This document shows positions 1 to 60,625 of a stretch of DNA of 60,625 bases, one piece after another (the first letter of the stretch is position 1; the number at the start of each line of letters is the position of its first letter). The notes beneath the pieces were generated by a model, which searched no databases, was not told the origin of the DNA, and saw only the letters and a program-made list of their open reading frames with translations. This stretch comes from a virus. Its lineage: Duplodnaviria > Caudoviricetes. The DNA lies in the IMG/VR virus record IMGVR_UViG_3300048996_000177, positions 1 through 60,625 of that record; one strand, written 5' to 3'. The translations under genes and the position numbers were made by a program.

Positions 1-145
1 GGGCTCTGGGATCGGGGTGGGGGGCTGGGAATGGTTTGGCGGTTCCTGATTCGGGACGGGCTGTTGCGGGGCTGGGACAGGTGGCGTCGGGAGTGGTGCA
101 GAAAAGGGGTGGGGCAAAGAAAGGGAAGAAACCGAGTGGGGGTAA
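1..145. repeat. Terminal direct repeat / circular overlap, left copy (matches 60481-60625)
   Basis: 1-145 matches 60481-60625 except one base (pos 19 G vs pos 60499 C); it lies inside an ORF that reads across the junction. Confidence 0.95.
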
Positions 146-359
146 CGGGAGCTTGGAGTTTGCTAACAAGGGAGCTATCGACTATCGATCGAAGACGGAC
201 CGTAAGCTAAGGGCGATAGGTCGGGAAATGTCTACGTACCTTGGCGATGACGTATCCGTAGGTGGCGTGCGAGTATGCGCAGGCAAATGCAAACGAATCG
301 GGGAGTCCGACTGGATCTATTGCCCCAGGTGTGGTGGCCCGATGGCCGAAAGAGATTAG
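1..359 (+). CDS. 3' part of the junction-spanning protein, ending in a CxxxC...CxxC zinc ribbon
   Basis: ...VCAGKCKRIGESDWIYCPRCGGPMAERD*. Confidence 0.75.
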   Translation, partial: ALGSGWGAGNGLAVPDSGRAVAGLGQVASGVVQKRGGAKKGKKPSGGNGSLEFANKGAIDYRSKTDRKLRAIGREMSTYLGDDVSVGGVRVCAGKCKRIGESDWIYCPRCGGPMAERD

Positions 360-397
360 ACGAAGTTTAAGAGATTGAGACGGGGTACGATGACGGT

Positions 398-1123
398 ATG
401 AATCTTCTGCGGAATACCATCATCATTTTCCTGTGGCTGATCATCACGTTGGCCTTGGCGTTCACGGTTCCTCTGGCAGCTGCCATGTTCATGCTGACGA
501 CGGCCATCACATTGATTTTGCGCCCTGGTTTGGTCCGTATCGCCTTTGGAATGGATCGGCGACCGAATCCGCGTTCCACGGGGGGTTCGTCGACTGTGGG
601 CGAAATCAGGGGGCAAACAGGTGTCAACGTGATCGGCAACAACAACACGATTACGGTGAACCACATCAATCAACCCGCCTCCGATGGGGTCAGATATACC
701 GATGGCGGATGGGTTATTGGTCCGGGTCAAATGATCATGATGCCGCCAGATGCGACGTTCGGACGCACTGACGGCGGTCAATGGGTGCCAAAAGGCAACC
801 CGTATGACCCCGATTTCGGTCCGGGGTGGCGTGAGCTGGCCGACAATCGGGATGCCATCATTCGCATATATTCCGGGGGTGGGGTCGGGTCGATGGAGAC
901 GTCCGAACAACGTCGCGAACGCGAATGGCTGGCGGGAAAAGATATCGTCGATGCGGCCAAAAACATCGTGATTCCGGGCGATCGGCCACGGTTGGACGCT
1001 CGACTGCATACACAGCATCCAGAAATGGAATGTGCCATTTGTGGTGTGGAATTCATCGACCATGCATACGCCGATCACCCATGGGAAGAGATTCAGGAAG
1101 CGGGTTTCGAGAATGAAACGTAG
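398..1123 (+). CDS. Hypothetical membrane protein
   Basis: 241-aa ORF with a long hydrophobic N-terminus; C-terminal HxxxH-CxxC-H motif. Confidence 0.7.
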   Translation: MNLLRNTIIIFLWLIITLALAFTVPLAAAMFMLTTAITLILRPGLVRIAFGMDRRPNPRSTGGSSTVGEIRGQTGVNVIGNNNTITVNHINQPASDGVRYTDGGWVIGPGQMIMMPPDATFGRTDGGQWVPKGNPYDPDFGPGWRELADNRDAIIRIYSGGGVGSMETSEQRREREWLAGKDIVDAAKNIVIPGDRPRLDARLHTQHPEMECAICGVEFIDHAYADHPWEEIQEAGFENET

Positions 1124-1352
1124 ATACGTGCAATGGCGGATGTGGGCATTTCTTGGCTCGCGGTTGTCGACGGCGATCGATCGGTGGCACAATCGACCCC
1201 GGCGCATACGGGTGCTGGTGTATGGCAACCCGGGATATGGCGCGGTACGATTCGTTAGAGGTCCGTTCGTAGAGATTACGGATAAAGATGGCGAAGCAAT
1301 GATCGAAGGATTGCAACGCGGATTGTGGTTGGAGAATAACGACGATGAGTGA
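1113..1352 (+). CDS. Hypothetical protein
   Basis: ATG overlaps the end of the upstream gene; part of a tightly packed + strand array. Confidence 0.6.
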   Translation: MKRRYVQWRMWAFLGSRLSTAIDRWHNRPRRIRVLVYGNPGYGAVRFVRGPFVEITDKDGEAMIEGLQRGLWLENNDDE

Positions 1353-1539
1353 TAAGCCGAATACCTGGAAAATGATTCGGGGGTTCGACAACGCACCGGC
1401 GTTGAGAGAATTCGTGGAAGCGTATCAACATGAATTCGAGAAGTTGATTGGTTGCGTGACGTTGCGCGCACAAGCGGAGATCGTTAGGTCCATTGTGGAC
1501 AAAGAAGTTGCACGATCGGAGAATAACGATGGTGAGTAA
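1345..1539 (+). CDS. Hypothetical protein
   Basis: 64-aa ORF overlapping both neighbours by a few bases. Confidence 0.6.
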   Translation: MSDKPNTWKMIRGFDNAPALREFVEAYQHEFEKLIGCVTLRAQAEIVRSIVDKEVARSENNDGE

Positions 1540-2284
1540 TCGATTCTTGGAACGGCACGCACGGCTGTTGCGGCGCATTCACATGGCCGCACACACGTGG
1601 GATGCCGACACCCTGGCGACGCACGTCAAGTGGATTCTGGACGCGGAACACGCCTATTGGTCCACCAAGCCCGCAGGTGATTCGGAAGAATGGCGCGATT
1701 ACGAAGACGCAGGTGTTGCGGACCGGCAGGGCCAATGGATGCAAAATAAGACCAAAGCAGATGATCATCCGTTCAAAGATATGCCGTTTAAAGGTATGCC
1801 GGTCGAAGAATTGCAACAATGGATTCAGAAGAATGGCCCCATCCCCGATGCTCTGGACCCGCGTCGTGCTGCATATCGCGGCGACACGCATCCACACCCG
1901 CTGGCCAAGTTTCACACGGGCAATGAACTGTCCACAGGGGACACATTTCCTCCATTCGTTCAGGCGCATCGCGATCCCGTGTCGGGTAAGCTCGTGCCGG
2001 ACATGCCGAACGTTCAAGACATGATGATGCGTTCATCATTCGGGGATGTGGTGAAGGCGGCCACACCCATCATTGATTATCTTCGATGCAATCCAATTCC
2101 TTTGATTCCCCGAGCACCATATGTCGAGGGATTGCGTCGACAGGTGTACGAAATGGGTGTGTGCCTATGCCCGTTGAATGCGACGCACAACAGAAAAGAC
2201 CACGATCAATTCCAGGATATGATCGCCATGGATCTGGACGAACAATATGCCGCCCGTGAACAATCAACATCAAAAGAGGAATAA
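1529..2284 (+). CDS. Hypothetical protein
   Basis: Long ORF; ATG 1529 preceded by GGAG. Confidence 0.7.
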   Translation: MVSNRFLERHARLLRRIHMAAHTWDADTLATHVKWILDAEHAYWSTKPAGDSEEWRDYEDAGVADRQGQWMQNKTKADDHPFKDMPFKGMPVEELQQWIQKNGPIPDALDPRRAAYRGDTHPHPLAKFHTGNELSTGDTFPPFVQAHRDPVSGKLVPDMPNVQDMMMRSSFGDVVKAATPIIDYLRCNPIPLIPRAPYVEGLRRQVYEMGVCLCPLNATHNRKDHDQFQDMIAMDLDEQYAAREQSTSKEE

Positions 2285-2384
2285 GAGTTGTCCATTGTGG
2301 ACTTGATCGGCACGGTATCTTTTGTGGCCGTGTCGATCGTGTCAGTCGTTGTACGATGTGTGCATCAAACGAAAGGGGTGAAGA

Positions 2385-2516
2385 ATGGAAGACGTGTTAA
2401 TACCTCTTCCCGAAAATGAATCACTCGGGATCTTCAATCGAATTCTGTCCGAAGTTCGGGGTCCCAAGCCCAAACCACCACCACGCAAACGTAAAGCTCC
2501 GGTGAAAAGGAAATGA
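2385..2516 (+). CDS. Small hypothetical protein (MEDVLIPL...RKRKAPVKRK)
   Basis: 43-aa ORF below the track cut-off; GGGGTG upstream; ATGA overlap with the next gene. Confidence 0.45.
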   Translation: MEDVLIPLPENESLGIFNRILSEVRGPKPKPPPRKRKAPVKRK

Positions 2517-2701
2517 CCAAATTCGAGAAGTGCGTCGAGAGAGATTCCGGTGGAGGGGAATTACATTTTCGGGTGATGCCCGGACCTTGCGAAGGGAAAT
2601 TGTCGTTACGGGTGAATCCGTTTAAGTCCGAGATTCAAGGTAACGACACACCTGAATGGTTGTGCGACAAGCATTACCACGATTGGGCGGACGAGATTTG
2701 A
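2513..2701 (+). CDS. Hypothetical protein
   Basis: AAGGA RBS; stop overlaps the next start (TGATG). Confidence 0.6.
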   Translation: MTKFEKCVERDSGGGELHFRVMPGPCEGKLSLRVNPFKSEIQGNDTPEWLCDKHYHDWADEI

Positions 2702-2898
2702 TGACCGAAGCCCTGATCAAGAATGGCATCACACGGTGCAACTGTGCATCCCGGGGGCAACCGTATGCCCGTCCCAACATCGCAGTTGGCCGTACGATCA
2801 CCTGCCGCGTCCATACCGCACGATGGATGTGGGACGGCGTGGCATTCATCCCGGATGGAACATATGGACATAAGAAGCCCGAACGATCTGCCGGGTAA
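2701..2898 (+). CDS. Hypothetical Cys-containing protein
   Basis: Coupled to the previous stop. Confidence 0.5.
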   Translation: MTEALIKNGITRCNCASRGQPYARPNIAVGRTITCRVHTARWMWDGVAFIPDGTYGHKKPERSAG

Positions 2899-3307
2899 CG
2901 AAGGGTTGACGTGGTACCGCACCCCGGGTCTGTTCAAGATTCATTACGTGCCAAGGGGAACGTATGGACGGCGTAAGTACAAGACCATTGTGCACAGTAT
3001 TACCGGCGTCGAATGGCAATGCCGCATATCGTTGACCGGCCGTCTCAATACTCGCCCTATCCTAATTCCTAATGAAGATGGATCGAAGACCAAAGAATTG
3101 ATGTACACCGAAGACCAATACGACATCATCAGGTCGGTGGTGTGGAATATCCATCACAAACGCATTGGAATGACACACGCATTCCTTATTCTTCAATCGT
3201 TGGGTTGGACTCATCTTCCCGGACAAACTCCACTGTCCGTGGGTAAAATCGTCAAATGGTACGGAAATCACATCAGGTATAGAAGAAAAGGAATACTATG
3301 GCCATGA
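2855..3307 (+). CDS. Hypothetical protein (possible DNA-binding)
   Basis: Basic ORF in the + strand array. Confidence 0.6.
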   Translation: MEHMDIRSPNDLPGNEGLTWYRTPGLFKIHYVPRGTYGRRKYKTIVHSITGVEWQCRISLTGRLNTRPILIPNEDGSKTKELMYTEDQYDIIRSVVWNIHHKRIGMTHAFLILQSLGWTHLPGQTPLSVGKIVKWYGNHIRYRRKGILWP

Positions 3308-3510
3308 ACATGAAAGTGGACGAACCCGTCCGCACGATCACGCTGGAACTGGACTCCACCACGGCCAAGGAAATGGCCGATTGGATCGCCGACGCGGGAG
3401 TGGCGTTGGGCAGTGGCAAGATCGGGAACAATCACGCGCCACACGAAATCAACGAGCTGTACGGCGCACTCGTGTCCATCGCCCAGAACCGTGGATATGG
3501 GGGTCACTGA
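3298..3510 (+). CDS. Hypothetical protein
   Basis: AAAGGA RBS, 70 aa. Confidence 0.65.
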   Translation: MAMNMKVDEPVRTITLELDSTTAKEMADWIADAGVALGSGKIGNNHAPHEINELYGALVSIAQNRGYGGH

Positions 3511-3512
3511 TT

Positions 3513-4781
3513 ATGGCGGACAGGTCGGGAATGGATGATAAGGTGAGCGTTAGCATGTGGCGTCAGCGTGTTGGTCGGGCGTTGGGCCACGACGACGGGA
3601 AGATCCCCGACTGGGACGTATTGGTCCCACAGATCAAGAAATTGAAAGACCGCATGGCGATCAATGGTGTGTCCAGTGTGAACCCATCGATTCCCGGGAG
3701 TATTCGTAAGAAGTTGGCCATCGCATTGGGCAACGAGCTTTCATCCATCGGGTCAACCGACCTAATCCCCGACTGGAACACGTTGATCAAACAGGCCGAG
3801 AAGTTGGTCGAGACGATCAATGGTGGGCTGGGCAAGTGGGTCGAAGAATTGCGTGTTGCGCTGGAAATTCCCGCCGACGCACGCACCACGTGGGCCGATC
3901 TGATGCGTCAGGTTAAAGCGATGGTGGACGAACAGCCCATTGACATATCCCGGATTCGCATGGAATGGCGTAATCAACTGGCCGCCGCGTTGGGGATGGA
4001 CTTGACCAATGAGGCCATTCCCGATTTCGGGCATCTGGTGGACGAAGTGAAAGATATGCGGGAGATCCCGCGCACCGACCATTCCCATGTAGACTGCAAC
4101 GCGTCGTTCAATGAATTGCGCAGGCGTTCGGAATGGTTGATCGAACGAGCAAAACCAGACCCCATTCAAACCTATGAATGGACGACCGCTCGCAACAACT
4201 GGCGACGTCGGTATGGTGTGGAAGGACCCGTGCTCGGCGATAAACACCCCAAGCCGATGAAGGGACAAAGCACCGCATTGCACGAGGCCGTCGAACACAC
4301 TCAGTCGACATTGAAGTATATCCATGTTCGCACGTCGTCCGGTATTAACCTGCCCGGTCCCACGGTCAACATCCACCAGGCGATCGAATTCTACGTGCTG
4401 GAAAACGAAGACCTGGTCATCGAAGATTCCAGTGGCCCGATCGCCACATACAAACACGGTCATTGGGACACGGTGATGGTCGCGCCGGAGGGGTCCGACA
4501 TTTACGCGTTGGAATGCGACCACGATCCGGCTGACACCGAACCAACATCCACGGTTGATGGTTTCGGCCGCATGCCGTGGGAACGGACCGTACAGACGAT
4601 TTCAGACCCCGTTCCGCCCGGTTTGGTGGCCGACATCCAATCCGCCATCGCGGATGCCGACATGTTGCCGAAAAACACCAAGGCATGCAGGTGCGGATGG
4701 GCGATTCGGTCATATTCAACCTATGACTCAATGGAACGAGTGTGGACCAACGAAAATTGCCCGGTGCACGTTGGTCGTTAG
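3513..4781 (+). CDS. Hypothetical protein with four internal W-x3-L-x2-ALG...IPDW repeats
   Basis: ATG 2 nt after the upstream stop; repeats visible in the translation. Confidence 0.75.
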   Translation: MADRSGMDDKVSVSMWRQRVGRALGHDDGKIPDWDVLVPQIKKLKDRMAINGVSSVNPSIPGSIRKKLAIALGNELSSIGSTDLIPDWNTLIKQAEKLVETINGGLGKWVEELRVALEIPADARTTWADLMRQVKAMVDEQPIDISRIRMEWRNQLAAALGMDLTNEAIPDFGHLVDEVKDMREIPRTDHSHVDCNASFNELRRRSEWLIERAKPDPIQTYEWTTARNNWRRRYGVEGPVLGDKHPKPMKGQSTALHEAVEHTQSTLKYIHVRTSSGINLPGPTVNIHQAIEFYVLENEDLVIEDSSGPIATYKHGHWDTVMVAPEGSDIYALECDHDPADTEPTSTVDGFGRMPWERTVQTISDPVPPGLVADIQSAIADADMLPKNTKACRCGWAIRSYSTYDSMERVWTNENCPVHVGR

Positions 4782-4793
4782 TCGTCATATGGT

Positions 4794-5105
4794 GTGATCA
4801 TGCGACGATCACAAAAGGATGCGGCGGCATCGGCGATGGTTAACTCTTCAACGACCACTGCCGGGCCGTCGCTTTTGCAGTCCATCGAATCGATATTGCA
4901 GAATGAATGTGTCAAATACATCGAGATGCGCCGTGAAGAAGATAATGGGTACAACGACTCGGCGTTGCGTGTGAAGATTGATATCAAACGCGGGGAAATC
5001 CGTGGGCTCGCACGGACAGTTGCAAAAATCCGTTTGCCGTACGAGGATCAAAAAGTCGTGACCAAACAAGTGGAAAAAGAATTCATCCGAAAGGCGAAAG
5101 AGTAA
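4794..5105 (+). CDS. Hypothetical protein
   Basis: 103-aa ORF; TAATG coupling to the next gene. Confidence 0.65.
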   Translation: MIMRRSQKDAAASAMVNSSTTTAGPSLLQSIESILQNECVKYIEMRREEDNGYNDSALRVKIDIKRGEIRGLARTVAKIRLPYEDQKVVTKQVEKEFIRKAKE

Positions 5106-5434
5106 TGGCATCAATAGAAGAAAAAATCAGGGACCAGTTCACGGCGGCGGACGCCCTCCGTCGGGAAAAAGACCCCCGAACGGACCACGGCCCGTCTCAG
5201 ATCCAGCGGGACATGGAAATGGCCGAAAAAGAGAAGACGGACATCGAAGAAAAAATCGTGTCCATTCAGCGGAGTATGCAGTTGGAAATGGAACGGCTCG
5301 AATTGGAAGCCGAAGGGTTGCGTACCATCGCGTCCACGAAGATCCGTGCGGCCAACGAGATCCGCAAATTCCTGTACCCGCAATCTCAGGATGAAGGTAT
5401 CGCCGTTCCAGATGTACCTGCGGGGATTGTGTGA
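5105..5434 (+). CDS. Hypothetical coiled-coil protein
   Basis: Heptad-like E/K/L-rich sequence. Confidence 0.65.
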   Translation: MASIEEKIRDQFTAADALRREKDPRTDHGPSQIQRDMEMAEKEKTDIEEKIVSIQRSMQLEMERLELEAEGLRTIASTKIRAANEIRKFLYPQSQDEGIAVPDVPAGIV

Positions 5435-5886
5435 TGAGTTACGACGACGATAGGCGCGCGGAAAAGCGGGCCAAGGCTTCCATCGGTATGACGACCATCT
5501 CCATCAACGAGTTGAATGAATTGCGGCGCAAGGCCGCATGGCACGACAACCACCCGGAGATCTCCGGTGTACCGGAGAATAAGTTCGAATCCGGTCTGCG
5601 GGAACTGATCAACAGTTATTCCAAGGAACAGGGTTCAAATACCCCGGACTTCGTGTTGGCGTCATACCTGGTCGCGTGTCTCGACACGTTCGACTACCAC
5701 GTGCGGTATCGGGCCGGTGTGGAAAACACGCCCATGCCGGGGGTGGATTTCGTTCCCGGTGTACAGATCGGTGATCACAACAACCAAGTGAACACGTTCA
5801 ACGATCCGGTTGGTGTGAAACGGTTCCACGAGTTCCGACCGCGCAACATCGGGAAGTCGAACGAACGTCGTCAGCCGAAGCCATGA
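5431..5886 (+). CDS. Hypothetical phage protein (INSYSKEQGSNTPDFVLASYL motif)
   Basis: GTGA overlap; the 'SNTPDF.LA.YL' motif is one I recall from other phage hypothetical proteins. Confidence 0.7.
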   Translation: MMSYDDDRRAEKRAKASIGMTTISINELNELRRKAAWHDNHPEISGVPENKFESGLRELINSYSKEQGSNTPDFVLASYLVACLDTFDYHVRYRAGVENTPMPGVDFVPGVQIGDHNNQVNTFNDPVGVKRFHEFRPRNIGKSNERRQPKP

Positions 5887-5967
5887 TTCAATGTTGTCTA
5901 TCGGGACAATGGTGTCCATTCGGCTGCCACGCCGACCACGAAAACGATGACGAACCGGAGAGATTCG

Positions 5968-6309
5968 ATGCCGAAGACGAAGTTGTCGAACAACAAACCC
6001 GACCCGAGTGACGAACCGGTTTCCCAGTTGCAACGTGCCTTTCTGATTTCGGGTACGTACAGGTGTGGCACGGGGTCGGTCATCCCATCACGGGATATGT
6101 CGCACGCGGTAACCGAATTTCTGGACACGTGCGATGTGGACCCCGGCATGATCATGTCGTATACTCAGTCGTATTTCATCCGCCCTGAAACGGTCGCGTT
6201 GAAAGACGTATGGCTGGCCACGGGTGATGAAGAACGTGCCAATTTGGCCCGTGCGTTTCCTGAAATCGCTACGGCCATTTCGGTTCTCGTGGGTGGCGAC
6301 GAAGGGTGA
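5968..6309 (+). CDS. Hypothetical protein
   Basis: GGAG upstream of ATG 5968; GTGA overlap with the next gene. Confidence 0.6.
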   Translation: MPKTKLSNNKPDPSDEPVSQLQRAFLISGTYRCGTGSVIPSRDMSHAVTEFLDTCDVDPGMIMSYTQSYFIRPETVALKDVWLATGDEERANLARAFPEIATAISVLVGGDEG

Positions 6310-6686
6310 AAGACGCGGATCGTGAATTGCTGGCTGGTGTAGGCGCAAAGCTTGATGAATTGCGTCGGGCTCTCCGTGCCCATGCCGCTTCGTACCATCA
6401 GATCCGTAAATTGCAACAATCCCTCAACGACGATTATTTTGACCTCGTCGTGCGCGTTACGGGTGAAGATCCCGCCGAATTGGAACACCGATCCGGTGCC
6501 ACACCTGGGGCATTCAAGGAAGGCAACGAATATGGGCGGATCAAGAAAGAAGAATCGGACGAAGAAAAAGTTTCGACTCCCCACCCTCGTTCCTCAAAAC
6601 CCCGGGATCCGGGCGGTAAGTATGTTCGACATGGAATGTCCTGTGTGTCACAGACCGGGGATTCCAATCCGATCACCGAAAGGTGA
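6306..6686 (+). CDS. Hypothetical protein
   Basis: GTG start coupled to the upstream stop; helical N-terminus. Confidence 0.6.
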   Translation: MKDADRELLAGVGAKLDELRRALRAHAASYHQIRKLQQSLNDDYFDLVVRVTGEDPAELEHRSGATPGAFKEGNEYGRIKKEESDEEKVSTPHPRSSKPRDPGGKYVRHGMSCVSQTGDSNPITER

Positions 6687-6960
6687 TTCGATCATGCATG
6701 CGGGCCGGGCGGTTCGATGCCGGATGGAAGAAGGAACAGATGGGGCTGAAACGGTCCGTGCGTGGCTGGATGGAATCCATGGGGCTACGTACTCCGCCGA
6801 CAACATTTCAACGGCGACAGACGAATCTGGACGGTACGATCACGACCGGACACCCGACTGGTGGGACACGGACGGGGGCAACCAAGCGATCGGGCACCCA
6901 GTCGACTGGACGGACCCGGCAATCCAAAGTGGACATGACCCGGCCTACCGGGATCGGTAA
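6532..6960 (+). CDS. Hypothetical protein with CxxC (overlaps both neighbours)
   Basis: AAGGAAGG RBS before ATG 6532; CPVC...H...C motif. Confidence 0.45.
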   Translation: MGGSRKKNRTKKKFRLPTLVPQNPGIRAVSMFDMECPVCHRPGIPIRSPKGDSIMHAGRAVRCRMEEGTDGAETVRAWLDGIHGATYSADNISTATDESGRYDHDRTPDWWDTDGGNQAIGHPVDWTDPAIQSGHDPAYRDR

Positions 6961-7039
6961 GGCGATACCGCAAATCGAAGTGCCGGTGTCACAGATGCCG
7001 CCCGAGTTCGATTACGACGAAGGGAATCCGCCGTCATGA
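6740..7039 (+). CDS. Hypothetical protein
   Basis: GAAGGA RBS before ATG 6740; ATGA overlap with the next gene. Confidence 0.5.
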   Translation: MGLKRSVRGWMESMGLRTPPTTFQRRQTNLDGTITTGHPTGGTRTGATKRSGTQSTGRTRQSKVDMTRPTGIGKAIPQIEVPVSQMPPEFDYDEGNPPS

Positions 7040-7239
7040 AACGCTCGATCTTCGATAGGTTCACGGAGTGGTGGTACGGGCGCGAGTCGCGGAAGCGGAA
7101 GTATTGTTTCCACCATGACATCGGAGGAAACCCTGCGAACACTCGTCCGGCGCATTCATTCATCCATCAGGAGTTGATCGACACGGGAATGCGGAAGTTG
7201 TATTCGTGCAGTAAATGCGGGAAGGTATGGATCATATGA
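7036..7239 (+). CDS. Small zinc-ribbon protein
   Basis: CFHH...CSKCGK. Confidence 0.65.
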   Translation: MKRSIFDRFTEWWYGRESRKRKYCFHHDIGGNPANTRPAHSFIHQELIDTGMRKLYSCSKCGKVWII

Positions 7240-7469
7240 GTACGTATGAACCCCCATTCCGGGGAAAGGCAAAAGGTAGCGGATCGGAATTCAACCGCAT
7301 GCCGAATATGACGCCGGAATTATTACAGGTATCTCGGGTTCCCGTTGGTGCGCCGGAAGCGTGCATGCGGGTGGTTCGAAAGAATATGGATGACATTGAC
7401 GCGGATGTGATCATCGAAATGCTGGGTTTGCAAGGAATGGTGGATGCAAACTCGTTATTGACCGATTGA
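7236..7469 (+). CDS. Hypothetical protein
   Basis: ATGA coupling; GAAGG upstream. Confidence 0.6.
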   Translation: MSTYEPPFRGKAKGSGSEFNRMPNMTPELLQVSRVPVGAPEACMRVVRKNMDDIDADVIIEMLGLQGMVDANSLLTD

Positions 7470-7482
7470 TCAACATGTGATA

Positions 7483-7521
7483 TGGGACCCCCGGTGAGTT
7501 ATTCCGTTGCCGGGGGTTTCC
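7483..7521 (+). terminator. GC-rich hairpin ending the left gene array
   Basis: CCCCCGGTGA...TTGCCGGGGG followed by TTT. Confidence 0.55.
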
Positions 7522-7562
7522 GCATGTCAACCGTATGATCAAAATCTCCACGGATACGCCAG

Positions 7563-7592
7563 TTGACACAGGAATAGTTTTATCCGTACATT
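7563..7592 (+). promoter_or_regulatory. sigmaA/sigma70-like promoter upstream of the packaging/structural operon
   Basis: TTGACA (7563-7568), 18 bp, TACATT (7587-7592). Confidence 0.65.
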
Positions 7593-7708
7593 GTGTACAG
7601 TCGCCACGAAGTCGGTCCACGCGACGTTCGGATGTTCATGGCTGCCCGTCCGGGCGTTGAAAATCCAGGACCGTTTCGTGGCGGCTTTCGTCAGTGGCGA
7701 AAGGGGGC

Positions 7709-8239
7709 ATGATGCCCGTTACACGTGGTGGACGTGTGAAGTCGAATAACCCGAATGCTGTACGGCAAAGAATCCGTAATGCAAAAGGTAATTTGAACGA
7801 AGATATTGAAGCATTGTATGGAAAGCCATTATCAGAATGGGATTTCCAGGAATTGCAGTGTGGCAAGCCCCGCAACAAAGACGGCAAGGTTTCCCGAAAG
7901 GGAAAGAAACCGAAATGGATTTCTCCGGCAATGGCACAGGAAGCCATGCGCCGGTTGGCGTCCATGACGTCGGAAGAGGTTGGCAAATACGCCGGTGAAG
8001 CTGTCGCCACGATGGTGGATCTGATGCAGAATGCCAACGTCGAGATCGTTCGATTCCAGGCCGCACAATACGTGTTGAATCAGATCATGGGTATGCCAAC
8101 GATTCGTACCGAAGGCACCGTAGATGTGAATGTCCACGCATTCCTGGCGGACGTAATCCGCAACCCGGATGGTGTGGAACACCCTGTCATTGAAGGCACG
8201 TACACGGTCGAGGAAGAAGAAGACGATGACGACGAATGA
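7709..8239 (+). CDS. Probable terminase small subunit
   Basis: First gene of the operon that contains TerL; helical with an 'RFQAAQYVLNQIMG' segment and acidic tail. Assignment is mainly positional. Confidence 0.55.
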   Translation: MMPVTRGGRVKSNNPNAVRQRIRNAKGNLNEDIEALYGKPLSEWDFQELQCGKPRNKDGKVSRKGKKPKWISPAMAQEAMRRLASMTSEEVGKYAGEAVATMVDLMQNANVEIVRFQAAQYVLNQIMGMPTIRTEGTVDVNVHAFLADVIRNPDGVEHPVIEGTYTVEEEEDDDDE

Positions 8240-8429
8240 CGATGGGCAAACACCTCCGCCGGTGACCGAAGGAATGGCCGCCGACCCCAAGTTCAAGATT
8301 GGGCAAACGGTAACCGTGGCAGAATCCACGTGGAAGGCAACGATCATCGGATATGACATGATTCTCGTTCCGAACGTTCGGTATGACGACGGGTCGACTG
8401 ACCACGTGCTGGAACGGGATCTGTCGTGA
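8226..8429 (+). CDS. Small hypothetical protein (KOW/SH3-like 'KFKIGQTV')
   Basis: Overlap-coupled ORF. Confidence 0.55.
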   Translation: MTTNDDGQTPPPVTEGMAADPKFKIGQTVTVAESTWKATIIGYDMILVPNVRYDDGSTDHVLERDLS

Positions 8430-8716
8430 GTGACCAATCATCCGTGTGTACGACATGCGGCAACACGGCGGAATGGCACCGGATTAACAACCCGCGTCAC
8501 CGGTTCTCGGCGGTCAATGATGGCCTGAATACGTTCGCACCGGAGGATTCCACACCGGACAGTCGGGTTGTGCCCATGACGATGCCGTTCGATCCCGTAC
8601 TGCGCATGGCGTTGATTGACAAGGGTGTTATCACCGTCGCCGATCTGGACGCGGCGGACGCGAAAATCAAACACCTGACGGGTGGGTTGACTGATGGTAG
8701 AACGGAAACGCGTTAA
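8426..8716 (+). CDS. Hypothetical protein (CxxC...H...H N-terminus)
   Basis: GTGA overlap, 96 aa. Confidence 0.65.
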   Translation: MSDQSSVCTTCGNTAEWHRINNPRHRFSAVNDGLNTFAPEDSTPDSRVVPMTMPFDPVLRMALIDKGVITVADLDAADAKIKHLTGGLTDGRTETR

Positions 8717-8942
8717 TGGCCGGGATCAATACGGCAACCTGACATCCAGTGCCAAGATCGAATCGGGCACCGAATACGGCGGTGTGGACGGCGTGATTCA
8801 GCCGCCCCCGCATGTGGCGAATTCCCGGGAAATGCTGATGCAGGTTTACCAAACCGATCCGGCAGCCGGGGCAATCAAATACCTGGATGGGCACACGGAT
8901 GCTGAGCATCAGCCCATTCCGGAGACCAAGAAAATCGTTTAG
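8694..8942 (+). CDS. Hypothetical protein
   Basis: 82-aa ORF just before TerL. Confidence 0.55.
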   Translation: MVERKRVNGRDQYGNLTSSAKIESGTEYGGVDGVIQPPPHVANSREMLMQVYQTDPAAGAIKYLDGHTDAEHQPIPETKKIV

Positions 8943-8966
8943 TACCAACCGTCAGAGGCGGATGCA

Positions 8967-10352
8967 ATGGCCGGGGTGTTTGATAAAGGCGCATATTTCG
9001 ACAAGATGAATTACCATCCACACCCCGGGCAGACCGAATTTCATAACTGCGTCAAGCGATTCCGTGTTGCACCCAATGGTCGTCGTTTCGGTAAGACGAT
9101 GATGGGTGCATACGAAGTCGAACCAACGGCATTCACCGTGTCGAAGCACATCACCGGTGGTGCGCAGATGGGATGGATTTGCGGTCCTCAATATTCTGAT
9201 GCGGAAAAAGAATTCAAGATCGTTTATGATGATTTCCGTAAGATTGGGATCGACAAAGAATCCATCAAATTCCAGAACAATGTCGACAATGGACAGATGA
9301 AAATCGTCACCAACTGGGGTTTTGAGCTGGTATGTAAATCGGCCAAGCACCCCGAAACATTGGTTGGTGACGGGCTTGATTTCGTGTTGATGGTCGAGGC
9401 CGGTCGACACAAAAGACGTACCTGGGCACAGTACATTCGCCCGACGTTGTCTGATAAAAAGGGTTGGGCAGCGTTTACCGGTGTGCCAGAAGGTAAATCG
9501 GAAAATTCGCTGTTGTATTCGCTGTTCAACCGGGGTCGTGACCCGAAGTTCCCATCATGGTGGAGTCAGAGGTTCCCCAGTTGGAGCAATACGGTCATTT
9601 TCCCGGGTGGACGGCAAGACCCGGAAATTGTTGAAGCTGCAGCCGATTTGACCGAAGATGAATTCAATCGCCAGTACGGCGCGCAGTTCGTCGATAAAGT
9701 CGGTGCGGTAATGCAGGAATGGGATGACGATATCCACCTGGGTACGTTTCCCTACAATCCCGCATGGCCTTTGTACATGGCGATTGACTATGGGTTCACC
9801 AACCCTTTCGTGGTGTTATTCATTCAGGTGGATGAATGGGGTCGCGTATACGTGATCAAAGAAGATCGGTGGACACAGGTTGATACCGTACAGGTCGCAC
9901 GAAATCTGTTGGAAATGTACCCGTCGTATGCATCACCGCTGATCTCGAAATGCGTTCGCATGTACCCGGATCCGGCAGAGCCGGACGACACGATGACCAT
10001 GTCAAACGCATTGAAGATTCCGGCGATGAAGAACACGGGCGGGGAATTGAAAACCCGACTGGCGTTAATCCGCCAGGCGTTGAAGACAAAACCCGAACAC
10101 GTCCCAGTGGGACACCCGGACAGACAACCCGGTTTGTTCATTGATCGATCGTGCGAAACGTTGGCCTGGGAAATGCGTGAAGGTTATCGATGGCCTGAAA
10201 CGCGATCCGAGGTCCGATCCGATTCAGAACACCCGATGGATAAAGATAACCACGGGACCGAAGCATTGGGGCGGTTCATGCGTGGTTATTTCGGCATCCC
10301 CGGAGAAACCATGACCCAGCGCCGGACACGACAGAGTAAGGGGTTGGGATGA
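8967..10352 (+). CDS. terL: Terminase large subunit
   Basis: PHPGQ Q-motif, Walker A-like GRRFGKT, LVGDGLD/VLMVE Walker B region, RNase H-like IDYGFTNP and DKDNHGTEALG. Confidence 0.93.
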   Translation: MAGVFDKGAYFDKMNYHPHPGQTEFHNCVKRFRVAPNGRRFGKTMMGAYEVEPTAFTVSKHITGGAQMGWICGPQYSDAEKEFKIVYDDFRKIGIDKESIKFQNNVDNGQMKIVTNWGFELVCKSAKHPETLVGDGLDFVLMVEAGRHKRRTWAQYIRPTLSDKKGWAAFTGVPEGKSENSLLYSLFNRGRDPKFPSWWSQRFPSWSNTVIFPGGRQDPEIVEAAADLTEDEFNRQYGAQFVDKVGAVMQEWDDDIHLGTFPYNPAWPLYMAIDYGFTNPFVVLFIQVDEWGRVYVIKEDRWTQVDTVQVARNLLEMYPSYASPLISKCVRMYPDPAEPDDTMTMSNALKIPAMKNTGGELKTRLALIRQALKTKPEHVPVGHPDRQPGLFIDRSCETLAWEMREGYRWPETRSEVRSDSEHPMDKDNHGTEALGRFMRGYFGIPGETMTQRRTRQSKGLG

Positions 10353-11863
10353 CCGCGCCGTTCACGCCGTATTCAACGCTGAAGCCGATGATGCCCGCGA
10401 CGTTACCGTCATGGGTGCCGGATGAACTGGACAAGCAACGCATCGTTTCGTACCAGTTGTACGAACAGATTTATTGGAACGTTCCCGAGACGTTCAAAAT
10501 GGTGGCACGTGGCACCGAAGACAAACCCATCTATTTGCCCACAGCCAAGACGATCATCGAGACGATGAACCGGTTCACGGCGACGGACATGTCGGTGCGG
10601 TGTGGAGCCACGTTGTTGGACCCGGCCATAGAGGCCGATCGGACCGCCTATCAGGAAATCTGGGACGGTTTATTCGCCCGTGAACGGTTTTGGTCCAAAT
10701 TCACATCGAACAAACGCTACGGGCTAATCAGGGGTGATTGGTTGTGGTACATCATCGCCGACCCGTTGAAGCCCGAAGGCACGCGGATTTCGATCCGCAC
10801 GCTGGATCCCGCATCGTATTTTCCGATCTGGGACCCCGACGACATTGACCGGATCATCGGATGCCACATCGTTGATCAGATTAACAACGAAAAAGGCGAT
10901 GCGATCATTCGCCGGACGACGTACATCAAGCCCGGTGTGGCCGGTCGGAACGACGGTCAATGGATCACGAAAGAAATCGCCGAATTCGAGGTTGATGACT
11001 GGGGTGGTCCGAAGTCCAAGCCATTGCGCCAACTTAGCCCACTGACGGAAATCCCGGGTATCTCCAATCTGCCGGTGTACCACATCAAGAATTTTGATGA
11101 ACCGGCCAACCCGTTCGGATCTTCCGAAATGCGTGGATATGAACGGATCATCGCGGCGTGCAACCAGGCCATTTCGGATGAAGAATTGGCATTGGCGTTG
11201 GAAGGTTTGGGCATGTATTGGACGGATGCTCCTCCTCCCACCGATGACGCGGGCAACATTCTGAATTGGAACCTGGGACCGGGTCGTATGACGGAACTTC
11301 CCCCGGGCCACACCATGAACCGGTTGTCCGGCGTGTCATCGGTGTCGTCATCCCAGGACCACATCGCTTTCCTGATTTCGCAATTGCGTCAGGGTTCGGC
11401 CACACCGGATGTCGCAGTGGGTTCGGTGGACGTGTCGATCGCTGAATCGGGGATTGCGCTGGCATTGAAGTTCGCGCCGATCATCGCGCACAGTGGTGAA
11501 AAAGATGTATCGATCAAAGAAGTAATGTCGCAGATGTTTTACGACATCCAGAATCAATGGTTGCCCGTGTTCGAGAGTGTCAGCATTACTGGTGTCAAAG
11601 TGGAACCGGTATTTGGTGACAAGATCCCCACTGACCGTGCGGCAACGTTTGCCGAGTTGCAAGCCATGTTCGATCGCAACATCATTTCTGCCGCGTATTA
11701 TCGGTCAGAGGCCGAAAAATTGGGGTACGTATTCCCCGAGAGTTTGGAAGGCGACATCACAAAGGAATTGGCTGCGCGTGCATTGGCGGCTGATCCATTC
11801 GGTGACCGATTGGCAAATGAAGGCGGAGGCGGTGTTGACGATGGCACAGGGGAAACCCAGTAA
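10349..11863 (+). CDS. Portal protein
   Basis: 504 aa directly after TerL; 'NPFGSSEM' and 'ESGIALALKFAP' resemble SPP1/actinophage portal motifs. Confidence 0.88.
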   Translation: MTAPFTPYSTLKPMMPATLPSWVPDELDKQRIVSYQLYEQIYWNVPETFKMVARGTEDKPIYLPTAKTIIETMNRFTATDMSVRCGATLLDPAIEADRTAYQEIWDGLFARERFWSKFTSNKRYGLIRGDWLWYIIADPLKPEGTRISIRTLDPASYFPIWDPDDIDRIIGCHIVDQINNEKGDAIIRRTTYIKPGVAGRNDGQWITKEIAEFEVDDWGGPKSKPLRQLSPLTEIPGISNLPVYHIKNFDEPANPFGSSEMRGYERIIAACNQAISDEELALALEGLGMYWTDAPPPTDDAGNILNWNLGPGRMTELPPGHTMNRLSGVSSVSSSQDHIAFLISQLRQGSATPDVAVGSVDVSIAESGIALALKFAPIIAHSGEKDVSIKEVMSQMFYDIQNQWLPVFESVSITGVKVEPVFGDKIPTDRAATFAELQAMFDRNIISAAYYRSEAEKLGYVFPESLEGDITKELAARALAADPFGDRLANEGGGGVDDGTGETQ

Positions 11864-11915
11864 GGGAACGCCGAAGGACAAGCGTTTGAAGCGCAATAAG
11901 CGGGGTAAGAAGTAA
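11841..11915 (+). CDS. Tiny basic peptide (MAQGKPSKGTPKDKRLKRNKRGKK)
   Basis: GGAGG/GGTG upstream; TAATG coupling to the next ORF. Confidence 0.5.
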   Translation: MAQGKPSKGTPKDKRLKRNKRGKK

Positions 11916-12034
11916 TGGCACGCGCAGTAGCGGCGACGGGTAAACGGCTTCCGTCGTCCAAAGCCAAGCCCCGATGGGATTCGTCGAACGCGTTTATCAA
12001 CCCGGGCCGCCCGATCCCACGTAAGCCATATTGA
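11915..12034 (+). CDS. Small basic peptide (39 aa)
   Basis: TAATG start and TGATG end couple it to both neighbours; absent from the track because of size. Confidence 0.5.
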   Translation: MARAVAATGKRLPSSKAKPRWDSSNAFINPGRPIPRKPY

Positions 12035-12957
12035 TGGGACGCCGTATTCTGTCGGCCGCAACGAAAGCGAAAATCTCCGCATCGTTGAAAGGCAATAAGA
12101 ACGCGTACAGCGGTGGTCCCAAACGGGTCAACAAACCCCGGAAGCCGTTGTCCACACGGCAAAAGGTCGCGAATATCAACGCAGCGGCCAAGAAAAAGAA
12201 AATGACGTTGTCGCCCGACCAGATCGAGCGCCGACGAAAAGTCGCGCAGCGATTGCGTGGCATCGCCCGACAGGAAGAAGCGGGAATTTCCCCCGCCCAT
12301 TCCAAGCCCATTCCGAAACCGAATCGTCCAGATCCGGCGGATACCGAACGCGAGGAAATTCGTGTTCGTGTCCGGGGTCAGATTAAGGGCGCGACGGTAA
12401 AGAACAACAAGGGTCCCATGCATCTGGGGTCCGGGGATCAGTTCAACAACGGCGTCAAACAGCCCAAGTCCGGCACCAATTCGAAAGCCAAGAAGGTGGC
12501 CAAGAACAATTCGGGTAATACCGTGGTCGTCGGCAACAAGAATGGATCGACAACGGTTATCCACACCGACGCAAATACAACGGTGATCGTTAACCGGAGT
12601 AAGTCGGCCACGGTGGCTAAACCCAAAACCACGACTGGTGAAACCAGCGCCCAGTGGCGTCAACGGAATCCCGAGGTGGTAAGCGCGGCAGAACAGAAAG
12701 CCGCATCCCGGGCGAAGCCCCCGGCCGACCCGTTGGCCAAGCATGGCAATCCGAAGCCATTGCCCACGGCAAGTGCATTGCGGTCATTGAGCACTGATGA
12801 TTTGCAAGACCGGATTGCCAAGTCGACCAATGCATCGGAAACCAAGAAGTTGGTTAACGAGTTTAACCTTCGGATGGGCATCACGTACGAACCGATGAAA
12901 CGCCGTCCTCCACGGAATGCAACGAAGATTCCGAAGAAGCGGCGCACGACAAACTGA
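12034..12957 (+). CDS. Highly basic K/R-rich protein in the head module
   Basis: 307 aa; N-terminal 'SAATKAKISASLKG' resembles the NUMOD3 DNA-binding motif. Confidence 0.7.
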   Translation: MGRRILSAATKAKISASLKGNKNAYSGGPKRVNKPRKPLSTRQKVANINAAAKKKKMTLSPDQIERRRKVAQRLRGIARQEEAGISPAHSKPIPKPNRPDPADTEREEIRVRVRGQIKGATVKNNKGPMHLGSGDQFNNGVKQPKSGTNSKAKKVAKNNSGNTVVVGNKNGSTTVIHTDANTTVIVNRSKSATVAKPKTTTGETSAQWRQRNPEVVSAAEQKAASRAKPPADPLAKHGNPKPLPTASALRSLSTDDLQDRIAKSTNASETKKLVNEFNLRMGITYEPMKRRPPRNATKIPKKRRTTN

Positions 12958-12970
12958 TCGGGGGTGTGGA

Positions 12971-13855
12971 ATGGCGGCTGAACCTGATCGTGATCCGTTG
13001 ATCAAATACGTGGCATTGCAAGTCAAGATGGATGCGCGTATGCGACGACTGTTGGTGGAAGCAGCCATTACCACAGCCCGGAAAATCATCAAACTGGGTT
13101 CCACACCCGGGGTTGGTGCGCGGACGCGTGAAGCCCAGTTGGCGATGTATTTGCAGTATTTGAAAGAGGACCAGGAAGAATTGTGGACCAACACAATTCA
13201 GCCATTGATCGAATCGTATTTTCCAAAGGCGAACGCAACCGCAGAATCGGCCGCCGAATACATCGATCAGGTGTTACGGTCGGCAGTTGGAGAGAAAACG
13301 GCGGCGGGGCTGTTGGAAGGCATCCGGGTCCAAGCAAAAATAGCATCGCAGTTCGACATGGATTCACGCGTCCAACGGTTATCCGGGCGGGTGTGGAAGA
13401 ACGCGGCAATCAACACCGCGAGAATCCAGAGAATCGTACAGAAACATTTGATCACCGGAACGGTGGATCCACGCGAGTTGGCGAACGATGTCAAGCGGTT
13501 CATCGATCCCGGTACCCCTGGCGGCGTGTCATACGCGGCAATGCGTCTGGCACGTACGGAAATCAACGGGGCATTTCATGACCGGCAACGGACCATCGCG
13601 GAAGAACGTCCGTGGGTTAAGGCGGTCAAATGGAACCTGTCCAAATCCCATCCCACACCGGACATCTGTGATCAATACGCACGTGATCATAGCCCGGGGT
13701 TCAACCGGGGTGAGTACATCCCGGAAGAAATGCCGGATAAACCCCATCCACAGTGTTTGTGTTGGCAGACATACGTGTTGCCATCGGACCGCGCGATGGT
13801 GGACATATTCCGGGCGCAACTTGGAAAGGCCCCATTGGTCCGAAAGGCGGCGTGA
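12971..13855 (+). CDS. MuF-like minor head / capsid maturation protein
   Basis: RLARTEINGA, KWNLSKSHP..DICD and PHPQCLC motifs typical of Mu gpF-like proteins. Confidence 0.8.
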   Translation: MAAEPDRDPLIKYVALQVKMDARMRRLLVEAAITTARKIIKLGSTPGVGARTREAQLAMYLQYLKEDQEELWTNTIQPLIESYFPKANATAESAAEYIDQVLRSAVGEKTAAGLLEGIRVQAKIASQFDMDSRVQRLSGRVWKNAAINTARIQRIVQKHLITGTVDPRELANDVKRFIDPGTPGGVSYAAMRLARTEINGAFHDRQRTIAEERPWVKAVKWNLSKSHPTPDICDQYARDHSPGFNRGEYIPEEMPDKPHPQCLCWQTYVLPSDRAMVDIFRAQLGKAPLVRKAA

Positions 13856-14040
13856 TGGTCAGTTCGAAAGGTGGCAAGGCCGGGTTCGTTTACAAGAACC
13901 GACAAGATGTATACCGCGCGTTGCGACGTGAAGGTAAATCGAAAACCGTCGCTGCGAAAATCGCGAATGCAGGACACACCAAAATGGGACGCAAGAATAT
14001 GGCCAAAAAGGCCGCGCGTACCCGGAAGATCAAGCGGTAA
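13855..14040 (+). CDS. Small basic protein (YRALRREGKSKTVAAKIANA; DUF7218-like)
   Basis: TGATG coupling; motif resembles the 'YEALRRxGxSKxKAARIANA' family. Confidence 0.65.
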   Translation: MVSSKGGKAGFVYKNRQDVYRALRREGKSKTVAAKIANAGHTKMGRKNMAKKAARTRKIKR

Positions 14041-14080
14041 TCCCCAGCGGGGAACTGGCCAGAGGCCACAACGAAAGGGC

Positions 14081-14734
14081 ATGACGATGGGCGACACGCA
14101 GGATAACAACGGGACCGGCGGAGACGGCGGTACGGGAACTGGTGATAACGGGGGTTCCACGGGTACCGCCGATACCACCAAGACCGGCGACACGGGCACA
14201 CAGGGCACCGGAAATGGCACGGATTCGACCGGTACCGCCGATGCCGTTTCCCGGGCCGACTACGACGCGTTGATGAAGCGTATGCAGGCCGCTGATCGTC
14301 GTGCGCAAGCCGAGGAAAACGCCCGAAAGGCGTTGGAGGACAAGGACAAGTCGGAAGCGGAATTGGCCAAGCAACGGGCCGCCGAAGCGGAAACCAAGCT
14401 CGCGGAAATGGCCCAGGATCGCAAGAACGACAAGTTGTTGAACGCGTTCCTGTCCGACACTTCTGTCGGGTGGCACAATTCCACTGACGCATTCAATCTT
14501 CTCCGCACTTCGTTCATGGATGGTGTGGAGGTGGACGACGCGGGTGTTGTCACGGGACTGGGACCGGCGATCAAGAAGTTGGCCAAGGATCGTGAATACC
14601 TCGTCAAACCCGCCGGAACGTCGGAGGCGACCGGCAACGCCCAGAACGGGAACCGCAAGGGCTCGGATGGGAAAGACACGCAAAAGGATAAAGAGGAAAT
14701 GCAGAAGCGTTTCCCCGCTGCATTCGGATTCTGA
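14081..14734 (+). CDS. Capsid scaffolding protein
   Basis: G/T/D-rich N-terminus, coiled coil, upstream of the capsid genes; GAAAGG RBS. Confidence 0.8.
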   Translation: MTMGDTQDNNGTGGDGGTGTGDNGGSTGTADTTKTGDTGTQGTGNGTDSTGTADAVSRADYDALMKRMQAADRRAQAEENARKALEDKDKSEAELAKQRAAEAETKLAEMAQDRKNDKLLNAFLSDTSVGWHNSTDAFNLLRTSFMDGVEVDDAGVVTGLGPAIKKLAKDREYLVKPAGTSEATGNAQNGNRKGSDGKDTQKDKEEMQKRFPAAFGF

Positions 14735-14767
14735 CCGTTTACGGTCGCCTTCGGAAAGGAAAAGTGA

Positions 14768-15217
14768 ATGACCCGTATTGACAAGGTCGAACCGGGAGCG
14801 GGCAATTTCCGCGCACCGATCGACGTCAACTTCGCGTACACGGCGAACCTGCCGGACATGGCACACGCGGATCTGAACAAAATGATCTGTGTGTCGCTCA
14901 ACGCCAACGGCCGTGTGGTTCGGACCACTCCGCTGGCATCGCCCACTGGGCTCGTCGGCGTGATTTGCCTCGGGGAGCCGGTCAAGGCCGGTTTTGTCGT
15001 GGATGTCATGCAGACGGCGGAGTTGGTGGAATTCACCCTGTTCGGGGGCGGGGCTGCGGCATCCGGTACCCCGTACTTCTCCAACGCGGACGGTGCCGGT
15101 GGCTATTCGCCCGGCCTCACTCCCGGTGCGACCATCGCGCGACTCGGCCACACGGTCGAAGCGACGCGGTTCATCCTTCGTCTCAACGCGGGCCTCGGCG
15201 CTCGCGCTGCGGCGTAA
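14768..15217 (+). CDS. Head decoration / capsid cement protein
   Basis: 149 aa between scaffold and major capsid; GAAAGGA RBS. Confidence 0.65.
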   Translation: MTRIDKVEPGAGNFRAPIDVNFAYTANLPDMAHADLNKMICVSLNANGRVVRTTPLASPTGLVGVICLGEPVKAGFVVDVMQTAELVEFTLFGGGAAASGTPYFSNADGAGGYSPGLTPGATIARLGHTVEATRFILRLNAGLGARAAA

Positions 15218-15242
15218 TCGATACAGGAAGGGAGGATAGGCA

Positions 15243-16379
15243 ATGGGACAGGGATTCAATCAGCACGGCGATATCCTGGATCGTACCAAGGATGGCCGTG
15301 AACTCAACGGTCTGTGGGCGGATTACCAGGCGGTGCTCGCGGATTACAACGCGCAGCGTCAGACGTTGGTCAACTTCCTCACCGTTCCCGTGACGGAGCC
15401 GATTGTTTCGGTTCCGATCATCGGCAAGGGCGGGTCGTTCGAAAAGGCGTCGGAGTACGGTGTTCCGAAGGGAATCCGGCCGGGCGTCAACTTCTACGAC
15501 ATGGGAATGCCGTTCGAATGGTTCGACCTGGCCGCGCGTTTCACGTGGATGTTCCTCGCGGACGCGAACCAGGCCCAGGTCGACGCGGTACAGAATGCCG
15601 CGATCGAAGCGGATTCTCAGCTGCTGTTCAACAACGTCATGCAGCGGGTTTTTGACCCGACGAACAGCCCGGCCCTCATTTCCGGCAACCCGTACACCGT
15701 GTACGGATTCTGGAATGCGGACGGGACCGTTCCTCCGCCGTACCGCACGTCGACGTTCCTGGGATCCCACACCCACTACACGACGACCAATGGTGCGACG
15801 TTGGAAGCGTCGGATCTCGATGATCTGATCGAGAACGTCACGGAGCACGGGTACACCAAGGCGTTGGGGTACCGGATCGTCGTCATGATCAACAAGGCCC
15901 AGGCGCCGGTCATCCGATCCTTCCGCTCCGCTGCGTCGAACACCGTGCCCGGTACCGTGGATGCCACGCACGCGGACTGGGACTTCATTCCGGCCCAGGG
16001 TACGAACTCCACGCTGATGCCGCGTGAAGTGGTGTTGCTCGGTGGTCAGCCCGCACCGACGCTCAATGGGTTGACGATCATCGGTTCGTACGGTGACGCG
16101 CTGATCGCCCAGGACGATTACATTCCGGCGGGATATCTGTTCTGTTTCGCCACGGGTGGACCGGCCAACCTGCAAAACCCGATCGGTATCCGCCAGCACA
16201 GCAATCCTGCGTTGCAGGGCATGCGGTTGGTCAAGGGCCCGAACCCGGATTACCCGCTGATCGATTCGTACTACATCCGGGGCTTCGGTCTCGGTGTTCG
16301 TCAGCGTGGTGCGGCTGCGGTCATGCAGGTCGTCGTCGGTACCACGTACACTCCGCCCGCCGATTACGTCGCGATCTGA
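15243..16379 (+). CDS. Major capsid protein
   Basis: 378 aa, GGGAGGA RBS, strongly GC3-biased codons, position after the scaffold. Confidence 0.85.
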   Translation: MGQGFNQHGDILDRTKDGRELNGLWADYQAVLADYNAQRQTLVNFLTVPVTEPIVSVPIIGKGGSFEKASEYGVPKGIRPGVNFYDMGMPFEWFDLAARFTWMFLADANQAQVDAVQNAAIEADSQLLFNNVMQRVFDPTNSPALISGNPYTVYGFWNADGTVPPPYRTSTFLGSHTHYTTTNGATLEASDLDDLIENVTEHGYTKALGYRIVVMINKAQAPVIRSFRSAASNTVPGTVDATHADWDFIPAQGTNSTLMPREVVLLGGQPAPTLNGLTIIGSYGDALIAQDDYIPAGYLFCFATGGPANLQNPIGIRQHSNPALQGMRLVKGPNPDYPLIDSYYIRGFGLGVRQRGAAAVMQVVVGTTYTPPADYVAI

Positions 16380-16395
16380 TAAGGAGGTATGAATT

Positions 16396-16806
16396 ATGGC
16401 CGAAGGCGAATTCTGGAAAGGCCACGAACTCACCACTCCGATCAGTGACGAACTTCGTGCGGAACTGACGGCCCGGTCGAAGGATACATTGATCCAACGA
16501 CTGGACAAGGAAGCGGCCAACAAGGCGCACCGGGAATCGTTGCTGTCGCAGGAATCCGACGACGACGACACTGGTGACGGGGTCGAGTCCGAAGAGGACA
16601 CCGACGAGGGCGAAGAGGAAACCGAGGAAGTCCCGTACGACAAGTGGACCAACGCGGAACTCATCGCCGAAATCGACGACCGCAACGAATCCCGTGTGGA
16701 GGCGGGTCTCGAACCGCTTCCGAACAAGGGGAAAAAGCCCGAGCTGGTCGCGACGTTGGAAGCGGATGACGCCGAAGACGACGACGAGTCGGAAGAAAAC
16801 GAGTAA
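16396..16806 (+). CDS. Acidic protein with HeH/SAP-like motif
   Basis: YDKWTNAELIAEID...GKKPELVATLEADD; AAGGAGGT RBS. Confidence 0.75.
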   Translation: MAEGEFWKGHELTTPISDELRAELTARSKDTLIQRLDKEAANKAHRESLLSQESDDDDTGDGVESEEDTDEGEEETEEVPYDKWTNAELIAEIDDRNESRVEAGLEPLPNKGKKPELVATLEADDAEDDDESEENE

Positions 16807-16821
16807 CACCCCATGATGCGA

Positions 16822-16884
16822 TTGGGGGGTCTGATTGTGTCTGTGCCGTTCCCCGACCGGTATTGCCACATGACGACCCCCCGA
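16822..16884 (+). terminator. Extended stem-loop downstream of the capsid genes
   Basis: TTGGGGGGTC...GACCCCCCGA outer stem with inner TGTG/CACA and GTGCCG/CGGTAT pairs. Confidence 0.45.
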
Positions 16885-16915
16885 CCGTGTTTACAGCCCC
16901 CATTGGAGCGTTCAG

Positions 16916-18076
16916 ATGATTGGTTTGTACGGTCCCGAAACCATCCAATGGGCCACGGGTGGAATCGGACGATTCATGCTGTGCCATGTGTATCTGCCCG
17001 GTACATCGACACACGCCCAACTGTTCGCGGATCCCAACGGGCTCGAACCGATCGAAAATCCCATTTCGTCTGATCAATACGGACGACTGACTTTTTACGC
17101 CACGCTCGGAACATACGACTTGGCCATCGGTGTGGCATCGATGGAAATCGATATCACCACCGTGTCTGGCGGGGGGATCACAACACTAAACGAGTTGGAC
17201 GACGTCATCACGACCGGGGCCACAAACGGTCAGGTGTTGTCCTTCCGGTTGTCGGACGGAAAGTGGGTCCCGGCAACGGTTTCTGGTGGTGGCGGGTCGG
17301 TATCGTGGACGGACATCCTTGACAAGCCTACCGTGTTCACACCCGCAACCCACACCCACGTGACGACCGACATCACGGGATTCCAGGCGGCAGTCGACGC
17401 ACGTGTGCAGTTGATTGTGGATACGGCACCGGCGGCACTCGACACGTTGAACGAACTGGCAGCGGCTATCGGTGATGATGCGAACTTCGCGGGAACGGTC
17501 ACCACGGCGCTGGCGGGCAAACAAGCCGCCGGTGATTACGCTACGAACACCGCGTTGACCAACGGGCTGGCAACCAAACAGCCGACTGGATCATATGCCA
17601 CAACCGGGCAGTTGGCCGCAAAAGCGAATGTCCCGATCATCCGCGATGCGTACGTGACCAATTTCGCAGAAACGCTGATCCCGGATACCGGTGGGGTGTG
17701 GACGATCTTCGCCGGATTCCCGACGTTGTCCATTCCTGCGGCTGTCGGCGATTCCATTATGTTCGATTTCTCCGGCCTGAAAAAGGATCCGGGGTCGGTA
17801 TTGGATGTTGCTCTGGTATCCGGTGGAGTGATCAAGAAGTATGTGTCATCCGGGTCGGCAACACCCGCGTTTGACGGAGATGTGGGTTGGGCCAGTGCAA
17901 CATATCTGGGTAAATCATCGGCTCACCGAATCCTAATCGGTGGGGGTGACCTCGACGGCGGCAATGCGGTGTTTGCGTTGGTATCAAAGCTTTCCCCGTT
18001 AAACGCGGGGACGATCCAAGGCACAATCAACTACCCGTTCTATTGGGTGGCAACGAATCTGGGGGTGGTCGGGTAA
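16916..18076 (+). CDS. Fibre-like virion protein (head or tail fibre)
   Basis: Fibre motifs WTDILDKPTVFTPATHTH and APAALDTLNELAAAIGDDANFA. Confidence 0.7.
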   Translation: MIGLYGPETIQWATGGIGRFMLCHVYLPGTSTHAQLFADPNGLEPIENPISSDQYGRLTFYATLGTYDLAIGVASMEIDITTVSGGGITTLNELDDVITTGATNGQVLSFRLSDGKWVPATVSGGGGSVSWTDILDKPTVFTPATHTHVTTDITGFQAAVDARVQLIVDTAPAALDTLNELAAAIGDDANFAGTVTTALAGKQAAGDYATNTALTNGLATKQPTGSYATTGQLAAKANVPIIRDAYVTNFAETLIPDTGGVWTIFAGFPTLSIPAAVGDSIMFDFSGLKKDPGSVLDVALVSGGVIKKYVSSGSATPAFDGDVGWASATYLGKSSAHRILIGGGDLDGGNAVFALVSKLSPLNAGTIQGTINYPFYWVATNLGVVG

Positions 18077-18387
18077 TGGCAACGCAAGCCGAAATCGACA
18101 CACTCCGCGCGTTGGTGCCGGAAACGGAATTGAGTGACACCGAACTTGGGTTGATTCTTGACGCGTCGGATTGCCTCAACCAAGCCGCCGGTAAGTTGTG
18201 GGGTCAATTGGCCGGTGGGTACGCCGGGCTGGTCAATATCAGCGAGGCGGGTTCGTCGCGGTCAATGGGCGACTTGCATAAAAACGCCTTGTCCATGTCG
18301 TCGTATTACTTCGGACTCGGATGCCCGGGTGTGGACCCCACACCGAATACGGGCCGTACCCAGACTCGGGCGATTGAGAGGTTGTAA
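18076..18387 (+). CDS. Head-to-tail adaptor
   Basis: 'LVNISEAGSSRSMGDLHKNAL' motif; position. Confidence 0.7.
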   Translation: MATQAEIDTLRALVPETELSDTELGLILDASDCLNQAAGKLWGQLAGGYAGLVNISEAGSSRSMGDLHKNALSMSSYYFGLGCPGVDPTPNTGRTQTRAIERL

Positions 18388-18803
18388 TGCCGATCATCCC
18401 CGACCCGGATCCGATTGACGCCGGAATCGAACGGGCCCGTCAAGTTGAATTGCGATTTCAGCGGTTTAACACCAAGTCGTTCATCGCGTGGCATCCGACC
18501 GATATCCGACTAATCCCCCGTACAGCGGTGAAAACCGGGTCTGGTACAAAGTGGACGGACGGGCCACCTCGTCCCCTGCAAAGGTTCCGATTGATCCCAC
18601 AGTCCGAAACCACACCGCCGTTTGCGTTGGAAGATGGGACCGAACGCGTCATTTCGTTTGTCCTGTTGGGATTGTTCGACGCGGAGATGTTCGTCCATGA
18701 CTACTGGCGGGATTCGATGGGGTTCCGGTATGAAATCCTGAATGTCACAGCCGAAAATGGTTATGAGACAAAGGGATTGATCGAAAAACACGGGGCGGTG
18801 TGA
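18387..18803 (+). CDS. Head-to-tail stopper
   Basis: Position and beta-rich 138-aa sequence. Confidence 0.65.
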   Translation: MPIIPDPDPIDAGIERARQVELRFQRFNTKSFIAWHPTDIRLIPRTAVKTGSGTKWTDGPPRPLQRFRLIPQSETTPPFALEDGTERVISFVLLGLFDAEMFVHDYWRDSMGFRYEILNVTAENGYETKGLIEKHGAV

Positions 18804-19150
18804 TGGCACGCCGGGTGATCATCTCGGATACCATCAGTCCACACCTGGCGGTGTTTGATGAACAGATCATGGGCGTAGTTGAACAGATATTCCAGTATTT
18901 CGAATCCGTGTCGGAAACCGAAATGAAGACCGGAGCACGGTGGACCGACCGGACTGGTGTGGCCCGATCGGGACTTGTGTCCACATCGGATCGGTCTGGC
19001 AACGAATTCACGTTGCATTTCGCTTCGATGGCGTCGTATGGGATTTGGCTGGAAATTCGGTGGTCGGGTAAATACGCCATCGTCGGTCCGGTTATGTCCC
19101 AGATCGGACCCCGGTTGGCCCAGATGATCGCCGAGACGGCATTGCCGTAG
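18803..19150 (+). CDS. Neck / tail completion protein (HK97 gp10-like)
   Basis: 'ARWTDRTGVARSGL...YGIWLE...GKYAI' motif. Confidence 0.75.
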   Translation: MARRVIISDTISPHLAVFDEQIMGVVEQIFQYFESVSETEMKTGARWTDRTGVARSGLVSTSDRSGNEFTLHFASMASYGIWLEIRWSGKYAIVGPVMSQIGPRLAQMIAETALP

Positions 19151-19164
19151 GAATGGGGGTGGCC

Positions 19165-19569
19165 ATGTCGTTGCGCAATTATCTGTTTGATATCGCGAAA
19201 AACGACAGCGTGTTGAATTCACTTGGCCTCAACGCGACGTCCATGTTCACATCGAATGACAAGGACACCCCGCAAGTCCGCCCGTTTCTGGTATTCCGAT
19301 GGGGGGCTACGAATCCCGGTTTGTCAGTGGTGAACCAGCGAACGTTGCGGGTGTGGGTGCATGACGAACCTTCCGATTACACCAACATCGACATGGCGCT
19401 GAAACGTCTTCAAACGATTTTTTTGCCGTTGATGGCGGTTCCGGTGTCCCCATCGGGTCAATGGGTGTCACAGATCGAATGGACGGGCGATTCCGACGAT
19501 CTGGACGATGACATCCAACAAACCATCACCCGATGGACCGAATTCCAGATAACGGGGTCGGCCGTATGA
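19165..19569 (+). CDS. Tail terminator
   Basis: Position before the major tail protein; 'VWVHD.P.DY..ID' motif. Confidence 0.65.
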   Translation: MSLRNYLFDIAKNDSVLNSLGLNATSMFTSNDKDTPQVRPFLVFRWGATNPGLSVVNQRTLRVWVHDEPSDYTNIDMALKRLQTIFLPLMAVPVSPSGQWVSQIEWTGDSDDLDDDIQQTITRWTEFQITGSAV

Positions 19570-19754
19570 CTGACTTACGTTGCCCCTCCAAACTTCACGG
19601 CGTGCTGGATAACCAGTTTATCGACGTGAAATGTTCCTCCCGGTTTTGCGGCGCACAGCCGGGTGTGGTGATCATTCACCGTTTCAGTGCTGTTGATGGA
19701 AGTTTCATCGACACATTCCGTTATCGAGATTTTGTAGGAGGGAAGAAAACATGA
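19566..19754 (+). CDS. Small Cys-containing protein (MTDLRCPSKLHG...KCSSRFCG)
   Basis: ATGA overlaps at both ends. Confidence 0.65.
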   Translation: MTDLRCPSKLHGVLDNQFIDVKCSSRFCGAQPGVVIIHRFSAVDGSFIDTFRYRDFVGGKKT

Positions 19755-20626
19755 GTGATCCCCTACCCACGGCGCTCCCGTATGGACTCCGGGATATCAA
19801 ACTCACGCCGTACACCGACGCGACGAATACCGCGTTGGGAACTCCGGTGGACCTTCCCGTTTCGCGGACGTTGTCATTCAGCGAAACGGAAGAATTCAGC
19901 ACGTTGGAAGGTGACGACGAAACGGCGGCCACCCACGGTGCCGGTGCGATCGTCGAGTGGGAACTCGAATCCGGCGGTATTTCGTTGCAGGCGTGGGCGG
20001 TCCTCTCCGGGGCAACGTACACCGGCGGCGCATCGCGTCGGACGATCAAGAAGAATGTCTCGCAGCAGCGAGGTTCGTTCAAGATCGAGGGCCAGATCAT
20101 TTCCGATTCCGGTGGCGACATCCACTGTGAAATCTTCCGGGCCAAGTGCAACGATTCGCTGGATGGCGAATTCTCGTACGGCAACTTCATGCTGACGAAC
20201 TGCTCCGGTGTGGGCTACGGCTCGCAAATGGTTGTCGCGACCGGCGACCCGGATACCGCTGTGGCACTCGGTGACCTGTACCGGTTCACCCAGAATGGCA
20301 CGGTTACCACGATCAACGCGGGTGTCGCTCCGCCGGTCGGGTTGTCGTCCGGTGCGGTCACGGCAACTACGGTCGCGCTCGACTGGGAACCCCCACTGTC
20401 GGGACCGGCACCGGATGCATACCGCGTGTACCAGCGGGTATGGACTGCGGGCGGTACCAACCCATGGGTCGCATCCACGACCACCCCGACCAACGGCACG
20501 AACACGACCACGGCGGCATCGGTCACCGGATTGACCACGGCGACGCATTACGAATTCGTCGTGCGTGCCATCAAGACGTTGATCGAATCGCCCAACTCCA
20601 ACGCGGACGACGCTACCACGTCGTAG
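19751..20626 (+). CDS. Major tail protein with C-terminal fibronectin type III domain
   Basis: 'LPYGLRDIKL...LEGDD' N-terminus; Fn3 signature LDWEPP...YRV...VTGLTTATHYEFVVRA. Confidence 0.85.
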   Translation: MSDPLPTALPYGLRDIKLTPYTDATNTALGTPVDLPVSRTLSFSETEEFSTLEGDDETAATHGAGAIVEWELESGGISLQAWAVLSGATYTGGASRRTIKKNVSQQRGSFKIEGQIISDSGGDIHCEIFRAKCNDSLDGEFSYGNFMLTNCSGVGYGSQMVVATGDPDTAVALGDLYRFTQNGTVTTINAGVAPPVGLSSGAVTATTVALDWEPPLSGPAPDAYRVYQRVWTAGGTNPWVASTTTPTNGTNTTTAASVTGLTTATHYEFVVRAIKTLIESPNSNADDATTS

Positions 20627-20666
20627 TTCGCCCGACCATTCGTTAACCGGATTTTAGGAGCACGAG

Positions 20667-21242
20667 ATGCCATCCACCAACACCCCCAACGCTTATGGCG
20701 CGGGATGGAAGAAGTCCAAGGCCGAAGCGTATATCGACTTGGAATGCCCCACCGGAACGTGGTGCCAGATTCGTAAACCGAATCCCCGTGCACTCGTCAC
20801 CCTCGGATTTCTGGACCGACTGGATACGTTGAATGGCGTTATCCAGTCGAAGCACATCAAGCGCGTGAAGGGCGAAGCCAAGATCGACACCACGTCGTTG
20901 ATCAAGGACCCCACGTCGCTGATGGGAATGCTTGAACTTGCCGATCGGGTTGTGGAATACGTCGTGATTCAGCCGACTGTCCAACGCCCGTACGTGTCCA
21001 CCGGTGTGGACGGCGAAGGCAACCCCACCGAACGTCAATTGCGGGGAGACGAGCGCGACGACGAGGTCATTTACACGGATGAACTCGACGACGCAGATAA
21101 AATGTTCATTTTCTCGTTGTCGGCGGGTGGTGACCCCGACCTGGCCACGTTTCGTAAACTCTATAACGAATCTGCTGCAAATCTGGGGAATGTCGAACAA
21201 GTGGCGGGTTCGTCCAAGCGAGTTGCTGTCCGTCGAAAATGA
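20667..21242 (+). CDS. Tail assembly chaperone (G)
   Basis: Between major tail and tape measure; AGGAG RBS. Confidence 0.8.
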   Translation: MPSTNTPNAYGAGWKKSKAEAYIDLECPTGTWCQIRKPNPRALVTLGFLDRLDTLNGVIQSKHIKRVKGEAKIDTTSLIKDPTSLMGMLELADRVVEYVVIQPTVQRPYVSTGVDGEGNPTERQLRGDERDDEVIYTDELDDADKMFIFSLSAGGDPDLATFRKLYNESAANLGNVEQVAGSSKRVAVRRK

Positions 21243-21459
21243 CGCGGCTGCATTTTATTTCGACCGGGCGGTTTACACCTTCGGGGTGACGTTCGACGCG
21301 GACATGGAAGAAGCCACCAAGTCCAAAGGTAAAAAACCCGACACCCCAGAACAAACGAAACGCAAACAGGAAAATCGTTTGGCCAAATGGCTGGACGATG
21401 GTTCCACACCCAGAGCGGCGCAACCGAAACGATTCCGGGATCCAGCGGCCGAAATGTAA
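21151..21459 (+). CDS. Tail assembly chaperone (T part); entered by a +1 frameshift or started at ATG 21190
   Basis: Overlaps G in the +1 frame; 'RPSELL...AAFYFDRAVYTFG...FRDP'. Confidence 0.65.
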   Translation, partial: FVNSITNLLQIWGMSNKWRVRPSELLSVENDAAAFYFDRAVYTFGVTFDADMEEATKSKGKKPDTPEQTKRKQENRLAKWLDDGSTPRAAQPKRFRDPAAEM

Positions 21460-21471
21460 GGGAGGGGTGAG

Positions 21472-24402
21472 ATGGCACGTCGTTATGACCTTGGAACGGT
21501 AGTTGGAAAGATCATTTTCAATTACGATGATAGGGGCACAACCAAATCTCAAAAAGATTTGGATGCCATGAAGAACAAGGCGGAGACATTCGCCAAAAGT
21601 TTTGATGCCGCATCCAAGAGCATGGGACGTTCCGCCCTCGGGGCTGCGAAAACATTTGCGGTTACCGCCGTTGCATTGGCCAGTGTTTCCGCAGCCGGTC
21701 AAGGTCTCGTGGCGGTTGGTGCGTGGTTGGCCGCTGCATCACAAGCCGCCGTTGTATTGCCCGGTGTCTTGGCCGCTGCGGGAACGGCGATGGTTGTCGC
21801 CAAACTGGGTGCCGATGGAATCAAAAAAGCGATGGAAGGCATTAAGCCGGTCGTCGATGATTTGAAGAAATCAGTATCGGCCACGTTTGAAAAAGGTTTG
21901 GCTCCGGCCGTTAAAAACTTGAACCAGATTGTCCCGCAATTGAAGACACGGTTGTTGGGTGTGGCACAAGCCATGTCCCAAGCGGCCGTGTCATTCACCG
22001 AGATGTTGAAGCAAAAATCGCAAGTCAACAGTTTGAATGCGATTATCAACGCTACCGAAGGAACAGTCCGAAATGTGGGAAGGGCATTGGCTCCATTGGG
22101 CCAGGCGTTTCTTGACATCGCATCGGTGGGTGCGAACATGTTTCGGGGATGGACCGAAGGGGCAGGTGCAGCGGCACAGGGATTCGCCGATTTCATCCAT
22201 GAAGCGAAAGCATCCGGTCAGATTGCGGAATGGATCCAGACTGGTGTGGATGCGTTCAAATCGTTGGGTGCAATCGTTGTACAGGTTGCCGGAATCATCG
22301 CGGCGGTTGTAAAGGGATTCGCATCGGCCGGAACCACGATCGGCGCGCCGTTGGTGGAGACATTGCGGCAGATCAACGCGTTTTTGTCCGGCATTGAAGG
22401 ACAATCGATCCTGAAATCGCTGGCCACATCGCTGGGTGAAATCGGTTCAGTTGTGTCCACGGTCTTGCTGGCCGCATTGAAGGCGGTAGCTCCATTGTTG
22501 CCGCCGCTGCTGGACGCGTTCGCGAAGTTGGCCACACAGGCATTGCCGTTGATCGTATCGGCGATTCAATTCCTGGCTCCGGTGCTGTTGAACATCGCGA
22601 ATTACATCCAACAGAACATTGACTGGATCGGTCCGTTGGTCATTGCGTTGGGTGCGTGGGCAGCGGCGCAATGGGCCCTCAACATCGCGCTGAATGCCAA
22701 CCCCATCGGTTTGGTGGTATTGGCCATCGCGGCATTGGTCGCCATCGCAGCCACGATCATCACGTACTGGGAACCGATCTCCGGTTTCTTCATCGACTTG
22801 TGGAACACCATCTGGAAGTGGACGTCCGATCGAATCACGGACATCTGGAATTTCATCAAGTCGGTGTTCGGTGCGATTGGTGATTACTTTTCCAGTGTCG
22901 GTGCGGCATGGTCGAAAGTGTTTTCGGATGTCGGCGATAAGATCAAGGCCGCATGGAATGGCATTGGCGATTTCTTCTCGTCCATTGGTCAGGCCATTGT
23001 GGACGGTATCGGTGCGGCCATCGACTGGCTCAAATCGGTACCGGAAACGGTCGGTAATTTCTTGGCGTCGCTCCCGGCTATCGTCGGTAACGCGTTCAAA
23101 TGGGCGATGACCGAAGGTTTGCACGCGTTGTCCGAAGGAATTCAGTGGATCATCGCGGCATCCATCGCGTTGCCATTGCGACTTGGTGAAATCATCATCG
23201 GCTTGGGCGTCCAGTTGTATACGTGGATGAAAGCAGCATGGACGGCCGCGCAAACGGCAGTATCCGAAGCGTTCATTGCGTTGATTGCATGGATTGTCCA
23301 GTTGCCCGATATGATCCTCACCGCGTTGGTTAACTTCGGCACGATGATTTCCGATTGGGCAACGTCCACATGGGAATCCGCACGACTGGCCGTTGTGCAG
23401 AAGGTATCCGAATTGTTGGTGTGGATCAGCGAATTGCCGGGCAAAATCATTCTGGCGGTTGCGCAATTCCTGGACATGATCGTCACATGGGCTCGCGACA
23501 CGTGGGAAGCCATGAAGACCACGGCCATTAACAAGGGCGCGGAATTCTTGGTATGGGTGTCACAACTGCCCGGCAAAATCATGGATTGGTTGAAGCGGAC
23601 CGTATCCGATCTGGGTGATTTGGCCAGCCGTTCATGGACCGCATTCAAAGATCGTGCCCAAGCAGCCGGTGACCTGATGTTGCAATGGGTTAAAGGCATC
23701 CCGGGCTGGATCATGGATCGGTTGGGCGACCTCGGAAATCTGTTGGTGAACGCCGGTAAGGCAATCATCAATGGTTTGTTGAACGGCATCAAGGCGGCAG
23801 CCAACGGATTGTTTAGTTGGGTTGGTGGCATCGCCGATAAGATCCGTTCATTGAAGGGTCCATTGTCATACGACAAAATCCTGTTGGTCGACGCCGGTAC
23901 TGCGATCATGGGCGGGTTGTTGAATGGACTGCAATCCGGGTACCAGAAGGTTCAATCGTTCGTTGGCGGTGTGGCGAACAACATTCAAGATATGATGGAC
24001 CCGAACAAGATGATTACTCCGATGGGTTCAGCGGCAAAAGAAATTTTGAACGCACTGCAACAAGGTGCGACGGTATATGAAGATTTGTCGTTTAAGGGAA
24101 TGTCGAGTCAAGGTTCGGCATTCAATGACCAATTAGCGGCAGATTTTTACAAGCAAACCGGATCAAGTTCTTCCGGTAGCCAAGGGATTGACATGTCCCA
24201 GTTGACCCCATGGCTGGAACAAGTCATTGCGAACGAAACGAAAACCCAGCCGGTGTTGCCGACCAATGCGGGAACGGTATCCATTTCAGCCGTTAACCTG
24301 TACGTCACCGGAAACCTTGATCCGACCAATCCGGTTCAATGGCGTAAGGCCATGGACGAAATCCAGAACGGCATCAACAACGTAATCCGGGGGAGGCAGT
24401 AA
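21472..24402 (+). CDS. Tape measure protein
   Basis: 976 aa, Ala/Gly-rich helical, periodic Trp, ANPIGLVV motif. Confidence 0.92.
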   Translation: MARRYDLGTVVGKIIFNYDDRGTTKSQKDLDAMKNKAETFAKSFDAASKSMGRSALGAAKTFAVTAVALASVSAAGQGLVAVGAWLAAASQAAVVLPGVLAAAGTAMVVAKLGADGIKKAMEGIKPVVDDLKKSVSATFEKGLAPAVKNLNQIVPQLKTRLLGVAQAMSQAAVSFTEMLKQKSQVNSLNAIINATEGTVRNVGRALAPLGQAFLDIASVGANMFRGWTEGAGAAAQGFADFIHEAKASGQIAEWIQTGVDAFKSLGAIVVQVAGIIAAVVKGFASAGTTIGAPLVETLRQINAFLSGIEGQSILKSLATSLGEIGSVVSTVLLAALKAVAPLLPPLLDAFAKLATQALPLIVSAIQFLAPVLLNIANYIQQNIDWIGPLVIALGAWAAAQWALNIALNANPIGLVVLAIAALVAIAATIITYWEPISGFFIDLWNTIWKWTSDRITDIWNFIKSVFGAIGDYFSSVGAAWSKVFSDVGDKIKAAWNGIGDFFSSIGQAIVDGIGAAIDWLKSVPETVGNFLASLPAIVGNAFKWAMTEGLHALSEGIQWIIAASIALPLRLGEIIIGLGVQLYTWMKAAWTAAQTAVSEAFIALIAWIVQLPDMILTALVNFGTMISDWATSTWESARLAVVQKVSELLVWISELPGKIILAVAQFLDMIVTWARDTWEAMKTTAINKGAEFLVWVSQLPGKIMDWLKRTVSDLGDLASRSWTAFKDRAQAAGDLMLQWVKGIPGWIMDRLGDLGNLLVNAGKAIINGLLNGIKAAANGLFSWVGGIADKIRSLKGPLSYDKILLVDAGTAIMGGLLNGLQSGYQKVQSFVGGVANNIQDMMDPNKMITPMGSAAKEILNALQQGATVYEDLSFKGMSSQGSAFNDQLAADFYKQTGSSSSGSQGIDMSQLTPWLEQVIANETKTQPVLPTNAGTVSISAVNLYVTGNLDPTNPVQWRKAMDEIQNGINNVIRGRQ

Positions 24403-25607
24403 TGGCCACGTTCCACACCATCCGGGTTGGTCGGTTGACGTTGCGCGAGGATTTCAGTGTCCAGGAATCGGCGGATCGGTCAATGTCGTTGACCGGCCAC
24501 GAATCCATGGGAACCCGTGGCCAGCGGACAAAGGTTCAAGTGGAACAACGTCGCGACGATATTCTGTCCCTCATCGGACAGTTCGTCGCGATCGCATTCA
24601 CGGACAAACCCCACCTGAATGGGTTCTACTGGATCACGGACGCATCGGCCGAAATCACCCGGTGGGATGAAGAAGGATTGTCGATGCTCGGATGGACATT
24701 GTCAGCCCAGCGGGTTGGTGTGTCCGATGAGATCGACATTGAATCCCGATTGTCCGGTGCGATCACTCGGCAAAATGATTTCACGGCCATCGGGAAACGT
24801 CCGCACGCTCCGGCGGTAAACCACAACGTCTATTCGGCGGGTTCGACGATCCCCACGTTTACTAGCCGAACCGGCACCGATGGTGTGGTCAAGGTGTATC
24901 AAAACCTGGCCCAGGGCATCAATCCCCGATGGGGAATCACGGTGACCGATTATGAAAAAGGCCGGGTCCGGTTCATCGACCACAATGGACTCGAACGAAC
25001 GGGTGTGTCATATGACACGGACCCGACGAACTGGGAACTCTCCAATTCGTTGATCCGGCTCAAACCCATCGGTGTGGCCGGAACGTTTGACCTGTCGGTG
25101 TGGCAATCCGGTGCATGGGTATCCCGGACATGGGATCTTCTGTATTCAACCGGTCCCGCGTTGTCCATGGGGTTCGCTGATTATGTGACCGTTTTGGACA
25201 ACAACTATGAATCGGTATCTGTCCGGCTGACCAAAAATCTGTCACCATCCGGCCGAATGACGGTTGACCTGACGTTGAACCGGGGATCGTCGATCGTTGA
25301 GGTGTACATCCAACACCAGTTCGGCACCACGCTGGCGTTGAAACGGGCCACGGTCGTGGCTGGCACGTCCACACCCGGGTATGTCTCGCAAACCACAGCG
25401 GATGGTGCGGGCATGAAAACGATTGTGGGGTCTGCACGGACGTTCACGGCCGATGCACCCAACCATGGGATATCCAAGGCCGCTACGGCGACGCTGGACG
25501 CCTTTATCGGGGTGTGCATGTCGGCATCGGCGGGTGATTTACCGGCCGACGTGTACACCTCGTACATTGGTGCCCCATCGGAATTGGTACAGGGGGTGCG
25601 AAAGTAA
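24402..25607 (+). CDS. Minor tail protein (distal tail position)
   Basis: Directly after the tape measure; TAATG coupling. Confidence 0.75.
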   Translation: MATFHTIRVGRLTLREDFSVQESADRSMSLTGHESMGTRGQRTKVQVEQRRDDILSLIGQFVAIAFTDKPHLNGFYWITDASAEITRWDEEGLSMLGWTLSAQRVGVSDEIDIESRLSGAITRQNDFTAIGKRPHAPAVNHNVYSAGSTIPTFTSRTGTDGVVKVYQNLAQGINPRWGITVTDYEKGRVRFIDHNGLERTGVSYDTDPTNWELSNSLIRLKPIGVAGTFDLSVWQSGAWVSRTWDLLYSTGPALSMGFADYVTVLDNNYESVSVRLTKNLSPSGRMTVDLTLNRGSSIVEVYIQHQFGTTLALKRATVVAGTSTPGYVSQTTADGAGMKTIVGSARTFTADAPNHGISKAATATLDAFIGVCMSASAGDLPADVYTSYIGAPSELVQGVRK

Positions 25608-28402
25608 TGTCAGTAACAGAAACATTGCGCGGACTGGGTGATTGGTCGGTGACGTTGAAAGACGTTCCGGCCGATATCCAGGATGCGTTGCAGTATTACG
25701 GTCACATCGCCGTCCACACCGGCCGGGTCGATTACCGGAAACAAGGCGATGGCGCGCTCACGTCGTCGCGATACACCGGTGTGTTGCGCCGCAAGGAATT
25801 GAACGATGATGCGCTGGTAATCGGCGGTCCCGGGATGGCGATGTGGCTGGGTGACGAGGATCAAAAGGGAAAGACCATTGAAACCCTTTTGACCATCACC
25901 GCTCAGACATTTGAGAACACGATCCGGGCGTTGTTGCCCACCCCGTCCGTTATTGAAGGTACGTTGTTCAATATCGGCGGGTCGCCGTTTACCGGCACGT
26001 TCCAGTTCATGTCACCACGTGAAGCGATCGATTACGTTACCCAGACAATGGGTGCGGAATGGCGAGTCAACGGTGACGGTACGTTGGATGCCGGGCTGGT
26101 GTCGGATTTGTTCCGCGTGAACCCGAAAACCATCATCGACCGGAAACTGTCCGGTGTGGACATGGCGTTGAAGGGGTTTTTGGGATCGGCCAAAACCGAT
26201 CAGGACGTCGAAGATTTCACCACTCGTGTGTTGCTGTTGGCATCGGGTGTGGAGGGGTCAGTCGTCACAGCCACGGCGGATATCGCTGTCGGGTTGAACC
26301 CGTACAAAGACATTCGCGGCAATGCCATTAAGATGTCTCGGATCGTATCGGAATCGGCTACTGACCCGACGAATGCCCCGGCCCGAGCGCAATTGCAGTT
26401 GAACCGGTTTTCTGATACCCGCGATGCGATGACGCTGGATTCGGAAGATTACGATATCAAAGGCGATTTGGTCGTCGGCGATTACATGTGGGTGCATGAT
26501 CCTGAAATTGACCTGGTCGACGGCGCCAACGAAGTTAAATTCCGGGGCAAGAAGTTAAACCCGATGAAACTCCGTTTGACGGAAATGACGTGGCCGGTCA
26601 AATCGCGGTATTCGGTCGGATTCCGAAACTCGTCCACTGGGGTGTGGTATAACCTCACCGATTATTTCGAGCCAGAAACCGGATCGTCTACGCTGATCGT
26701 TGGTGGTTATTCTCGTTCGTTGACCGGTGGCGGCGCGGATGGTGGCGCTGGGGGATCCCGGCCGTTGCCCAACACGTCCATCCCGGGCATCCCGGTGTGG
26801 AATCAGCCGTTTATCCAATCGGTGTATCAATCTCCGCTAAATGGTGATACCAAAGCGCAAGTACAGTTGAAGTGGTCTCGTCCAAACAATGTGGACGGAA
26901 CGACAATTACTGATGGGGATCATTACGAAGTTCGTTGGCGTAATGCAACCTCACCATTGTTTCCTTCGACGCATGCACAACTATCTGTATTTACTCATGC
27001 ACAGATTACGGCGTCCGGTGGAACGCATGCACAACCCATTCAATACCCGGTAGGTCCGTGGAATTACGCTTTTGTACCATGGTCGGAATTGACGTATCTG
27101 TTACAGGAATTGTCACCGAACATGCCGTATGAGGCACAAATTCGTGCGGTAGATGGTGCGGTACCACCGAATCCCGGTGATTGGTCGTTGGCGGCTGGAT
27201 TCCAAACGTTAGGTGATACGCTGGGTCCGGCCACCCCTGCCCCACCCGAGGTATATGCGTCACGTATCGCTGTACAGATTGTGCACCATTTGGGGCGATC
27301 TGATGGTGGAACATATAACCTTGATGCGGACTTGCACCATTTTGAAGTCCACGGTTCATATGAACCGAATTTCGAACCGACTGGTTTGACTTTGCTGGGT
27401 AAGATCATTGCCAACTATGGGATGATTACCAGTCAGATTCCGGCTGTGGGTTCCATTCAGGTGGAAAGCACAGTTCCCACATATTTTAAAGTGATAGCCG
27501 TCGATAATGCGGGAAATACATCGGCCCCATCAGTTGCCGTTGAACAGACGGCATTGTTGATTGACAACGCTCATATTTCGGACTTGACCGTATCCAAGGT
27601 GTCGGCCGGTGTTATCCAATCTGACTGGCTTTTGGGTGCGAATATTCGTACGGGTGTGACCGGTGCACGGGTGCAATTGAACTTTGCCGGATTGCAGGCA
27701 TTCAACGCGGCCAATGTTCAAACGATGAGTGTTGATTCCGCAACGGGGGATTTCGATACGATCGGGTCCATTCGATCAGGAGCGTCGGGGATTCGAGTAG
27801 AGGTAAATCCGAAGGCGGGGGCCTATCTTCCAGAAATTCGAATGTTCCCGAGCACGGGGTCTTCATTTGCCGTGATCAACTCGGTGAACGCAGGAAGTTT
27901 TGCTGGTATCGGTGTAAACTCGGGATCTACTGACGGTATTACCCAGTCCACAATGTACTGTTCTCCTTCCTCTGCATTTATCGGTCGAGGAACCGTTGGT
28001 GGTCCCGCTCCTATAAGGGGGGGATTTTTCAACGGGGATGACGTTAACGGAAGGATCGGTTATCTTTTCCCCGGGGGTAACGAAGCATTTTTTAATGCTG
28101 GGTCTGATCGTCGAATTGGATTCAAGGGAGTGTTTTTCCGAGGCGCCGGATTTGGGTCACAGCAAGCTTTGGTAACCGATTTTGTAGATGACAACAGTTT
28201 CGCTATCGTTGCCATGGCGTACGGAGCAACCATGCAAGACGTTGTCCAACCGTTCGTTGCCTTTTGCAGTGCAGGCGGTACGGACAATAGAAATGCCGTG
28301 CATGTGTCGGGATTGAGTCAAACGGGTTTGGCTATTGCCACGCAATGGAATACTTCTGGGCCAGCGGGTCGATTTAGTTATCTCATGATTCAGTCGGGAT
28401 AG
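25607..28402 (+). CDS. Minor tail / tail tip protein with Fn3-like domains
   Basis: 931 aa; Fn3-like 'LSPNMPYEAQIRAVD' and 'YFKVIAVDNAGN', then 'ISDLTVSKVSAG' fibre repeat. Confidence 0.8.
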   Translation: MSVTETLRGLGDWSVTLKDVPADIQDALQYYGHIAVHTGRVDYRKQGDGALTSSRYTGVLRRKELNDDALVIGGPGMAMWLGDEDQKGKTIETLLTITAQTFENTIRALLPTPSVIEGTLFNIGGSPFTGTFQFMSPREAIDYVTQTMGAEWRVNGDGTLDAGLVSDLFRVNPKTIIDRKLSGVDMALKGFLGSAKTDQDVEDFTTRVLLLASGVEGSVVTATADIAVGLNPYKDIRGNAIKMSRIVSESATDPTNAPARAQLQLNRFSDTRDAMTLDSEDYDIKGDLVVGDYMWVHDPEIDLVDGANEVKFRGKKLNPMKLRLTEMTWPVKSRYSVGFRNSSTGVWYNLTDYFEPETGSSTLIVGGYSRSLTGGGADGGAGGSRPLPNTSIPGIPVWNQPFIQSVYQSPLNGDTKAQVQLKWSRPNNVDGTTITDGDHYEVRWRNATSPLFPSTHAQLSVFTHAQITASGGTHAQPIQYPVGPWNYAFVPWSELTYLLQELSPNMPYEAQIRAVDGAVPPNPGDWSLAAGFQTLGDTLGPATPAPPEVYASRIAVQIVHHLGRSDGGTYNLDADLHHFEVHGSYEPNFEPTGLTLLGKIIANYGMITSQIPAVGSIQVESTVPTYFKVIAVDNAGNTSAPSVAVEQTALLIDNAHISDLTVSKVSAGVIQSDWLLGANIRTGVTGARVQLNFAGLQAFNAANVQTMSVDSATGDFDTIGSIRSGASGIRVEVNPKAGAYLPEIRMFPSTGSSFAVINSVNAGSFAGIGVNSGSTDGITQSTMYCSPSSAFIGRGTVGGPAPIRGGFFNGDDVNGRIGYLFPGGNEAFFNAGSDRRIGFKGVFFRGAGFGSQQALVTDFVDDNSFAIVAMAYGATMQDVVQPFVAFCSAGGTDNRNAVHVSGLSQTGLAIATQWNTSGPAGRFSYLMIQSG

Positions 28403-28409
28403 GGGAAAA

Positions 28410-28919
28410 ATGAGAATCATCATCACGGATGCATCTAAAGATGAAGAACTAAATCGATGGATGATCCGTTGGGAAGAACACCGGGATGATGGTTTTATTC
28501 AACCGGTCAGCTTGGCAATCCCATTGGACACCATGGAGTGGCGCGCAGCGGAGTACAACATTCCAGCTTCGGATATCAACACATTGATTGATATCGTGAT
28601 TTGCGAGCGTTACCTTCCTCCCGCAGTTATCGAGGGGGAAAATGGGCTATTCAACGCGCCTGACATCGCCACTGCCCGGGAAACCTATCTTGCTGCGATC
28701 GCCGAAGTGAAAATGAAATATCGGATATCCACTCGGGTTAAAGGTGGACCCTTGGATGTGGTGCGTTCATTGGCCGATCACAACCCAGAACGACTGGCCA
28801 TTAAAGGCATGAACGTAATTCTTGCTCGGCACAACCGGGGATCACAGAAATTGGATCCGGCGGTCCACTCGGTTTTGGCAAGTATCCAAGAATTGCTTGT
28901 CGTCACGGAAGGCAAATAG
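28410..28919 (+). CDS. Hypothetical tail-associated protein
   Basis: 169 aa within the tail module. Confidence 0.65.
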   Translation: MRIIITDASKDEELNRWMIRWEEHRDDGFIQPVSLAIPLDTMEWRAAEYNIPASDINTLIDIVICERYLPPAVIEGENGLFNAPDIATARETYLAAIAEVKMKYRISTRVKGGPLDVVRSLADHNPERLAIKGMNVILARHNRGSQKLDPAVHSVLASIQELLVVTEGK

Positions 28920-28920
28920 T

Positions 28921-29766
28921 ATGGCAACCGTTACGCCGAGGTTAGGGCTTACAAAACCGCTGACGAGTGAACTGTATGATGTTGGGGTTCCGAACGCCAA
29001 CATGGATTTGATTGACACATATATCGACCGAGTATGTACCAAGGCAACACGACCATCCACTGCGTGGATCGGATTGCGGGTGTGGGAAACCGACACGGCC
29101 GCTATGATCGTGTGCACCGGTGTGGGGCCAATCGTATGGCGATACATCACCATCCCCGTGGTGGCCAATGCAGCCGGTCGGAATGCGCTATCCCCGGTCC
29201 ACACCGGAATGACGTGCACACGGGCGGACAAAGGGTGGACGGAGGTTTACGACGGTACCGCGTGGCGCACGGTCGGCACGGTTGCTGTTGCTGCCGGTAC
29301 GGAGATCACGCATCCATATGTCGACCAGCAAGTCATGTTGTTGGCTGACCATCGTTCTTATCGATGGACGGGTTCGGCATGGGTTCCTATTCAAGGAACA
29401 CGAATTCTTGGTGGACAGCTTGCTTCCGATTTAGGCTTGGCGGGTTTGGTTGATGCCCCCGGTTGCACCACAGGCGCATTCACGATGCTTGTAGCTGGTA
29501 CAGCGGTGGCAACAATAGACGTGGCCGCCAATACGGTAAGTGGTAACTATGCCCAAGGGCATTTGAATATTGATGGGGCTAACCATGCGGTTATGGCCCA
29601 AGCATCACAGTCGGGGCTGGCCCCGGGGCATGCGTCAAAAACGGTGGGCCCCATCGCGTTGGCGGCGGGAAGCCATACGATCAAAATGCAACTCGTCAAC
29701 TCGGGGGGAGCGACAACGGTCAAGGCGTTTTCAACCCGGATATCTGTGACGATCGTTGAGGGTTAG
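28921..29766 (+). CDS. Minor tail / fibre protein
   Basis: 'TPRLGLTKP...NANMDLID' N-terminus; repeated 'YDGTAW' / 'WTGSAW'. Confidence 0.75.
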   Translation: MATVTPRLGLTKPLTSELYDVGVPNANMDLIDTYIDRVCTKATRPSTAWIGLRVWETDTAAMIVCTGVGPIVWRYITIPVVANAAGRNALSPVHTGMTCTRADKGWTEVYDGTAWRTVGTVAVAAGTEITHPYVDQQVMLLADHRSYRWTGSAWVPIQGTRILGGQLASDLGLAGLVDAPGCTTGAFTMLVAGTAVATIDVAANTVSGNYAQGHLNIDGANHAVMAQASQSGLAPGHASKTVGPIALAAGSHTIKMQLVNSGGATTVKAFSTRISVTIVEG

Positions 29767-29795
29767 AACCGGGGGGTTCGTGGAAAGGTTGGCCC

Positions 29796-30173
29796 ATGTT
29801 GGATGGAATTACGGCTGGCCAGGCAATCGGATTCGGTGTACCCGGGTCGATCATCATGGCGATTCTCGGTTGGCTGACAAAGTCGTATTTCGAAAACCGA
29901 AAGGATAAACGTGAGGATACGAAGACCGAACGTGAATCGGAATCCGGCATCGTGGAAACCACCGGCGCAACATTGCAGATCGTCCGTGGTGAGATTACGT
30001 ATTTGGCTGCCCAATTGATCGCTTTACGTACAGAGAATGAACAACAAGCGAAGCTGATCAAAAAACAAGCGGAGAAAATCGAAACATGTGCGTCAACCGA
30101 ACGGCAGTTAAATGCCCGGTTGTCCGCATTGGAAGCGGAAAACGCAACCCTGCGTCTCGGCACGGGAAGTTGA
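29796..30173 (+). CDS. Membrane protein with coiled coil (lysis module)
   Basis: N-terminal TM segment then coiled coil; GAAAGG RBS. Confidence 0.7.
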   Translation: MLDGITAGQAIGFGVPGSIIMAILGWLTKSYFENRKDKREDTKTERESESGIVETTGATLQIVRGEITYLAAQLIALRTENEQQAKLIKKQAEKIETCASTERQLNARLSALEAENATLRLGTGS

Positions 30174-30179
30174 ACCCCT

Positions 30180-31124
30180 ATGACACAACCGGAGAAAGAA
30201 TCCATCCAGAGGGTGGAAACCGCATTGGCGGACGTCGAGGTTCAAACCCGGGACCTGCCGACGCGGCATGAAGTCAATCGTGCGGTTACAGAAACCAAAC
30301 GATCAAGTCACGCGGCAATCGCCATCAGTACCGTCATCGCCATCATGGTTGCGGTGTTCGGTGTGGTGATTGGGATCCACAACGCCAGAGATAACGCGGC
30401 CATCGAGGCCCGGACGGCATTGAATGACCAATCCATTAAATCTCTCAATGATGCGAATACATTATTGCGAAATGCTGGACTGCCCCAAGTCCCCGTACCG
30501 CAGAATGGTGATGCAGTTACAACGGCAAACGCAATAGCACAAGCGGCAGCCGCGTTGGTACTCGCCGACCCCCGTTTTGCCGGATTGACGTTGGCGGATC
30601 TTCGTCGGCAGGTGGACGACTATTTCCGTGAACATCCGTTGCCGGAAGGGCAAAAGCCCACACCGGACCAAGTCATTCAAGCGGTTACTACCATATGCTC
30701 GGATGGCGCGTGCAAAGGCCGTCCCCCCACACCAGCCGAAATAGCATCGGCCGTATCGGCGTATTGTGCTAATGACGCATGCCGGGGTGAACCCGGACCC
30801 GGTCCGACCCAATCCCAGATAGACGCGTCGGTGGATCGGTATTGCGGACAGTCACCCAGTCCGTGTGCATCCACCGTTCCCGGACCACAAGGACCGCAAG
30901 GACAACAGGGTCAACCCGGGGTTGCCGGTCAACCGGGCCGTGATGCACCTCGACCCACTGGAACAGCGGGGTTCCTTACCGACCCGGAAACGGGGGATTG
31001 CCTGTATGTGGTCCCATATGATGATGGATCACAGGTCGTGGCTCGAACGCAGCCGGGGTTTTGCGAAACACCGCCGGAACCGACCACGTCCACACCCACC
31101 CCATTGCCAACGGAAGGGAATTGA
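30180..31124 (+). CDS. Membrane-anchored collagen-like protein (lysis module)
   Basis: One TM helix, three Cys-paired repeats, Gly-X-Y run GPQGPQGQQGQPG. Confidence 0.75.
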   Translation: MTQPEKESIQRVETALADVEVQTRDLPTRHEVNRAVTETKRSSHAAIAISTVIAIMVAVFGVVIGIHNARDNAAIEARTALNDQSIKSLNDANTLLRNAGLPQVPVPQNGDAVTTANAIAQAAAALVLADPRFAGLTLADLRRQVDDYFREHPLPEGQKPTPDQVIQAVTTICSDGACKGRPPTPAEIASAVSAYCANDACRGEPGPGPTQSQIDASVDRYCGQSPSPCASTVPGPQGPQGQQGQPGVAGQPGRDAPRPTGTAGFLTDPETGDCLYVVPYDDGSQVVARTQPGFCETPPEPTTSTPTPLPTEGN

Positions 31125-31126
31125 CC

Positions 31127-32008
31127 ATGAGTGAAGGTGTTGACCTTTACGGTCTGTATAACAAGGTCACGGACTGGAACAAAGTCAAGGAATCCGGGAT
31201 CGACTTCGCATGGGTGAAGTTGTCCGATGGTGAAACCAACCGTGACGATTACGGATACGTGTCGGCGGGCAATGCCCACGGGCTCGTGATGGGCGGCTAC
31301 CACTACGCGCAGCCCGGCAACGCCATTTCGCAAGCCAACCGGCTGATTGACCGATGTGAGCTGTATGGGGCCACCCAGTTGGCTCCGGCTCTGGATATCG
31401 AAACCCCGTTCGTACCGGGGCAAGATGCGATCAATTTCTCCATCCGATTTCTCAATCAGCTCATTGCCCGGGGTCACACCCCGTGCATCTATGCCAACAA
31501 TTCAATGCTGGCGGGAATCCTCCCGGCAGTACGGAAGGCCGTTCCCACGGTGAAGGTGTGGGCGGCTCGATACGGCGGCACGGTGACCGTTCCCCACGAC
31601 GTCCACCAATACACGTCAACAGGCCGCGTGAACGGGATCTCCGGGGACGTGGACCGCAACCGTGGGGACATCATCCGAAATACGCTCCGGTGGCCGCAGA
31701 AGCCCATTCAGCCGGTCGACAACGAAGATGGAGACGATATGATTCTGCCCGCAGGTGATAACATCATTCGGCAGGTTCCCGTTGATGGGAAGGAAATGCT
31801 GTTCATCGCGGTTTCCGATCAGGCGATCATTCACGATGTCGCATGCATCACGGACAACCGCGAGGACGGACAGCCGGGTTACGTCGGCATGGACCCGATC
31901 CGCGAAATCAACCCGCACGAGCCCGGCCCGATCCACATCAACCCCGGGTGCCGTGTTGCGGCGTTGCGGTACTCCTGCCCATCACCGATGACGGTATGGG
32001 TCCAGTAG
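31127..32008 (+). CDS. Endolysin, GH25 muramidase
   Basis: GVDL, FAWVKLSDG, GGYHYA, ALDIE, HQYTSTG and VDRN motifs. Confidence 0.88.
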   Translation: MSEGVDLYGLYNKVTDWNKVKESGIDFAWVKLSDGETNRDDYGYVSAGNAHGLVMGGYHYAQPGNAISQANRLIDRCELYGATQLAPALDIETPFVPGQDAINFSIRFLNQLIARGHTPCIYANNSMLAGILPAVRKAVPTVKVWAARYGGTVTVPHDVHQYTSTGRVNGISGDVDRNRGDIIRNTLRWPQKPIQPVDNEDGDDMILPAGDNIIRQVPVDGKEMLFIAVSDQAIIHDVACITDNREDGQPGYVGMDPIREINPHEPGPIHINPGCRVAALRYSCPSPMTVWVQ

Positions 32009-32029
32009 ATAATGGGAAAGGAAACGAAC

Positions 32030-32392
32030 ATGGGTAAGCTTTGGGCAGCAGTTGTCGCGACGATCGTCCAGGTAATCATCGGTGTCACGACCGATGGTGA
32101 TTTCTCCAACCTGGAAATGCTCGTCGTGCTCATCGCGTTCGTGAACGCGGTACTGGTCGGCATCGTGCCGAACCTCACGGCGGGTGTGGCCAAATACGCC
32201 AAGCTGGCATGCACGGTCGCAGCGGCGGCGTTGATTCTCGCGGTCAACCTGTGGGCGGACGGCACGTTGTCCACACAGGACTGGTTGCAGATCGGCCTGG
32301 CGATTTTGACGGCCGCCGGTGTCGTCGGGTTCCCGTCCCCGCAGTATTCCACACGCCCGGTTGTCGTGCCGGTGCGATCGGTCGACGCATAA
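32030..32392 (+). CDS. Holin
   Basis: About four hydrophobic segments, directly after the lysin. Confidence 0.75.
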   Translation: MGKLWAAVVATIVQVIIGVTTDGDFSNLEMLVVLIAFVNAVLVGIVPNLTAGVAKYAKLACTVAAAALILAVNLWADGTLSTQDWLQIGLAILTAAGVVGFPSPQYSTRPVVVPVRSVDA

Positions 32393-32617
32393 TCTGACGC
32401 ACCAATTTATCGTTTGCACGGGCAAATTGTTTTTATCTGATGTATTGATAAATTGGTGCGGTTGTGTGTACGATTGTAAGCATCCGGCCCTACCGGTATG
32501 CGGGCCTGCCTACACTCGTCCCCCCATATATAACCCTATGTATCGTGGGGTAGGCGTTTCCGATTGATGTGATACCCATGTTACACCTTTTGTGTGTCAC
32601 ACCCCCACGTAGGCATC

Positions 32618-32677
32618 AAAAAATGATCCCCCCGGCTACGTCCCATTTTTACGGGAAAAGTCGGGGGGATTTTTTTG
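32618..32677. terminator. Bidirectional-looking intrinsic terminator after the late operon
   Basis: A-run, ATCCCCCCGGCT...AGTCGGGGGGAT stem, T-run. Confidence 0.7.
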
Positions 32678-32705
32678 TAGACATCCGTGGGAGACGATTT
32701 ACATT
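32678..32705 (+). promoter_or_regulatory. Promoter for a leaderless gene
   Basis: TAGACA, 16 bp, TACATT, 6 bp, ATG 32712. Confidence 0.55.
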
Positions 32706-32711
32706 AGGGGA

Positions 32712-32921
32712 ATGCCAAACAGAACAGGTACCCGCCACGAAATCAAAACGGCCAAAAGAGAAGAAGCCAAAGAGCGACAAGAAATGAGTTCGTACATCAC
32801 CGCGTCACGGGCTCGTGCCCGATTCGTTGAACTGGGGCAGCGGTCCGAATTCACCACCAATCAGTGGATGTCCGATTCGTTCATCAACCAAACCTGGAAA
32901 ACCTTCGTCAAATCGCTGTAA
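32712..32921 (+). CDS. Hypothetical protein
   Basis: 69-aa ORF directly behind the promoter. Confidence 0.55.
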   Translation: MPNRTGTRHEIKTAKREEAKERQEMSSYITASRARARFVELGQRSEFTTNQWMSDSFINQTWKTFVKSL

Positions 32922-32991
32922 ACTCACGCTTTTGACGTTGGCTGACGAACAGCCGTACGTTCCGCTGACCACACCAACTTGGAAGGGAAAC

Positions 32992-33546
32992 ATGACCATG
33001 CGACGCATCGCGACCGGGTTCGCCATCATCGTGGCGATGATGTCATTCGGGGGTGTGGCGTATGCACAGGAATCCACAACCCCACCCACGACGATCGAAA
33101 CGACCACCCCGTCTGCCGAACAACCCACCACCACACCGGTGCCTACGACCGAAACCCCGGACGCGGGTGTGGAATCCTCGACGAACCCGGCCACCATCGA
33201 ACCCCGGGGAACCACACGGGCGGTCACGATCGCGCCGCCGGTGGAAACCCCCGTGGTCACATCCACAACGTCTGTGACGGCCGCCCAACGATCCACGGCC
33301 GTGGTGGCGCCGGTCGCGGTCACGGGGTCAACCACGTCCACCACATATGACGAGTTTGTGGCCACCCCGCACAATGTGATGCCGATGGGTGTGGTAAACC
33401 GGTCGTTGGACGCGCCAACGGGTTTTGTCGGCGTGCTGGCCAAACCATGGGTGGGATGGGGTTTGGGCATGTCCATTCTCGTATTCTTCATTGGACTGGG
33501 AATGGTCTTATTCAATTGGCGGGGGACCGGCTCAACTCACGATTGA
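32992..33546 (+). CDS. Secreted, membrane-anchored Thr/Pro-rich protein
   Basis: Signal peptide ending AYA-Q, T/P-rich stalk, C-terminal TM helix. Confidence 0.75.
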   Translation: MTMRRIATGFAIIVAMMSFGGVAYAQESTTPPTTIETTTPSAEQPTTTPVPTTETPDAGVESSTNPATIEPRGTTRAVTIAPPVETPVVTSTTSVTAAQRSTAVVAPVAVTGSTTSTTYDEFVATPHNVMPMGVVNRSLDAPTGFVGVLAKPWVGWGLGMSILVFFIGLGMVLFNWRGTGSTHD

Positions 33547-33572
33547 CACAAAATGATCAGCCCGTATATGTT
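33543..33572 (+). promoter_or_regulatory. sigmaA-like promoter
   Basis: TTGACA, 18 bp, TATGTT. Confidence 0.6.
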
Positions 33573-33627
33573 GGACTGGACCTTGAATGAACCTCCGTCC
33601 ACAATGCACCGAAGAATGGAAAATCCG

Positions 33628-34419
33628 ATGGCACCGAAGAAGACCAAGAAGGTCGCCCCGAAGAAGACCAAGCCGGTCAACGACGAAATCGACGACCTGG
33701 AACTGGACGACATCGAGGTCGACGAACCGGCCGAAGAGGAACCGAAGCCCAAGCCCCGCAAAAAGAAGGCGGCCAAGGCGAAGGCACCGGAGCCGGTCGA
33801 CGAGGACGACGATGACGCGGAGGACGAGGATGACGAACCCGCCCCCGTGAAGAAGACCACGCGGAAGTCGGCCACGAAGTCCAAGGGCCGCAAGGCGAAG
33901 GTCGTCGAACCGGACGAGGACGATGAGTCCGAAGAGGACGATGACGAAGCGGAGGAAGAAGCCCCCGCCAAGAAGTCGAAGAAGTCCGCCGCGAAGAAGA
34001 CCCCGCCGAAGCGTGAGGCGATCGAATTCGGAACGGCGTGGCTGGTCGCGCTGGTCGCGGAAAAGACCGGAAAGCCGTACACCGCATTCGATCTGCGGGC
34101 GTTGCTCCGCAAGCTCGCCAAGGCGGGCAAGATCGACCGTGTCGTGGGTGAGGATCGGGCACGGTACGAATTCACCGGGCCGAAGGATCCCATCGTCAAG
34201 ATGATCGTCGACATGGTGAAGAACGGCGACGTCGAAAAGGGCAAGAAGGAAGCCATCGACAAGCTGAAGACATCGGCGGCCAAGAAGAAGAAGGCGAAGG
34301 ACGACGACGAACCTCCGGCGGCCAAGTCGAAGAAGTCCAAGAAGGCCAAGCCGGAGCCCGAGCCGGAAGAGGATGACGAGGAAGTCGACGACGAGGATTT
34401 CGACGACCTCGACGACTAA
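33628..34419 (+). CDS. K/D/E-rich protein with a central HTH-like domain (possible nucleoid-associated protein)
   Basis: Alternating PAKK-rich and acidic blocks around the globular core FGTAWLV...LRALLRKL...RARYEF. Confidence 0.8.
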   Translation: MAPKKTKKVAPKKTKPVNDEIDDLELDDIEVDEPAEEEPKPKPRKKKAAKAKAPEPVDEDDDDAEDEDDEPAPVKKTTRKSATKSKGRKAKVVEPDEDDESEEDDDEAEEEAPAKKSKKSAAKKTPPKREAIEFGTAWLVALVAEKTGKPYTAFDLRALLRKLAKAGKIDRVVGEDRARYEFTGPKDPIVKMIVDMVKNGDVEKGKKEAIDKLKTSAAKKKKAKDDDEPPAAKSKKSKKAKPEPEPEEDDEEVDDEDFDDLDD

Positions 34420-34420
34420 C

Positions 34421-34493
34421 TTCTGTATGACGTAAAACATCGATCCGTCATACAGAATCGGAAAGGGTCATCCATTCGTGGGTGGCCCTTTTC
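34421..34493 (+). terminator. Tandem hairpins: perfect 12-bp inverted repeat, then a UUCG-loop terminator
   Basis: TTCTGTATGACG/CGTCATACAGAA (34421-34457); AAAGGGTCATCCA-TTCG-TGGGTGGCCCTTT (34462-34491). Confidence 0.7.
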
Positions 34494-34516
34494 GTCAGTC
34501 GTGGGACAATAGACGT

Positions 34517-34960
34517 ATGACTGATGATAAAGAAATCATGAAGGAATTGTCGGAACTCCGGGAATGGCGACGTGTGCTGCCCAACACCGCGTCCACACCG
34601 AAGGAAATGAACAATCGGCTGCGTCAACTCGCGGATGAATCTCTGGCCGCACAACGGCGAATCAACGGGTTGGTTGCGGACAACGAAACGCTCCGTACGC
34701 GTCTGAATGACATGACGGGCCGGGTTCGGTTGGCGGAATCCCGGGTGGGGGATTTGTGCCGTCAGATTGACGTACAGGTCGAGCAACGGCAATGGTGGTC
34801 CGGGGTGGCCCGTGCGTATGCGCGCAAACAGACCGTGACGCGGATCGTTGCCCGGGTGTTGGGTGGCGCAGCATCGACGCGGCAACGGCGAATCACCGAC
34901 CTGCAACGCACGATCGACGCGTTGATCCCAGACGATGTGACGAAGGCCACAGACGGTTGA
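34517..34960 (+). CDS. Coiled-coil hypothetical protein
   Basis: GACAAT, 6 bp, ATG; heptad pattern. Confidence 0.65.
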   Translation: MTDDKEIMKELSELREWRRVLPNTASTPKEMNNRLRQLADESLAAQRRINGLVADNETLRTRLNDMTGRVRLAESRVGDLCRQIDVQVEQRQWWSGVARAYARKQTVTRIVARVLGGAASTRQRRITDLQRTIDALIPDDVTKATDG

Positions 34961-34999
34961 GGTTGACACGGCCTGCCGTCCTAATGGAAGGTAGGTCCC

Positions 35000-35263
35000 A
35001 TGACACACCGACTCGCACAACTAACGTTCATGGTCCTCGCCATTGGCTTCATCATGGCGAAACCGCTTCCGTTGATCCAGATGGTGTCCGGGGCGGTCAC
35101 GCCCAACGGGGGGATCCCGGTGTCCGGCCAATTCAACGCGGCAGACATGATCATGGCGGGGGTGTGGATCGTCGCCACGTACGCCGCGTTCATGTGGATG
35201 TGGTTCGCCAACCGGGCGCGCAACCGTCGGATCCGCCGTCAGGCGACCGTTACCAAGGCGTGA
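35000..35263 (+). CDS. Membrane protein (2 TM)
   Basis: Two hydrophobic segments, basic tail; TTGACA at 34963. Confidence 0.65.
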   Translation: MTHRLAQLTFMVLAIGFIMAKPLPLIQMVSGAVTPNGGIPVSGQFNAADMIMAGVWIVATYAAFMWMWFANRARNRRIRRQATVTKA

Positions 35264-35275
35264 CCGACGAAACCT

Positions 35276-35304
35276 TTGACAACACCTACCCCCAGGGATA
35301 TATT
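35276..35304 (+). promoter_or_regulatory. Near-consensus promoter for a leaderless gene
   Basis: TTGACA, 17 bp, TATATT, 6 bp, ATG 35311. Confidence 0.75.
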
Positions 35305-35310
35305 CGTCTT

Positions 35311-35550
35311 ATGGAAAACAACGTGAACGCCACCAACGCCCGCCGCCCCCGCCGCATGACCGGCACCGACCACGGTCGTCGTTACAACATGGTTCAAATC
35401 GAAAACGTCGTCACCGGCGCGAACATGGGCCACCGGACGTTCGACCGGATCGAAACCGTTCCGGGCAACGACAACGTGTGGGACGTCGTGTATGGCGACG
35501 GCATCCGGTACACCGAAACCCGTGGCGCATGGGTCCGCATTTACGCCTGA
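35311..35550 (+). CDS. Hypothetical early protein
   Basis: ATG sits at the predicted transcription start. Confidence 0.7.
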   Translation: MENNVNATNARRPRRMTGTDHGRRYNMVQIENVVTGANMGHRTFDRIETVPGNDNVWDVVYGDGIRYTETRGAWVRIYA

Positions 35551-35583
35551 CGCACGATCGTTACAAAACCTGGGGTCAAAAAC

Positions 35584-35613
35584 CTGACGAAACGCCTGAC
35601 GGACGGGTAGGGT
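35584..35613 (+). promoter_or_regulatory. Promoter (CTGACG-N18-TAGGGT), leaderless
   Basis: ATG 35620 lies 6 bp after the -10; the same AAAAACCTGACG...GGGTAGGGT occurs at 38292-38327. Confidence 0.65.
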
Positions 35614-35619
35614 AGGCAT

Positions 35620-36093
35620 ATGACGAACGCACGGATCAACCACACGGGCCACAACCACCCCGCGACCCCGGCCGGTCGGGCCGCATGCCGGGCACACGTG
35701 GCGACATTCGCACCGACGCCCGATCACAATCCCATCGAATGGGCGTTGGACCGGGTTGTGTCGCGAAACCTGGATGAACCTACCGTTGCGGGTCGCCCGT
35801 TGACCACCGTCGATGAAATCCTGGACCAATTGGTTGGGTTGGACGCGTCCACATCCACCGGGTATGCGGTCACCGAATTGGCCACCCCGGGCCGCGATTA
35901 CATCGGCCGGAATTGCAAAACGGGTGTTCGGGTGTCGGTGCGGTTGGCGGATTCCGCCGGATGGACGATCGCGACGTTGGCCAACGCATCCGACGTGGAC
36001 GTCGCCCGGTGGGGTGTGGTGACCCCGGACCACGTGTTGGTTCGCACCGCGAATGGAAACCTGTTCGAGGTTTCCCCGGACCGGATCCGGTGA
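35620..36093 (+). CDS. Hypothetical early protein with N-terminal His/Cys module
   Basis: HTGHNHPATPAGRAACR. Confidence 0.7.
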   Translation: MTNARINHTGHNHPATPAGRAACRAHVATFAPTPDHNPIEWALDRVVSRNLDEPTVAGRPLTTVDEILDQLVGLDASTSTGYAVTELATPGRDYIGRNCKTGVRVSVRLADSAGWTIATLANASDVDVARWGVVTPDHVLVRTANGNLFEVSPDRIR

Positions 36094-36195
36094 TCGTCGC
36101 GTACGGGATCCCGTGGTTGACCATCGCCGGGTTCGCCGTCGTATTCCTCATCGGTTTGTTGACCACATTCACCCGCACGGATTGGAAAATCTGAC

Positions 36196-36474
36196 ATGAC
36201 ATCGACCGTCACCATCCCCCCGGCAACCACGTCCGCAAAACTGTCGCCCATCATGACAAAACTGTTGCGGCACATCGTCATCGCGACCCCCCTCCCGGAA
36301 ACGGCATTGCCCGCCGGTGTACACCTGAACACCATGGATTGGTCGTCCAAAACCATCAACGCGTTGGTGCGACGGGGATTCATCATCGTGTTGGGCCGCG
36401 CGGAATGGGGTGCCATCGTTGTCGACGTGACCGAATCTGGCATCGAATGGGTGGTTGAAAACCTGGCCGATTGA
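36196..36474 (+). CDS. Hypothetical protein (winged-helix-like)
   Basis: 'TINALVRRGFI...VTESGIEWV' resembles a wHTH recognition helix and wing. Confidence 0.6.
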   Translation: MTSTVTIPPATTSAKLSPIMTKLLRHIVIATPLPETALPAGVHLNTMDWSSKTINALVRRGFIIVLGRAEWGAIVVDVTESGIEWVVENLAD

Positions 36475-36556
36475 CCGATGTTTTGCCGGGTGGCGGTGAT
36501 GTGATACCGTCATCCGGCATTTCGTTAATACCACACAAAACTGGGAAGGTTTTGGT

Positions 36557-36982
36557 ATGAACACATCTGATGTTGCCGAACGCTTGAACACCACACCGAA
36601 AACCCTGCGACGATTCCTCCGTGGCGATGCCACGTACGCGAACGCGGGATCTGGCGGAAAATACGATTTCCAGGAATGCGACATGCCGACCCTGGCCAAA
36701 CGGTTCGGCAAATGGTCGTCGAAATCTCGCACCACCCCGGAAAAATCGGCCGACGTGTCCACACCGCGCCGTGTCCGGGAGGTTCGTGATTCTGTGGATG
36801 ACGCGGTGAACGTTCACGTCGTCCGCACGGCCGATCCTCGCACACGGGCCCAAATCCGAAAGCTCGCGGCGGAACGTGATCAACATCTGCGGCAATTGAT
36901 GATCGATGCGGGTCTGCACATTTCCCAAACCGGTGTCGCCAAGAAAAACAACCCCCGTTCCTACGCGAAGGTGGATGCGTGA
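36557..36982 (+). CDS. HTH DNA-binding protein
   Basis: MNTSDVAERLNTTPKTLRRFLR...GSGGKYDF. Confidence 0.75.
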   Translation: MNTSDVAERLNTTPKTLRRFLRGDATYANAGSGGKYDFQECDMPTLAKRFGKWSSKSRTTPEKSADVSTPRRVREVRDSVDDAVNVHVVRTADPRTRAQIRKLAAERDQHLRQLMIDAGLHISQTGVAKKNNPRSYAKVDA

Positions 36983-37488
36983 TGGCTATGCTCATTTCCT
37001 GGGGAATCGTATTCCTCATCATCGCGGCCATCTATACGGACAATATCGTGTGGGCGGTTCGTGATCTGTTCGGCGGGTTGGCAAATGTGCGTATGCCGTT
37101 CCTGGCGGTGTTCGACCAAATCCCGGTAATTCTCCGCGCGTTCGCCAACCTGGTATATGTCGTGGGGGTGTGGATATGGGCCCACATTCTGGACGCGTAC
37201 ATGATGGCCGTGGGCGGCTGGGTGGCCCGGTGGCTGGATTATGGTGAGGAGGGCCGCCGCCACCGGCGCCGGAATGGGGATGATGTCGTCACGGTGGCGT
37301 ACCTATTGACCGGGTTGGACCGGGAACACCCTTATATCGTGCCGACGCGGCATTCGGCGGACCGGTCGGTGGAGGATGACGCGGAGGGGGACATATCGCG
37401 ATGGAATGGGGCTGACGACGAATTCGCGGAATTACTCCACGATATGAACCTTGCGGGTGTGGGCGCTCATGGCGACGCATCCCTGTAA
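36979..37488 (+). CDS. Membrane protein
   Basis: Hydrophobic N-terminal half; GTGA overlap. Confidence 0.6.
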   Translation: MMAMLISWGIVFLIIAAIYTDNIVWAVRDLFGGLANVRMPFLAVFDQIPVILRAFANLVYVVGVWIWAHILDAYMMAVGGWVARWLDYGEEGRRHRRRNGDDVVTVAYLLTGLDREHPYIVPTRHSADRSVEDDAEGDISRWNGADDEFAELLHDMNLAGVGAHGDASL

Positions 37489-37798
37489 AACCTGCGGGCA
37501 ATGCCGCGCCAAAATGGGGTCTGACGAATGCTCCGTATGTTTTCTGATCCGGGTATTGGCCCAAGAACACGCGGATGGTGAACATACACGGCCGAACGCG
37601 TCCTGTATGGACTGTACACGCGTTGCCGACGCCATCGAGGCCCAACGACCCAAACGCCCGACGCGAAGGCGGCAGATTCGCGCACAGACGGGGAAACCGG
37701 GCAACCGGGCGAACCCGTTGGACCACTCCCAATGTGATCATGAGAAATCACCGAAAGCTCGTGCGGCGTGTCGGAAGGCGAATGCATCGTCCGTCTGA
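37469..37798 (+). CDS. Cys-rich hypothetical protein with C-terminal His/Cys module
   Basis: Three CxxC pairs; HSQCDHEKSPKARAACR. Confidence 0.65.
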   Translation: MATHPCKTCGQCRAKMGSDECSVCFLIRVLAQEHADGEHTRPNASCMDCTRVADAIEAQRPKRPTRRRQIRAQTGKPGNRANPLDHSQCDHEKSPKARAACRKANASSV

Positions 37799-37846
37799 TA
37801 TGATTCGTGGGGTACGGATCGAACAAACCGGAAGGTGTTCAACGAA

Positions 37847-38080
37847 ATGCGAAAACTGGGAATCATCATTGCGGCGGTTGCCCTGACGTTCGGGGCGGCG
37901 GCGTGTGACAACAACGACGGAAACGTCTATTCGAAAACGCTTGTCAAGTCATCCGGCAACGTCGTGATCAAGGTGCACGTCGGTACCGCACCGGACCGGT
38001 ACAAGGAATTCACGCACACGGCCCGTGAAGCGGCCAAATGCGACGTCGGTTCCGCGTACCCCGCATGCCTGACCAAATAA
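37847..38080 (+). CDS. Small lipoprotein
   Basis: MRKLGIIIAAVALTFGAAA-C lipobox-like signal. Confidence 0.7.
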   Translation: MRKLGIIIAAVALTFGAAACDNNDGNVYSKTLVKSSGNVVIKVHVGTAPDRYKEFTHTAREAAKCDVGSAYPACLTK

Positions 38081-38297
38081 TTGGGTTGATCCCGGTCGGG
38101 TGACGGCCGGGTTCCCCATGCACGGAGGGCCCCCATTCGATTACATCGGGTGGGGGTCTGTGCCAGTCGTTAGACGGATGCCGCCCATACGCAGGTGTGG
38201 ACCGGTTGACCATACCTAGGGTTCAGCTCCCGATAACGCTGTCACACAACGCCAGCTAAGGCGTTACCAACCTGTGAGAAGATTTCTTCGAAAAAAC

Positions 38298-38327
38298 CTG
38301 ACGTATGACAGATCCGGAGGGTAGGGT
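38298..38327 (+). promoter_or_regulatory. Promoter (CTGACG-N18-TAGGGT)
   Basis: Second copy of the promoter class seen at 35584. Confidence 0.6.
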
Positions 38328-38367
38328 TGTGTCAACACCGCAACAACGACCCGAACGGACGGCCATC

Positions 38368-38802
38368 ATGTCGGACACCACCACTTGCACCCACGAACTC
38401 GGCGACTACGACGAAACCTGTCCGACATGTGTGGCGCTGGCGGCCACGATGAATGACGAAAGTGTCACCGAAATCGTCGTCACCACGTCGACCGGGCGGA
38501 AAAACTTCACCCACGGTGATTGCGTTCACGATCGCACCCCGGCCGGGCGTGCGTTGTGCCGGGCGGCCGGTGGCCCGGAGGCGTACGCCGTGATCCACGG
38601 TTCGCGCAACGATGGTCGGGTGGCCGCCATGCCGACCCACGCCCGGGTGTCTGCCAATGCGGCGGCCGTCCACCGGTTGGGCACCGAAACCAACGCGGGG
38701 TTCCCCGTGTGCGGCACGACCAAATTCAACCCGGACACGGCGATCATGGTTGACGGCCCGACCACATGCAAAAACTGCATCAAAACGGAAAACGCTGCCT
38801 GA
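38368..38802 (+). CDS. Cys/His-rich hypothetical protein with His/Cys module
   Basis: HGDCVHDRTPAGRALCR; terminal H...CG...TCKNC. Confidence 0.7.
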   Translation: MSDTTTCTHELGDYDETCPTCVALAATMNDESVTEIVVTTSTGRKNFTHGDCVHDRTPAGRALCRAAGGPEAYAVIHGSRNDGRVAAMPTHARVSANAAAVHRLGTETNAGFPVCGTTKFNPDTAIMVDGPTTCKNCIKTENAA

Positions 38803-38804
38803 CG

Positions 38805-38848
38805 GAAAACCAACCACCTGGCCGGTTCGCCGGTTGGGGGTTTTCCTT
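38805..38848 (+). terminator. Intrinsic terminator-like hairpin
   Basis: GGCCGG-TTCG-CCGGTT core, outer GGAAAACC/GGTTTTCC. Confidence 0.6.
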
Positions 38849-38961
38849 GATCCTAATATTTGCATGTGCAACTGGCGTTGTACGCCTCCGTACGGGGTTG
38901 CGCCTCAGAAATTGGTACCTAGGGTTGGCGCGGCTCCACACCTGCCGTATACGGTCGTTTC

Positions 38962-39468
38962 ATGGCCCAAATGATGAAACTCTTGGTCCCCCCGACGTGG
39001 GACGAATTGATGGATGACGACGTGTACCGGACGTACGTCCGCCGACGTCCCAGATTGCCCGTGAACGTCGATCGTGGCGAACCGTGGTTGGTGGTCGCCC
39101 GACGATTCCCGGATACGGACAGACCATTGTGGGGTCTGAAACGGTTCGATGATTACGCCGACGCGTACCGGTTCGTGCGGGAAAAGCTCCGTGGTGAATT
39201 GTTCGAGGATATGGCGATCGTGTCCCGACCGAAACTCTGGAAACCGCCGGTGGGGTTCCGGTGGAACCAATCCAAATTCGGTTGGTGTGGAAGGTGTCGT
39301 CGGCCGTCCGTGTTCACGCACGTCACCAAACACCATGCCTTACGCGGGGCTCCCGTGTTGGCGACGGAAGACGGCAATCGGTGTCATTATTGTGGGGCAC
39401 GGGAAATATTCGCCTCCCGGCAATTCCGCCCCCGGAAAGCACCCGTAAAAGCACCCGTAAAGGAATAA
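38962..39468 (+). CDS. Hypothetical zinc-finger protein
   Basis: WCGRCRRP...HHA...RCHYCG; TACGGT, 6 bp, ATG. Confidence 0.7.
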   Translation: MAQMMKLLVPPTWDELMDDDVYRTYVRRRPRLPVNVDRGEPWLVVARRFPDTDRPLWGLKRFDDYADAYRFVREKLRGELFEDMAIVSRPKLWKPPVGFRWNQSKFGWCGRCRRPSVFTHVTKHHALRGAPVLATEDGNRCHYCGAREIFASRQFRPRKAPVKAPVKE

Positions 39469-39472
39469 GCCG

Positions 39473-39712
39473 ATGACCCGTCATACCTTGGCCACGGACC
39501 TGAAAAACGCCATCGCGAAGGAAGATGAAGAATCCGCACAAATGACCGGTGACGGGAACCCGTTGTTCGGCCATATGCCGGAAACGGCTGCCGCGTTGCG
39601 GATATTCATCGAGTCGTGGCATGGTCATCTATTGGATGTAACAACCCGAAAAAATTGCCGGTGTCTCATGTGCGGGACCGGCCGAATGATGTTGGAGGAA
39701 TTTCATGGGTGA
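39473..39712 (+). CDS. Hypothetical protein
   Basis: AAGGA RBS; CRCLMC. Confidence 0.6.
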   Translation: MTRHTLATDLKNAIAKEDEESAQMTGDGNPLFGHMPETAAALRIFIESWHGHLLDVTTRKNCRCLMCGTGRMMLEEFHG

Positions 39713-40097
39713 CAAAAAGAACTGGGTTCGCGTGTCGGCACTGCGGGCGGCGTGCGCATCGGCTTACGATTCGGTGACGTACGCTGACATGCCATTCGAC
39801 GTGGAAGGTGTAGACGCACAACAGACGTCGCGGATCCTGGATCGGGCAGCCGTGTTCGCGGAATGGCTGGCGCGGGAATCGACCGACGACGACCCGGCCG
39901 ACGACCCGGACGGATTCGAGGGTTCATCGTATTACGCCGAACCGGGTGAACGTGTTCTGGTGTATGGGGATTTCTCCGGTGAGATCGGCATGCGAGTCCA
40001 CACCTGTTCCAATGACCGGTGTTCATGGGGTGTGACGGATTACACCGACGCTGCCAACGAGGCGTTCAGGGGACACACATGCGGTCATACGGGATGA
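39705..40097 (+). CDS. Hypothetical protein
   Basis: GGAGGA RBS. Confidence 0.65.
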   Translation: MGDKKNWVRVSALRAACASAYDSVTYADMPFDVEGVDAQQTSRILDRAAVFAEWLARESTDDDPADDPDGFEGSSYYAEPGERVLVYGDFSGEIGMRVHTCSNDRCSWGVTDYTDAANEAFRGHTCGHTG

Positions 40098-40276
40098 GTG
40101 ACGAGGCAGTTGGTGCGACGGCAGAAATGATGTCGGAGCAAATGACGATGTTGGAGGCGTTGCATGAGATTGCGATGTCGTCTCCGGACGCCGAAATGGT
40201 ACGGGTGGCTATGTCTGCGTTGACCCGTACGGAGGCGGGTGTTAATTACTTGCGATTGCACCCGCTGACACTATGA
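40094..40276 (+). CDS. Hypothetical protein
   Basis: ATGA overlaps at both ends. Confidence 0.55.
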   Translation: MSDEAVGATAEMMSEQMTMLEALHEIAMSSPDAEMVRVAMSALTRTEAGVNYLRLHPLTL

Positions 40277-40491
40277 CGCGAACCCCCAAATCTCGACGGC
40301 GGCCTAAATGTGTCCCCACGTGCGATCGACGGAAGTTTCATCGATCGCCGTTGGGGGACCAGGTTAAAGTTCGAGATCATCGAGTTGTGAACATTACGGC
40401 ACATTACTGTCCAATATGTAAGGCAAAATGGAGCCGTATTGCGACAACCATTCAAGATGACATTATAGTCGAATGGCAAAAGGTTGCATGA
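40273..40491 (+). CDS. Small zinc-ribbon protein
   Basis: CVPTC...CPIC. Confidence 0.5.
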   Translation: MTRTPKSRRRPKCVPTCDRRKFHRSPLGDQVKVRDHRVVNITAHYCPICKAKWSRIATTIQDDIIVEWQKVA

Positions 40492-41997
40492 ATGAAATAC
40501 CGGTGGAAGACAAAACCGTATAAGCATCAGGTGCGCGCCGTTCGAACCTTGTTACGAAATGGGTTCGGCGGCGCGTTGTTGATGGAGCCTCGAACGGGCA
40601 AGACGAAAACGGCTATTGATTGGATGTCCATTCTGGCGCAACAAGGAAAGATTGATCGTGCGGTCGTCATGTGCCCTGCACGGGTCGTGGACGTGTGGGT
40701 GGATGAATTCCACCGGCATTCCCCGTTGAACGTCCACACGCACGTCTGGGACGCCAAAGCACGTAAATCCGCACCACTCCCTCGGGTGTCATCGGCGTAT
40801 GACCTCACGGTGATTATCGTGAACTACAACGCGTTTGCCACACCGGGCAAGCGGTTGACATCTGGCCGACGATCCAAAGCCAATGGGCGATTCAAGTTCC
40901 GGGCGGAAATCAACAAGTGGTTGAAAACTGGGAAAACCGGCGCGGCATGCGCGTTGGATGAAAGCCACAAGATCAAGAGTCCATCGGGTAAAGCGGCCAA
41001 CATGGTGGTGTCCATGGGAAAGATGTTCCCGTATCGCCTGTTAATGACCGGTACACCGGTGACAAAAGCCAAACGGATTCATGATCTGTACATGCAGTGG
41101 AAATTCTTGAACCCGACGCGGTTGGACAATCTGGGGTTGCACACGGTCGAGGACGTCAAGAATTTCACCGGGGTGTGGACAGACCGTAACGGATACAAAC
41201 AATGGCTCCGTGGACGTGATGAAAACCTGGGGAAGCTGACCCGGGCCATTCACCAGGATTCTTTCGCTGTCCGTAGATCAGAATGTTTCGATCTCCCCCC
41301 ACGGGACCTTCAACATATCTGGGTGGATTTGTCTCCAAAAACCGCACGGTTGTACGACAAGATCGCCACCGAAATGGTAGCGGAAATCGAGCATGCCAAG
41401 CGAACCCATACAGTCGAAGCGTCCATCAAATTGGTACAGGGATTGCGATTACGGCAGATCACCGGCGGCGTGGCAACCACCGATGAGGGTAAGCTCATCC
41501 GTGTCGGACGTGAGAAGTTAATCGCGTTGGAGGAGTTGCTGGACGAGATTATTGAGCATGATGAGAAAGTAGTCATCGCCGCACATTTCAAAGCTGATTT
41601 GAATAGCATTGCCAAATTGACCCGTAAGTTAAAGATGCCCACGTTTGAATTGCGCGGAGGCATCAAACGGGAAGAAGCGACGATGAACATCAAGCGGTTC
41701 AAGAATTTGGATGGGGCTGGGGCATTCGTCATGCAACCCCAGGCTGGTGCGTTGGGTATTGACCTGTCAACGTCCAGCCGGATTATTTGGTACAGCGTGA
41801 CGCCGTCGTGGGTGGACTGGACACAATGCAACGACAGGATTGCACTGTCCAAAGTGTCCACCACCGAGACGTACATCATGGCGCGCGGGACGATTGACAA
41901 GATTCAATACGACGCATTGCAAGACGACACTGATGTTGCGAAAATGATTACCGATCGGCCGGAACGAATTCTTCGCCGGACTCGAAAATTGCCTTAA
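40492..41997 (+). CDS. SNF2-family (superfamily 2) helicase
   Basis: PYKHQ, MEPRTGKT, DESH, MTGTP, LGIDL and QCNDRI motifs. Confidence 0.9.
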   Translation: MKYRWKTKPYKHQVRAVRTLLRNGFGGALLMEPRTGKTKTAIDWMSILAQQGKIDRAVVMCPARVVDVWVDEFHRHSPLNVHTHVWDAKARKSAPLPRVSSAYDLTVIIVNYNAFATPGKRLTSGRRSKANGRFKFRAEINKWLKTGKTGAACALDESHKIKSPSGKAANMVVSMGKMFPYRLLMTGTPVTKAKRIHDLYMQWKFLNPTRLDNLGLHTVEDVKNFTGVWTDRNGYKQWLRGRDENLGKLTRAIHQDSFAVRRSECFDLPPRDLQHIWVDLSPKTARLYDKIATEMVAEIEHAKRTHTVEASIKLVQGLRLRQITGGVATTDEGKLIRVGREKLIALEELLDEIIEHDEKVVIAAHFKADLNSIAKLTRKLKMPTFELRGGIKREEATMNIKRFKNLDGAGAFVMQPQAGALGIDLSTSSRIIWYSVTPSWVDWTQCNDRIALSKVSTTETYIMARGTIDKIQYDALQDDTDVAKMITDRPERILRRTRKLP

Positions 41998-42018
41998 TAA
42001 AACACCCATTGGTATGAT
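41989..42018 (+). promoter_or_regulatory. Promoter for the nucleotide-metabolism / polymerase cluster
   Basis: TTGCCT, 18 bp, TATGAT with an extended TG. Confidence 0.6.
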
Positions 42019-42032
42019 ACAAATTGATACGA

Positions 42033-42617
42033 ATGGAGGCGATTAAAATCATCATAGTTGAGGGACCGGATGGTGCAGGGAAAACAACCCTGATCAATAA
42101 AATGGTGCATACGCTCAACCTTCCGGTCCACGCACGGTCGGCCAATTCGGACGGGTCGGCCACCCAATCCACAGAAGGCAGTCGGGGGGCAAATTTATCG
42201 TTATGGGCGTACAACGACGTGACGACACAACTGAATCAGCCCACATCCATTTACGATCGGCATTGTCTGATCTCGGAGTTCGTTTATGGTCCAATTCTCC
42301 GGGCTCATGTGCCCGTCGAAATGACTGGACCGGCAACGAGGTTATTGATCCAGATGTTGGCGAAACAGGTGTTGGTGGTGTATTGCCGTCCCCCGAATGA
42401 AAACCTCGTCATCAACTGCCGGAAAACACCCCAGCCCATTCCACACCTGAATGACCAGAACAATGTGTTGAAGGTGGCCGCCGGTTATGACGCGTGGCGG
42501 GTGAATTGGATGGGTCAGTCCACAATGTTCGATTACACCAACCCGAACGACTTCGCGTCGGTCATGTCCGCGTGCCGCCTGCACATCGCCCATTTCGAGA
42601 ACATGAGGAAATCATGA
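42033..42617 (+). CDS. P-loop deoxynucleoside monophosphate kinase (thymidylate kinase-like)
   Basis: IIVEGPDGAGKTT; IYDRH..SE.VYG. Confidence 0.82.
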   Translation: MEAIKIIIVEGPDGAGKTTLINKMVHTLNLPVHARSANSDGSATQSTEGSRGANLSLWAYNDVTTQLNQPTSIYDRHCLISEFVYGPILRAHVPVEMTGPATRLLIQMLAKQVLVVYCRPPNENLVINCRKTPQPIPHLNDQNNVLKVAAGYDAWRVNWMGQSTMFDYTNPNDFASVMSACRLHIAHFENMRKS

Positions 42618-43141
42618 CGGTAGTTAGTTGCCCCAGTAATTGCAAGGTGTCGGCCCAGCATTTTCACAAGGATGGGAAAACTGTGTGGGGCAACCCACCA
42701 TATGAAGAATCCACCCTGGCGCGCGTGCAGCGGGAATCGGGGGAGTGGCGACAGATCGCATATCCGACCACGGCCACCCCGGAATTGCAAGCGTTGGGTA
42801 TGGCGGAAGAAGTGGGGGAGGTGTGTCACGCGGTGTTGAAAAACATCCAGCAAATTCGGGGGTACAACGGGGAAAAGACCATCGCGGAAGTGGGTGACGG
42901 GCTGGCCGACACAATCATCTACGCGTGTGGGGTGGCTACGGCATTCGGTATCGACCTGGACGCCGAATTGGCGCGGGTGTGGAACCACGTCCGGGATCGC
43001 AACATCACGCAAGGATCCATGGGCAGTGGCAATACCAAATGCCCCCGGTGTGAATCCCCGGAGTCGAAGTTGCATCCAGCGGTTCAATTCGAGGGTGAAG
43101 TTCAGCCGTGTCCCCACGAGTTTCACAAGTCCGCCGAATGA
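42614..43141 (+). CDS. MazG-like nucleotide pyrophosphohydrolase
   Basis: LGMAEEVGEV...DGLADTIIY. Confidence 0.82.
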   Translation: MTVVSCPSNCKVSAQHFHKDGKTVWGNPPYEESTLARVQRESGEWRQIAYPTTATPELQALGMAEEVGEVCHAVLKNIQQIRGYNGEKTIAEVGDGLADTIIYACGVATAFGIDLDAELARVWNHVRDRNITQGSMGSGNTKCPRCESPESKLHPAVQFEGEVQPCPHEFHKSAE

Positions 43142-44079
43142 TCAACGCGCTGGGATTTGCCACGGCCAATGACGCACATGAAGGCATGTGCAACAAGCTG
43201 ATGTTTGGCGAGAAATGGGGACGAGATTACGACTGGTCGCAAGGGACCGAAGTCGGATTGCACAATGTCGTCATCGGTGCGGATCGGTTCGACTGGGAAT
43301 ACGATCTGAAACGGCTGTGGATGGCCAAGTCCCGGTGGAACATGATGGTGCGGCAATACCTGGACCCGGATGCGGTTGAGGATTGGTTTGCGAAGATCGA
43401 GGATCGATTGGTGGGTAAAGGACGTGGGATTGCTGTTCTACGCACCAAATTGGTGCAAGGCAAAGGAACCGGGCGCGGTGTGCGTCGCCGGTGGGGATCG
43501 TGCATGCTCTCCATGTCATATCGCACCAATCCCATTCCGACCATCACCCTTCATTCGAGGACCACGTATTTCGGGTATCTCGCGGCTATGGACATCACGG
43601 TTGCCCACGTCCTTGCTCGATACATTTCTACGATTGTCGGTATCGATCCGGCGGAAATGAATTTCGTCTGGAATCTGGAACTGGCGCAATTCCACGGGTT
43701 CCGGTCATTGGCGTGGCCGTTGGGTAACCCGGATATCCGTGAACAGATGGACGACGATGTCCACACCCACAAGACGTTTCCAGCTAAACCGCCAAAGGGC
43801 CAACTCCATCTCCCGGTTGCCGGTGGTTACCGAAAGGCGTTGGATGGATATGCACGCCTGATGAAATCGGACCTGGAAAACAAGCTGTATGGGGACGAGT
43901 CATTCTCATCATTCGCGCGGGTACGCCGCCGGTATCACGCTGAAGTTCATGGACCGGAATTCGCCGCACAATTTGAAGGTGGTACGCGTAACAAAGGGGG
44001 ACACAACATGTTCACCCCACTTCCACACCTCCATTCGTCCACATTGGACTTGACACCCATCGGATTTGAGGAATTATAG
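43138..44079 (+). CDS. Highly divergent thymidylate-synthase-fold protein (Asp-type)
   Basis: WGSCMLSMSY...TLHSRTTYFGYLAAMD...FVWNLELAQFH lines up by eye with the TS core PC...QRSxDxxxGxPxN...HIY. Confidence 0.55.
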   Translation: MINALGFATANDAHEGMCNKLMFGEKWGRDYDWSQGTEVGLHNVVIGADRFDWEYDLKRLWMAKSRWNMMVRQYLDPDAVEDWFAKIEDRLVGKGRGIAVLRTKLVQGKGTGRGVRRRWGSCMLSMSYRTNPIPTITLHSRTTYFGYLAAMDITVAHVLARYISTIVGIDPAEMNFVWNLELAQFHGFRSLAWPLGNPDIREQMDDDVHTHKTFPAKPPKGQLHLPVAGGYRKALDGYARLMKSDLENKLYGDESFSSFARVRRRYHAEVHGPEFAAQFEGGTRNKGGHNMFTPLPHLHSSTLDLTPIGFEEL

Positions 44080-44472
44080 ATGTCCAACGAATTGACCGAA
44101 GCCGAAGTTGGTAGAACGCTGCGTTTCGTCCAGCGCGGGATGACCAACGAAGAAATCGGCTTCCAGTTACACATCGGTACCACGGCAGTAAAAAACCGGC
44201 TGTCCAAGTTGATGGCCCGGTATGGGTGCCGCAATCGTACCGAACTGGTTCAAGCCGCGATGTCCCGTGGTTTGTTGTCGGACCCGACCATTACGGTGAA
44301 CACCGGTCGGCACAGCAACGGCCAGTATTTTGTCGTCGTGATCACGCCCGGCCGGGAAGACACCGTGGCCAGTTGGTGTTCCAAGGCCGATGCCGACATG
44401 TTGGCATGTGCATTGCGGGGATACCTCAATGCGTCCACCATCACCGATTGGCGGAAGGCACGGGGAAACTGA
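44080..44472 (+). CDS. LuxR/NarL-type HTH protein
   Basis: LTEAE...GMTNEEIGFQLHIGTTAVKNRLSKLMARYGCRNRTELV. Confidence 0.85.
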   Translation: MSNELTEAEVGRTLRFVQRGMTNEEIGFQLHIGTTAVKNRLSKLMARYGCRNRTELVQAAMSRGLLSDPTITVNTGRHSNGQYFVVVITPGREDTVASWCSKADADMLACALRGYLNASTITDWRKARGN

Positions 44473-44473
44473 A

Positions 44474-45409
44474 ATGTTCGCATTTTTCGGGGCCAACACT
44501 ATCATGGAACTGGAACCTAACGTCGGTGATTGGACCGAGCACATTGACCGACTGCGGAAAGCGTTGCGGGATGCGCCGCTGGTCGAACGCGGACGGGTAC
44601 ACGCACAGGATGTATCCAGCGACCCCTCATTTGGCACGTATGAGCTTGCCAACATCGTCGTGACATATCCGGTGCCGACATACGTTCGATCGTTACAGGC
44701 GCATATGAGCCCCAATTTGCCATGGGCCGAAGACCACTTTGCCGAACGGGTGGGTGGGGAGCCGTTGAACCCCGCACCCAGTGAAGCGTGGTGGCCGTAC
44801 AAAAAAGATGGCAATGCGGCGCACAAGGACGGCGAGAAATTCAGCCACACGTACCCGGAACGCATGTGGCCGACGACGGCTAACACCGGGTGGATGTGGG
44901 ATAACGACAATGGTTCCACGCCTGTCATGGAATTGGAATCCAGCGGTCAGGGATGGGTGTGGAAAGGAACAGACACCGTCGTTGATTTCCAGGCGGTGGG
45001 GTACAAGCGGGCCCGACGACACGGTATTCGATACGACTATGGTGATTTGAATGCAGTGGTTGATCTCCTATCCCGCGACATTCATACTCGTCAGGCGTAT
45101 CTACCCATTTGGTTCCCAGAAGATACAGGCGCAATTGAAGGTCAGCGTGTCCCATGTAGTTTGGGATACCACTTCATCAAACGTGGGAATCAGATTGATT
45201 GTCAATACTTCATGCGGTCATGCGACTTTTTCCGACATTACGTTGACGACGCATATATGGCTGCACGGCTCCTGCAATGGGTGGTACGCCACACCCGCGA
45301 GTCCAATCCACAACTGGTAAGGGATGGATTGTCAACGGGTAATCTGACGATGTTCATTTCCAACCTCCACGCTTTTGTCGGCGATGAATATCTGTTGAAC
45401 GGAGAATGA
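44474..45409 (+). CDS. Thymidylate synthase homolog, dCMP hydroxymethylase/methylase-like
   Basis: TRQA, catalytic PC, MRSCDFFRHYVDD (Asp at the E. coli ThyA Asn177 position), ISNLHAF. Confidence 0.8.
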   Translation: MFAFFGANTIMELEPNVGDWTEHIDRLRKALRDAPLVERGRVHAQDVSSDPSFGTYELANIVVTYPVPTYVRSLQAHMSPNLPWAEDHFAERVGGEPLNPAPSEAWWPYKKDGNAAHKDGEKFSHTYPERMWPTTANTGWMWDNDNGSTPVMELESSGQGWVWKGTDTVVDFQAVGYKRARRHGIRYDYGDLNAVVDLLSRDIHTRQAYLPIWFPEDTGAIEGQRVPCSLGYHFIKRGNQIDCQYFMRSCDFFRHYVDDAYMAARLLQWVVRHTRESNPQLVRDGLSTGNLTMFISNLHAFVGDEYLLNGE

Positions 45410-45675
45410 TGGATACTGAATCCGATCGGGAAGCTGAGGCGGAATTCCGTCCACACCTGACGAAGTATTTAGCGGCCACTGGACAGCTTCGGGACAACCA
45501 CTTGTTGATGCACTACGGTGTTCTTCACGTCGCCGTAGCGATGGATGCAGATGCCGAACACACCGTTGGATTTATCCCTGATTCCGACTGGCCATACGCA
45601 TATCAATTGGGAGCGTTACAATACGCGCTTACGGTCCACAAGGGACAGATCGTTCGAGATGGTGATGAACTTTGA
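45406..45675 (+). CDS. Hypothetical protein
   Basis: Overlap-coupled ORF inside the cluster. Confidence 0.6.
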   Translation: MMDTESDREAEAEFRPHLTKYLAATGQLRDNHLLMHYGVLHVAVAMDADAEHTVGFIPDSDWPYAYQLGALQYALTVHKGQIVRDGDEL

Positions 45676-46094
45676 CCAGAACCAGTCGGGACCAGATGTT
45701 GATGGATATGGCGTTCATCGTGGCCGCGCGTGGTACATGTTCGCGGTTGCAGGTGGGCGCTGTGGTGTCCATGGACGGCCGTGTGTTGTCATCGGGGTAC
45801 AACGGCGCACCGGCGGGTTTCGACCACTGTATGCACAGTCCAGCCCAAGATATGCCGTGCACGCAAGCGGTTCACGCAGAAGCCAATGCGATCGTGTTCG
45901 CCGCACGGCACGGTGTGGCAACCGGCGAAGCTATTCTCCACACCACACATCTGCCGTGTCCCGCATGCGCCCGGTTAATCATCAATGCGGGGATCCGCGT
46001 GGTGACATGGCAAGAACCATTTCGGAATGATTTTGGACTGGAACTATTAGAACGTGGAGGAGTTGAGTGGTATCAGCACCCCAGAACCGGATAA
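45672..46094 (+). CDS. dCMP deaminase
   Basis: GYNG, HAEANA and PCPAC zinc motifs. Confidence 0.9.
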   Translation: MTRTSRDQMLMDMAFIVAARGTCSRLQVGAVVSMDGRVLSSGYNGAPAGFDHCMHSPAQDMPCTQAVHAEANAIVFAARHGVATGEAILHTTHLPCPACARLIINAGIRVVTWQEPFRNDFGLELLERGGVEWYQHPRTG

Positions 46095-46559
46095 ACACAT
46101 AGATTGTGACATGTGTTTGCAAGAACCCGCGACAGTTGGTGATCGTTGTCAGCCGTGTCACGATTACGTTGAATGGTGGGATTCATTGACCCCCGATCAG
46201 AAACGGGCCGAGGATCACATGATCGCAGAACACGTGCAACGAGATATTGAGGGAAGGCAATAATGACCATAGCATATGTCCTCATAGGTTTATCGGTCGT
46301 CATCGGTTGTGTTGCGGGCGGAATCATGGGCCGTTTTCTTTTCAGGCGGAACCGATGACCGAGACGATGGTCAGGACAATCGTTAGCGGTGTTATTTTCT
46401 TGGCCATAATCGCGGCGATTGTAACCGTGATTTATTTCATTTCGAGGAATTGATGACCGAAACGGTGGTTCGTGAATTTCTGTTCGGATTGGGCGGAATT
46501 GCTATTGGTGTGATTCTCGGCTGCGTCATCTTGTGGGTTTGTTTCGGAAGGAAATGATA
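46066..46559 (+). other. Cluster of very small ORFs (one Cys-rich, several single-TM peptides)
   Basis: ORF ending at 46263 (CDMC...CQPC) followed by short hydrophobic ORFs; boundaries uncertain. Confidence 0.4.
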
Positions 46560-46562
46560 AAT

Positions 46563-49130
46563 ATGTCGGTGGGAAACCCCCGGATTGAGTTGGCAGTCCG
46601 CAATGCCGCGTGTACCGCGTGCAAGATGTATGTACAAGCCGATGGTGCAGATAGATGTGTGACGGCGAGCGGAAATTCAAAAGCCGATATTCTGGTGGTT
46701 TCCAAATCACCGTTGGGTGAACGAGGCAAAAAAGAGATCGTCACGTATTTGCAGCGGGCTGGTTTTGACTTGAACCAGTTCGCGTTCACCGGTGCGATCA
46801 AGTGTTTGGTGTGGGATCTAATCCCCGGCCGTAATGATTTGAAAGCATGCAAGGATTATTTGGACGCGGAGATTGAATTCATCCGTCCCAAATGGATTCT
46901 GGCGTTGGGTAACGAAGCGTTGTCATCCACGGCGGGCAAGTCCGGGATCATGAAACATCGAGCGGCGGTGTACACCCGCAAAGACGGCGTCAAAGTGATG
47001 GCTACCGTATCTCCCGCATCGGTGTACCGCAACCCCGGCCAGAAATCCGGGTTCGAGGCGGATCTGGAATACTTCAAACGGCTGACCGATGGTACCCAAG
47101 CTGATTTGAATCTCGAACCCACACCCGATCAATACCACGTGGTCGATGACAAAGAATCCATTCGCCAGATGATTTGGCGGTTGGAAAACGCCATGGCGGT
47201 GTCGTACGACATCGAGTCGAACGGGTTCGATGAATTCAAACCTGAATCACGAATGGTATCGTTGGCGGCAACCATCGAGTGGACCGATCCCAAGACCGCA
47301 CAGACGTTTTTAGACGTGTTTGCGGTGCCATTGTGGCATCCCGAATCGGTATGGCGGACGTCGTGGAAACGCGTGCTAGCAATCCTTGCGCCGTACCTGG
47401 TCAAGGTGAAACATCGCATTGCCCACAATGGCAAGTTTGACGGCCGGTGGATGCATGAATTCGGCATCGCCATTGACGAGACGTTCGACACGATGTTGGC
47501 TCTGCATCTGTTGGATGAAAACCGCCCCAAAGGATTGAAACCCGCAGCCCGCGTGATGCTGGGTGTGGAGCCATGGGCGATCGACACGAAGGATTTGGCA
47601 TCCACACCCATCGTGGAAGTGTTGTGGTACAACGCCTTGGACACGTGGTATACGTTCGGGTTGCGCAACATTCTTCGTGAACAGTTGTTGGAAAAGCCCC
47701 GGTTGGCCAAGCTATTCCAGCACATCATCATGCCCGCCTCGAACACGTTGGTTCACGTGGAACGCCGTGGGGTGTGGACAGACAAAGCCAAGCTCATGAA
47801 ACATTGGGCGATCGCACAGTCCGAATTGGAACGGGTCGATACTCAACTTCGTGCATGGGTGCCGGGAGACCACCCGTTCAAGAAGATCAAGAAACGTCGT
47901 GGCGGAGCGGTTGAGGTTATTGACGGCATTAACTTCAATCCGTCGAATTTTGCTCGGTGGTTTTTGTTTGATCATTTGGAAATGCCAATCATGGAACGGG
48001 GTAAGGACAAGCCGGATGGTTCTCCCGGTGACCCGTCAATGAAAGAATCCGTGTTGTTGGATTTGCAGGAACAGACCAACCACGAAGTCATCAACCTGAT
48101 GTTGGAACGGACGAAGTGGGAAAAATACACGTCGTCATTCTTCTCCGCATACGCCGAGCAAATTGGGGACGATGACCGAATCCACACCACATTTAAACTG
48201 ACGGGGACAGTAACAGGTAGATTGTCATCGGGCAAAGGTGACGAGGAGAAGGTTACGGCGAAGGTCCAGAACCGTGGTGTGAATATGCAACAGGTGCCGC
48301 GTGACGCATTCGTGCGTGGTATCTTCGGTGCGCCACCATCGTGGTATTTCGTGGAATTCGACTTCTCGCAAATTGAGTTGCGAGTGGCTGCATTCCTCGC
48401 TGGTGAACGAAATATGCTCCATTTGTACGCCAACGGAATCGACATTCACATGGCGATGGCCATGCGGATGACCGGCAAACCGGCCAGCGCCGTCACAAAG
48501 GAAGAACGTAAAAAGGCCAAGGCCGTGAACTTCGGATTCTTGTATGGGATGGGGTGGCGCAAATTCATCTCGACTGCATGGTCGACATACGGTGTGCGTG
48601 TTACCGAAGAGGAAGCCAAGGCATTCCGCAAAACATTCTTCGATGAATTCCCGTTGCTCATGAAATGGCATGCCGCGCAACGGCGCATTGCCCACAAACA
48701 CGGGTTCGTGTCTTCGCCGCTTGGTCGCGTGCGACACCTCCCGGACATCCACTCCCGTGACAAGGGTGTGGCCGCCGAAGCCGAACGTCAGGCCATCAAT
48801 TCACCGGTCCAGTCGTTCGCGTCGGATATGGCGTTGTGGTCGATGGTCATCGTGGATCGCAAGTTCAAGAAAATGGGATTGCAAGCCCGTGCGATCGGTA
48901 CCGTGCATGATGCGGTGAACTATGAAATCCCCAAGGAAGAATTGGCTGTGGCGTTGCCGATCATCAAGGACGTCATGGAGAATTTGCCGTTGCAAGAGGT
49001 ATTCGGCATTGACCTGACGGTACCGATCGTGGCCGATTGCAAGGTTGGCACACGCTGGGGTGGCGCGACGGAAATCAGCCCCGAGTCCGTATACGATTGG
49101 GACGATTCGTTGTTGGCGACGATTGGATGA
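46563..49130 (+). CDS. polA: Family A DNA polymerase with N-terminal UDG-like domain and 3'-5' exonuclease
   Basis: Exonuclease YDIE / HNGKFD / YNALD; polymerase DFSQIELR, KAVNFGFLYG, TVHDA; N-terminal CTAC...KC...C family-4 UDG-like region. Confidence 0.93.
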   Translation: MSVGNPRIELAVRNAACTACKMYVQADGADRCVTASGNSKADILVVSKSPLGERGKKEIVTYLQRAGFDLNQFAFTGAIKCLVWDLIPGRNDLKACKDYLDAEIEFIRPKWILALGNEALSSTAGKSGIMKHRAAVYTRKDGVKVMATVSPASVYRNPGQKSGFEADLEYFKRLTDGTQADLNLEPTPDQYHVVDDKESIRQMIWRLENAMAVSYDIESNGFDEFKPESRMVSLAATIEWTDPKTAQTFLDVFAVPLWHPESVWRTSWKRVLAILAPYLVKVKHRIAHNGKFDGRWMHEFGIAIDETFDTMLALHLLDENRPKGLKPAARVMLGVEPWAIDTKDLASTPIVEVLWYNALDTWYTFGLRNILREQLLEKPRLAKLFQHIIMPASNTLVHVERRGVWTDKAKLMKHWAIAQSELERVDTQLRAWVPGDHPFKKIKKRRGGAVEVIDGINFNPSNFARWFLFDHLEMPIMERGKDKPDGSPGDPSMKESVLLDLQEQTNHEVINLMLERTKWEKYTSSFFSAYAEQIGDDDRIHTTFKLTGTVTGRLSSGKGDEEKVTAKVQNRGVNMQQVPRDAFVRGIFGAPPSWYFVEFDFSQIELRVAAFLAGERNMLHLYANGIDIHMAMAMRMTGKPASAVTKEERKKAKAVNFGFLYGMGWRKFISTAWSTYGVRVTEEEAKAFRKTFFDEFPLLMKWHAAQRRIAHKHGFVSSPLGRVRHLPDIHSRDKGVAAEAERQAINSPVQSFASDMALWSMVIVDRKFKKMGLQARAIGTVHDAVNYEIPKEELAVALPIIKDVMENLPLQEVFGIDLTVPIVADCKVGTRWGGATEISPESVYDWDDSLLATIG

Positions 49131-49321
49131 TGATGAAGATACGGACGTTCCCCATGCGGAGCAACACCACGCGGGTGTGGAGATTCCAGTGGGCGGTGAA
49201 AGGTGGCGGACCCGTATTGAAATCGGAATCCAAGTGGTGGCGTCACCTGTCCGGTATTGTCATCAACCACGGCAGTCGGCACACCGTCATCATGTGGCGA
49301 AATTGGGAAGGGGTAATCTGA
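49127..49321 (+). CDS. Hypothetical protein
   Basis: ATGA / TGATG coupling. Confidence 0.5.
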   Translation: MMMKIRTFPMRSNTTRVWRFQWAVKGGGPVLKSESKWWRHLSGIVINHGSRHTVIMWRNWEGVI

Positions 49322-49599
49322 TGAATGACCAGTGGGCGATGAAAAAACTGGTGTTGATCGTGGACGGGCTGATTGGCGCGGTCAACGAATTGGCGTTGCA
49401 GGCGGCTGCGGAACACGACATCGAAACCGGGGTGGCATCGACGTACATGGAGTGCGTACAGGACGAACTGGACTCCGTACGGTCCTATTTGGGCGCGCGG
49501 TCGTGGGATGAAATGTACCCCGTACAGCCGCCCATACCGCAACGACACGTTCCGCCACACCTGCGGACACGCGGGCGATTCCCATGGCGTCGTTCGTGA
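49321..49599 (+). CDS. Hypothetical protein
   Basis: GAAGGGG RBS; coupled start. Confidence 0.55.
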   Translation: MNDQWAMKKLVLIVDGLIGAVNELALQAAAEHDIETGVASTYMECVQDELDSVRSYLGARSWDEMYPVQPPIPQRHVPPHLRTRGRFPWRRS

Positions 49600-50645
49600 C
49601 GGCGCTTTACGTGACGGATGAAGGTCAGTCCGTCGTCACACATTCAATGATCAAGTCCGCCCGCGACTGCATGAATATGACCAAGTACAAATACGCGGAA
49701 CGGTTGAAACCGAAATCCGAACAGGGTCCGTTGAAACGCGGGAAGTGGATCCACGCGTTGTTGGAAGTTCATTATACCGGCGGGGATTGGCGAGACGAAC
49801 ACAAGAAATGGGTCAAGCAATACAAGTCGTTGTTCGAAGAAGAACAGGACAAGTTGGGGCCATTACCCGAGATGATTGAACAGATCATGCGTGGGTATTT
49901 TTGGCATTACAAGAACGATGAAGATTGGATCGTTCATGAAACAGAATTCACCGTTGAGGCGGAATTCCCCGACGGTACCTTATACCGTGGACGGGTGGAC
50001 AACCTGGTTGAAACCCGATATGGGCTCTACCTTGTTGATCACAAGTCACACAATTACCTGCCCGGATCCACACATCGGTTGCTTGACGCACAGTCGGTGC
50101 TTTACATCTGGGCCGCCCGAAAGATGAGGATTCCCGTCAAGGGGTTCATCTGGAATTACATTCGTGCGAAGCCGCAGGCCAAATGGCGTTTCAAGCAGAA
50201 TGGAGAATTGTACGCCAACATCGGCGAGACGGATTTCCCCACAGCCGTGGCATCGTTGAAAGCGGCCGGGAAAAATTACAAGGATCCACAGTGGCGTGAT
50301 CGGTTGTTGGCATTGCAGAAGATGCGGTACAAAAAGGACGCCATACAGATGTCCCCATTTTTCCGGCGCGAGACGTTGGAAAAAGACAACGACTTGATCC
50401 GGGAAATCCTCGCGTCGGCGATCCGCACAGCCAACACGTTGAACACCTACGATTTCGACGCGCCGGGTGTGGAACGGAATCCCGGTCGTAGGTGTGAATG
50501 GGGGTGCTCGTACACCAATCTGTGCACAACTGAATTGTTGGGGGGTAATGCCGATATGGTGCGGAAACGTGAGTTTAAAATCGGTGACCCCATGGCGTAT
50601 TACCAGGATTCAAAAGACGAAGGCGGGGAGGATCGTTTTGGGTAA
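49584..50645 (+). CDS. PD-(D/E)xK exonuclease (RecB/Cas4-like)
   Basis: GKWIH, GRVD...VDHKS, Q..LY, C-terminal C..GC.Y...C. Confidence 0.85.
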   Translation: MASFVTALYVTDEGQSVVTHSMIKSARDCMNMTKYKYAERLKPKSEQGPLKRGKWIHALLEVHYTGGDWRDEHKKWVKQYKSLFEEEQDKLGPLPEMIEQIMRGYFWHYKNDEDWIVHETEFTVEAEFPDGTLYRGRVDNLVETRYGLYLVDHKSHNYLPGSTHRLLDAQSVLYIWAARKMRIPVKGFIWNYIRAKPQAKWRFKQNGELYANIGETDFPTAVASLKAAGKNYKDPQWRDRLLALQKMRYKKDAIQMSPFFRRETLEKDNDLIREILASAIRTANTLNTYDFDAPGVERNPGRRCEWGCSYTNLCTTELLGGNADMVRKREFKIGDPMAYYQDSKDEGGEDRFG

Positions 50646-50646
50646 C

Positions 50647-50973
50647 ATGCGTTGTCGGTCAGTATCCGAAATGACCGCCCGGTCCATCGCCAATTTCTGG
50701 TCCCATGTGGACAAGACCGACGAGTGTTGGTTGTGGACGGCTTCAGTTTTTGTTGCAAATGGATACGGGCAATTCAAAGGTGGCCCGTCCACACGGGCAC
50801 ATCGGGTTGCGTGGGAATTGGTTAAGGGCCCATGTCCCAAACCTCCATTGGAGCCGAACCACAAATGCCGTGTGCGACGATGTGTCAACCCGGATCACAT
50901 CGAATGGGTAACCCATAAGGAAAATTTGGAATACGCGAACAGGGTACGAAACGAACTGGGACAATACGTTTAG
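50647..50973 (+). CDS. HNH endonuclease
   Basis: FWSHVDK..CWLW...GYG...AHR...HKC..RRCVNPDHI...ENL. Confidence 0.85.
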   Translation: MRCRSVSEMTARSIANFWSHVDKTDECWLWTASVFVANGYGQFKGGPSTRAHRVAWELVKGPCPKPPLEPNHKCRVRRCVNPDHIEWVTHKENLEYANRVRNELGQYV

Positions 50974-50998
50974 TAGACCGGAAAGACGAGAAAGAAGA

Positions 50999-51235
50999 AT
51001 GAGCCAACAGTATTTGATCGTGGCCGTCATCGAAGTAGATGAGCCGCAACTGTCCAACATCGTTGCCGCGTCGTCATATGTCGAACGATTGCTCATGGGC
51101 GACGGCACGATCATCAATCGGTGCAAGGTGATCGCAACTGATGAAACAGCCGGGAAGGTGATTTCGTGGGGGGAGAATGACGACCGCATATTCACTGCCA
51201 ATCCGATTCTCCCCGAAATGGGGTACAACACCTGA
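50999..51235 (+). CDS. Hypothetical protein
   Basis: TGATG coupling to thyX. Confidence 0.6.
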   Translation: MSQQYLIVAVIEVDEPQLSNIVAASSYVERLLMGDGTIINRCKVIATDETAGKVISWGENDDRIFTANPILPEMGYNT

Positions 51236-52014
51236 TGGATGTCACCCTGGTTGCCCACACCGTCCTGTCCGAAGATATTACGAGCACCCACATCAGCAGC
51301 GCCATCGAACGATGGATGGCCCCGGTGGATGGTAAAACCCGGTCTATCGCGGACTACGATTATGACGCGGATGTGTTGGCCGAGTTCGCCGGACGTTCGT
51401 GTTATCAGTCGTTCAACCGGCCGAATCCGAAGACTGCCGCCAACAATGATTACCTGGCACACATTCTCGAATCGGCGCACGAATCGGTTCTGGAACACGC
51501 GTCGGCTACGTTCTACGTGACGGGTGTGTCGCGGTCACTCACGCATGAATTGATCCGTCACCGGCACTTGTCATATTCCGAGTTGTCCCAACGGTTCGTG
51601 GACATCGCACCGTCCAAAGAGAACAAGGCCGGTATGGCGTGGATCGTGCCATCCGGGTTAAACGTGACCGACGACCATGAAGTCATCCGGCCCATCACGG
51701 CGGTGCTGAACGACATCGTAACGCCCCTTTACCGGTCGATGGTGGAATCGTTGATGAGTCGTGGGAAAACGCGTAAGGAAGCGCGTCAGGCCGCGCGTGC
51801 CGTCATGCCGAACATGATGGAAACCAGAATTGTCGTCACGGGCAACATGCGGGCGTGGCGGGATGTGATCAAGAAGCGATACCACGTGGCGGCAGACGCG
51901 GAAATTCGGGAGTTTGCAAAGATCGTTTTGAATGAATTACGATCGATTGCGCCGAACACATTCCAGGATATGCCACACGAGCCATTCGGTTCGATGGAAA
52001 AGGGAAAGGGGTGA
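51235..52014 (+). CDS. thyX: FAD-dependent thymidylate synthase ThyX
   Basis: EFAGRSCY, HESVLEH, RHRHLSYSELSQR, GNMRAW, EIR. Confidence 0.93.
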   Translation: MDVTLVAHTVLSEDITSTHISSAIERWMAPVDGKTRSIADYDYDADVLAEFAGRSCYQSFNRPNPKTAANNDYLAHILESAHESVLEHASATFYVTGVSRSLTHELIRHRHLSYSELSQRFVDIAPSKENKAGMAWIVPSGLNVTDDHEVIRPITAVLNDIVTPLYRSMVESLMSRGKTRKEARQAARAVMPNMMETRIVVTGNMRAWRDVIKKRYHVAADAEIREFAKIVLNELRSIAPNTFQDMPHEPFGSMEKGKG

Positions 52015-52017
52015 CGA

Positions 52018-52881
52018 ATGGCGGCTAAACCGGTGCGGTCGTCGGCGTCGAAAAAGTCATCGTCGTCCGGCAAAGATTACGAAGCGATCGCACGGAAGTA
52101 CATCACCACACCGACCGAAAAAGGTGAAACCCGAAAATTGCCTCGAATTCTGGTTTATGGCCGGAACAAAAAGGGAAAGACGACGTTCATGTCGTCGGCA
52201 CCGAATGTTCTGATCATCGACCCGGAAGAGGGTACCGATGAATTGACCAAGAAGAATCCCAAGGTGTGGCCGGTCGATTCATGGGAAGACTTGGACAACG
52301 TTTACAAATACCTGAAACTGGGGACACACCCGTACGAATGGGTTGCCTTGGACGGCATGACGAAGATCCACAACATGGCATTGCGGTGGGTTATGAATCA
52401 GGCCGAAGAACAGGATTTGGACCGGAAGCCCGGGCTGGTGCAACAACGGGACTACGGACGTGCGGGTGAAATGACGAAAGGGCTGTTGTGGAATTTCCAT
52501 AACCTCCCGATCGGGGTCATTTTCTCGGCACAGGAACGTGTGGTCCAACCGGAATTCGCCGACGATGCCGATGCCGAAATGGAGGATGCGGCGGCGGCAT
52601 ATGTGCCTGATTTGCCCGCTGGCGCACGATCCACGTTGAATTCGATCGTCGGCATCATCGGACGGATTTACATCGTCAGAGGGGATTTCAAGGTCCGTAA
52701 CAAAAAAACGGGCAAGGTTGAATTACGGGAAGGTACGTTGCAGCGCCGGTTGTGGCTGGAACCGAACGCGGCATACGACACCGGGTACAGGTCGGAATAT
52801 GAATTGCCGCCATTCATTCCGAATCCGACCGTACCCAAACTGGTAAACCTGATCCGTACCGGATCGGTAAAGGGAGTATAA
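52018..52881 (+). CDS. AAA-family ATPase (Sak4/RecA-like recombination protein)
   Basis: LVYGRNKKGKTT, IIDPEEG, VALDG; sits between exonuclease and SSB. Confidence 0.8.
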   Translation: MAAKPVRSSASKKSSSSGKDYEAIARKYITTPTEKGETRKLPRILVYGRNKKGKTTFMSSAPNVLIIDPEEGTDELTKKNPKVWPVDSWEDLDNVYKYLKLGTHPYEWVALDGMTKIHNMALRWVMNQAEEQDLDRKPGLVQQRDYGRAGEMTKGLLWNFHNLPIGVIFSAQERVVQPEFADDADAEMEDAAAAYVPDLPAGARSTLNSIVGIIGRIYIVRGDFKVRNKKTGKVELREGTLQRRLWLEPNAAYDTGYRSEYELPPFIPNPTVPKLVNLIRTGSVKGV

Positions 52882-52885
52882 GCAC

Positions 52886-53653
52886 ATGGCATCAGAGTTG
52901 AAGCGCGCCAAAGCCAAGGTCATGGACATGACCGACGTCAAGGAACGCGGTCCGTTCAACCCGGTCCGACAGGAATCCGGGGATTACCTGGCGAAGATCG
53001 TCGACGTGTTCGAAACCGACAGCAAGGCGGGTGACCCGATGTGGGTTTTCGCCGTGCAACTGGACGAGCAGAAGTCGGCCGTATACCCGATGTACTGCCT
53101 GTTGAACCCGGACAACTTCTGGAAGATCCGAATGATGTGCGTGGCCACAGGAATGGCCATTCCGAAGAAGCGCATCAAAATCGAACCGGCCAAGCTGATC
53201 GGAAAGATGATCGGCATTTCGTTGGAAGACGACGAATACGACGGCAAAATGAAGTCCGTCATCGACAAGGCATTCCCCAAGTCCGAACTGGGCGGGAAGG
53301 CCGACGACGAAGACATCGACGATGATGACGTTGATGACGAGGATGAAGACGACGACGAGCCGGAACCGCCCAAGAAGTCGAAAAAGGCACCGGCCAAGAA
53401 ATCGAAGAAAAAGGCCGCTCCTGTCGAGGAAGATGACGACGAGGATGAGGACGAAGAAGACGACGATGAGGATGACGAGGACGAAGAGGAAGAAGTCCCC
53501 GTCAAGAAAAAGGCCGCCGGAAAAAAGGTGAAGGGATCGACCAAGGTTCCCGCCAAAAAGGCCAAGGCCAAAAAGAAGGCCAAGGTCGAAGACGACGACG
53601 ATGACGATGTGGATGACGACGACCTCGATGAACTCGACGTTGACGACATTTAA
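52886..53653 (+). CDS. ssDNA-binding protein (DUF669-like) with a long K/D/E tail
   Basis: GDYLAKIVD...SKAG.PM...LIGK...EYDGK core, acidic C-terminus. Confidence 0.75.
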   Translation: MASELKRAKAKVMDMTDVKERGPFNPVRQESGDYLAKIVDVFETDSKAGDPMWVFAVQLDEQKSAVYPMYCLLNPDNFWKIRMMCVATGMAIPKKRIKIEPAKLIGKMIGISLEDDEYDGKMKSVIDKAFPKSELGGKADDEDIDDDDVDDEDEDDDEPEPPKKSKKAPAKKSKKKAAPVEEDDDEDEDEEDDDEDDEDEEEEVPVKKKAAGKKVKGSTKVPAKKAKAKKKAKVEDDDDDDVDDDDLDELDVDDI

Positions 53654-53866
53654 TCCCATCGGGTAACGTCCATTATGTACGGCGGTTTCATCCCGTTGAC
53701 ACACAATAGAATCCCCCTTTGACCCGTATTTAGTCGGATACGGATCTAACCCCCGGTCGATTCTCCCCCCGCATCGGCCGGACGGAGTGCCCCATCGTTG
53801 CCGTTTTCCTTCCCAGTTTTTCGGCGATGGTGGGGCATTTCCACACCCAAATGAGTTTTGGAGACA

Positions 53867-54259
53867 ATGATGGCCGGGCCCGAGACGAGAATTGTCGCGT
53901 CGATCAAAAAGGAATTGAAGGCGCGAGGTGCATTCTGTTTCAAGGTACACGGATCAGAACATATGATGGCGGGTTTGCCCGATCTGATCGTGTGCTACAA
54001 AGGATTATTCATCGGATTGGAGGTGAAAACCCCGGTGGGTGTGGTGTCGGCGGTCCAGCATTACGTGCATGGGCAAATCCGATCGCCCGGCGCGGATGGC
54101 ATCGCAGAGGTGGTCACATCGGCCGCTGAGGTCGTGGCCATATTGAATCGGGTCGATGTGTACGCGGCGGCCGTATCGCGCGGCACAGGGCCAATCAGGC
54201 GTCATTTGGCGTTGTGGCGTGATCGCAATAAAAAAGCCACCCCGAAGGGTGGCCAGTGA
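53867..54259 (+). CDS. VRR-NUC domain nuclease (probable Holliday junction resolvase)
   Basis: E..I...GLPDLI...LEVK...S..Q. Confidence 0.85.
   Translation: MMAGPETRIVASIKKELKARGAFCFKVHGSEHMMAGLPDLIVCYKGLFIGLEVKTPVGVVSAVQHYVHGQIRSPGADGIAEVVTSAAEVVAILNRVDVYAAAVSRGTGPIRRHLALWRDRNKKATPKGGQ
54230..54253 (-). terminator. Intrinsic terminator for the leftward operon
   Basis: Minus strand reads GCCACCC-TTCG-GGGTGGC-TTTTTT. Confidence 0.85.
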
Positions 54260-54272
54260 CGACGATCGGGGG

Positions 54273-55358
54273 TTACCCGTTGGCCGCGCGGTACGCGGAT
54301 CGGCATGCCGTACGCGCCGATGTGGTGGATGGGTGGGTGCACGCCGCATGCGACAGGCGTCCGTTGACCATCGCGGGACCGCCATCGGTGGGTGTGGAAT
54401 CCAACCGCCCAACCGGGGGGACGGCGTCGGCAACGATTTTAATGGCGTTGATCAGATCCACGATTTCGGATGCACGGCGGGGGGTGGCGTCACGGGCGAC
54501 AACCAGGTTTCGCAACCCGATCCATGAATCGACGTCAACCCCGGCGTCGTTCAAGCTTTTGATCAGGTTGTCGACAACCACGATGTTCGGGTCGAAATCC
54601 TCGACGCGGGTGGTGGGTTCCGGGGTGTTGTCCGCGACCGTGGAGGTTTCGATTTCGGCATTGGTGCGGGGGGCATCATCGGTGCGGGTCAGGCGTCCCC
54701 CGCAAATCGGGCCGATGCCCGCGTCGATCGATTCCGGGTTGGTCAGGGTCCGTCCGCACATCATGCACCGGCCCGTCCGGCGACCGAACGCGGCAGCGAT
54801 TTCATACGACACCACGTCGTCCGACGACAGGTTTTTGACCACACCTGGGGTGTACACCCATTCGCCCGTGGCCGGGTCCAATACGACCGCGTACGGTTTG
54901 CCGGACGTCCGCGAGATTTTGACGCGGGCAACGGTGTCGTCGTACGTGTAAAAACCTTCCGCGATGACGCGACCCCGGGTGATCGGTTTCGCGGGGTTGA
55001 CCGTGCGCACGATGTTGGTGCCCGGGATGTTGCGCGTCACCGGTGCGTCATCCACCGGGGTGATTTTGGTCATTTTGACCGGACGGGATTTGCCCGTGGA
55101 TTTGCGTCCCGTGGACGCCGGTTTGGTTTCCCCGCCCAATTTGATGCCGCCGTTGGCCATGGCACCGGCCGACGACAACGGGCCGTCGTATGTGGCGGCG
55201 CATTTGTTCGCCACGGTCGCCCGTTGGGCCGGTGTGGTGTCGCGTGATGCGAATTCGGCCACCATGCCAGGGTTGGTGCGATCGTAGGCGTTGATCAACG
55301 CCTTGGTGGTCAAGTGCTCGTACCCAGTACGGGTGTTGGTGCCGCGTGTCGTCGTCAT
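54273..55358 (-). CDS. DUF6011-like zinc-finger protein with C-terminal His/Cys module
   Basis: CMMCGRTLTNPESIDAGIGPIC; HAACTHPSTTSARTACR; TACGAT, 6 bp, ATG. Confidence 0.8.
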   Translation of the reverse strand: MTTTRGTNTRTGYEHLTTKALINAYDRTNPGMVAEFASRDTTPAQRATVANKCAATYDGPLSSAGAMANGGIKLGGETKPASTGRKSTGKSRPVKMTKITPVDDAPVTRNIPGTNIVRTVNPAKPITRGRVIAEGFYTYDDTVARVKISRTSGKPYAVVLDPATGEWVYTPGVVKNLSSDDVVSYEIAAAFGRRTGRCMMCGRTLTNPESIDAGIGPICGGRLTRTDDAPRTNAEIETSTVADNTPEPTTRVEDFDPNIVVVDNLIKSLNDAGVDVDSWIGLRNLVVARDATPRRASEIVDLINAIKIVADAVPPVGRLDSTPTDGGPAMVNGRLSHAACTHPSTTSARTACRSAYRAANG

Positions 55359-55442
55359 GCGACGATCGTAAGGCATTTTGAAGATCCAACTGGAAAAATG
55401 ACCCCACACCCCGCAAGGTGTGAGGCCATCGTTATCAACCGG

Positions 55443-55712
55443 TTAGGTCATGTCGAACCCCCGTTCGATCGCCGTCACCATGTCGAACGTGGCGTTAGGG
55501 CCGGTGATGGACGGGTGACGGGCGATCATGCCCGCGAACACGTCGTACACGGCCGACATGGCCGCACCGTGGTCCACCAATGTGCCGTGCCCCAACGCGG
55601 CGGACGACCACATCAACAGGGTATTCGGTCCGTCCACACCCAACGCCTTGGCGACCGTGACGGCGGTGTGGGCCAAGAGTTCAATCGATTCGATGTTCAT
55701 AGATTTCACCAT
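55443..55712 (-). CDS. Hypothetical protein
   Basis: ORF in the leftward array. Confidence 0.55.
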   Translation of the reverse strand: MVKSMNIESIELLAHTAVTVAKALGVDGPNTLLMWSSAALGHGTLVDHGAAMSAVYDVFAGMIARHPSITGPNATFDMVTAIERGFDMT

Positions 55713-55719
55713 ATCCCGA

Positions 55720-56454
55720 TCAGGATTCGATGTGTCTGCGGGTGTCCCCACCAACGCGGGTGTTGCCGATGTCGGCCCGGTTGCCCGCACGGTATCCGGC
55801 GGTCACCCCATCGCGAGAATTCACCGAAGTGTTTTTGTATACGGCCCGGTTGGACACGATACCGGCTGTTGCGGTTTCATAATGGCGTTGGACCATTTCC
55901 CCCCGATCCCGTACGACCAGGGCCGCACCGACCGTTTCAGACACGTTTTTGGACCGTGCATGGCGCAACCGGTCCAATACCCGGCCGACATATCCGTGGG
56001 CGAACGAAACCTTCCACGCACGGGCGTTGTCAGACCCGATGTATTCGCGCCAATCGACGTCCATGTGGTTGGCCAATTGCAATTCGATGGAGGTATACAT
56101 TTGCTGGACGAACGCGATATCTGATTCGAATCCCCACAGACCCATGAACGACCGGTCGGCCGCCAAGGTGGGACGGACGTTGTACAGGAATGCCAGACCC
56201 GTCATCAATTCGCGGCGAGCTTTGATATACGGTGCGTTTTTCATCCGCAGAACCATGACGTTGGTGAACATTTCTTCCGGCGCGTGGTTCGAACCCGCCG
56301 CCGCGCGGATTTGCGCGTCAGAAATCGTCATCGACAATTGCAATTCGGAAGCTTTGGCCAGGTAATTGGCGGCCATTTCCTCCGTAATGCCGGGATCTTC
56401 CGCCATCGCCAGGAGTTTGGCGATTTTGGACGCGTAATCGTGAGGTTTGGTCAT
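55720..56454 (-). CDS. DUF2786-like protein
   Basis: KIAKLLAMAEDP...A...L N-terminus; GFESD and SFAHG...GYRAG..A motifs. Confidence 0.78.
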   Translation of the reverse strand: MTKPHDYASKIAKLLAMAEDPGITEEMAANYLAKASELQLSMTISDAQIRAAAGSNHAPEEMFTNVMVLRMKNAPYIKARRELMTGLAFLYNVRPTLAADRSFMGLWGFESDIAFVQQMYTSIELQLANHMDVDWREYIGSDNARAWKVSFAHGYVGRVLDRLRHARSKNVSETVGAALVVRDRGEMVQRHYETATAGIVSNRAVYKNTSVNSRDGVTAGYRAGNRADIGNTRVGGDTRRHIES

Positions 56455-56459
56455 GGTCG

Positions 56460-56939
56460 TCACACGTCCCGATCGTTGGTGGTGGCGATGGTCAACAGGT
56501 GTGGGATTGGTGTGGTGTACGTGGCCGACACGCGCCATTCGGACACGTCACCCGGGTTGTTTTCGTACGGGTTGCGCCACCGGACGATGGCCACGTCGTC
56601 GCCGTCGATGGTGTCGAACCAGACATCGGTTTTGTTGTCGCGGGACCGGTACACGATGTCCGCGCGGTAATCGTCGACCGGACGGAACCCGGACGTCGTC
56701 AGGTATGACGCGAACAGGTTTCGGGCGGATTCGTCGTCCACCGGCCGGATCGTGGCGGGCAGGGTTCGTACGGGTCCGGGTCGATAATCGGCGCAATCCC
56801 GTTGATGCCGAATGACCGGCGGACGACCCGAATACGATCGGGCGGGACGGCCACATTCGGTGCACGTGGCGGGTGTGGGACGGGGGAACATCGGTTGCGG
56901 GGTGGTGAACCGCATCGGTGGGACGTCGTCGGATTTCAT
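56460..56939 (-). CDS. Hypothetical protein (CTEC...H...C)
   Basis: GGAGGT RBS before ATG 56939. Confidence 0.6.
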   Translation of the reverse strand: MKSDDVPPMRFTTPQPMFPRPTPATCTECGRPARSYSGRPPVIRHQRDCADYRPGPVRTLPATIRPVDDESARNLFASYLTTSGFRPVDDYRADIVYRSRDNKTDVWFDTIDGDDVAIVRWRNPYENNPGDVSEWRVSATYTTPIPHLLTIATTNDRDV

Positions 56940-57038
56940 TGGTTTACCTCCACGTCGTCGACCCATGTTTTGGGTTCGAATTTCAGGATTTCGTCGGTGG
57001 GTGGGGGCGGCCGATCGTGAACCGCCCCCGTGGGTGGA

Positions 57039-57389
57039 TTATTCGTCGTCGTCGTCGGTGCAACCATCGGGGAATTCGGTGTGTTCGTCGATGTCGTGCC
57101 CGCATTTCGGGCAAATGTCGAAATCCAACACCAACATGTCGTGCCCGGGGTTGGACAACATGGCGTTGATCATATCCGCCACCATGTGACCCAATTCGCC
57201 GATTTTCTCCAATTCGGACCGGTCACCATCGGGCATCATGTTGCGGACCGCGTCGTACATGTCATCGTACAAATCCTCGTCCGTGATGGACAACGCGATC
57301 ATGATTCCCCGGATACCGGTGATCGTGACGGCGTCCACCTGCGGAACGTTGGAAGGGAACGGCGGGAAGGTGGGGCGGGTATCGGTCAT
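57039..57389 (-). CDS. Acidic hypothetical protein with CPKC...H...C
   Basis: ATG at the predicted transcription start. Confidence 0.7.
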   Translation of the reverse strand: MTDTRPTFPPFPSNVPQVDAVTITGIRGIMIALSITDEDLYDDMYDAVRNMMPDGDRSELEKIGELGHMVADMINAMLSNPGHDMLVLDFDICPKCGHDIDEHTEFPDGCTDDDDE

Positions 57390-57395
57390 ACGATG

Positions 57396-57424
57396 ATCTT
57401 AGACCCCAATCGACGTCGTGTCAG
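57396..57424 (-). promoter_or_regulatory. Promoter for a leaderless gene
   Basis: Minus strand CTGACA, 17 bp, TAAGAT, 6 bp, ATG. Confidence 0.65.
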
Positions 57425-57462
57425 GCGTTTTTCATGATCCATCTGGGGTTGTTATCAAGGCG

Positions 57463-59706
57463 TTACGTTGTCTGCCGTGCCCGTCGTCGTGGCCGTCGTG
57501 CCGCGCCATCGATTTCCACGGCGGTTGCGCGCCGCAACGTCCGTTCGCCGGTCGAACGTTTCCGGGTAGGTGTGGAGGTAACGTTGACCTGAGCCTGTTC
57601 GTGAATCGCACGCGTGAACACCTTGACCGACAAAAACGGCCTGGTGCGTTTGCCCGGATCCGGTGCACCTTCCACGACGTACCCGTGCAACACGAGTTGA
57701 TCAAGACATAATTTCGCCGATTGCGGGGATAGTGATCGACCGGTGGATTCTTTCACCTCACGGATGATTGCACGAACGCCTATCCCGTTATGGTTTTGTT
57801 CCAACACCTCGGAAATCTTTTCCATTGACGCAGCCATTTTTAATGGGGCTTCACGTTTAATCGCCTGTCCGTCCGGCAATGTCAATTCGTAATGCATGGT
57901 GGATGATAGGTCGGTCGGGTCGTCCACCCACACCGTGCGTTCCACGGCGAAATCTTCCGTCATCACCTCGTCGCCTTTAATCTCCCAATTCTGCAACACA
58001 ACGGTCTTTCGGGTGACCGGATCGCTGGATGACTTTTTAATCTCCACCGATATCAGGAATCGTCCCCATGCGGTCAGTCCCACACCGGACGTGCGGTTCG
58101 AGCCGGTCCCCGTGCCAGTCTTGTTCCAGTGATGGGAGATGATCAGCGCACAGTTGTACCGCTGGCACACTTCCTGGATCGGTTTCAACGCCTGGCCGAC
58201 GTCCGACAGCTTGGCGAAGTCCACACCCGATGCGGCCAGATAAAACGGGTCGATGATGCACAGGACGGCTTTCGTCGTGCGGATCTTTTCTTCCAATTCA
58301 AGAATATGATCTTCATCTTTGACCTGTGGCACCGATAACAGGATATGGAGTGGGAGGCGGTCAATTTGTTTTTCGGTCAACCCTTTGGCTCGGGCGATGG
58401 CGTCGATCCGCCGGACTTGCTTTCGTTCGGATCCTTCACCAAGACAGAGAATTACGTCGCCTTGGAAATTGCACTCAAACCGGTCCATCCATTTCGTGCC
58501 CGATGCCGCGCTGATGCCCGCGTCCAGCATCACCAACGACTTCCCCGCTTTGTCTTCTGCCGCCAACATCCCGTAATCACCTTCTGCGATGATCCCGTCA
58601 AACAGGTATCGGGGTGTGGGAGCGTTGGCCACACGTTGCCGCATCTGCCGGTACCCGACGAAATTCAGTTCCGCCTGGTCGCTGCCGTCGTCGGCTTCAT
58701 CGAACGTGGGTTCCGTGGCGGATGACGGTTGTTTCGGCCCGTTCGCTTTCAGCCAGATTCGTTCGACGTCGTTACTGATGCGCCAATCACTGCCCCATTT
58801 ATCTATTGCGGCAGGGAACGTGCGGACCAGCGCATGAGTGTTTTCCCGTGTGACGCCTTGTTCTTTACACGTGCTGACCAATTCGTAAATGGCATCACTG
58901 CGGGAATACGTGGTGCTGCCCGGTGTGGCGTGATTGTTGAACGCCTTACGTACGGGCTTGGGCAATGATTTGATGGGAGGTGCGGGGTGACTGGACGATA
59001 CCGACGACGCACTGCCGTCTGATATCGCTTCTGCCGCTTCTTTTTTGAACACCGACCACGCGATATTCGTCATGTCCGTCAGCCGGTCCACGACGGTTTT
59101 AGCCCGCGCTGGGCGGCGTGAACCGATGGACTTCAACGTCACGTTTTTCGGGACGGTGGTTTTCCAGTTCAACGTTCCTGGCAATCGCAACAGGTCGTTT
59201 TCAGCGATCTTGGTATCCGCGCCCAACGCTTCTTTCAACGCCCGGCACATCGCTTGGTGGTTTGCCGCATTGACCGGTTTGGCCAATTCTATGTATACGT
59301 GCCGGTGCCCGTCTGACCCGGACAGCACCGTCATGGCCCCCAGCGCGTTGATCCGGTCGATTTGTGCGTCTGTCGGGGGATGGTCGACGTCGGCCCACAC
59401 CCACCACAGCGGTGCGTTCGTACCCGCTTTCCGGGATGGTGTGGACCGCAATGCCGGGTTGATGAAAACCTCTACGTTCTCCGGCCGTGTCTCGGGGTTA
59501 TTGACCAATTCATCGATCTCCCCCAACATGTCGTCCTTGTCCTGCGGCCATGCGTAATATCGTTCCCGGAAATCGCCTTTGCGGAATCGCGGTTTCGTCG
59601 TCCGGGGATTGTGGCCGAACGCCATAGCGACGAATCCTTCACGAGTGCCGAACAACCGCGATAGGAAATACGACGCTGTGTCCAAATCAAATCTGTCCTC
59701 ATTCAT
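57463..59706 (-). CDS. DNA primase-helicase (RepB-like AEP primase plus AAA_25/RecA-like helicase)
   Basis: WADVD, SGS..HRHVY, LLRLPGTLNWK; AEDKAGKS, IIDP, HHWNK. Confidence 0.87.
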   Translation of the reverse strand: MNEDRFDLDTASYFLSRLFGTREGFVAMAFGHNPRTTKPRFRKGDFRERYYAWPQDKDDMLGEIDELVNNPETRPENVEVFINPALRSTPSRKAGTNAPLWWVWADVDHPPTDAQIDRINALGAMTVLSGSDGHRHVYIELAKPVNAANHQAMCRALKEALGADTKIAENDLLRLPGTLNWKTTVPKNVTLKSIGSRRPARAKTVVDRLTDMTNIAWSVFKKEAAEAISDGSASSVSSSHPAPPIKSLPKPVRKAFNNHATPGSTTYSRSDAIYELVSTCKEQGVTRENTHALVRTFPAAIDKWGSDWRISNDVERIWLKANGPKQPSSATEPTFDEADDGSDQAELNFVGYRQMRQRVANAPTPRYLFDGIIAEGDYGMLAAEDKAGKSLVMLDAGISAASGTKWMDRFECNFQGDVILCLGEGSERKQVRRIDAIARAKGLTEKQIDRLPLHILLSVPQVKDEDHILELEEKIRTTKAVLCIIDPFYLAASGVDFAKLSDVGQALKPIQEVCQRYNCALIISHHWNKTGTGTGSNRTSGVGLTAWGRFLISVEIKKSSSDPVTRKTVVLQNWEIKGDEVMTEDFAVERTVWVDDPTDLSSTMHYELTLPDGQAIKREAPLKMAASMEKISEVLEQNHNGIGVRAIIREVKESTGRSLSPQSAKLCLDQLVLHGYVVEGAPDPGKRTRPFLSVKVFTRAIHEQAQVNVTSTPTRKRSTGERTLRRATAVEIDGAARRPRRRARQTT

Positions 59707-59713
59707 GTCACGT

Positions 59714-59742
59714 AATGTATAACGTGAGAAATTTAAAGACAA
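59714..59742 (-). promoter_or_regulatory. Leftward promoter for the primase gene
   Basis: Minus strand TTGTCT, 17 bp, TACATT, 7 bp, ATG 59706. Confidence 0.55.
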
Positions 59743-59814
59743 AATGTTGTTGGAGTCGTGAATTCACGTCTGATGTGACATGGGGTGTGACCCCGTTGAT
59801 GTGACAATTACACG

Positions 59815-59844
59815 TTGACATGCGGATTCATTACTTTTTACCAT
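59815..59844 (+). promoter_or_regulatory. Rightward promoter
   Basis: TTGACA, 18 bp, TACCAT. Confidence 0.6.
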
Positions 59845-60101
59845 CTGACGGGTGGATGGTGTGACATTCATGTGACTATTGGACATCAGATGTTGGGGTT
59901 GTCTGGCGGGGGTGACATTAGGATGTGGACGCATATGGGTGGGTCGGTGGGAGGGTGGGGTTGTAAACCCCCCCGGACACATAGCGGCACACCCCCGCAC
60001 ACGTATAGAAAACGATCCGTACCGACGCAGGGTTTGGTGTGACGTGGGAGCCGTGGTTGGGTGTGGACATGCCAAATGATGTCGAAAGTGAGTGATTGGT
60101 C

Positions 60102-60625
60102 ATGAGTGACAAGGGTTTCGATGTGCCGGTGTTCGACAACGATTGGACCGGGATGGGGCTGGTGGGTGACGGACCGGTCAAGGGTTCGTCGGTGAAGCGC
60201 GAGACGATCGTGACGGATGGCGGGAATTCATTGAAGGTGCCAGACGGGTATGCGTCGCACGCTGTCGGCGATGGTGGGGTGGGTGGGCCGAAAGATTTCG
60301 CGGAATCGAATCGGCTGGACGAGGCGGCACGGGTTAGTGGTGTGAAGAAAAAGGAAATCGCTGGGCTGGCGGATTCGCGGCATGGGCTGTCGCTGGATGA
60401 ATTGCTGATGGTTCTGCGGTATTTGCCGAAAGGGTTCCTCGGGCTGTACATGGCCCTGATTGACCGGGGTGTGGGTGAACGGGCTCTGGGATCGGGGTCG
60501 GGGGCTGGGAATGGTTTGGCGGTTCCTGATTCGGGACGGGCTGTTGCGGGGCTGGGACAGGTGGCGTCGGGAGTGGTGCAGAAAAGGGGTGGGGCAAAGA
60601 AAGGGAAGAAACCGAGTGGGGGTAA
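60102..60625 (+). CDS. 5' part of a ~245-aa hypothetical protein crossing the junction (60102-60480 joined to 1-359); C-terminal zinc ribbon
   Basis: ATG at 60102 (MSDKGFDVPVF...) is open to the window end and in frame with ORF 36-359. Confidence 0.8.
   Translation, partial: MSDKGFDVPVFDNDWTGMGLVGDGPVKGSSVKRETIVTDGGNSLKVPDGYASHAVGDGGVGGPKDFAESNRLDEAARVSGVKKKEIAGLADSRHGLSLDELLMVLRYLPKGFLGLYMALIDRGVGERALGSGSGAGNGLAVPDSGRAVAGLGQVASGVVQKRGGAKKGKKPSGG
60481..60625. repeat. Terminal direct repeat / circular overlap, right copy
   Basis: Same sequence as 1-145 with one mismatch. Confidence 0.95.

Follow-up and report, generated by a model that had tools for sequence, protein, structure and literature searches.

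The closest described systems are those of phage T4, Xanthomonas phage Xp12, mildiomycin biosynthesis and the flavin-dependent 5-hydroxy-dCMP synthases. The T4 pathway consists of the dCMP hydroxymethylase gp42, the dCTPase/dUTPase gp56, the dNMP kinase gp1, the dCMP deaminase cd and the ThyA enzyme td. The 5-methylcytosine module of Xp12 and Pamexvirus contains a thymidylate synthase (TS) homolog, which is a dCMP methylase, a 5-methyl-dCTP deaminase and an NTP pyrophosphatase, together with DHFR, an SNF2 helicase, PolA and Cas4. The Xp12 relative AXL1 is recorded as having both a pyrophosphatase and a Cas4-like nuclease (PMC9206674). MilA (PDB 5b6d, 5jnh) acts as CMP 5-hydroxymethylase in mildiomycin biosynthesis, and the flavin-dependent 5-hydroxy-dCMP synthases RB69 gp48, DLP3 gp80 and HY126 AfhB (PDB 9iqc, 9iqu) are TS-fold enzymes specific for cytosine, with Asn in place of Asp169 as their signature (PMC13326640). 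Studies have shown that TS, PRA-PH and dCMP deaminase are found together in modified contigs (PMC8670742); a preprint adds DNA_pol_A to this set and gives deaminase genes no more than 3 kb from a TS gene as 70% for modified versus 6.1% for unmodified contigs (bioRxiv 10.1101/2024.12.05.627091). Asp at position 177 with a residue other than His at position 147 is associated with C-modified contigs (PMC8670742; PMC13326640).

In this study, two genes of predicted TS fold, A and B, were found near the DNA polymerase gene of a soil phage of the Caudoviricetes (IMG/VR record IMGVR_UViG_3300048996_000177; the window, the whole stretch analysed, is 60,625 nt). We give about even chances to the block 42024-49130 being a T4/Xp12-like module for the pre-replicative replacement of cytosine. 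The gene positions in the preliminary description of this DNA were correct, and each ORF was found on the + strand:

40492-41997, + strand: SNF2-family helicase, which opens the conserved block (PF00176, 73.7 bits; PF00271)
42024-42617, + strand: P-loop dNMP kinase of thymidylate-kinase type (phrog_761 'thymidylate kinase', 2.3e-15)
42614-43141, + strand: MazG/PRA-PH-type all-alpha NTP pyrophosphatase (PF01503, 22.1 bits; cut-off 21.3)
43138-44079, + strand: protein A, predicted divergent TS fold (phrog_13667 'unknown function', 1.7e-85; predicted structure)
44080-44472, + strand: LuxR/GerE HTH protein between A and B (PF00196, 30.5 bits)
44474-45409, + strand: protein B, divergent TS homolog (PF00303, 22.4 bits; phrog_160 thymidylate synthase, 4.7e-27)
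45406-45675, + strand: 89-aa ORF between B and the deaminase, matching neither Pfam nor PHROG
45672-46094, + strand: dCMP-family zinc deaminase (PF00383, 71.8 bits)
46533-49130, + strand: family A DNA polymerase, PolA (PF00476, 266.8 bits; PF01612, 49.4 bits; PF03167, 36.0 bits)
49584-50645, + strand: PD-(D/E)XK (Cas4-like) exonuclease (PF12705, 55.7 bits)
51235-52014, + strand: ThyX, flavin-dependent thymidylate synthase (PF02511, 155.5 bits; TIGR02170, 174.4 bits)
52018-52881, + strand: AAA_24 (Sak4/RecA-like) ATPase, which closes the conserved block (PF13479, 71.0 bits)

The order helicase, kinase, pyrophosphatase, A, B, deaminase, PolA is conserved across relatives. The SNF2 helicase and the kinase were both found in 49 of the 51 related loci, with the helicase upstream on the same strand in all 49; PolA, which has a 3'-5' exonuclease and an N-terminal UDG-like domain, was also found in 49/51, the Cas4-like exonuclease within the conserved block in 46/51 and the AAA_24 ATPase in 44/51. 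The LuxR HTH gene had been counted as part of the cluster, and it is present here, but no homolog was found in the 51 related loci, so it is an insertion peculiar to the present genome and lies outside the conserved module. The 89-aa ORF, with a homolog in 0/51 loci, is not conserved either. The cluster had also been credited with its own promoter. The promoter-like site TTGCCT-18-TATGAT at 41989-42018 is real, but it is one of 13 such sites in 18 kb, a number expected by chance (11.8 ± 3.5 in shuffled sequence), and in the 49 loci with both genes the kinase lies downstream of the SNF2 helicase in the same orientation; a private promoter is not supported.

Protein B is a very divergent TS homolog. 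Its PF00303 score is slightly below the cut-off of 24.3 bits, its identity to solved TS structures is about 14%, and it has an insertion of roughly 30 residues. Residue rules drawn from ThyA may not transfer to a protein of this divergence. The catalytic Cys228 and the RSCD motif are retained, and Phe is present where ThyA has Tyr209. In the motif RSCDFFRHYVDD, Asp259 lies 11 residues after Arg248 and aligns with Asn177 of E. coli ThyA and with the Asp of T4 gp42 and of the Xp12 TS, while Ser229 stands at the E. coli His147 position and Arg225 at the Leu143 position. D259, C228 and R225 were kept in 50/50 loci, and the His147 position was Ser or Thr in all 50 B relatives. The closest PDB entry to the B-family profile was the CMP hydroxymethylase MilA (6.5e-6), which was also joint best by structure (VIA Z 17.3 with the B model); the best match among TS entries was 1njc (8.3e-5), which is titled as an N229D mutant with dCMP.

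Protein A belongs to a family not previously described; no family in Pfam or NCBIfam matched it. It had been called a TS-fold protein, which sequence alone could not confirm, as profile comparison of A with B gave no significant similarity (hhalign probability 0.18%), whereas the predicted structure confirmed it. The AlphaFold (AF2) model (pLDDT 91.3) aligned with the HY126 dCMP hydroxylase (9iqu) at VIA Z 16.3 (rmsd 3.8, 188 residues aligned) and with MilA at VIA Z 15.0, and MilA was the best Foldseek match (E 1.3e-6). The model points to a TS fold followed by a C-terminal helical extension of roughly 115 residues. In the motif RTTYFGYLAAMD, D152 lies 11 residues after R141. C122, R141 and D152 were kept in 51/51 IMG/VR relatives; in an alignment of 65 sequences (mean identity 24%), Y74, G120, C122, R141 and W178 were invariant and D152 was present in 93%, and the Cys, Arg and Asp rank among the most conserved residues of the protein. 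With residue equivalences taken from motif register and predicted secondary structure and not from a printed superposition, A looks capable of catalysis on a cytosine nucleotide. Because the Cys, Arg and Asp of the motifs were kept in 51/51 A and 50/50 B proteins of the IMG/VR relatives, the motifs are not due to chance. The cytosine-type Asp noted earlier is present in both TS-like proteins, and both look built for cytosine, not uracil, nucleotides.

The suggested survey of A and B neighbourhoods showed B downstream of A in 50/51 IMG/VR loci, and the sole exception was a contig ending just past A. A was present in 85 phage records (cultured, mostly actinophages) and B, at the same threshold, in 116. 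A adjoined B in the cultured-phage records inspected, and among the matches listed, most A genes had an annotated thymidylate synthase gene alongside. Serratia phage Serbin and Pseudomonas phage PMBT14 have the same layout, with a 'hypothetical' protein at the A position that retains both motifs, GxCM and R..(11)..D. The predicted complex of A and B scored 0.57, against 0.00 for controls, which faintly suggests that the two proteins act jointly, as the earlier view of a TS pair had assumed.

The kinase reached the cut-off of no Pfam family and matched dTMP kinases weakly (TIGR00041, 22.4 bits; PDB 4tmk, E 0.06); we infer that it acts on modified dCMP. The MazG-type enzyme would be a dCTPase/dUTPase, and the gene at its position in phages Tolls, Huwbert and Serbin matches PF08761 (dUTPase_2). 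The deaminase matched PDB 2hvv (5.4e-25) and T4 cd (1vq2, 1.2e-20). It was found in 49/51 loci, no more than 200 nt from the B stop in 47 of these 49, and the median gap from B stop to deaminase start in relatives was 3 nt, which suggests translational coupling to B. It may act on dCMP or on a 5-methyl-dC nucleotide.

The ThyX gene is intact (TIGR02170 cut-off 87.9), with a visible RHRHLSYSELSQR motif, and can stand as the separate dTMP source it had been taken for, but it is no pillar of the pathway: it was found in 14/49 related records and was missing from 24 of the 35 records at least 90% complete. ThyX is an accessory dTMP source outside the module core. In phage Huwbert, a canonical ThyA (404 bits) lies directly after B. 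The presence of a true dTMP synthase alongside B in such genomes (ThyX, or ThyA in Huwbert) makes a simple dTMP-synthase role for B unlikely. Neither ThyX nor canonical ThyA was found in 24/35 near-complete relatives, which would depend on the host if B gave no thymidylate directly or through the deaminase. DHFR was absent from the window and from all 49 related records, so reductive methylation gains no support. The glucosyltransferase families PF00534 and PF00535 were both absent from the window, where the preliminary description had likewise recognised no glycosyltransferase, and neither an arabinosyl- nor a glycosyltransferase was found.

The module resembles the published modified-cytosine sets of T4, Xp12 and MetaGPA contigs. 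Its all-alpha NTP pyrophosphatase, TS with Asp at 177, dNMP-type kinase, dCMP-family deaminase and PolA form the set that has been linked to C-modified phage DNA (PMC8670742; bioRxiv 10.1101/2024.12.05.627091), in line with the cytosine-modification reading first proposed. Chemical or restriction data for phages with the A-B module were not found in the literature. T4 shares the TS homolog that has Asp at position 177 and lacks His at position 147, the all-alpha NTP pyrophosphatase (gp56 and the genes of Tolls, Huwbert and Serbin are all PF08761), the kinase and the deaminase, and some members also resemble it in having a true TS besides. However, the Leu143 position is Arg in B and Asp in gp42, only the C-terminal half of B is recognisably shared with gp42, the polymerase is of family A here and of family B in T4, and T4 has no counterpart of A, while the window has no glucosyltransferase. 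As in Xp12, an Asp-type TS adjoins a dCMP-family deaminase, SNF2 helicase and PolA lie in the same replication block, and deamination of a methylated nucleotide, as described for Xp12, can give thymidylate (bioRxiv 10.1101/2024.12.05.627091). In contrast, the TS of Xp12 clearly belongs to PF00303 (138 bits, against 22 bits for B), DHFR lies beside the Xp12 deaminase but not here or in the 49 relatives, and an A-type gene is absent from the Xp12 block as judged by annotation alone. MilA, the nearest solved relative of B by profile and the foremost Foldseek match of A, also has an Asp 11 residues downstream of the Arg and shares with B an F-R pair at +5/+6; it differs in its origin from a bacterial antibiotic pathway, in its preference for the ribonucleotide, in its residue at the Leu143 position (Asp, against Arg in B) and in its identity of only 8-16% to A or B. 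The flavin-dependent 5-hydroxy-dCMP synthases are the best structural match of A (Z 16.3) and a near-best match of B (Z 17.1), but the Asp169 position, Asn in these enzymes, is Asp in B (49/50) and Tyr in A (51/51).

A less probable, though still serious, explanation is an ordinary dTTP-supply operon in a phage with canonical DNA, in which B is a highly divergent yet true dUMP-to-dTMP synthase, A an accessory protein, the kinase a thymidylate kinase and the pyrophosphatase a dUTPase, and the deaminase converts dCMP to dUMP. The four flanking activities (the pyrophosphatase annotated as dUTPase, dCMP deaminase, TS and thymidylate kinase) would also complete this pathway, and they close it; dTMP kinases are the only recognisable kin of the kinase, B and the deaminase look translationally coupled with the 3-nt median gap, and a second TS is lacking in 24/35 near-complete relatives. 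The annotations in the phage records inspected or among the matches listed agree, and this reading was published for Gordonia phage Azira (PMC10353413). However, in 50/50 relatives the B residue is Asp where E. coli ThyA has Asn177 and Ser or Thr where it has His147, both associated with cytosine substrates (PMC8670742; PMC13326640), and the closest solved relatives of B by profile are cytosine enzymes. Such a B would be redundant beside ThyX (14/49 records) and the adjoining canonical ThyA of Huwbert, and the strictly linked, active-looking A would be left without explanation.

The absence of ThyX and ThyA from most relatives and the tight coupling of the deaminase to B also suit a thymidylate bypass, in which B (or A) converts dCMP to 5-methyl-dCMP, the deaminase yields dTMP and virion cytosine stays normal. 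This 5-methyl-dC nucleotide deaminase route is documented for Xp12 and is also taken by metavirome deaminases adjoining Asp-type TS genes (bioRxiv 10.1101/2024.12.05.627091). We consider the bypass improbable; the known cases of the pathway also fill the DNA with 5mC, pool replacement accounts better for the conserved NTP pyrophosphatase and the dedicated kinase, and members having ThyX or ThyA would find it superfluous. Deaminase, TS homolog and dNMP kinase form the SPO1-type gene set too, and by this shared combination B or A could hydroxymethylate dUMP supplied by the deaminase, so that the DNA would contain 5-hydroxymethyl-dU. Such a uracil-based modification is very improbable: the specificity position of both proteins is Asp, not Asn, ThyX would contest the dUMP, and none of the 30 ORFs scanned with Pfam was recognised as a 5-hmdU DNA kinase or downstream thymidine-hypermodification gene.

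In the cytosine-replacement module that we prefer, the MazG-type pyrophosphatase would convert dCTP (and dUTP) to the monophosphate, and protein B would put a one-carbon unit on C5 of dCMP; 5-methyl-dCMP is somewhat favoured over 5-hydroxymethyl-dCMP as its product. The thymidylate-kinase-like kinase and host NDP kinase would raise this product to the triphosphate, which the phage PolA would incorporate. The deaminase would supply thymidylate from 5-methyl-dC nucleotides, which is the Xp12 route, or via dUMP and ThyX or a host enzyme. A most likely works together with B, and may be its partner in a TS-type dimer or carry out a second step on the B product. We believe that cytosine in the DNA of this phage is probably replaced by a modified base.

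The window is a complete virus record of 60,625 bases (CheckV 100%), and a near-identity search against 50,697 phage records returned no near relatives at the DNA level. Among sequencing runs, the stretch turned up solely in the probable source soil metagenome, in the form of contigs. From 40.5 to 54.3 kb every long ORF lies on the + strand. The genes of this region, identified with Pfam, PHROGs and NCBIfam, are listed below.

Genes of the window between 40.5 and 54.3 kb
40492-41997, +, SNF2 helicase (Pfam/PHROGs/NCBIfam)
42024-42617, +, P-loop kinase, whose sole recognisable kin are thymidylate kinases
42614-43141, +, MazG/PRA-PH pyrophosphatase
43138-44079, +, protein A
44080-44472, +, LuxR-type HTH protein (LuxR/GerE)
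44474-45409, +, protein B
45406-45675, +, 89-aa ORF
45672-46094, +, dCMP-family deaminase
46533-49130, +, PolA with 3'-5' exonuclease and N-terminal UDG-like domain
49584-50645, +, Cas4-like nuclease
50467-50973, +, HNH endonuclease (PF13392, 52.8 bits)
51235-52014, +, ThyX
52018-52881, +, AAA_24 ATPase

We believe that the chances are about even that this block is a pre-replicative cytosine-replacement pathway. The gene set follows the same logic as that of T4 (gp56, gp42, gp1, cd, td). It also fits phage Xp12, in which, according to the accessible part of bioRxiv 10.1101/2024.12.05.627091, a dCMP methylase works alongside a deaminase, which converts the methylated nucleotide to thymidylate. 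The same part of that preprint places thymidylate synthase (TS), PRA-PH, and DNA_pol_A with its exonuclease within 3 kb of the deaminases on C-modified metavirome contigs, and the block in the window matches this neighbourhood. For Pamexvirus, gene content and restriction resistance are documented (PMC9206674, accessible part).

The preliminary description had placed the genes correctly and had read the Arg..Asp motifs of both A and B correctly. It had also given the cluster its own promoter, which could not be upheld: the sequence at 41989-42018 matches 9 of 12 consensus positions, but 13 such sites were counted against 11.8 +/- 3.5 in shuffles, and in relatives the kinase gene simply comes after the helicase gene.

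Protein B is a divergent TS homolog. Against PF00303 it scores 22.4 bits, below the gathering threshold of 24.3. Whole-record searches covered 49 related records (45 of the 51 IMG/VR loci and four phage records, with five short loci left out), and in 33 of the 49 a PF00303 match exceeded the cut-off. Except in Microbacterium phage Huwbert, which has a canonical ThyA, PF00303 matched only once per record and weakly, and this match was taken as the B homolog. B has the TS fold: against MilA, AfhB and many ThyA structures, VIA gave Z of 16-17.3 with 203-225 residues aligned; the AF2 model of B has a pLDDT of 79, with low confidence at residues 100-190 and 210-230. A single-sequence PDB search with B gave marginal matches only (best E 0.013). 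With a profile of 35 B homologs, the best solved relative was the CMP hydroxymethylase MilA (6.5e-6), followed by L. casei TS entries led by 1njc, which by its entry title is the N229D mutant with dCMP, and by T4 dCMP hydroxymethylase and the HY126 dCMP hydroxylase.

B was aligned with E. coli ThyA, T4 gp42 and Xp12 TS from annotated records. The C-terminal half of the alignment is unambiguous, and the catalytic Cys and the R-S-x-D motif of B align with the residues of all three enzymes.

Aligned residues of protein B (E. coli ThyA numbering first)
C146: B C228, catalytic Cys, after Pro (P227)
H147: B S229 (T4 Thr, Xp12 Pro)
L143: B R225 (T4 Asp)
R166-S-C-D169: B R248-S-C-D251, motif retained
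N177: B D259 (Asp also in T4 and Xp12)
H207-x-Y209: B H299-x-F301, Phe for Tyr
R126-R127: B R206-Q207, Gln for second Arg

The accessible parts of PMC8670742 and PMC13326640 give the rule that Asp at position 177 switches a TS enzyme to dCMP, and that of PMC8670742 names positions 177 and 147 as those which best separate C-modified from unmodified metavirome contigs. D259, C228, R225 and R248 are each kept in 50 of 50 IMG/VR homologs of B, and D251, at position 169, is Asp in 49 of the 50 and Glu in one. By these published residue rules, B is predicted to be an enzyme of the cytosine and folate type rather than a hydroxylase. For T4-type dCMP hydroxymethylases, the accessible part of PMC13326640 gives as criterion Asp at 177 together with an acidic residue at the Leu143 position. 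B has the Asp, and its Arg225, three residues before the Cys (50/50) in a loop modelled with low confidence, is neither acidic nor hydrophobic. Since this Arg matches neither pattern, hydrophobic for methyl or acidic for hydroxymethyl, the product of B cannot be read from sequence.

Two other assignments disagree with the residues. B lacks the signature of a dUMP-specific ThyA, as it has Asp259 instead of Asn177 and Ser or Thr229 instead of His147, both in 50 of 50 homologs. The flavin-dependent 5-hydroxy-dCMP synthases (AfhB or RB69 gp48 type) are recognised by Asn at 169 (PMC13326640, accessible part); neither B (Asp251) nor A (Tyr144, in 51 of 51 sequences) has it.

Neither Pfam nor NCBIfam has a family for protein A, which matches a PHROG of unknown function, and its 506 database relatives are named nothing but "hypothetical protein". 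Its family profile found no TS in the PDB, a single-sequence PDB search gave one irrelevant match, and hhalign comparison of the A and B families was not significant (probability 0.18% and 0.14%). The preliminary description had called A a TS-fold protein on the strength of 12 residues. The predicted structure bears this out, while sequence profiles do not make the connection. The AF2 model (pLDDT 91.3, pTM 0.90) had 16 Foldseek matches at E <= 1e-3, all of them TS-family, with MilA at the top (1.3e-6). By VIA, A aligned with the HY126 dCMP hydroxylase (9iqu) at Z 16.3 (rmsd 3.8 A, 188 residues), with MilA at Z 15.0 (rmsd 3.8 A, 181 residues) and with ThyA enzymes at Z 11-12.

The core of A comprises residues 1-198 and is followed by a conserved helical extension (199-313). 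An exhaustive profile search collected 207 cluster representatives at E <= 1e-3. In an alignment of 65 sequences with 24% mean identity, Y74, G120, C122, R141 and W178 are invariant, and 92% or more of the sequences retain R66, S140, D152 and R261. C122, R141 and D152 are thus among the most conserved residues, and in the top, non-significant hhalign alignment they fall in the same register as C228, R248 and D259 of B; the Cys-to-Arg spacing is 19 residues in A versus 20 in B and E. coli. The order of motifs and the predicted secondary structure lead us to infer that D56 corresponds to E58 of TS, W67 to W80, Y74 to Y94, R96 to R126/127, and Q184/H186 to H207/Y209. The Tyr of A stands at the Asp169 position, and cofactor binding may therefore differ from that of folate-type TS. 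Judged by its conserved residues and its model, A looks like an active enzyme rather than a decayed copy.

By tblastn, A was found in 85 phage records, all covered at 80% or more, with the hosts Gordonia (68), Mycobacterium (9), Streptomyces (4), Microbacterium (2), Curtobacterium (1) and Mycobacteroides (1). A TS gene is annotated beside A in most of the phage records listed. B was found in 116 phage records. The 51 IMG/VR loci came from a scan with two A peptide patterns taken from a closer alignment, and the survey is biased toward relatives sharing both patterns. In 50 of these 51 loci, B is present with strand and order unchanged, and the sole miss ends just after A. The conserved block, in the same strand and order, includes the kinase, deaminase, PolA and SNF2 genes in 49 loci each, Cas4 in 46 and AAA_24 in 44. 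A always precedes B (50 loci), often with a small ORF between them, and insertions of more than 700 nt separate the two in six of the 50; the window also has an insertion. An Xp12-type arrangement, with the deaminase start within 200 nt of the B stop, was found in 47 of the 49 deaminase-bearing loci (median gap 3 nt). In relatives the B and deaminase genes are mostly overlapping or adjoining, and the 89-aa ORF separates them in the window. This ORF (45406-45675) and the LuxR/GerE HTH gene (44080-44472) break the conserved block in the window genome alone, with homologs in 0 of 51 related loci.

Serratia phage Serbin and Pseudomonas phage PMBT14 share the layout. At the position of A they have "hypothetical" proteins of 262-269 aa that keep GxCM and R-S-T...D at +11, and hhalign with the A profile was weak (probability 2.5% and 2.2%); we accepted them as A homologs solely on position and shared motifs. 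The gene between the kinase and A encodes PRA-PH/MazG in the window and PMBT14, and PF08761 dUTPase_2, the family that T4 gp56 also matches, in Gordonia phage Tolls, Huwbert and Serbin. The PMBT14 deaminase (6778-7737 of its locus L005) has 319 aa, of which only residues 178-287 are deaminase domain, and its N-terminal fusion of about 175 residues matches no Pfam family. In Huwbert, gene 68 (7774-8577 of its locus L001) is a canonical ThyA (PF00303, 404 bits) immediately downstream of the B homolog, and A, B and ThyA are encoded there as three TS-fold proteins in succession.

Complex prediction for A and B returned "weak support", with runs of 0.00, 0.59 and 0.57 (median 0.57; best control 0.00), partner pLDDT of at least 72 and contact agreement of at least 0%. 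Of 80 solved complexes, 58 reached the mark applied, as did 2 of 110 mismatches; with scores of 0.60 or less, only seven of the 80 complexes and both of the passing mismatches reached it. Since TS homodimers have already been solved, the pass may stem from structures that the predictor had learned. The prediction thus hints weakly at a TS-type heterodimer; a bolder alternative is that A carries out a second chemical step on the product of B. We also speculated that A and B, as successive or heterodimeric TS-fold enzymes, jointly build an undescribed cytosine C5 derivative at the mononucleotide level, which we consider unlikely. B would then form 5-hydroxymethyl-dCMP or an exocyclic-methylene intermediate, and Cys122 of A would re-attack C6 and swap the substituent for another group. 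No GT1 or GT2 glycosyltransferase family was found in the window, and Pfam scans of 20 further window ORFs found no modification enzymes.

ThyX scored above the curated cut-offs (PF02511, 155.5 bits vs 24.8; TIGR02170, 174.4 bits vs 87.9). Its translation (51235-52014) contains RHRHLSYSELSQR, which we take to be the ThyX motif RHRxxS. The preliminary description had let dCMP deaminase and ThyX supply dTMP and so free the TS pair for cytosine. The intact gene is indeed present in the window, but ThyX is accessory in the family, occurring in only 14 of 49 related records (11 of the 35 that are at least 90% complete). The HNH endonuclease ORF lies between the Cas4-like nuclease and ThyX, with an overlap at the end of the nuclease gene, and resembles a homing-endonuclease insertion adjoining the accessory ThyX.

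In print, the genes of Gordonia phage Azira are read as an ordinary dTTP operon (PMC10353413, accessible part), and for the present block we regard this reading as rather improbable, though it deserves weight. True dTMP synthases have repeatedly been added next to B, which argues that B itself is not a dTMP synthase. DHFR (PF00186) was found in none of the 49 related records and not in the window; its absence does not discriminate, since Huwbert, with a canonical ThyA, also has none. Another reading, in which methyl-dCMP serves as a bypass to thymidylate and the DNA stays unmodified, seems improbable to us. Under the cytosine-replacement reading, we lean toward 5mC as the base, since its formation would allow the deaminase, being tightly coupled, to provide thymidylate in the majority that lacks ThyX. 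A uracil-based modification is made unlikely by the Asp residues, and we give it very little credence.

Some further features of the region were noted. The N-terminus of PolA (46533-47100) carries a uracil-DNA-glycosylase-superfamily domain (PF03167, 36 bits, residues 71-172), which could matter if the phage handles deaminated or modified pyrimidines. After the AAA_24 ATPase, 52886-53653 encodes a 255-aa protein whose C-terminal half consists of long Asp/Glu runs alternating with Lys-rich runs, and which might act as a DNA mimic or SSB-like tail; the opposite strand across it yields spurious long ORFs. On the minus strand, 54273-60451 holds a leftward block of a DUF6011 protein, a DUF2786/DUF7168 protein and a 759-aa AAA_25 (RepA-like) helicase, which opposes the + strand replication block at 40.5-54.3 kb, as is likewise the case in Tolls.

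The type of pathway is already known. What appears to be new is its occurrence in actinophages, a B subfamily that, by sequence, has Arg at 143, Phe at 209 and an N-terminal half unlike ThyA, and above all the linked A family. The literature search found no report of cytosine modification in actinophages; the supplements of bioRxiv 10.1101/2024.12.05.627091 (Supplementary Figure 1E) and PMC13326640 (Figure 6) lay outside it and may include tested B-type enzymes. A strictly linked pair of TS-fold genes, or paired TS-fold proteins, was not described in the literature searched. The TS fold has recently given unexpected chemistry in the form of flavin-dependent hydroxylation (PMC13326640, accessible part), and A would be a new TS-fold branch with an intact-looking active site. 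If A and B do build an undescribed derivative, a new hypermodified base, made without a glycosyl- or other post-replicative transferase, would be widespread in phages of Gordonia, Mycobacterium, Streptomyces, Microbacterium, Serratia and Pseudomonas. If the cytosine-replacement reading is true, 85 cultured records, mostly teaching-collection actinophages and including Mycobacterium phages isolated on Mycobacteroides abscessus, would carry an overlooked non-canonical cytosine in their DNA. Such a cytosine would alter how their DNA behaves in cloning, restriction mapping and nanopore sequencing, and how the phages fare against restriction and other defences that target DNA.

Follow-up and report, generated by a model that had tools for sequence, protein, structure and literature searches.

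Avoidance of AG/CT and of close inverted AG/CT pairs in an actinophage-like genome

The leftward block and a second extreme block

The window, by which we mean the whole stretch of DNA analysed (1..60625), is the complete 60.6-kb genome of an actinophage-like, soil-type phage with a 145-bp terminal direct repeat at its ends. The five small leftward ORFs of the block under study (Table 1) contain 52 AG (rho 0.30) and 22 CT (rho 0.11) on the + strand at a GC content of 60.7%, and symmetric rho gene by gene is 0.10-0.30. A terminator-like hairpin marks the junction of the block with the rightward replication genes. The promoter-like motif upstream of the first gene has a second copy at 55431-55438, but two copies per genome are weak evidence, as chance gave this in 40 of 100 shuffles. 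No homologue of the five ORFs was found in the closest full relative (G001) by tblastn.

The hand counts behind the original prediction were reproduced: 54958-55268 (311 nt) has neither AG nor CT on the + strand (0/0), and 56461-56940 (480 nt) has five AG, four of them in CAGG, and no CT. The strand symmetry claimed for the avoidance stood insofar as both AG and CT are depleted; the two are not equal, because coding-strand AG (rho ~0.1) is rarer than coding-strand CT (~0.3-0.4). The adjacent primase/helicase-like gene lies on the strand of the block, yet its depletion is at the ordinary genome-wide level; its coding-strand pattern is that of the + strand genes, so it is the coding strand, whatever its orientation in the genome, that the pattern tracks.

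The leftward block is not the only one of its kind: a second block, of rightward genes at 35.3-39.7 kb, is as extreme (rho(AG/CT) 0.1-0.3 in both). Its ORF 35620-36093 has one AG (28 expected) and four CT (26 expected), AG/CT-free runs reach 240 bp and 239 bp, and coding-strand AG is again the rarer dinucleotide. In these most depleted blocks it is GC that is raised (59-63%) and not AT; only two of their 15 genes match G001, and our searches found no close full-length relative. Their amino-acid composition has itself moved away from Lys, Gln and Glu, and synonymous choice for Lys and Gln differs sharply among gene blocks of this genome (AAA 90% vs ~45%). The promoter-like matches suggest that both blocks are presumably expressed early.

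Table 1. Positions of the features discussed, as numbered in the window
Feature	Position	Strand	Remark
Reported block, five small leftward ORFs	54273..57389	-	AG/CT nearly missing
ORF with DUF6011	54273-55409	-	Pfam/PHROG match
ORF	55443-55790	-	
ORF with DUF2786/DUF7168	55720-56538	-	Pfam/PHROG match
ORF	56460-56966	-	
ORF	57039-57389	-	
Promoter-like stretch upstream of 57039-57389	57390..57460	-	TTGATAAC, then TAAGAT 6 nt before ATG; read from sequence
Terminator-like hairpin and T-run	54229..54254	-	GGCCACCC-TTCG-GGGTGGC, then TTTTTTATT; by eye
Primase/helicase-like gene	57463..59742	-	rho AG 0.55, CT 0.44; 49% identical to G001
Longest AG/CT-free interval of the genome	54956..55269	.	313 bp; maximum in 20 mononucleotide shuffles 79 bp
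Second extreme block, small rightward ORFs	35264..39712	+	symmetric rho per gene 0.09-0.42
Sigma-70-like promoter match, head of second block	35276..35304	+	TTGACA-17-TATATT, 11/12 positions; consensus match only
Kinase-like ORF	42024-42617	+	PHROG 761, PHROG 671 and Pfam PRA-PH cited for 42024..43141
MazG-like pyrophosphohydrolase ORF	42494-43141	+	as for the kinase-like ORF
TS-fold protein #1	43108..44079	+	PHROG 13667, no Pfam match; phylogeny marks depleted clade
TS-like protein #2	44390..45409	+	catalytic-Cys motif; PHROG 160, 6e-27
dCMP deaminase	45672..46094	+	Pfam dCMP_cyt_deam_1, 4.7e-20
ThyX thymidylate synthase	51235..52014	+	Pfam Thy1, 1.8e-45

An AG/CT deficit independent of amino-acid and codon usage

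Over the whole genome rho is 0.49 for AG (n=2103), 0.43 for CT (n=1400) and 0.49 for TA (n=1449); symmetrised rho(AG/CT) is 0.47, and 0.93 in G001, which is syntenic and has a 71% identical capsid protein. The deficit is truly dinucleotide-wide: the eight trinucleotides containing AG are the eight most reduced relative to G001 (at 0.32-0.66 of its level), and Markov-corrected tetranucleotides are at ~1. GAG is the most depleted trinucleotide (0.36) and AAG the least depleted of those with AG (0.74); ATG/CAT is enriched (1.44), and GA and GG show no depletion.

The preference for TTG and GAA that had been pointed out is real (Leu TTG 591 of 1229, Glu GAA 727 of 971), and in the leftward block the ratios are 28:3 for Lys AAA:AAG, 9:2 for Gln CAA:CAG and 35:5 for Glu GAA:GAG. 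AG and CT are nevertheless depleted in all three codon phases, at codon junctions and in the 7.8 kb outside called ORFs (AG 291 vs 554 expected; CT 175 vs 418), bearing out the view that the effect acts at the DNA level and is not simple codon choice. When the amino acids of the five leftward ORFs were kept and codons were drawn from the position-specific base frequencies of each gene, the counts were not reproduced (coding-strand AG 23 vs 149 +/- 8, CT 51 vs 130 +/- 8); when synonymous codons were shuffled within genes and codon junctions scored alone, AG stood at 10 vs 31 +/- 3.4 and CT at 13 vs 59.5 +/- 4.7. As these shuffles and the syntenic relative show, the AG/CT motif is under-represented beyond base, codon and amino-acid composition, and the deficit is independent of amino-acid and codon usage.

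Inverted AG/CT pairs, the depleted clade and a predicted modification module

A second layer of avoidance concerns pairs: an AG with another AG on the opposite strand within ~7 bp is avoided a further 2-10-fold. Relative to baselines of 40-57 copies, taken from the same codon phase at far spacings of 20-121 bp, AG-Nx-CT occurs 12, 14, 5, 18 and 5 times at x=1, 2, 3, 5 and 9 (ratios 0.30, 0.29, 0.09, 0.37 and 0.09; start-to-start k=3, 4, 5, 7 and 11), and CT-Nx-AG 4, 15, 6, 16 and 18 times at x=0-4 (0.09, 0.38, 0.11, 0.36 and 0.46; k=2-6). Synonymous-codon shuffles gave 0.62-0.98 at these spacings (CTAG 0.23), and G001 0.82-1.28 with the exception of CTAG. Same-strand AG>AG and CT>CT pairs show no depletion, and the five other pairs of a dinucleotide with its reverse complement range over 0.68-1.64, apart from TT>AA at k=2 (TTAA; 0.30, and 0.10 in G001 also). 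When 256 dinucleotide pairs were scanned without bias at 13 gaps, CTN2AG, AGN3CT and AGN9CT came first in the window. Among the relatives, AG/CT inverted pairs also came first in G005 and in G004 and took ranks two to four in G003; they are missing from the top 24 in G001. In the window AGCT escapes avoidance (53 copies, ratio 0.96), AG-N9-CT is avoided while AG-N6-CT to AG-N8-CT are not, and TAG is mildly enriched among the close pairs that survive (0.15 vs 0.07).

Only inverted AG/CT pairs are avoided, which gives the motif a two-fold (palindromic) symmetry, and the avoidance of close AG on both strands calls for a reader of double-stranded DNA with the same symmetry. Random sequence brought to Monte-Carlo equilibrium under the window's own pair penalties reached a rho of 0.79 for AG and 0.66 for CT (observed 0.49 and 0.43). 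Pair exclusion alone thus accounts for about half of the deficit, and since it falls short, isolated AG/CT would also be selected against, or past episodes would have left a lasting deficit.

The avoided spacings differ in each of the window, G003, G004, G005 and G006. G005 has a single AGN3CT in 58.7 kb (~152 expected), at none of the genomic positions of the window's five. In G004 (baselines ~51-93) AGCT, AGNCT, AGN3CT and AGN5CT occur 4, 5, 3 and 10 times and CTAG, CTNAG, CTN2AG and CTN3AG 3, 8, 4 and 0 times; G003 has 7 AGN2CT vs 44 and 7 CTNAG vs 40, and G006 (rho 0.70) avoids only AGNCT (0.41) and CTAG. In a tree of TS-fold protein #1 (57 rows) the window falls into a clade of 16 members (15 loci and the window) with 99% support. 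Median rho is 0.85 (0.48-1.03) at the 15 clade loci and 1.07 (0.88-1.20) at the 41 loci outside, and gapped classes are strongly avoided at 6 of the 15 and none of the 41. Depletion thus occurs in only a single, well-supported clade in the phylogeny of one TS-fold gene, an association that is confounded by common descent and amounts to roughly one evolutionary event, with intensity varying inside the clade. Within 2.5 kb of 86.8% nucleotide identity, a relative (locus L018) shares 114 AG/CT positions with the window, 38 being found only in the window and 37 only in L018; relative to this phage the deficit is stationary. The only bacterial lead is an Amycolatopsis MAG with an endolysin match (59% identity); its rho is 0.87, and in 324 kb no pair avoidance was seen except for CTAG, so that it lacks a matching signature.

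The gene that marks the clade belongs to a module from which we predict cytosine modification of the phage DNA. The AlphaFold2 model of TS-fold protein #1 (mean pLDDT 84) matched best by Foldseek the dCMP hydroxylase AfhB of phage HY126 (9iqu, E 2e-6), with MilA CMP hydroxymethylase and T4 dCMP hydroxymethylase among the other top matches, although TM-scores to these cytosine-nucleotide enzymes are only 0.35-0.55. TS-like protein #2 reaches 22.2 bits with Pfam Thymidylat_synt, under the cut-off of 24.3, and its PDB alignments span the PC...RS.D segment including the Cys motif. Judged by eye, both TS-fold proteins appear to carry an Asp in place of the TS Asn (in protein #2 in ...RSCDFFRHYVDD..., by analogy with T4 dCMP hydroxymethylase). 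The accessory set of a T4-type hydroxymethyl-cytosine pathway (nucleotide kinase, dCTP-removing pyrophosphatase, dCMP deaminase and separate dTMP synthase) also appears to be present, as kinase-like, MazG-like, dCMP deaminase and ThyX ORFs with functions from family names only. KimJongPhill, with the same kinase/MazG/TS-like/deaminase module, has normal AG/CT (1.03), as do the 41 module-bearing loci outside the clade. A link between the depletion and cytosine modification may nonetheless exist, every depleted phage belonging to the single TS-fold clade.

Candidate agents of the avoidance

The explanation that we favour, at about even confidence, is selection on double-stranded DNA by two-fold-symmetric nucleases with AG/CT half-sites, probably host-encoded and possibly modification-dependent. 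Of the two options in the original prediction, whose interpretation is partly supported, selection on a very short motif is the better one, with the refinement that the target exceeds the dinucleotide. We infer that the agent is a nuclease and belongs to the host. Its half-site would be the two bases AG (read as CT on the opposite strand), and it would do the worst harm where both strands carry AG within a few base pairs; the likeliest agents would be restriction-like endonucleases carried by the bacteria that this phage clade infects, acting as homodimers or through paired nicks on AG-Nx-CT and CT-Nx-AG, with about four specified bases per site and a spacing that varies by host. Once a new spacing class was targeted, the phage would have to destroy one AG/CT per such pair, and many classes summed would yield a deficit at the dinucleotide level. 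The two extreme blocks might go further as promoter-headed sets of small, presumably early genes for which our searches found no close full-length relatives. We rate highly a sub-variant in which the nucleases depend on modification and read the predicted modified cytosine in a C-T context, which would explain why the clade of only one TS-fold variant is affected. Against this stands that complete modification of cytosine would largely protect the DNA from classical Type II enzymes, so that strong avoidance would be surprising unless the nucleases concerned either tolerate the modification or depend on it.

Several observations speak against two-fold-symmetric nucleases. Pair exclusion falls short of the whole deficit, and G006 is depleted although it avoids only two classes. 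Pure mutual exclusion might predict an anticorrelation, and AG and CT densities in 600-bp bins show none (Spearman -0.04). To end up with ten or more spacing classes, a single phage would have to meet many four-base enzymes or one of loose geometry. To our knowledge, no enzyme of either AG/CT specificity has been described.

Short palindromes and Type II sites are generally avoided in phage and bacterial genomes (PMC3077040, PMC4687349), and the present case would be a variant of such restriction-site avoidance, the second layer of close inverted pairs being new. As there, two-fold-symmetric motifs are under-represented in a lineage-specific manner, to near totality at 1 vs ~152; here, however, only four bases (AG...CT) are fixed while spacer and flanking bases are free, one half-site recurs at many spacer lengths, and the sum is a two-fold, locally ten-fold, dinucleotide deficit of which about half is unexplained by pairs. 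We know of no cognate enzyme or host for these gapped sites. A full-text literature search for AGNNNCT found only the longer site CAGNNNCTG, and known enzymes with longer sites of these classes include CaiI (CAGNNNCTG), PstI, XhoI, Eco147I and Eco47III (PMC3299994).

Nt.CviQII, which nicks R^AG, and M.CviQII, which methylates AG (PMC3017599), are the only pair we found documented (PMC3017599, PMC3299994) that reads essentially AG, and nicks of this type close together on both strands would become breaks, with a single-site cost and a pair cost. The pair is, however, encoded by a eukaryotic virus and protects by methylation, not avoidance. A simple nick-distance model does not predict the sparing of AGCT, a further point against our reading, and it misfits the sharp N3 and N9 classes; a 5' purine target would suit GAG, the most depleted trinucleotide, yet AAG is the least depleted. 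Neither a methyltransferase, an Nt.CviQII-like nickase nor an extra nuclease family was matched in the window (61 ORFs vs PHROGs, 73 ORF queries vs Pfam), though distant or novel enzymes may escape such searches.

Modification-dependent restriction enzymes have a specificity of ~2-4 bp, and among them ScoMcrA prefers 5hmC DNA, whereas the dimeric EcoWI cleaves better when two sites are present (PMC7461809). Endonucleases of the SRA/SBD-HNH (ScoMcrA) and MspJI types would share with the proposed agent a 2-4 bp target, 5hmC-type DNA and an actinobacterial example (PMC7461809). The T4-like TS-fold enzymes, kinase, MazG and dCMP deaminase of the window would fit them, the modification being only predicted, whereas known members cut at a distance and need no half-sites 0-9 bp apart. 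We know of no enzyme that reads a modified C followed by T. A bolder version, that an undescribed family of dimeric nucleases of soil Actinobacteria with AG/CT half-sites, host-specific spacings and probable dependence on modified C-T drove the dinucleotide purge of the clade, is speculative and on balance doubtful.

It is unlikely that the sites were purged, instead of methylated, on account of a short-site nuclease or nickase of the clade's own that serves packaging or degrades host DNA. A permanently present enzyme would fit the near-absolute loss of single classes, as in G005, and a trait that tracks a phage clade; chloroviruses encode an R^AG nickase (PMC3017599), and among the window's own ORFs one is HNH endonuclease-like (53858-54259) and another carries a NUMOD3 motif (12031-12957). 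The HNH ORF and an exonuclease are, however, common to phages with normal AG/CT (36-58% identity), the phage enzyme would have to change quickly to account for the different spacing classes of close clade members, at least ten classes would be required for the window alone, and neither the family searches nor the positions of the AGN3CT sites in G005 and the window lend support.

Three further explanations, C-to-T erosion, causes at the RNA level and avoidance of PAMs, agree poorly with the data. Deamination or miscopying of a (modified) C in 5'-CT-3', turning CT into TT and AG into AA, was the other option originally offered and is very unlikely. The TS-fold enzymes and dCMP deaminase encoded by the phage would suit it, and relative to G001 AA/TT is up 1.33-fold and AAA/TTT 2.9-fold, with GC at 55.8% vs 60.2%; but the gain of AA/TT is equalled by those of CC/GG (1.36-fold) and AT (1.37-fold), which means that AG/CT disappeared along several routes. 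Nor can such mutation tie an AG to a CT at certain distances within 3-11 bp and in inverted orientation only, and against it stand the GC-richest blocks being the most depleted, the divergent AAA usage between blocks of one genome, and gains equal to losses (38 vs 37) relative to L018.

Selection at the RNA or translation level on AG (as Shine-Dalgarno-like AGG/GGAG, or as the target of an RNase or of a defence that modifies RNA) and on CU, strongest in early mRNAs, appears highly improbable as the cause, although it may contribute to the additional depletion of AG in the two blocks. Dinucleotide-specific, RNA-targeting defence is known from the GA-specific mRNA ADP-ribosyltransferase CmdT (PMC11618068), and coding-strand AG is the rarer in both blocks, whichever the genome strand. 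Of the 24 coding-strand AG that survive in the left block, 10 belong to AGG, and one of these 10 sits within a GGAGG that precedes an internal ATG (56938) of ORF 56460-56966 by 8 nt. However, coding-strand CT is also depleted, roughly uniformly (0.3-0.45), dependence on inverted but not same-strand pairs is a two-fold property of duplex DNA, and GA and GG are spared.

Type I-E systems, which are common in Actinobacteria, use AAG/AGG/GAG-type PAMs, and ATG/CAT is another I-E PAM. Avoidance of a host CRISPR PAM with the core AG, leaving fewer usable protospacers on both strands, would suit a strand-symmetric deficit of a 2-3 base motif, and PAM depletion is known in phages (PMC4246573), but it is scarcely credible here, as it gives no reason for an inverted partner a few base pairs off to matter, AAG is the least depleted AG trinucleotide and ATG/CAT is enriched.

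If such an undescribed family of host nucleases with AG/CT half-sites is indeed the agent, the avoidance would parallel, in bacteria, the suppression of CpG seen in animal viruses, and the promoter-headed extreme blocks would hold the genes that need to survive the first minutes of infection. In T5 and T7, early or first-entering DNA is free of nuclease sites. The loss of sites is likewise region-specific here and would be stronger in first-expressed genes, but the extreme blocks lie at 35-40 kb and 54-57 kb and not at the genome end.

Strength and extent of the AG/CT deficit

The near-absolute avoidance of AG and CT in the left block of five small leftward ORFs (54273-57389), described in the original prediction from hand counts, is real and was strengthened by our analysis: all hand counts were reproduced, the per-gene symmetric odds ratio (rho, AG and CT pooled) was 0.10-0.30, and no shuffle preserving the amino acids, whether or not it also preserved codon usage, came near the observed counts. 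Rightward ORFs at 35.3-39.7 kb form a second extreme block (per-gene symmetric rho 0.09-0.42), and the genome-wide symmetrised ratio is 0.47, on par with that of TA (0.49). In both blocks coding-strand AG (~0.1) is rarer than coding-strand CT (~0.3-0.4); outside them AG is ~0.55 and CT ~0.4. On its coding strand the leftward primase gene looks like the rightward genes, and a genome-strand asymmetry is therefore absent. All three codon phases are depleted (AG 0.56 and CT 0.28 at the 3-1 junction, 75 ORFs), as are the 7.8 kb outside called ORFs; the ORF calls are approximate and come from a log-odds model of codon usage, for which 15 family-matched ORFs served as training set. Relative to G001, the closest full relative, the eight most reduced trinucleotides are all eight AG-containing ones, and tetranucleotides are close to 1 after Markov correction, indicating that this part of the signal is truly a dinucleotide effect. 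One island of retained AG is ORF 33553-34419, in which 51 of 52 Lys codons are AAG. For the whole window, base composition predicts ~230 copies of CTAG, of which only four are seen; GATC is over-represented about two-fold (observed/expected 1.95).

In animal viruses, suppressed dinucleotides are a classic indicator of innate immunity. Full-text searches gave no report of such suppression in a phage and led only to general studies of how palindromes, restriction sites and PAMs are avoided, and ApG and CpT are unmentioned in an account of bacterial dinucleotide biases (PMC11282364).

Avoidance of inverted AG pairs and its share of the deficit

AG and CT were counted as pairs at each start-to-start distance, with phase-matched pairs lying 20-121 bp apart as baseline (matched by codon phase). 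In the window, AG-Nx-CT is avoided at x = 1, 2, 3, 5 and 9 (12, 14, 5, 18 and 5 copies vs 40-55 expected) and CT-Nx-AG at x = 0-4 (4, 15, 6, 16 and 18 copies vs 39-57 expected), while AGCT (53 copies) is not avoided. An unbiased scan of 256 pairs at 13 gaps placed CTN2AG, AGN3CT and AGN9CT as the three most depleted combinations. Synonymous-codon shuffles gave 0.62-0.98 at the avoided spacings (CTAG 0.23), same-strand AG/CT pairs showed no depletion in the window, the other five dinucleotide/reverse-complement pairs showed nothing comparable there, and G001 lacks pair avoidance except for CTAG; together these results argue against a coding artefact. Because the dependence is on the opposite strand, specific in spacing and confined to inverted pairs, it bears the signature of a duplex-DNA reader with two-fold symmetry. 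In G001, NAGNNNCTN is found in all 16 flank combinations; the avoided word therefore does have four specified bases. Flanks of the half-site matter little, and a half-site with flank specificity was rejected, since surviving sites show only a mild TAG excess. Local competition between AG and CT was also rejected (no anticorrelation across 600-bp bins).

Avoided pairs do not account for the whole deficit. In G001, 45% of AG/CT sites lie within the pair kinds avoided by the window, and greedy clearing of these pairs requires removal of only ~20% of sites. When random sequence was brought to Monte-Carlo equilibrium under the pair penalties seen in the window, rho settled at 0.79 for AG and 0.66 for CT, and hard exclusion of 11 classes gave 0.77 and 0.63; the model also yields CT rarer than AG. 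Set against the observed 0.49 (AG) and 0.43 (CT), about half of the deficit is a by-product of pair avoidance. Candidates for the remainder are a single-site cost (nickase-like), non-palindromic AG-containing targets, or accumulated scars of past spacing classes.

Distribution among relatives and possible agents

The deficit is not a trait of the family or host type, because AG/CT are normal in G001 (AG 0.97, CT 0.89), a syntenic 58.9-kb IMG/VR contig (capsid 71% identical) matching 38 of the 75 window ORFs at 25-74% identity, and in the actinophages Wollypog (1.07) and KimJongPhill (1.03). Closer fragments are graded: L018 0.54 (2.5 kb, 86.8% nucleotide identity), L017 0.72 (capsid 76%) and L016 0.76 (capsid 75%). 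Between the window and L018, 114 AG/CT positions are shared, 38 are window-only and 37 L018-only; the deficit is thus stationary rather than decaying, at least in the aligned structural region, and this balance of gains and losses speaks against amelioration, i.e., core genes still shedding AG/CT.

Sister phages, counted over whole contigs, have discrete and different sets of avoided pairs. In G005 (AG 0.89, CT 0.77) AGNNNCT occurs once against ~152 expected, a near-total word loss that has the look of nuclease avoidance; AG-N9-CT is at 0.45 and no other class is avoided. G004 (0.61, 0.63) avoids AGCT, AGNCT, AGN3CT, AGN5CT, CTAG, CTNAG, CTN2AG and CTN3AG (the last with 0 copies vs ~69), G003 (0.50, 0.45) avoids AGN1-3CT, CTAG and CTNAG, and G006 (0.70, 0.69) mainly AGNCT. 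Avoidance of CTN2AG, AGN5CT and AGN9CT is common to L017 and the window, and AGNNNCT has 0 copies in four loci (L018, L054, L057 and L062). The lone AGNNNCT of G005 was considered as a packaging site and rejected, as residual sites in the window and G004 have no consistent position. Over the whole G005 contig (L117-L119) the non-palindromic AGNAG and CTNCT are under-used too (93 copies vs 192 expected, and 84 vs 191), a hint that another AG-containing target, an asymmetric one, exists.

The 42-46 kb region encodes a predicted cytosine-modification module (see the table below). The best Foldseek matches of TS-fold protein #1 were the phage dCMP hydroxylase AfhB, MilA and T4 dCMP hydroxymethylase, with modest TM-scores (0.35-0.55); the structure of the top match, the phage dCMP hydroxylase, was released in 2025. 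By eye, both TS-fold proteins appear to have Asp in place of the uracil-reading Asn of TS, as in T4 dCMP hydroxymethylase. The predicted gene set resembles the cytosine-replacement scheme of T4. With ThyX, the two divergent TS-fold proteins make three predicted pyrimidine C5-modifying enzymes in one genome.

Predicted modification genes and larger units of the window
Feature	Position	Strand	Remarks
Replication and nucleotide-metabolism module	40-54 kb		
Kinase-like protein and MazG-like pyrophosphatase	within 42-46 kb module		
TS-fold protein #1	43108-44079	+	AlphaFold2 pLDDT 84; no Pfam family
GerE/LuxR-type HTH ORF	44080-44472		between the two TS-fold genes
TS-like protein #2	44390-45409	+	catalytic-Cys motif
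dCMP deaminase	within 42-46 kb module		
ThyX	51235-52014 (51.2 kb)	+	
Leftward unit	54.3-60.6 kb	-	

The kinase/MazG/TS-like/deaminase module also occurs in phages with normal AG/CT and is thus insufficient for the deficit. We built a quick tree (SH-aLRT support) of protein #1 from 56 IMG/VR loci carrying its gene. Depletion was confined to a single clade, in which the protein is a long-branched variant (window and 15 loci, 99% SH-aLRT): median rho was 0.85 (0.48-1.03) in the 15 clade loci vs 1.07 (0.88-1.20) in the 41 outside, and strongly avoided gapped classes were present in 6 of 15 vs 0 of 41. This restriction keeps a modification-dependent nuclease in play; the association rests on one clade and may simply reflect common hosts or common descent.

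We would give an even chance to restriction-like nucleases with AG/CT half-sites as the agent. Such enzymes would most simply be host-encoded, because the avoided sets differ between sister phages, and the phage would shed inverted pairs in response. The chlorovirus R^AG nickase and its AG methylase offer a precedent for such short specificity (PMC3017599). Modification-dependent enzymes are described as having ~2-4 bp specificity, among them the actinobacterial ScoMcrA, which prefers 5hmC DNA, and the EcoWI dimer, with better activity on two sites (PMC7461809). The known Type II sites that fall into these classes are longer (CAGNNNCTG, CTGCAG, CTCGAG, AGGCCT, AGCGCT; PMC3299994). The avoidance seen here is the same in kind as restriction-site avoidance, but the half-site is unusually short and common to many spacings. 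A phage-encoded nuclease with self-avoidance is unlikely, given those differing sets. The original prediction had offered selection against a very short motif or, alternatively, C-to-T erosion in a CpT context; this interpretation is partly supported, the former being the better of the two, and erosion, which we regard as improbable, does not account for the dependence on inverted pairs. RNA-level selection, more doubtful still, does not account for it either, and PAM avoidance, failing at the same point, is hardly credible; each of these three readings meets other difficulties as well. DarT1, which ADP-ribosylates guanosine in ssDNA, was considered as an AG reader and set aside, as no consensus motif is reported for it (PMC11543638).

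The signal can be dissected: the dinucleotide deficit is partly a ladder of four-base gapped palindromes with one common half-site. Under the reading of restriction-like nucleases, specificity would be predictable from phage sequence alone (e.g., AGNNNCT for the host of G005), which would aid the search for such enzymes. If these are modification-dependent, the clade would link a variant of a cytosine-modification enzyme to the counter-defence it provoked.

The extreme blocks and their genomic setting

Both extreme blocks consist of small ORFs, of which 2 of 15 have a G001 homologue (none of five in the left block; only 36557-36982 and 38962-39468 in the second). The second block starts at a promoter-like match (35276-35304, 11 of 12 positions), the left block at a promoter-like TTGATAAC...TAAGAT ahead of 57389; as a shared early promoter box TTGATAAC was rejected, its two copies being no more than chance. 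GC3 is high in the block ORFs (0.62-0.84), and codons for Lys, Gln and Glu are few. Synonymous choice is also far more one-sided than elsewhere (AAA:AAG 28:3 vs ~1:1), a difference that weaker protein constraint alone does not explain. Candidate causes of the extra depletion are stronger selection on the DNA that is expressed first, a further pressure on AG at the RNA level, or import from a more depleted donor. As to a donor, IMG/VR scans found no relative of 55720-56538 or 54273-55409, 35620-36093 matched over its first 24-35 residues only, in phages of rho 0.64-0.94, and tblastn hits of 54273-55409 were limited to its DUF6011 core and came from phages of Streptomyces, Gordonia and Nocardia. 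Milder one-strand blocks of like kind occur in G003 and G004. The longest form of ORF 56460-56966 (-) overlaps the upstream gene, and GGAGG lies 8 nt before an internal ATG at 56938, which suggests that this ATG is the real start.

The window is a complete phage genome (60,625 bases, 145-bp terminal direct repeat) of siphovirus layout, with terminase, portal, capsid, tape measure and GH25 endolysin all on the + strand (PHROG and Pfam). Its nearest named relatives are actinophages at ~50% protein identity: the Streptomyces phages KimJongPhill and Zuko for the DNA polymerase, and Arthrobacter phage Wollypog for the capsid. Megablast against 50,697 phage records, a set from which those nearest to the window may be absent, gave no near-identical phage for 54273-57389, nor a close GenBank phage, and no tRNA genes were found in the window as a host clue. 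Assigning a host via the endolysin was rejected: its single match was an Amycolatopsis MAG lacking a capsid homologue and not matching in composition. In the window the primase/helicase gene (57463-59742) runs against the replication module, while in G001 (G001:33511-35631) the two are co-oriented; the leftward unit therefore arose via inversion or rearrangement.

ORF 12031-12957 (+) lies between the portal and head-morphogenesis genes. It carries a NUMOD3 motif at its N terminus, is homologous to G001 over 80 residues only, and may be a homing-endonuclease-like insert. ORFs 33553-34419 (+) and 52886-53653 (+) have very high coding scores and long Asp/Glu-rich and Lys-rich repeat tracts, with GACGACGA-type repeats (24 copies, 44-nt family), and acidic proteins of this kind might mimic DNA or resemble histones.
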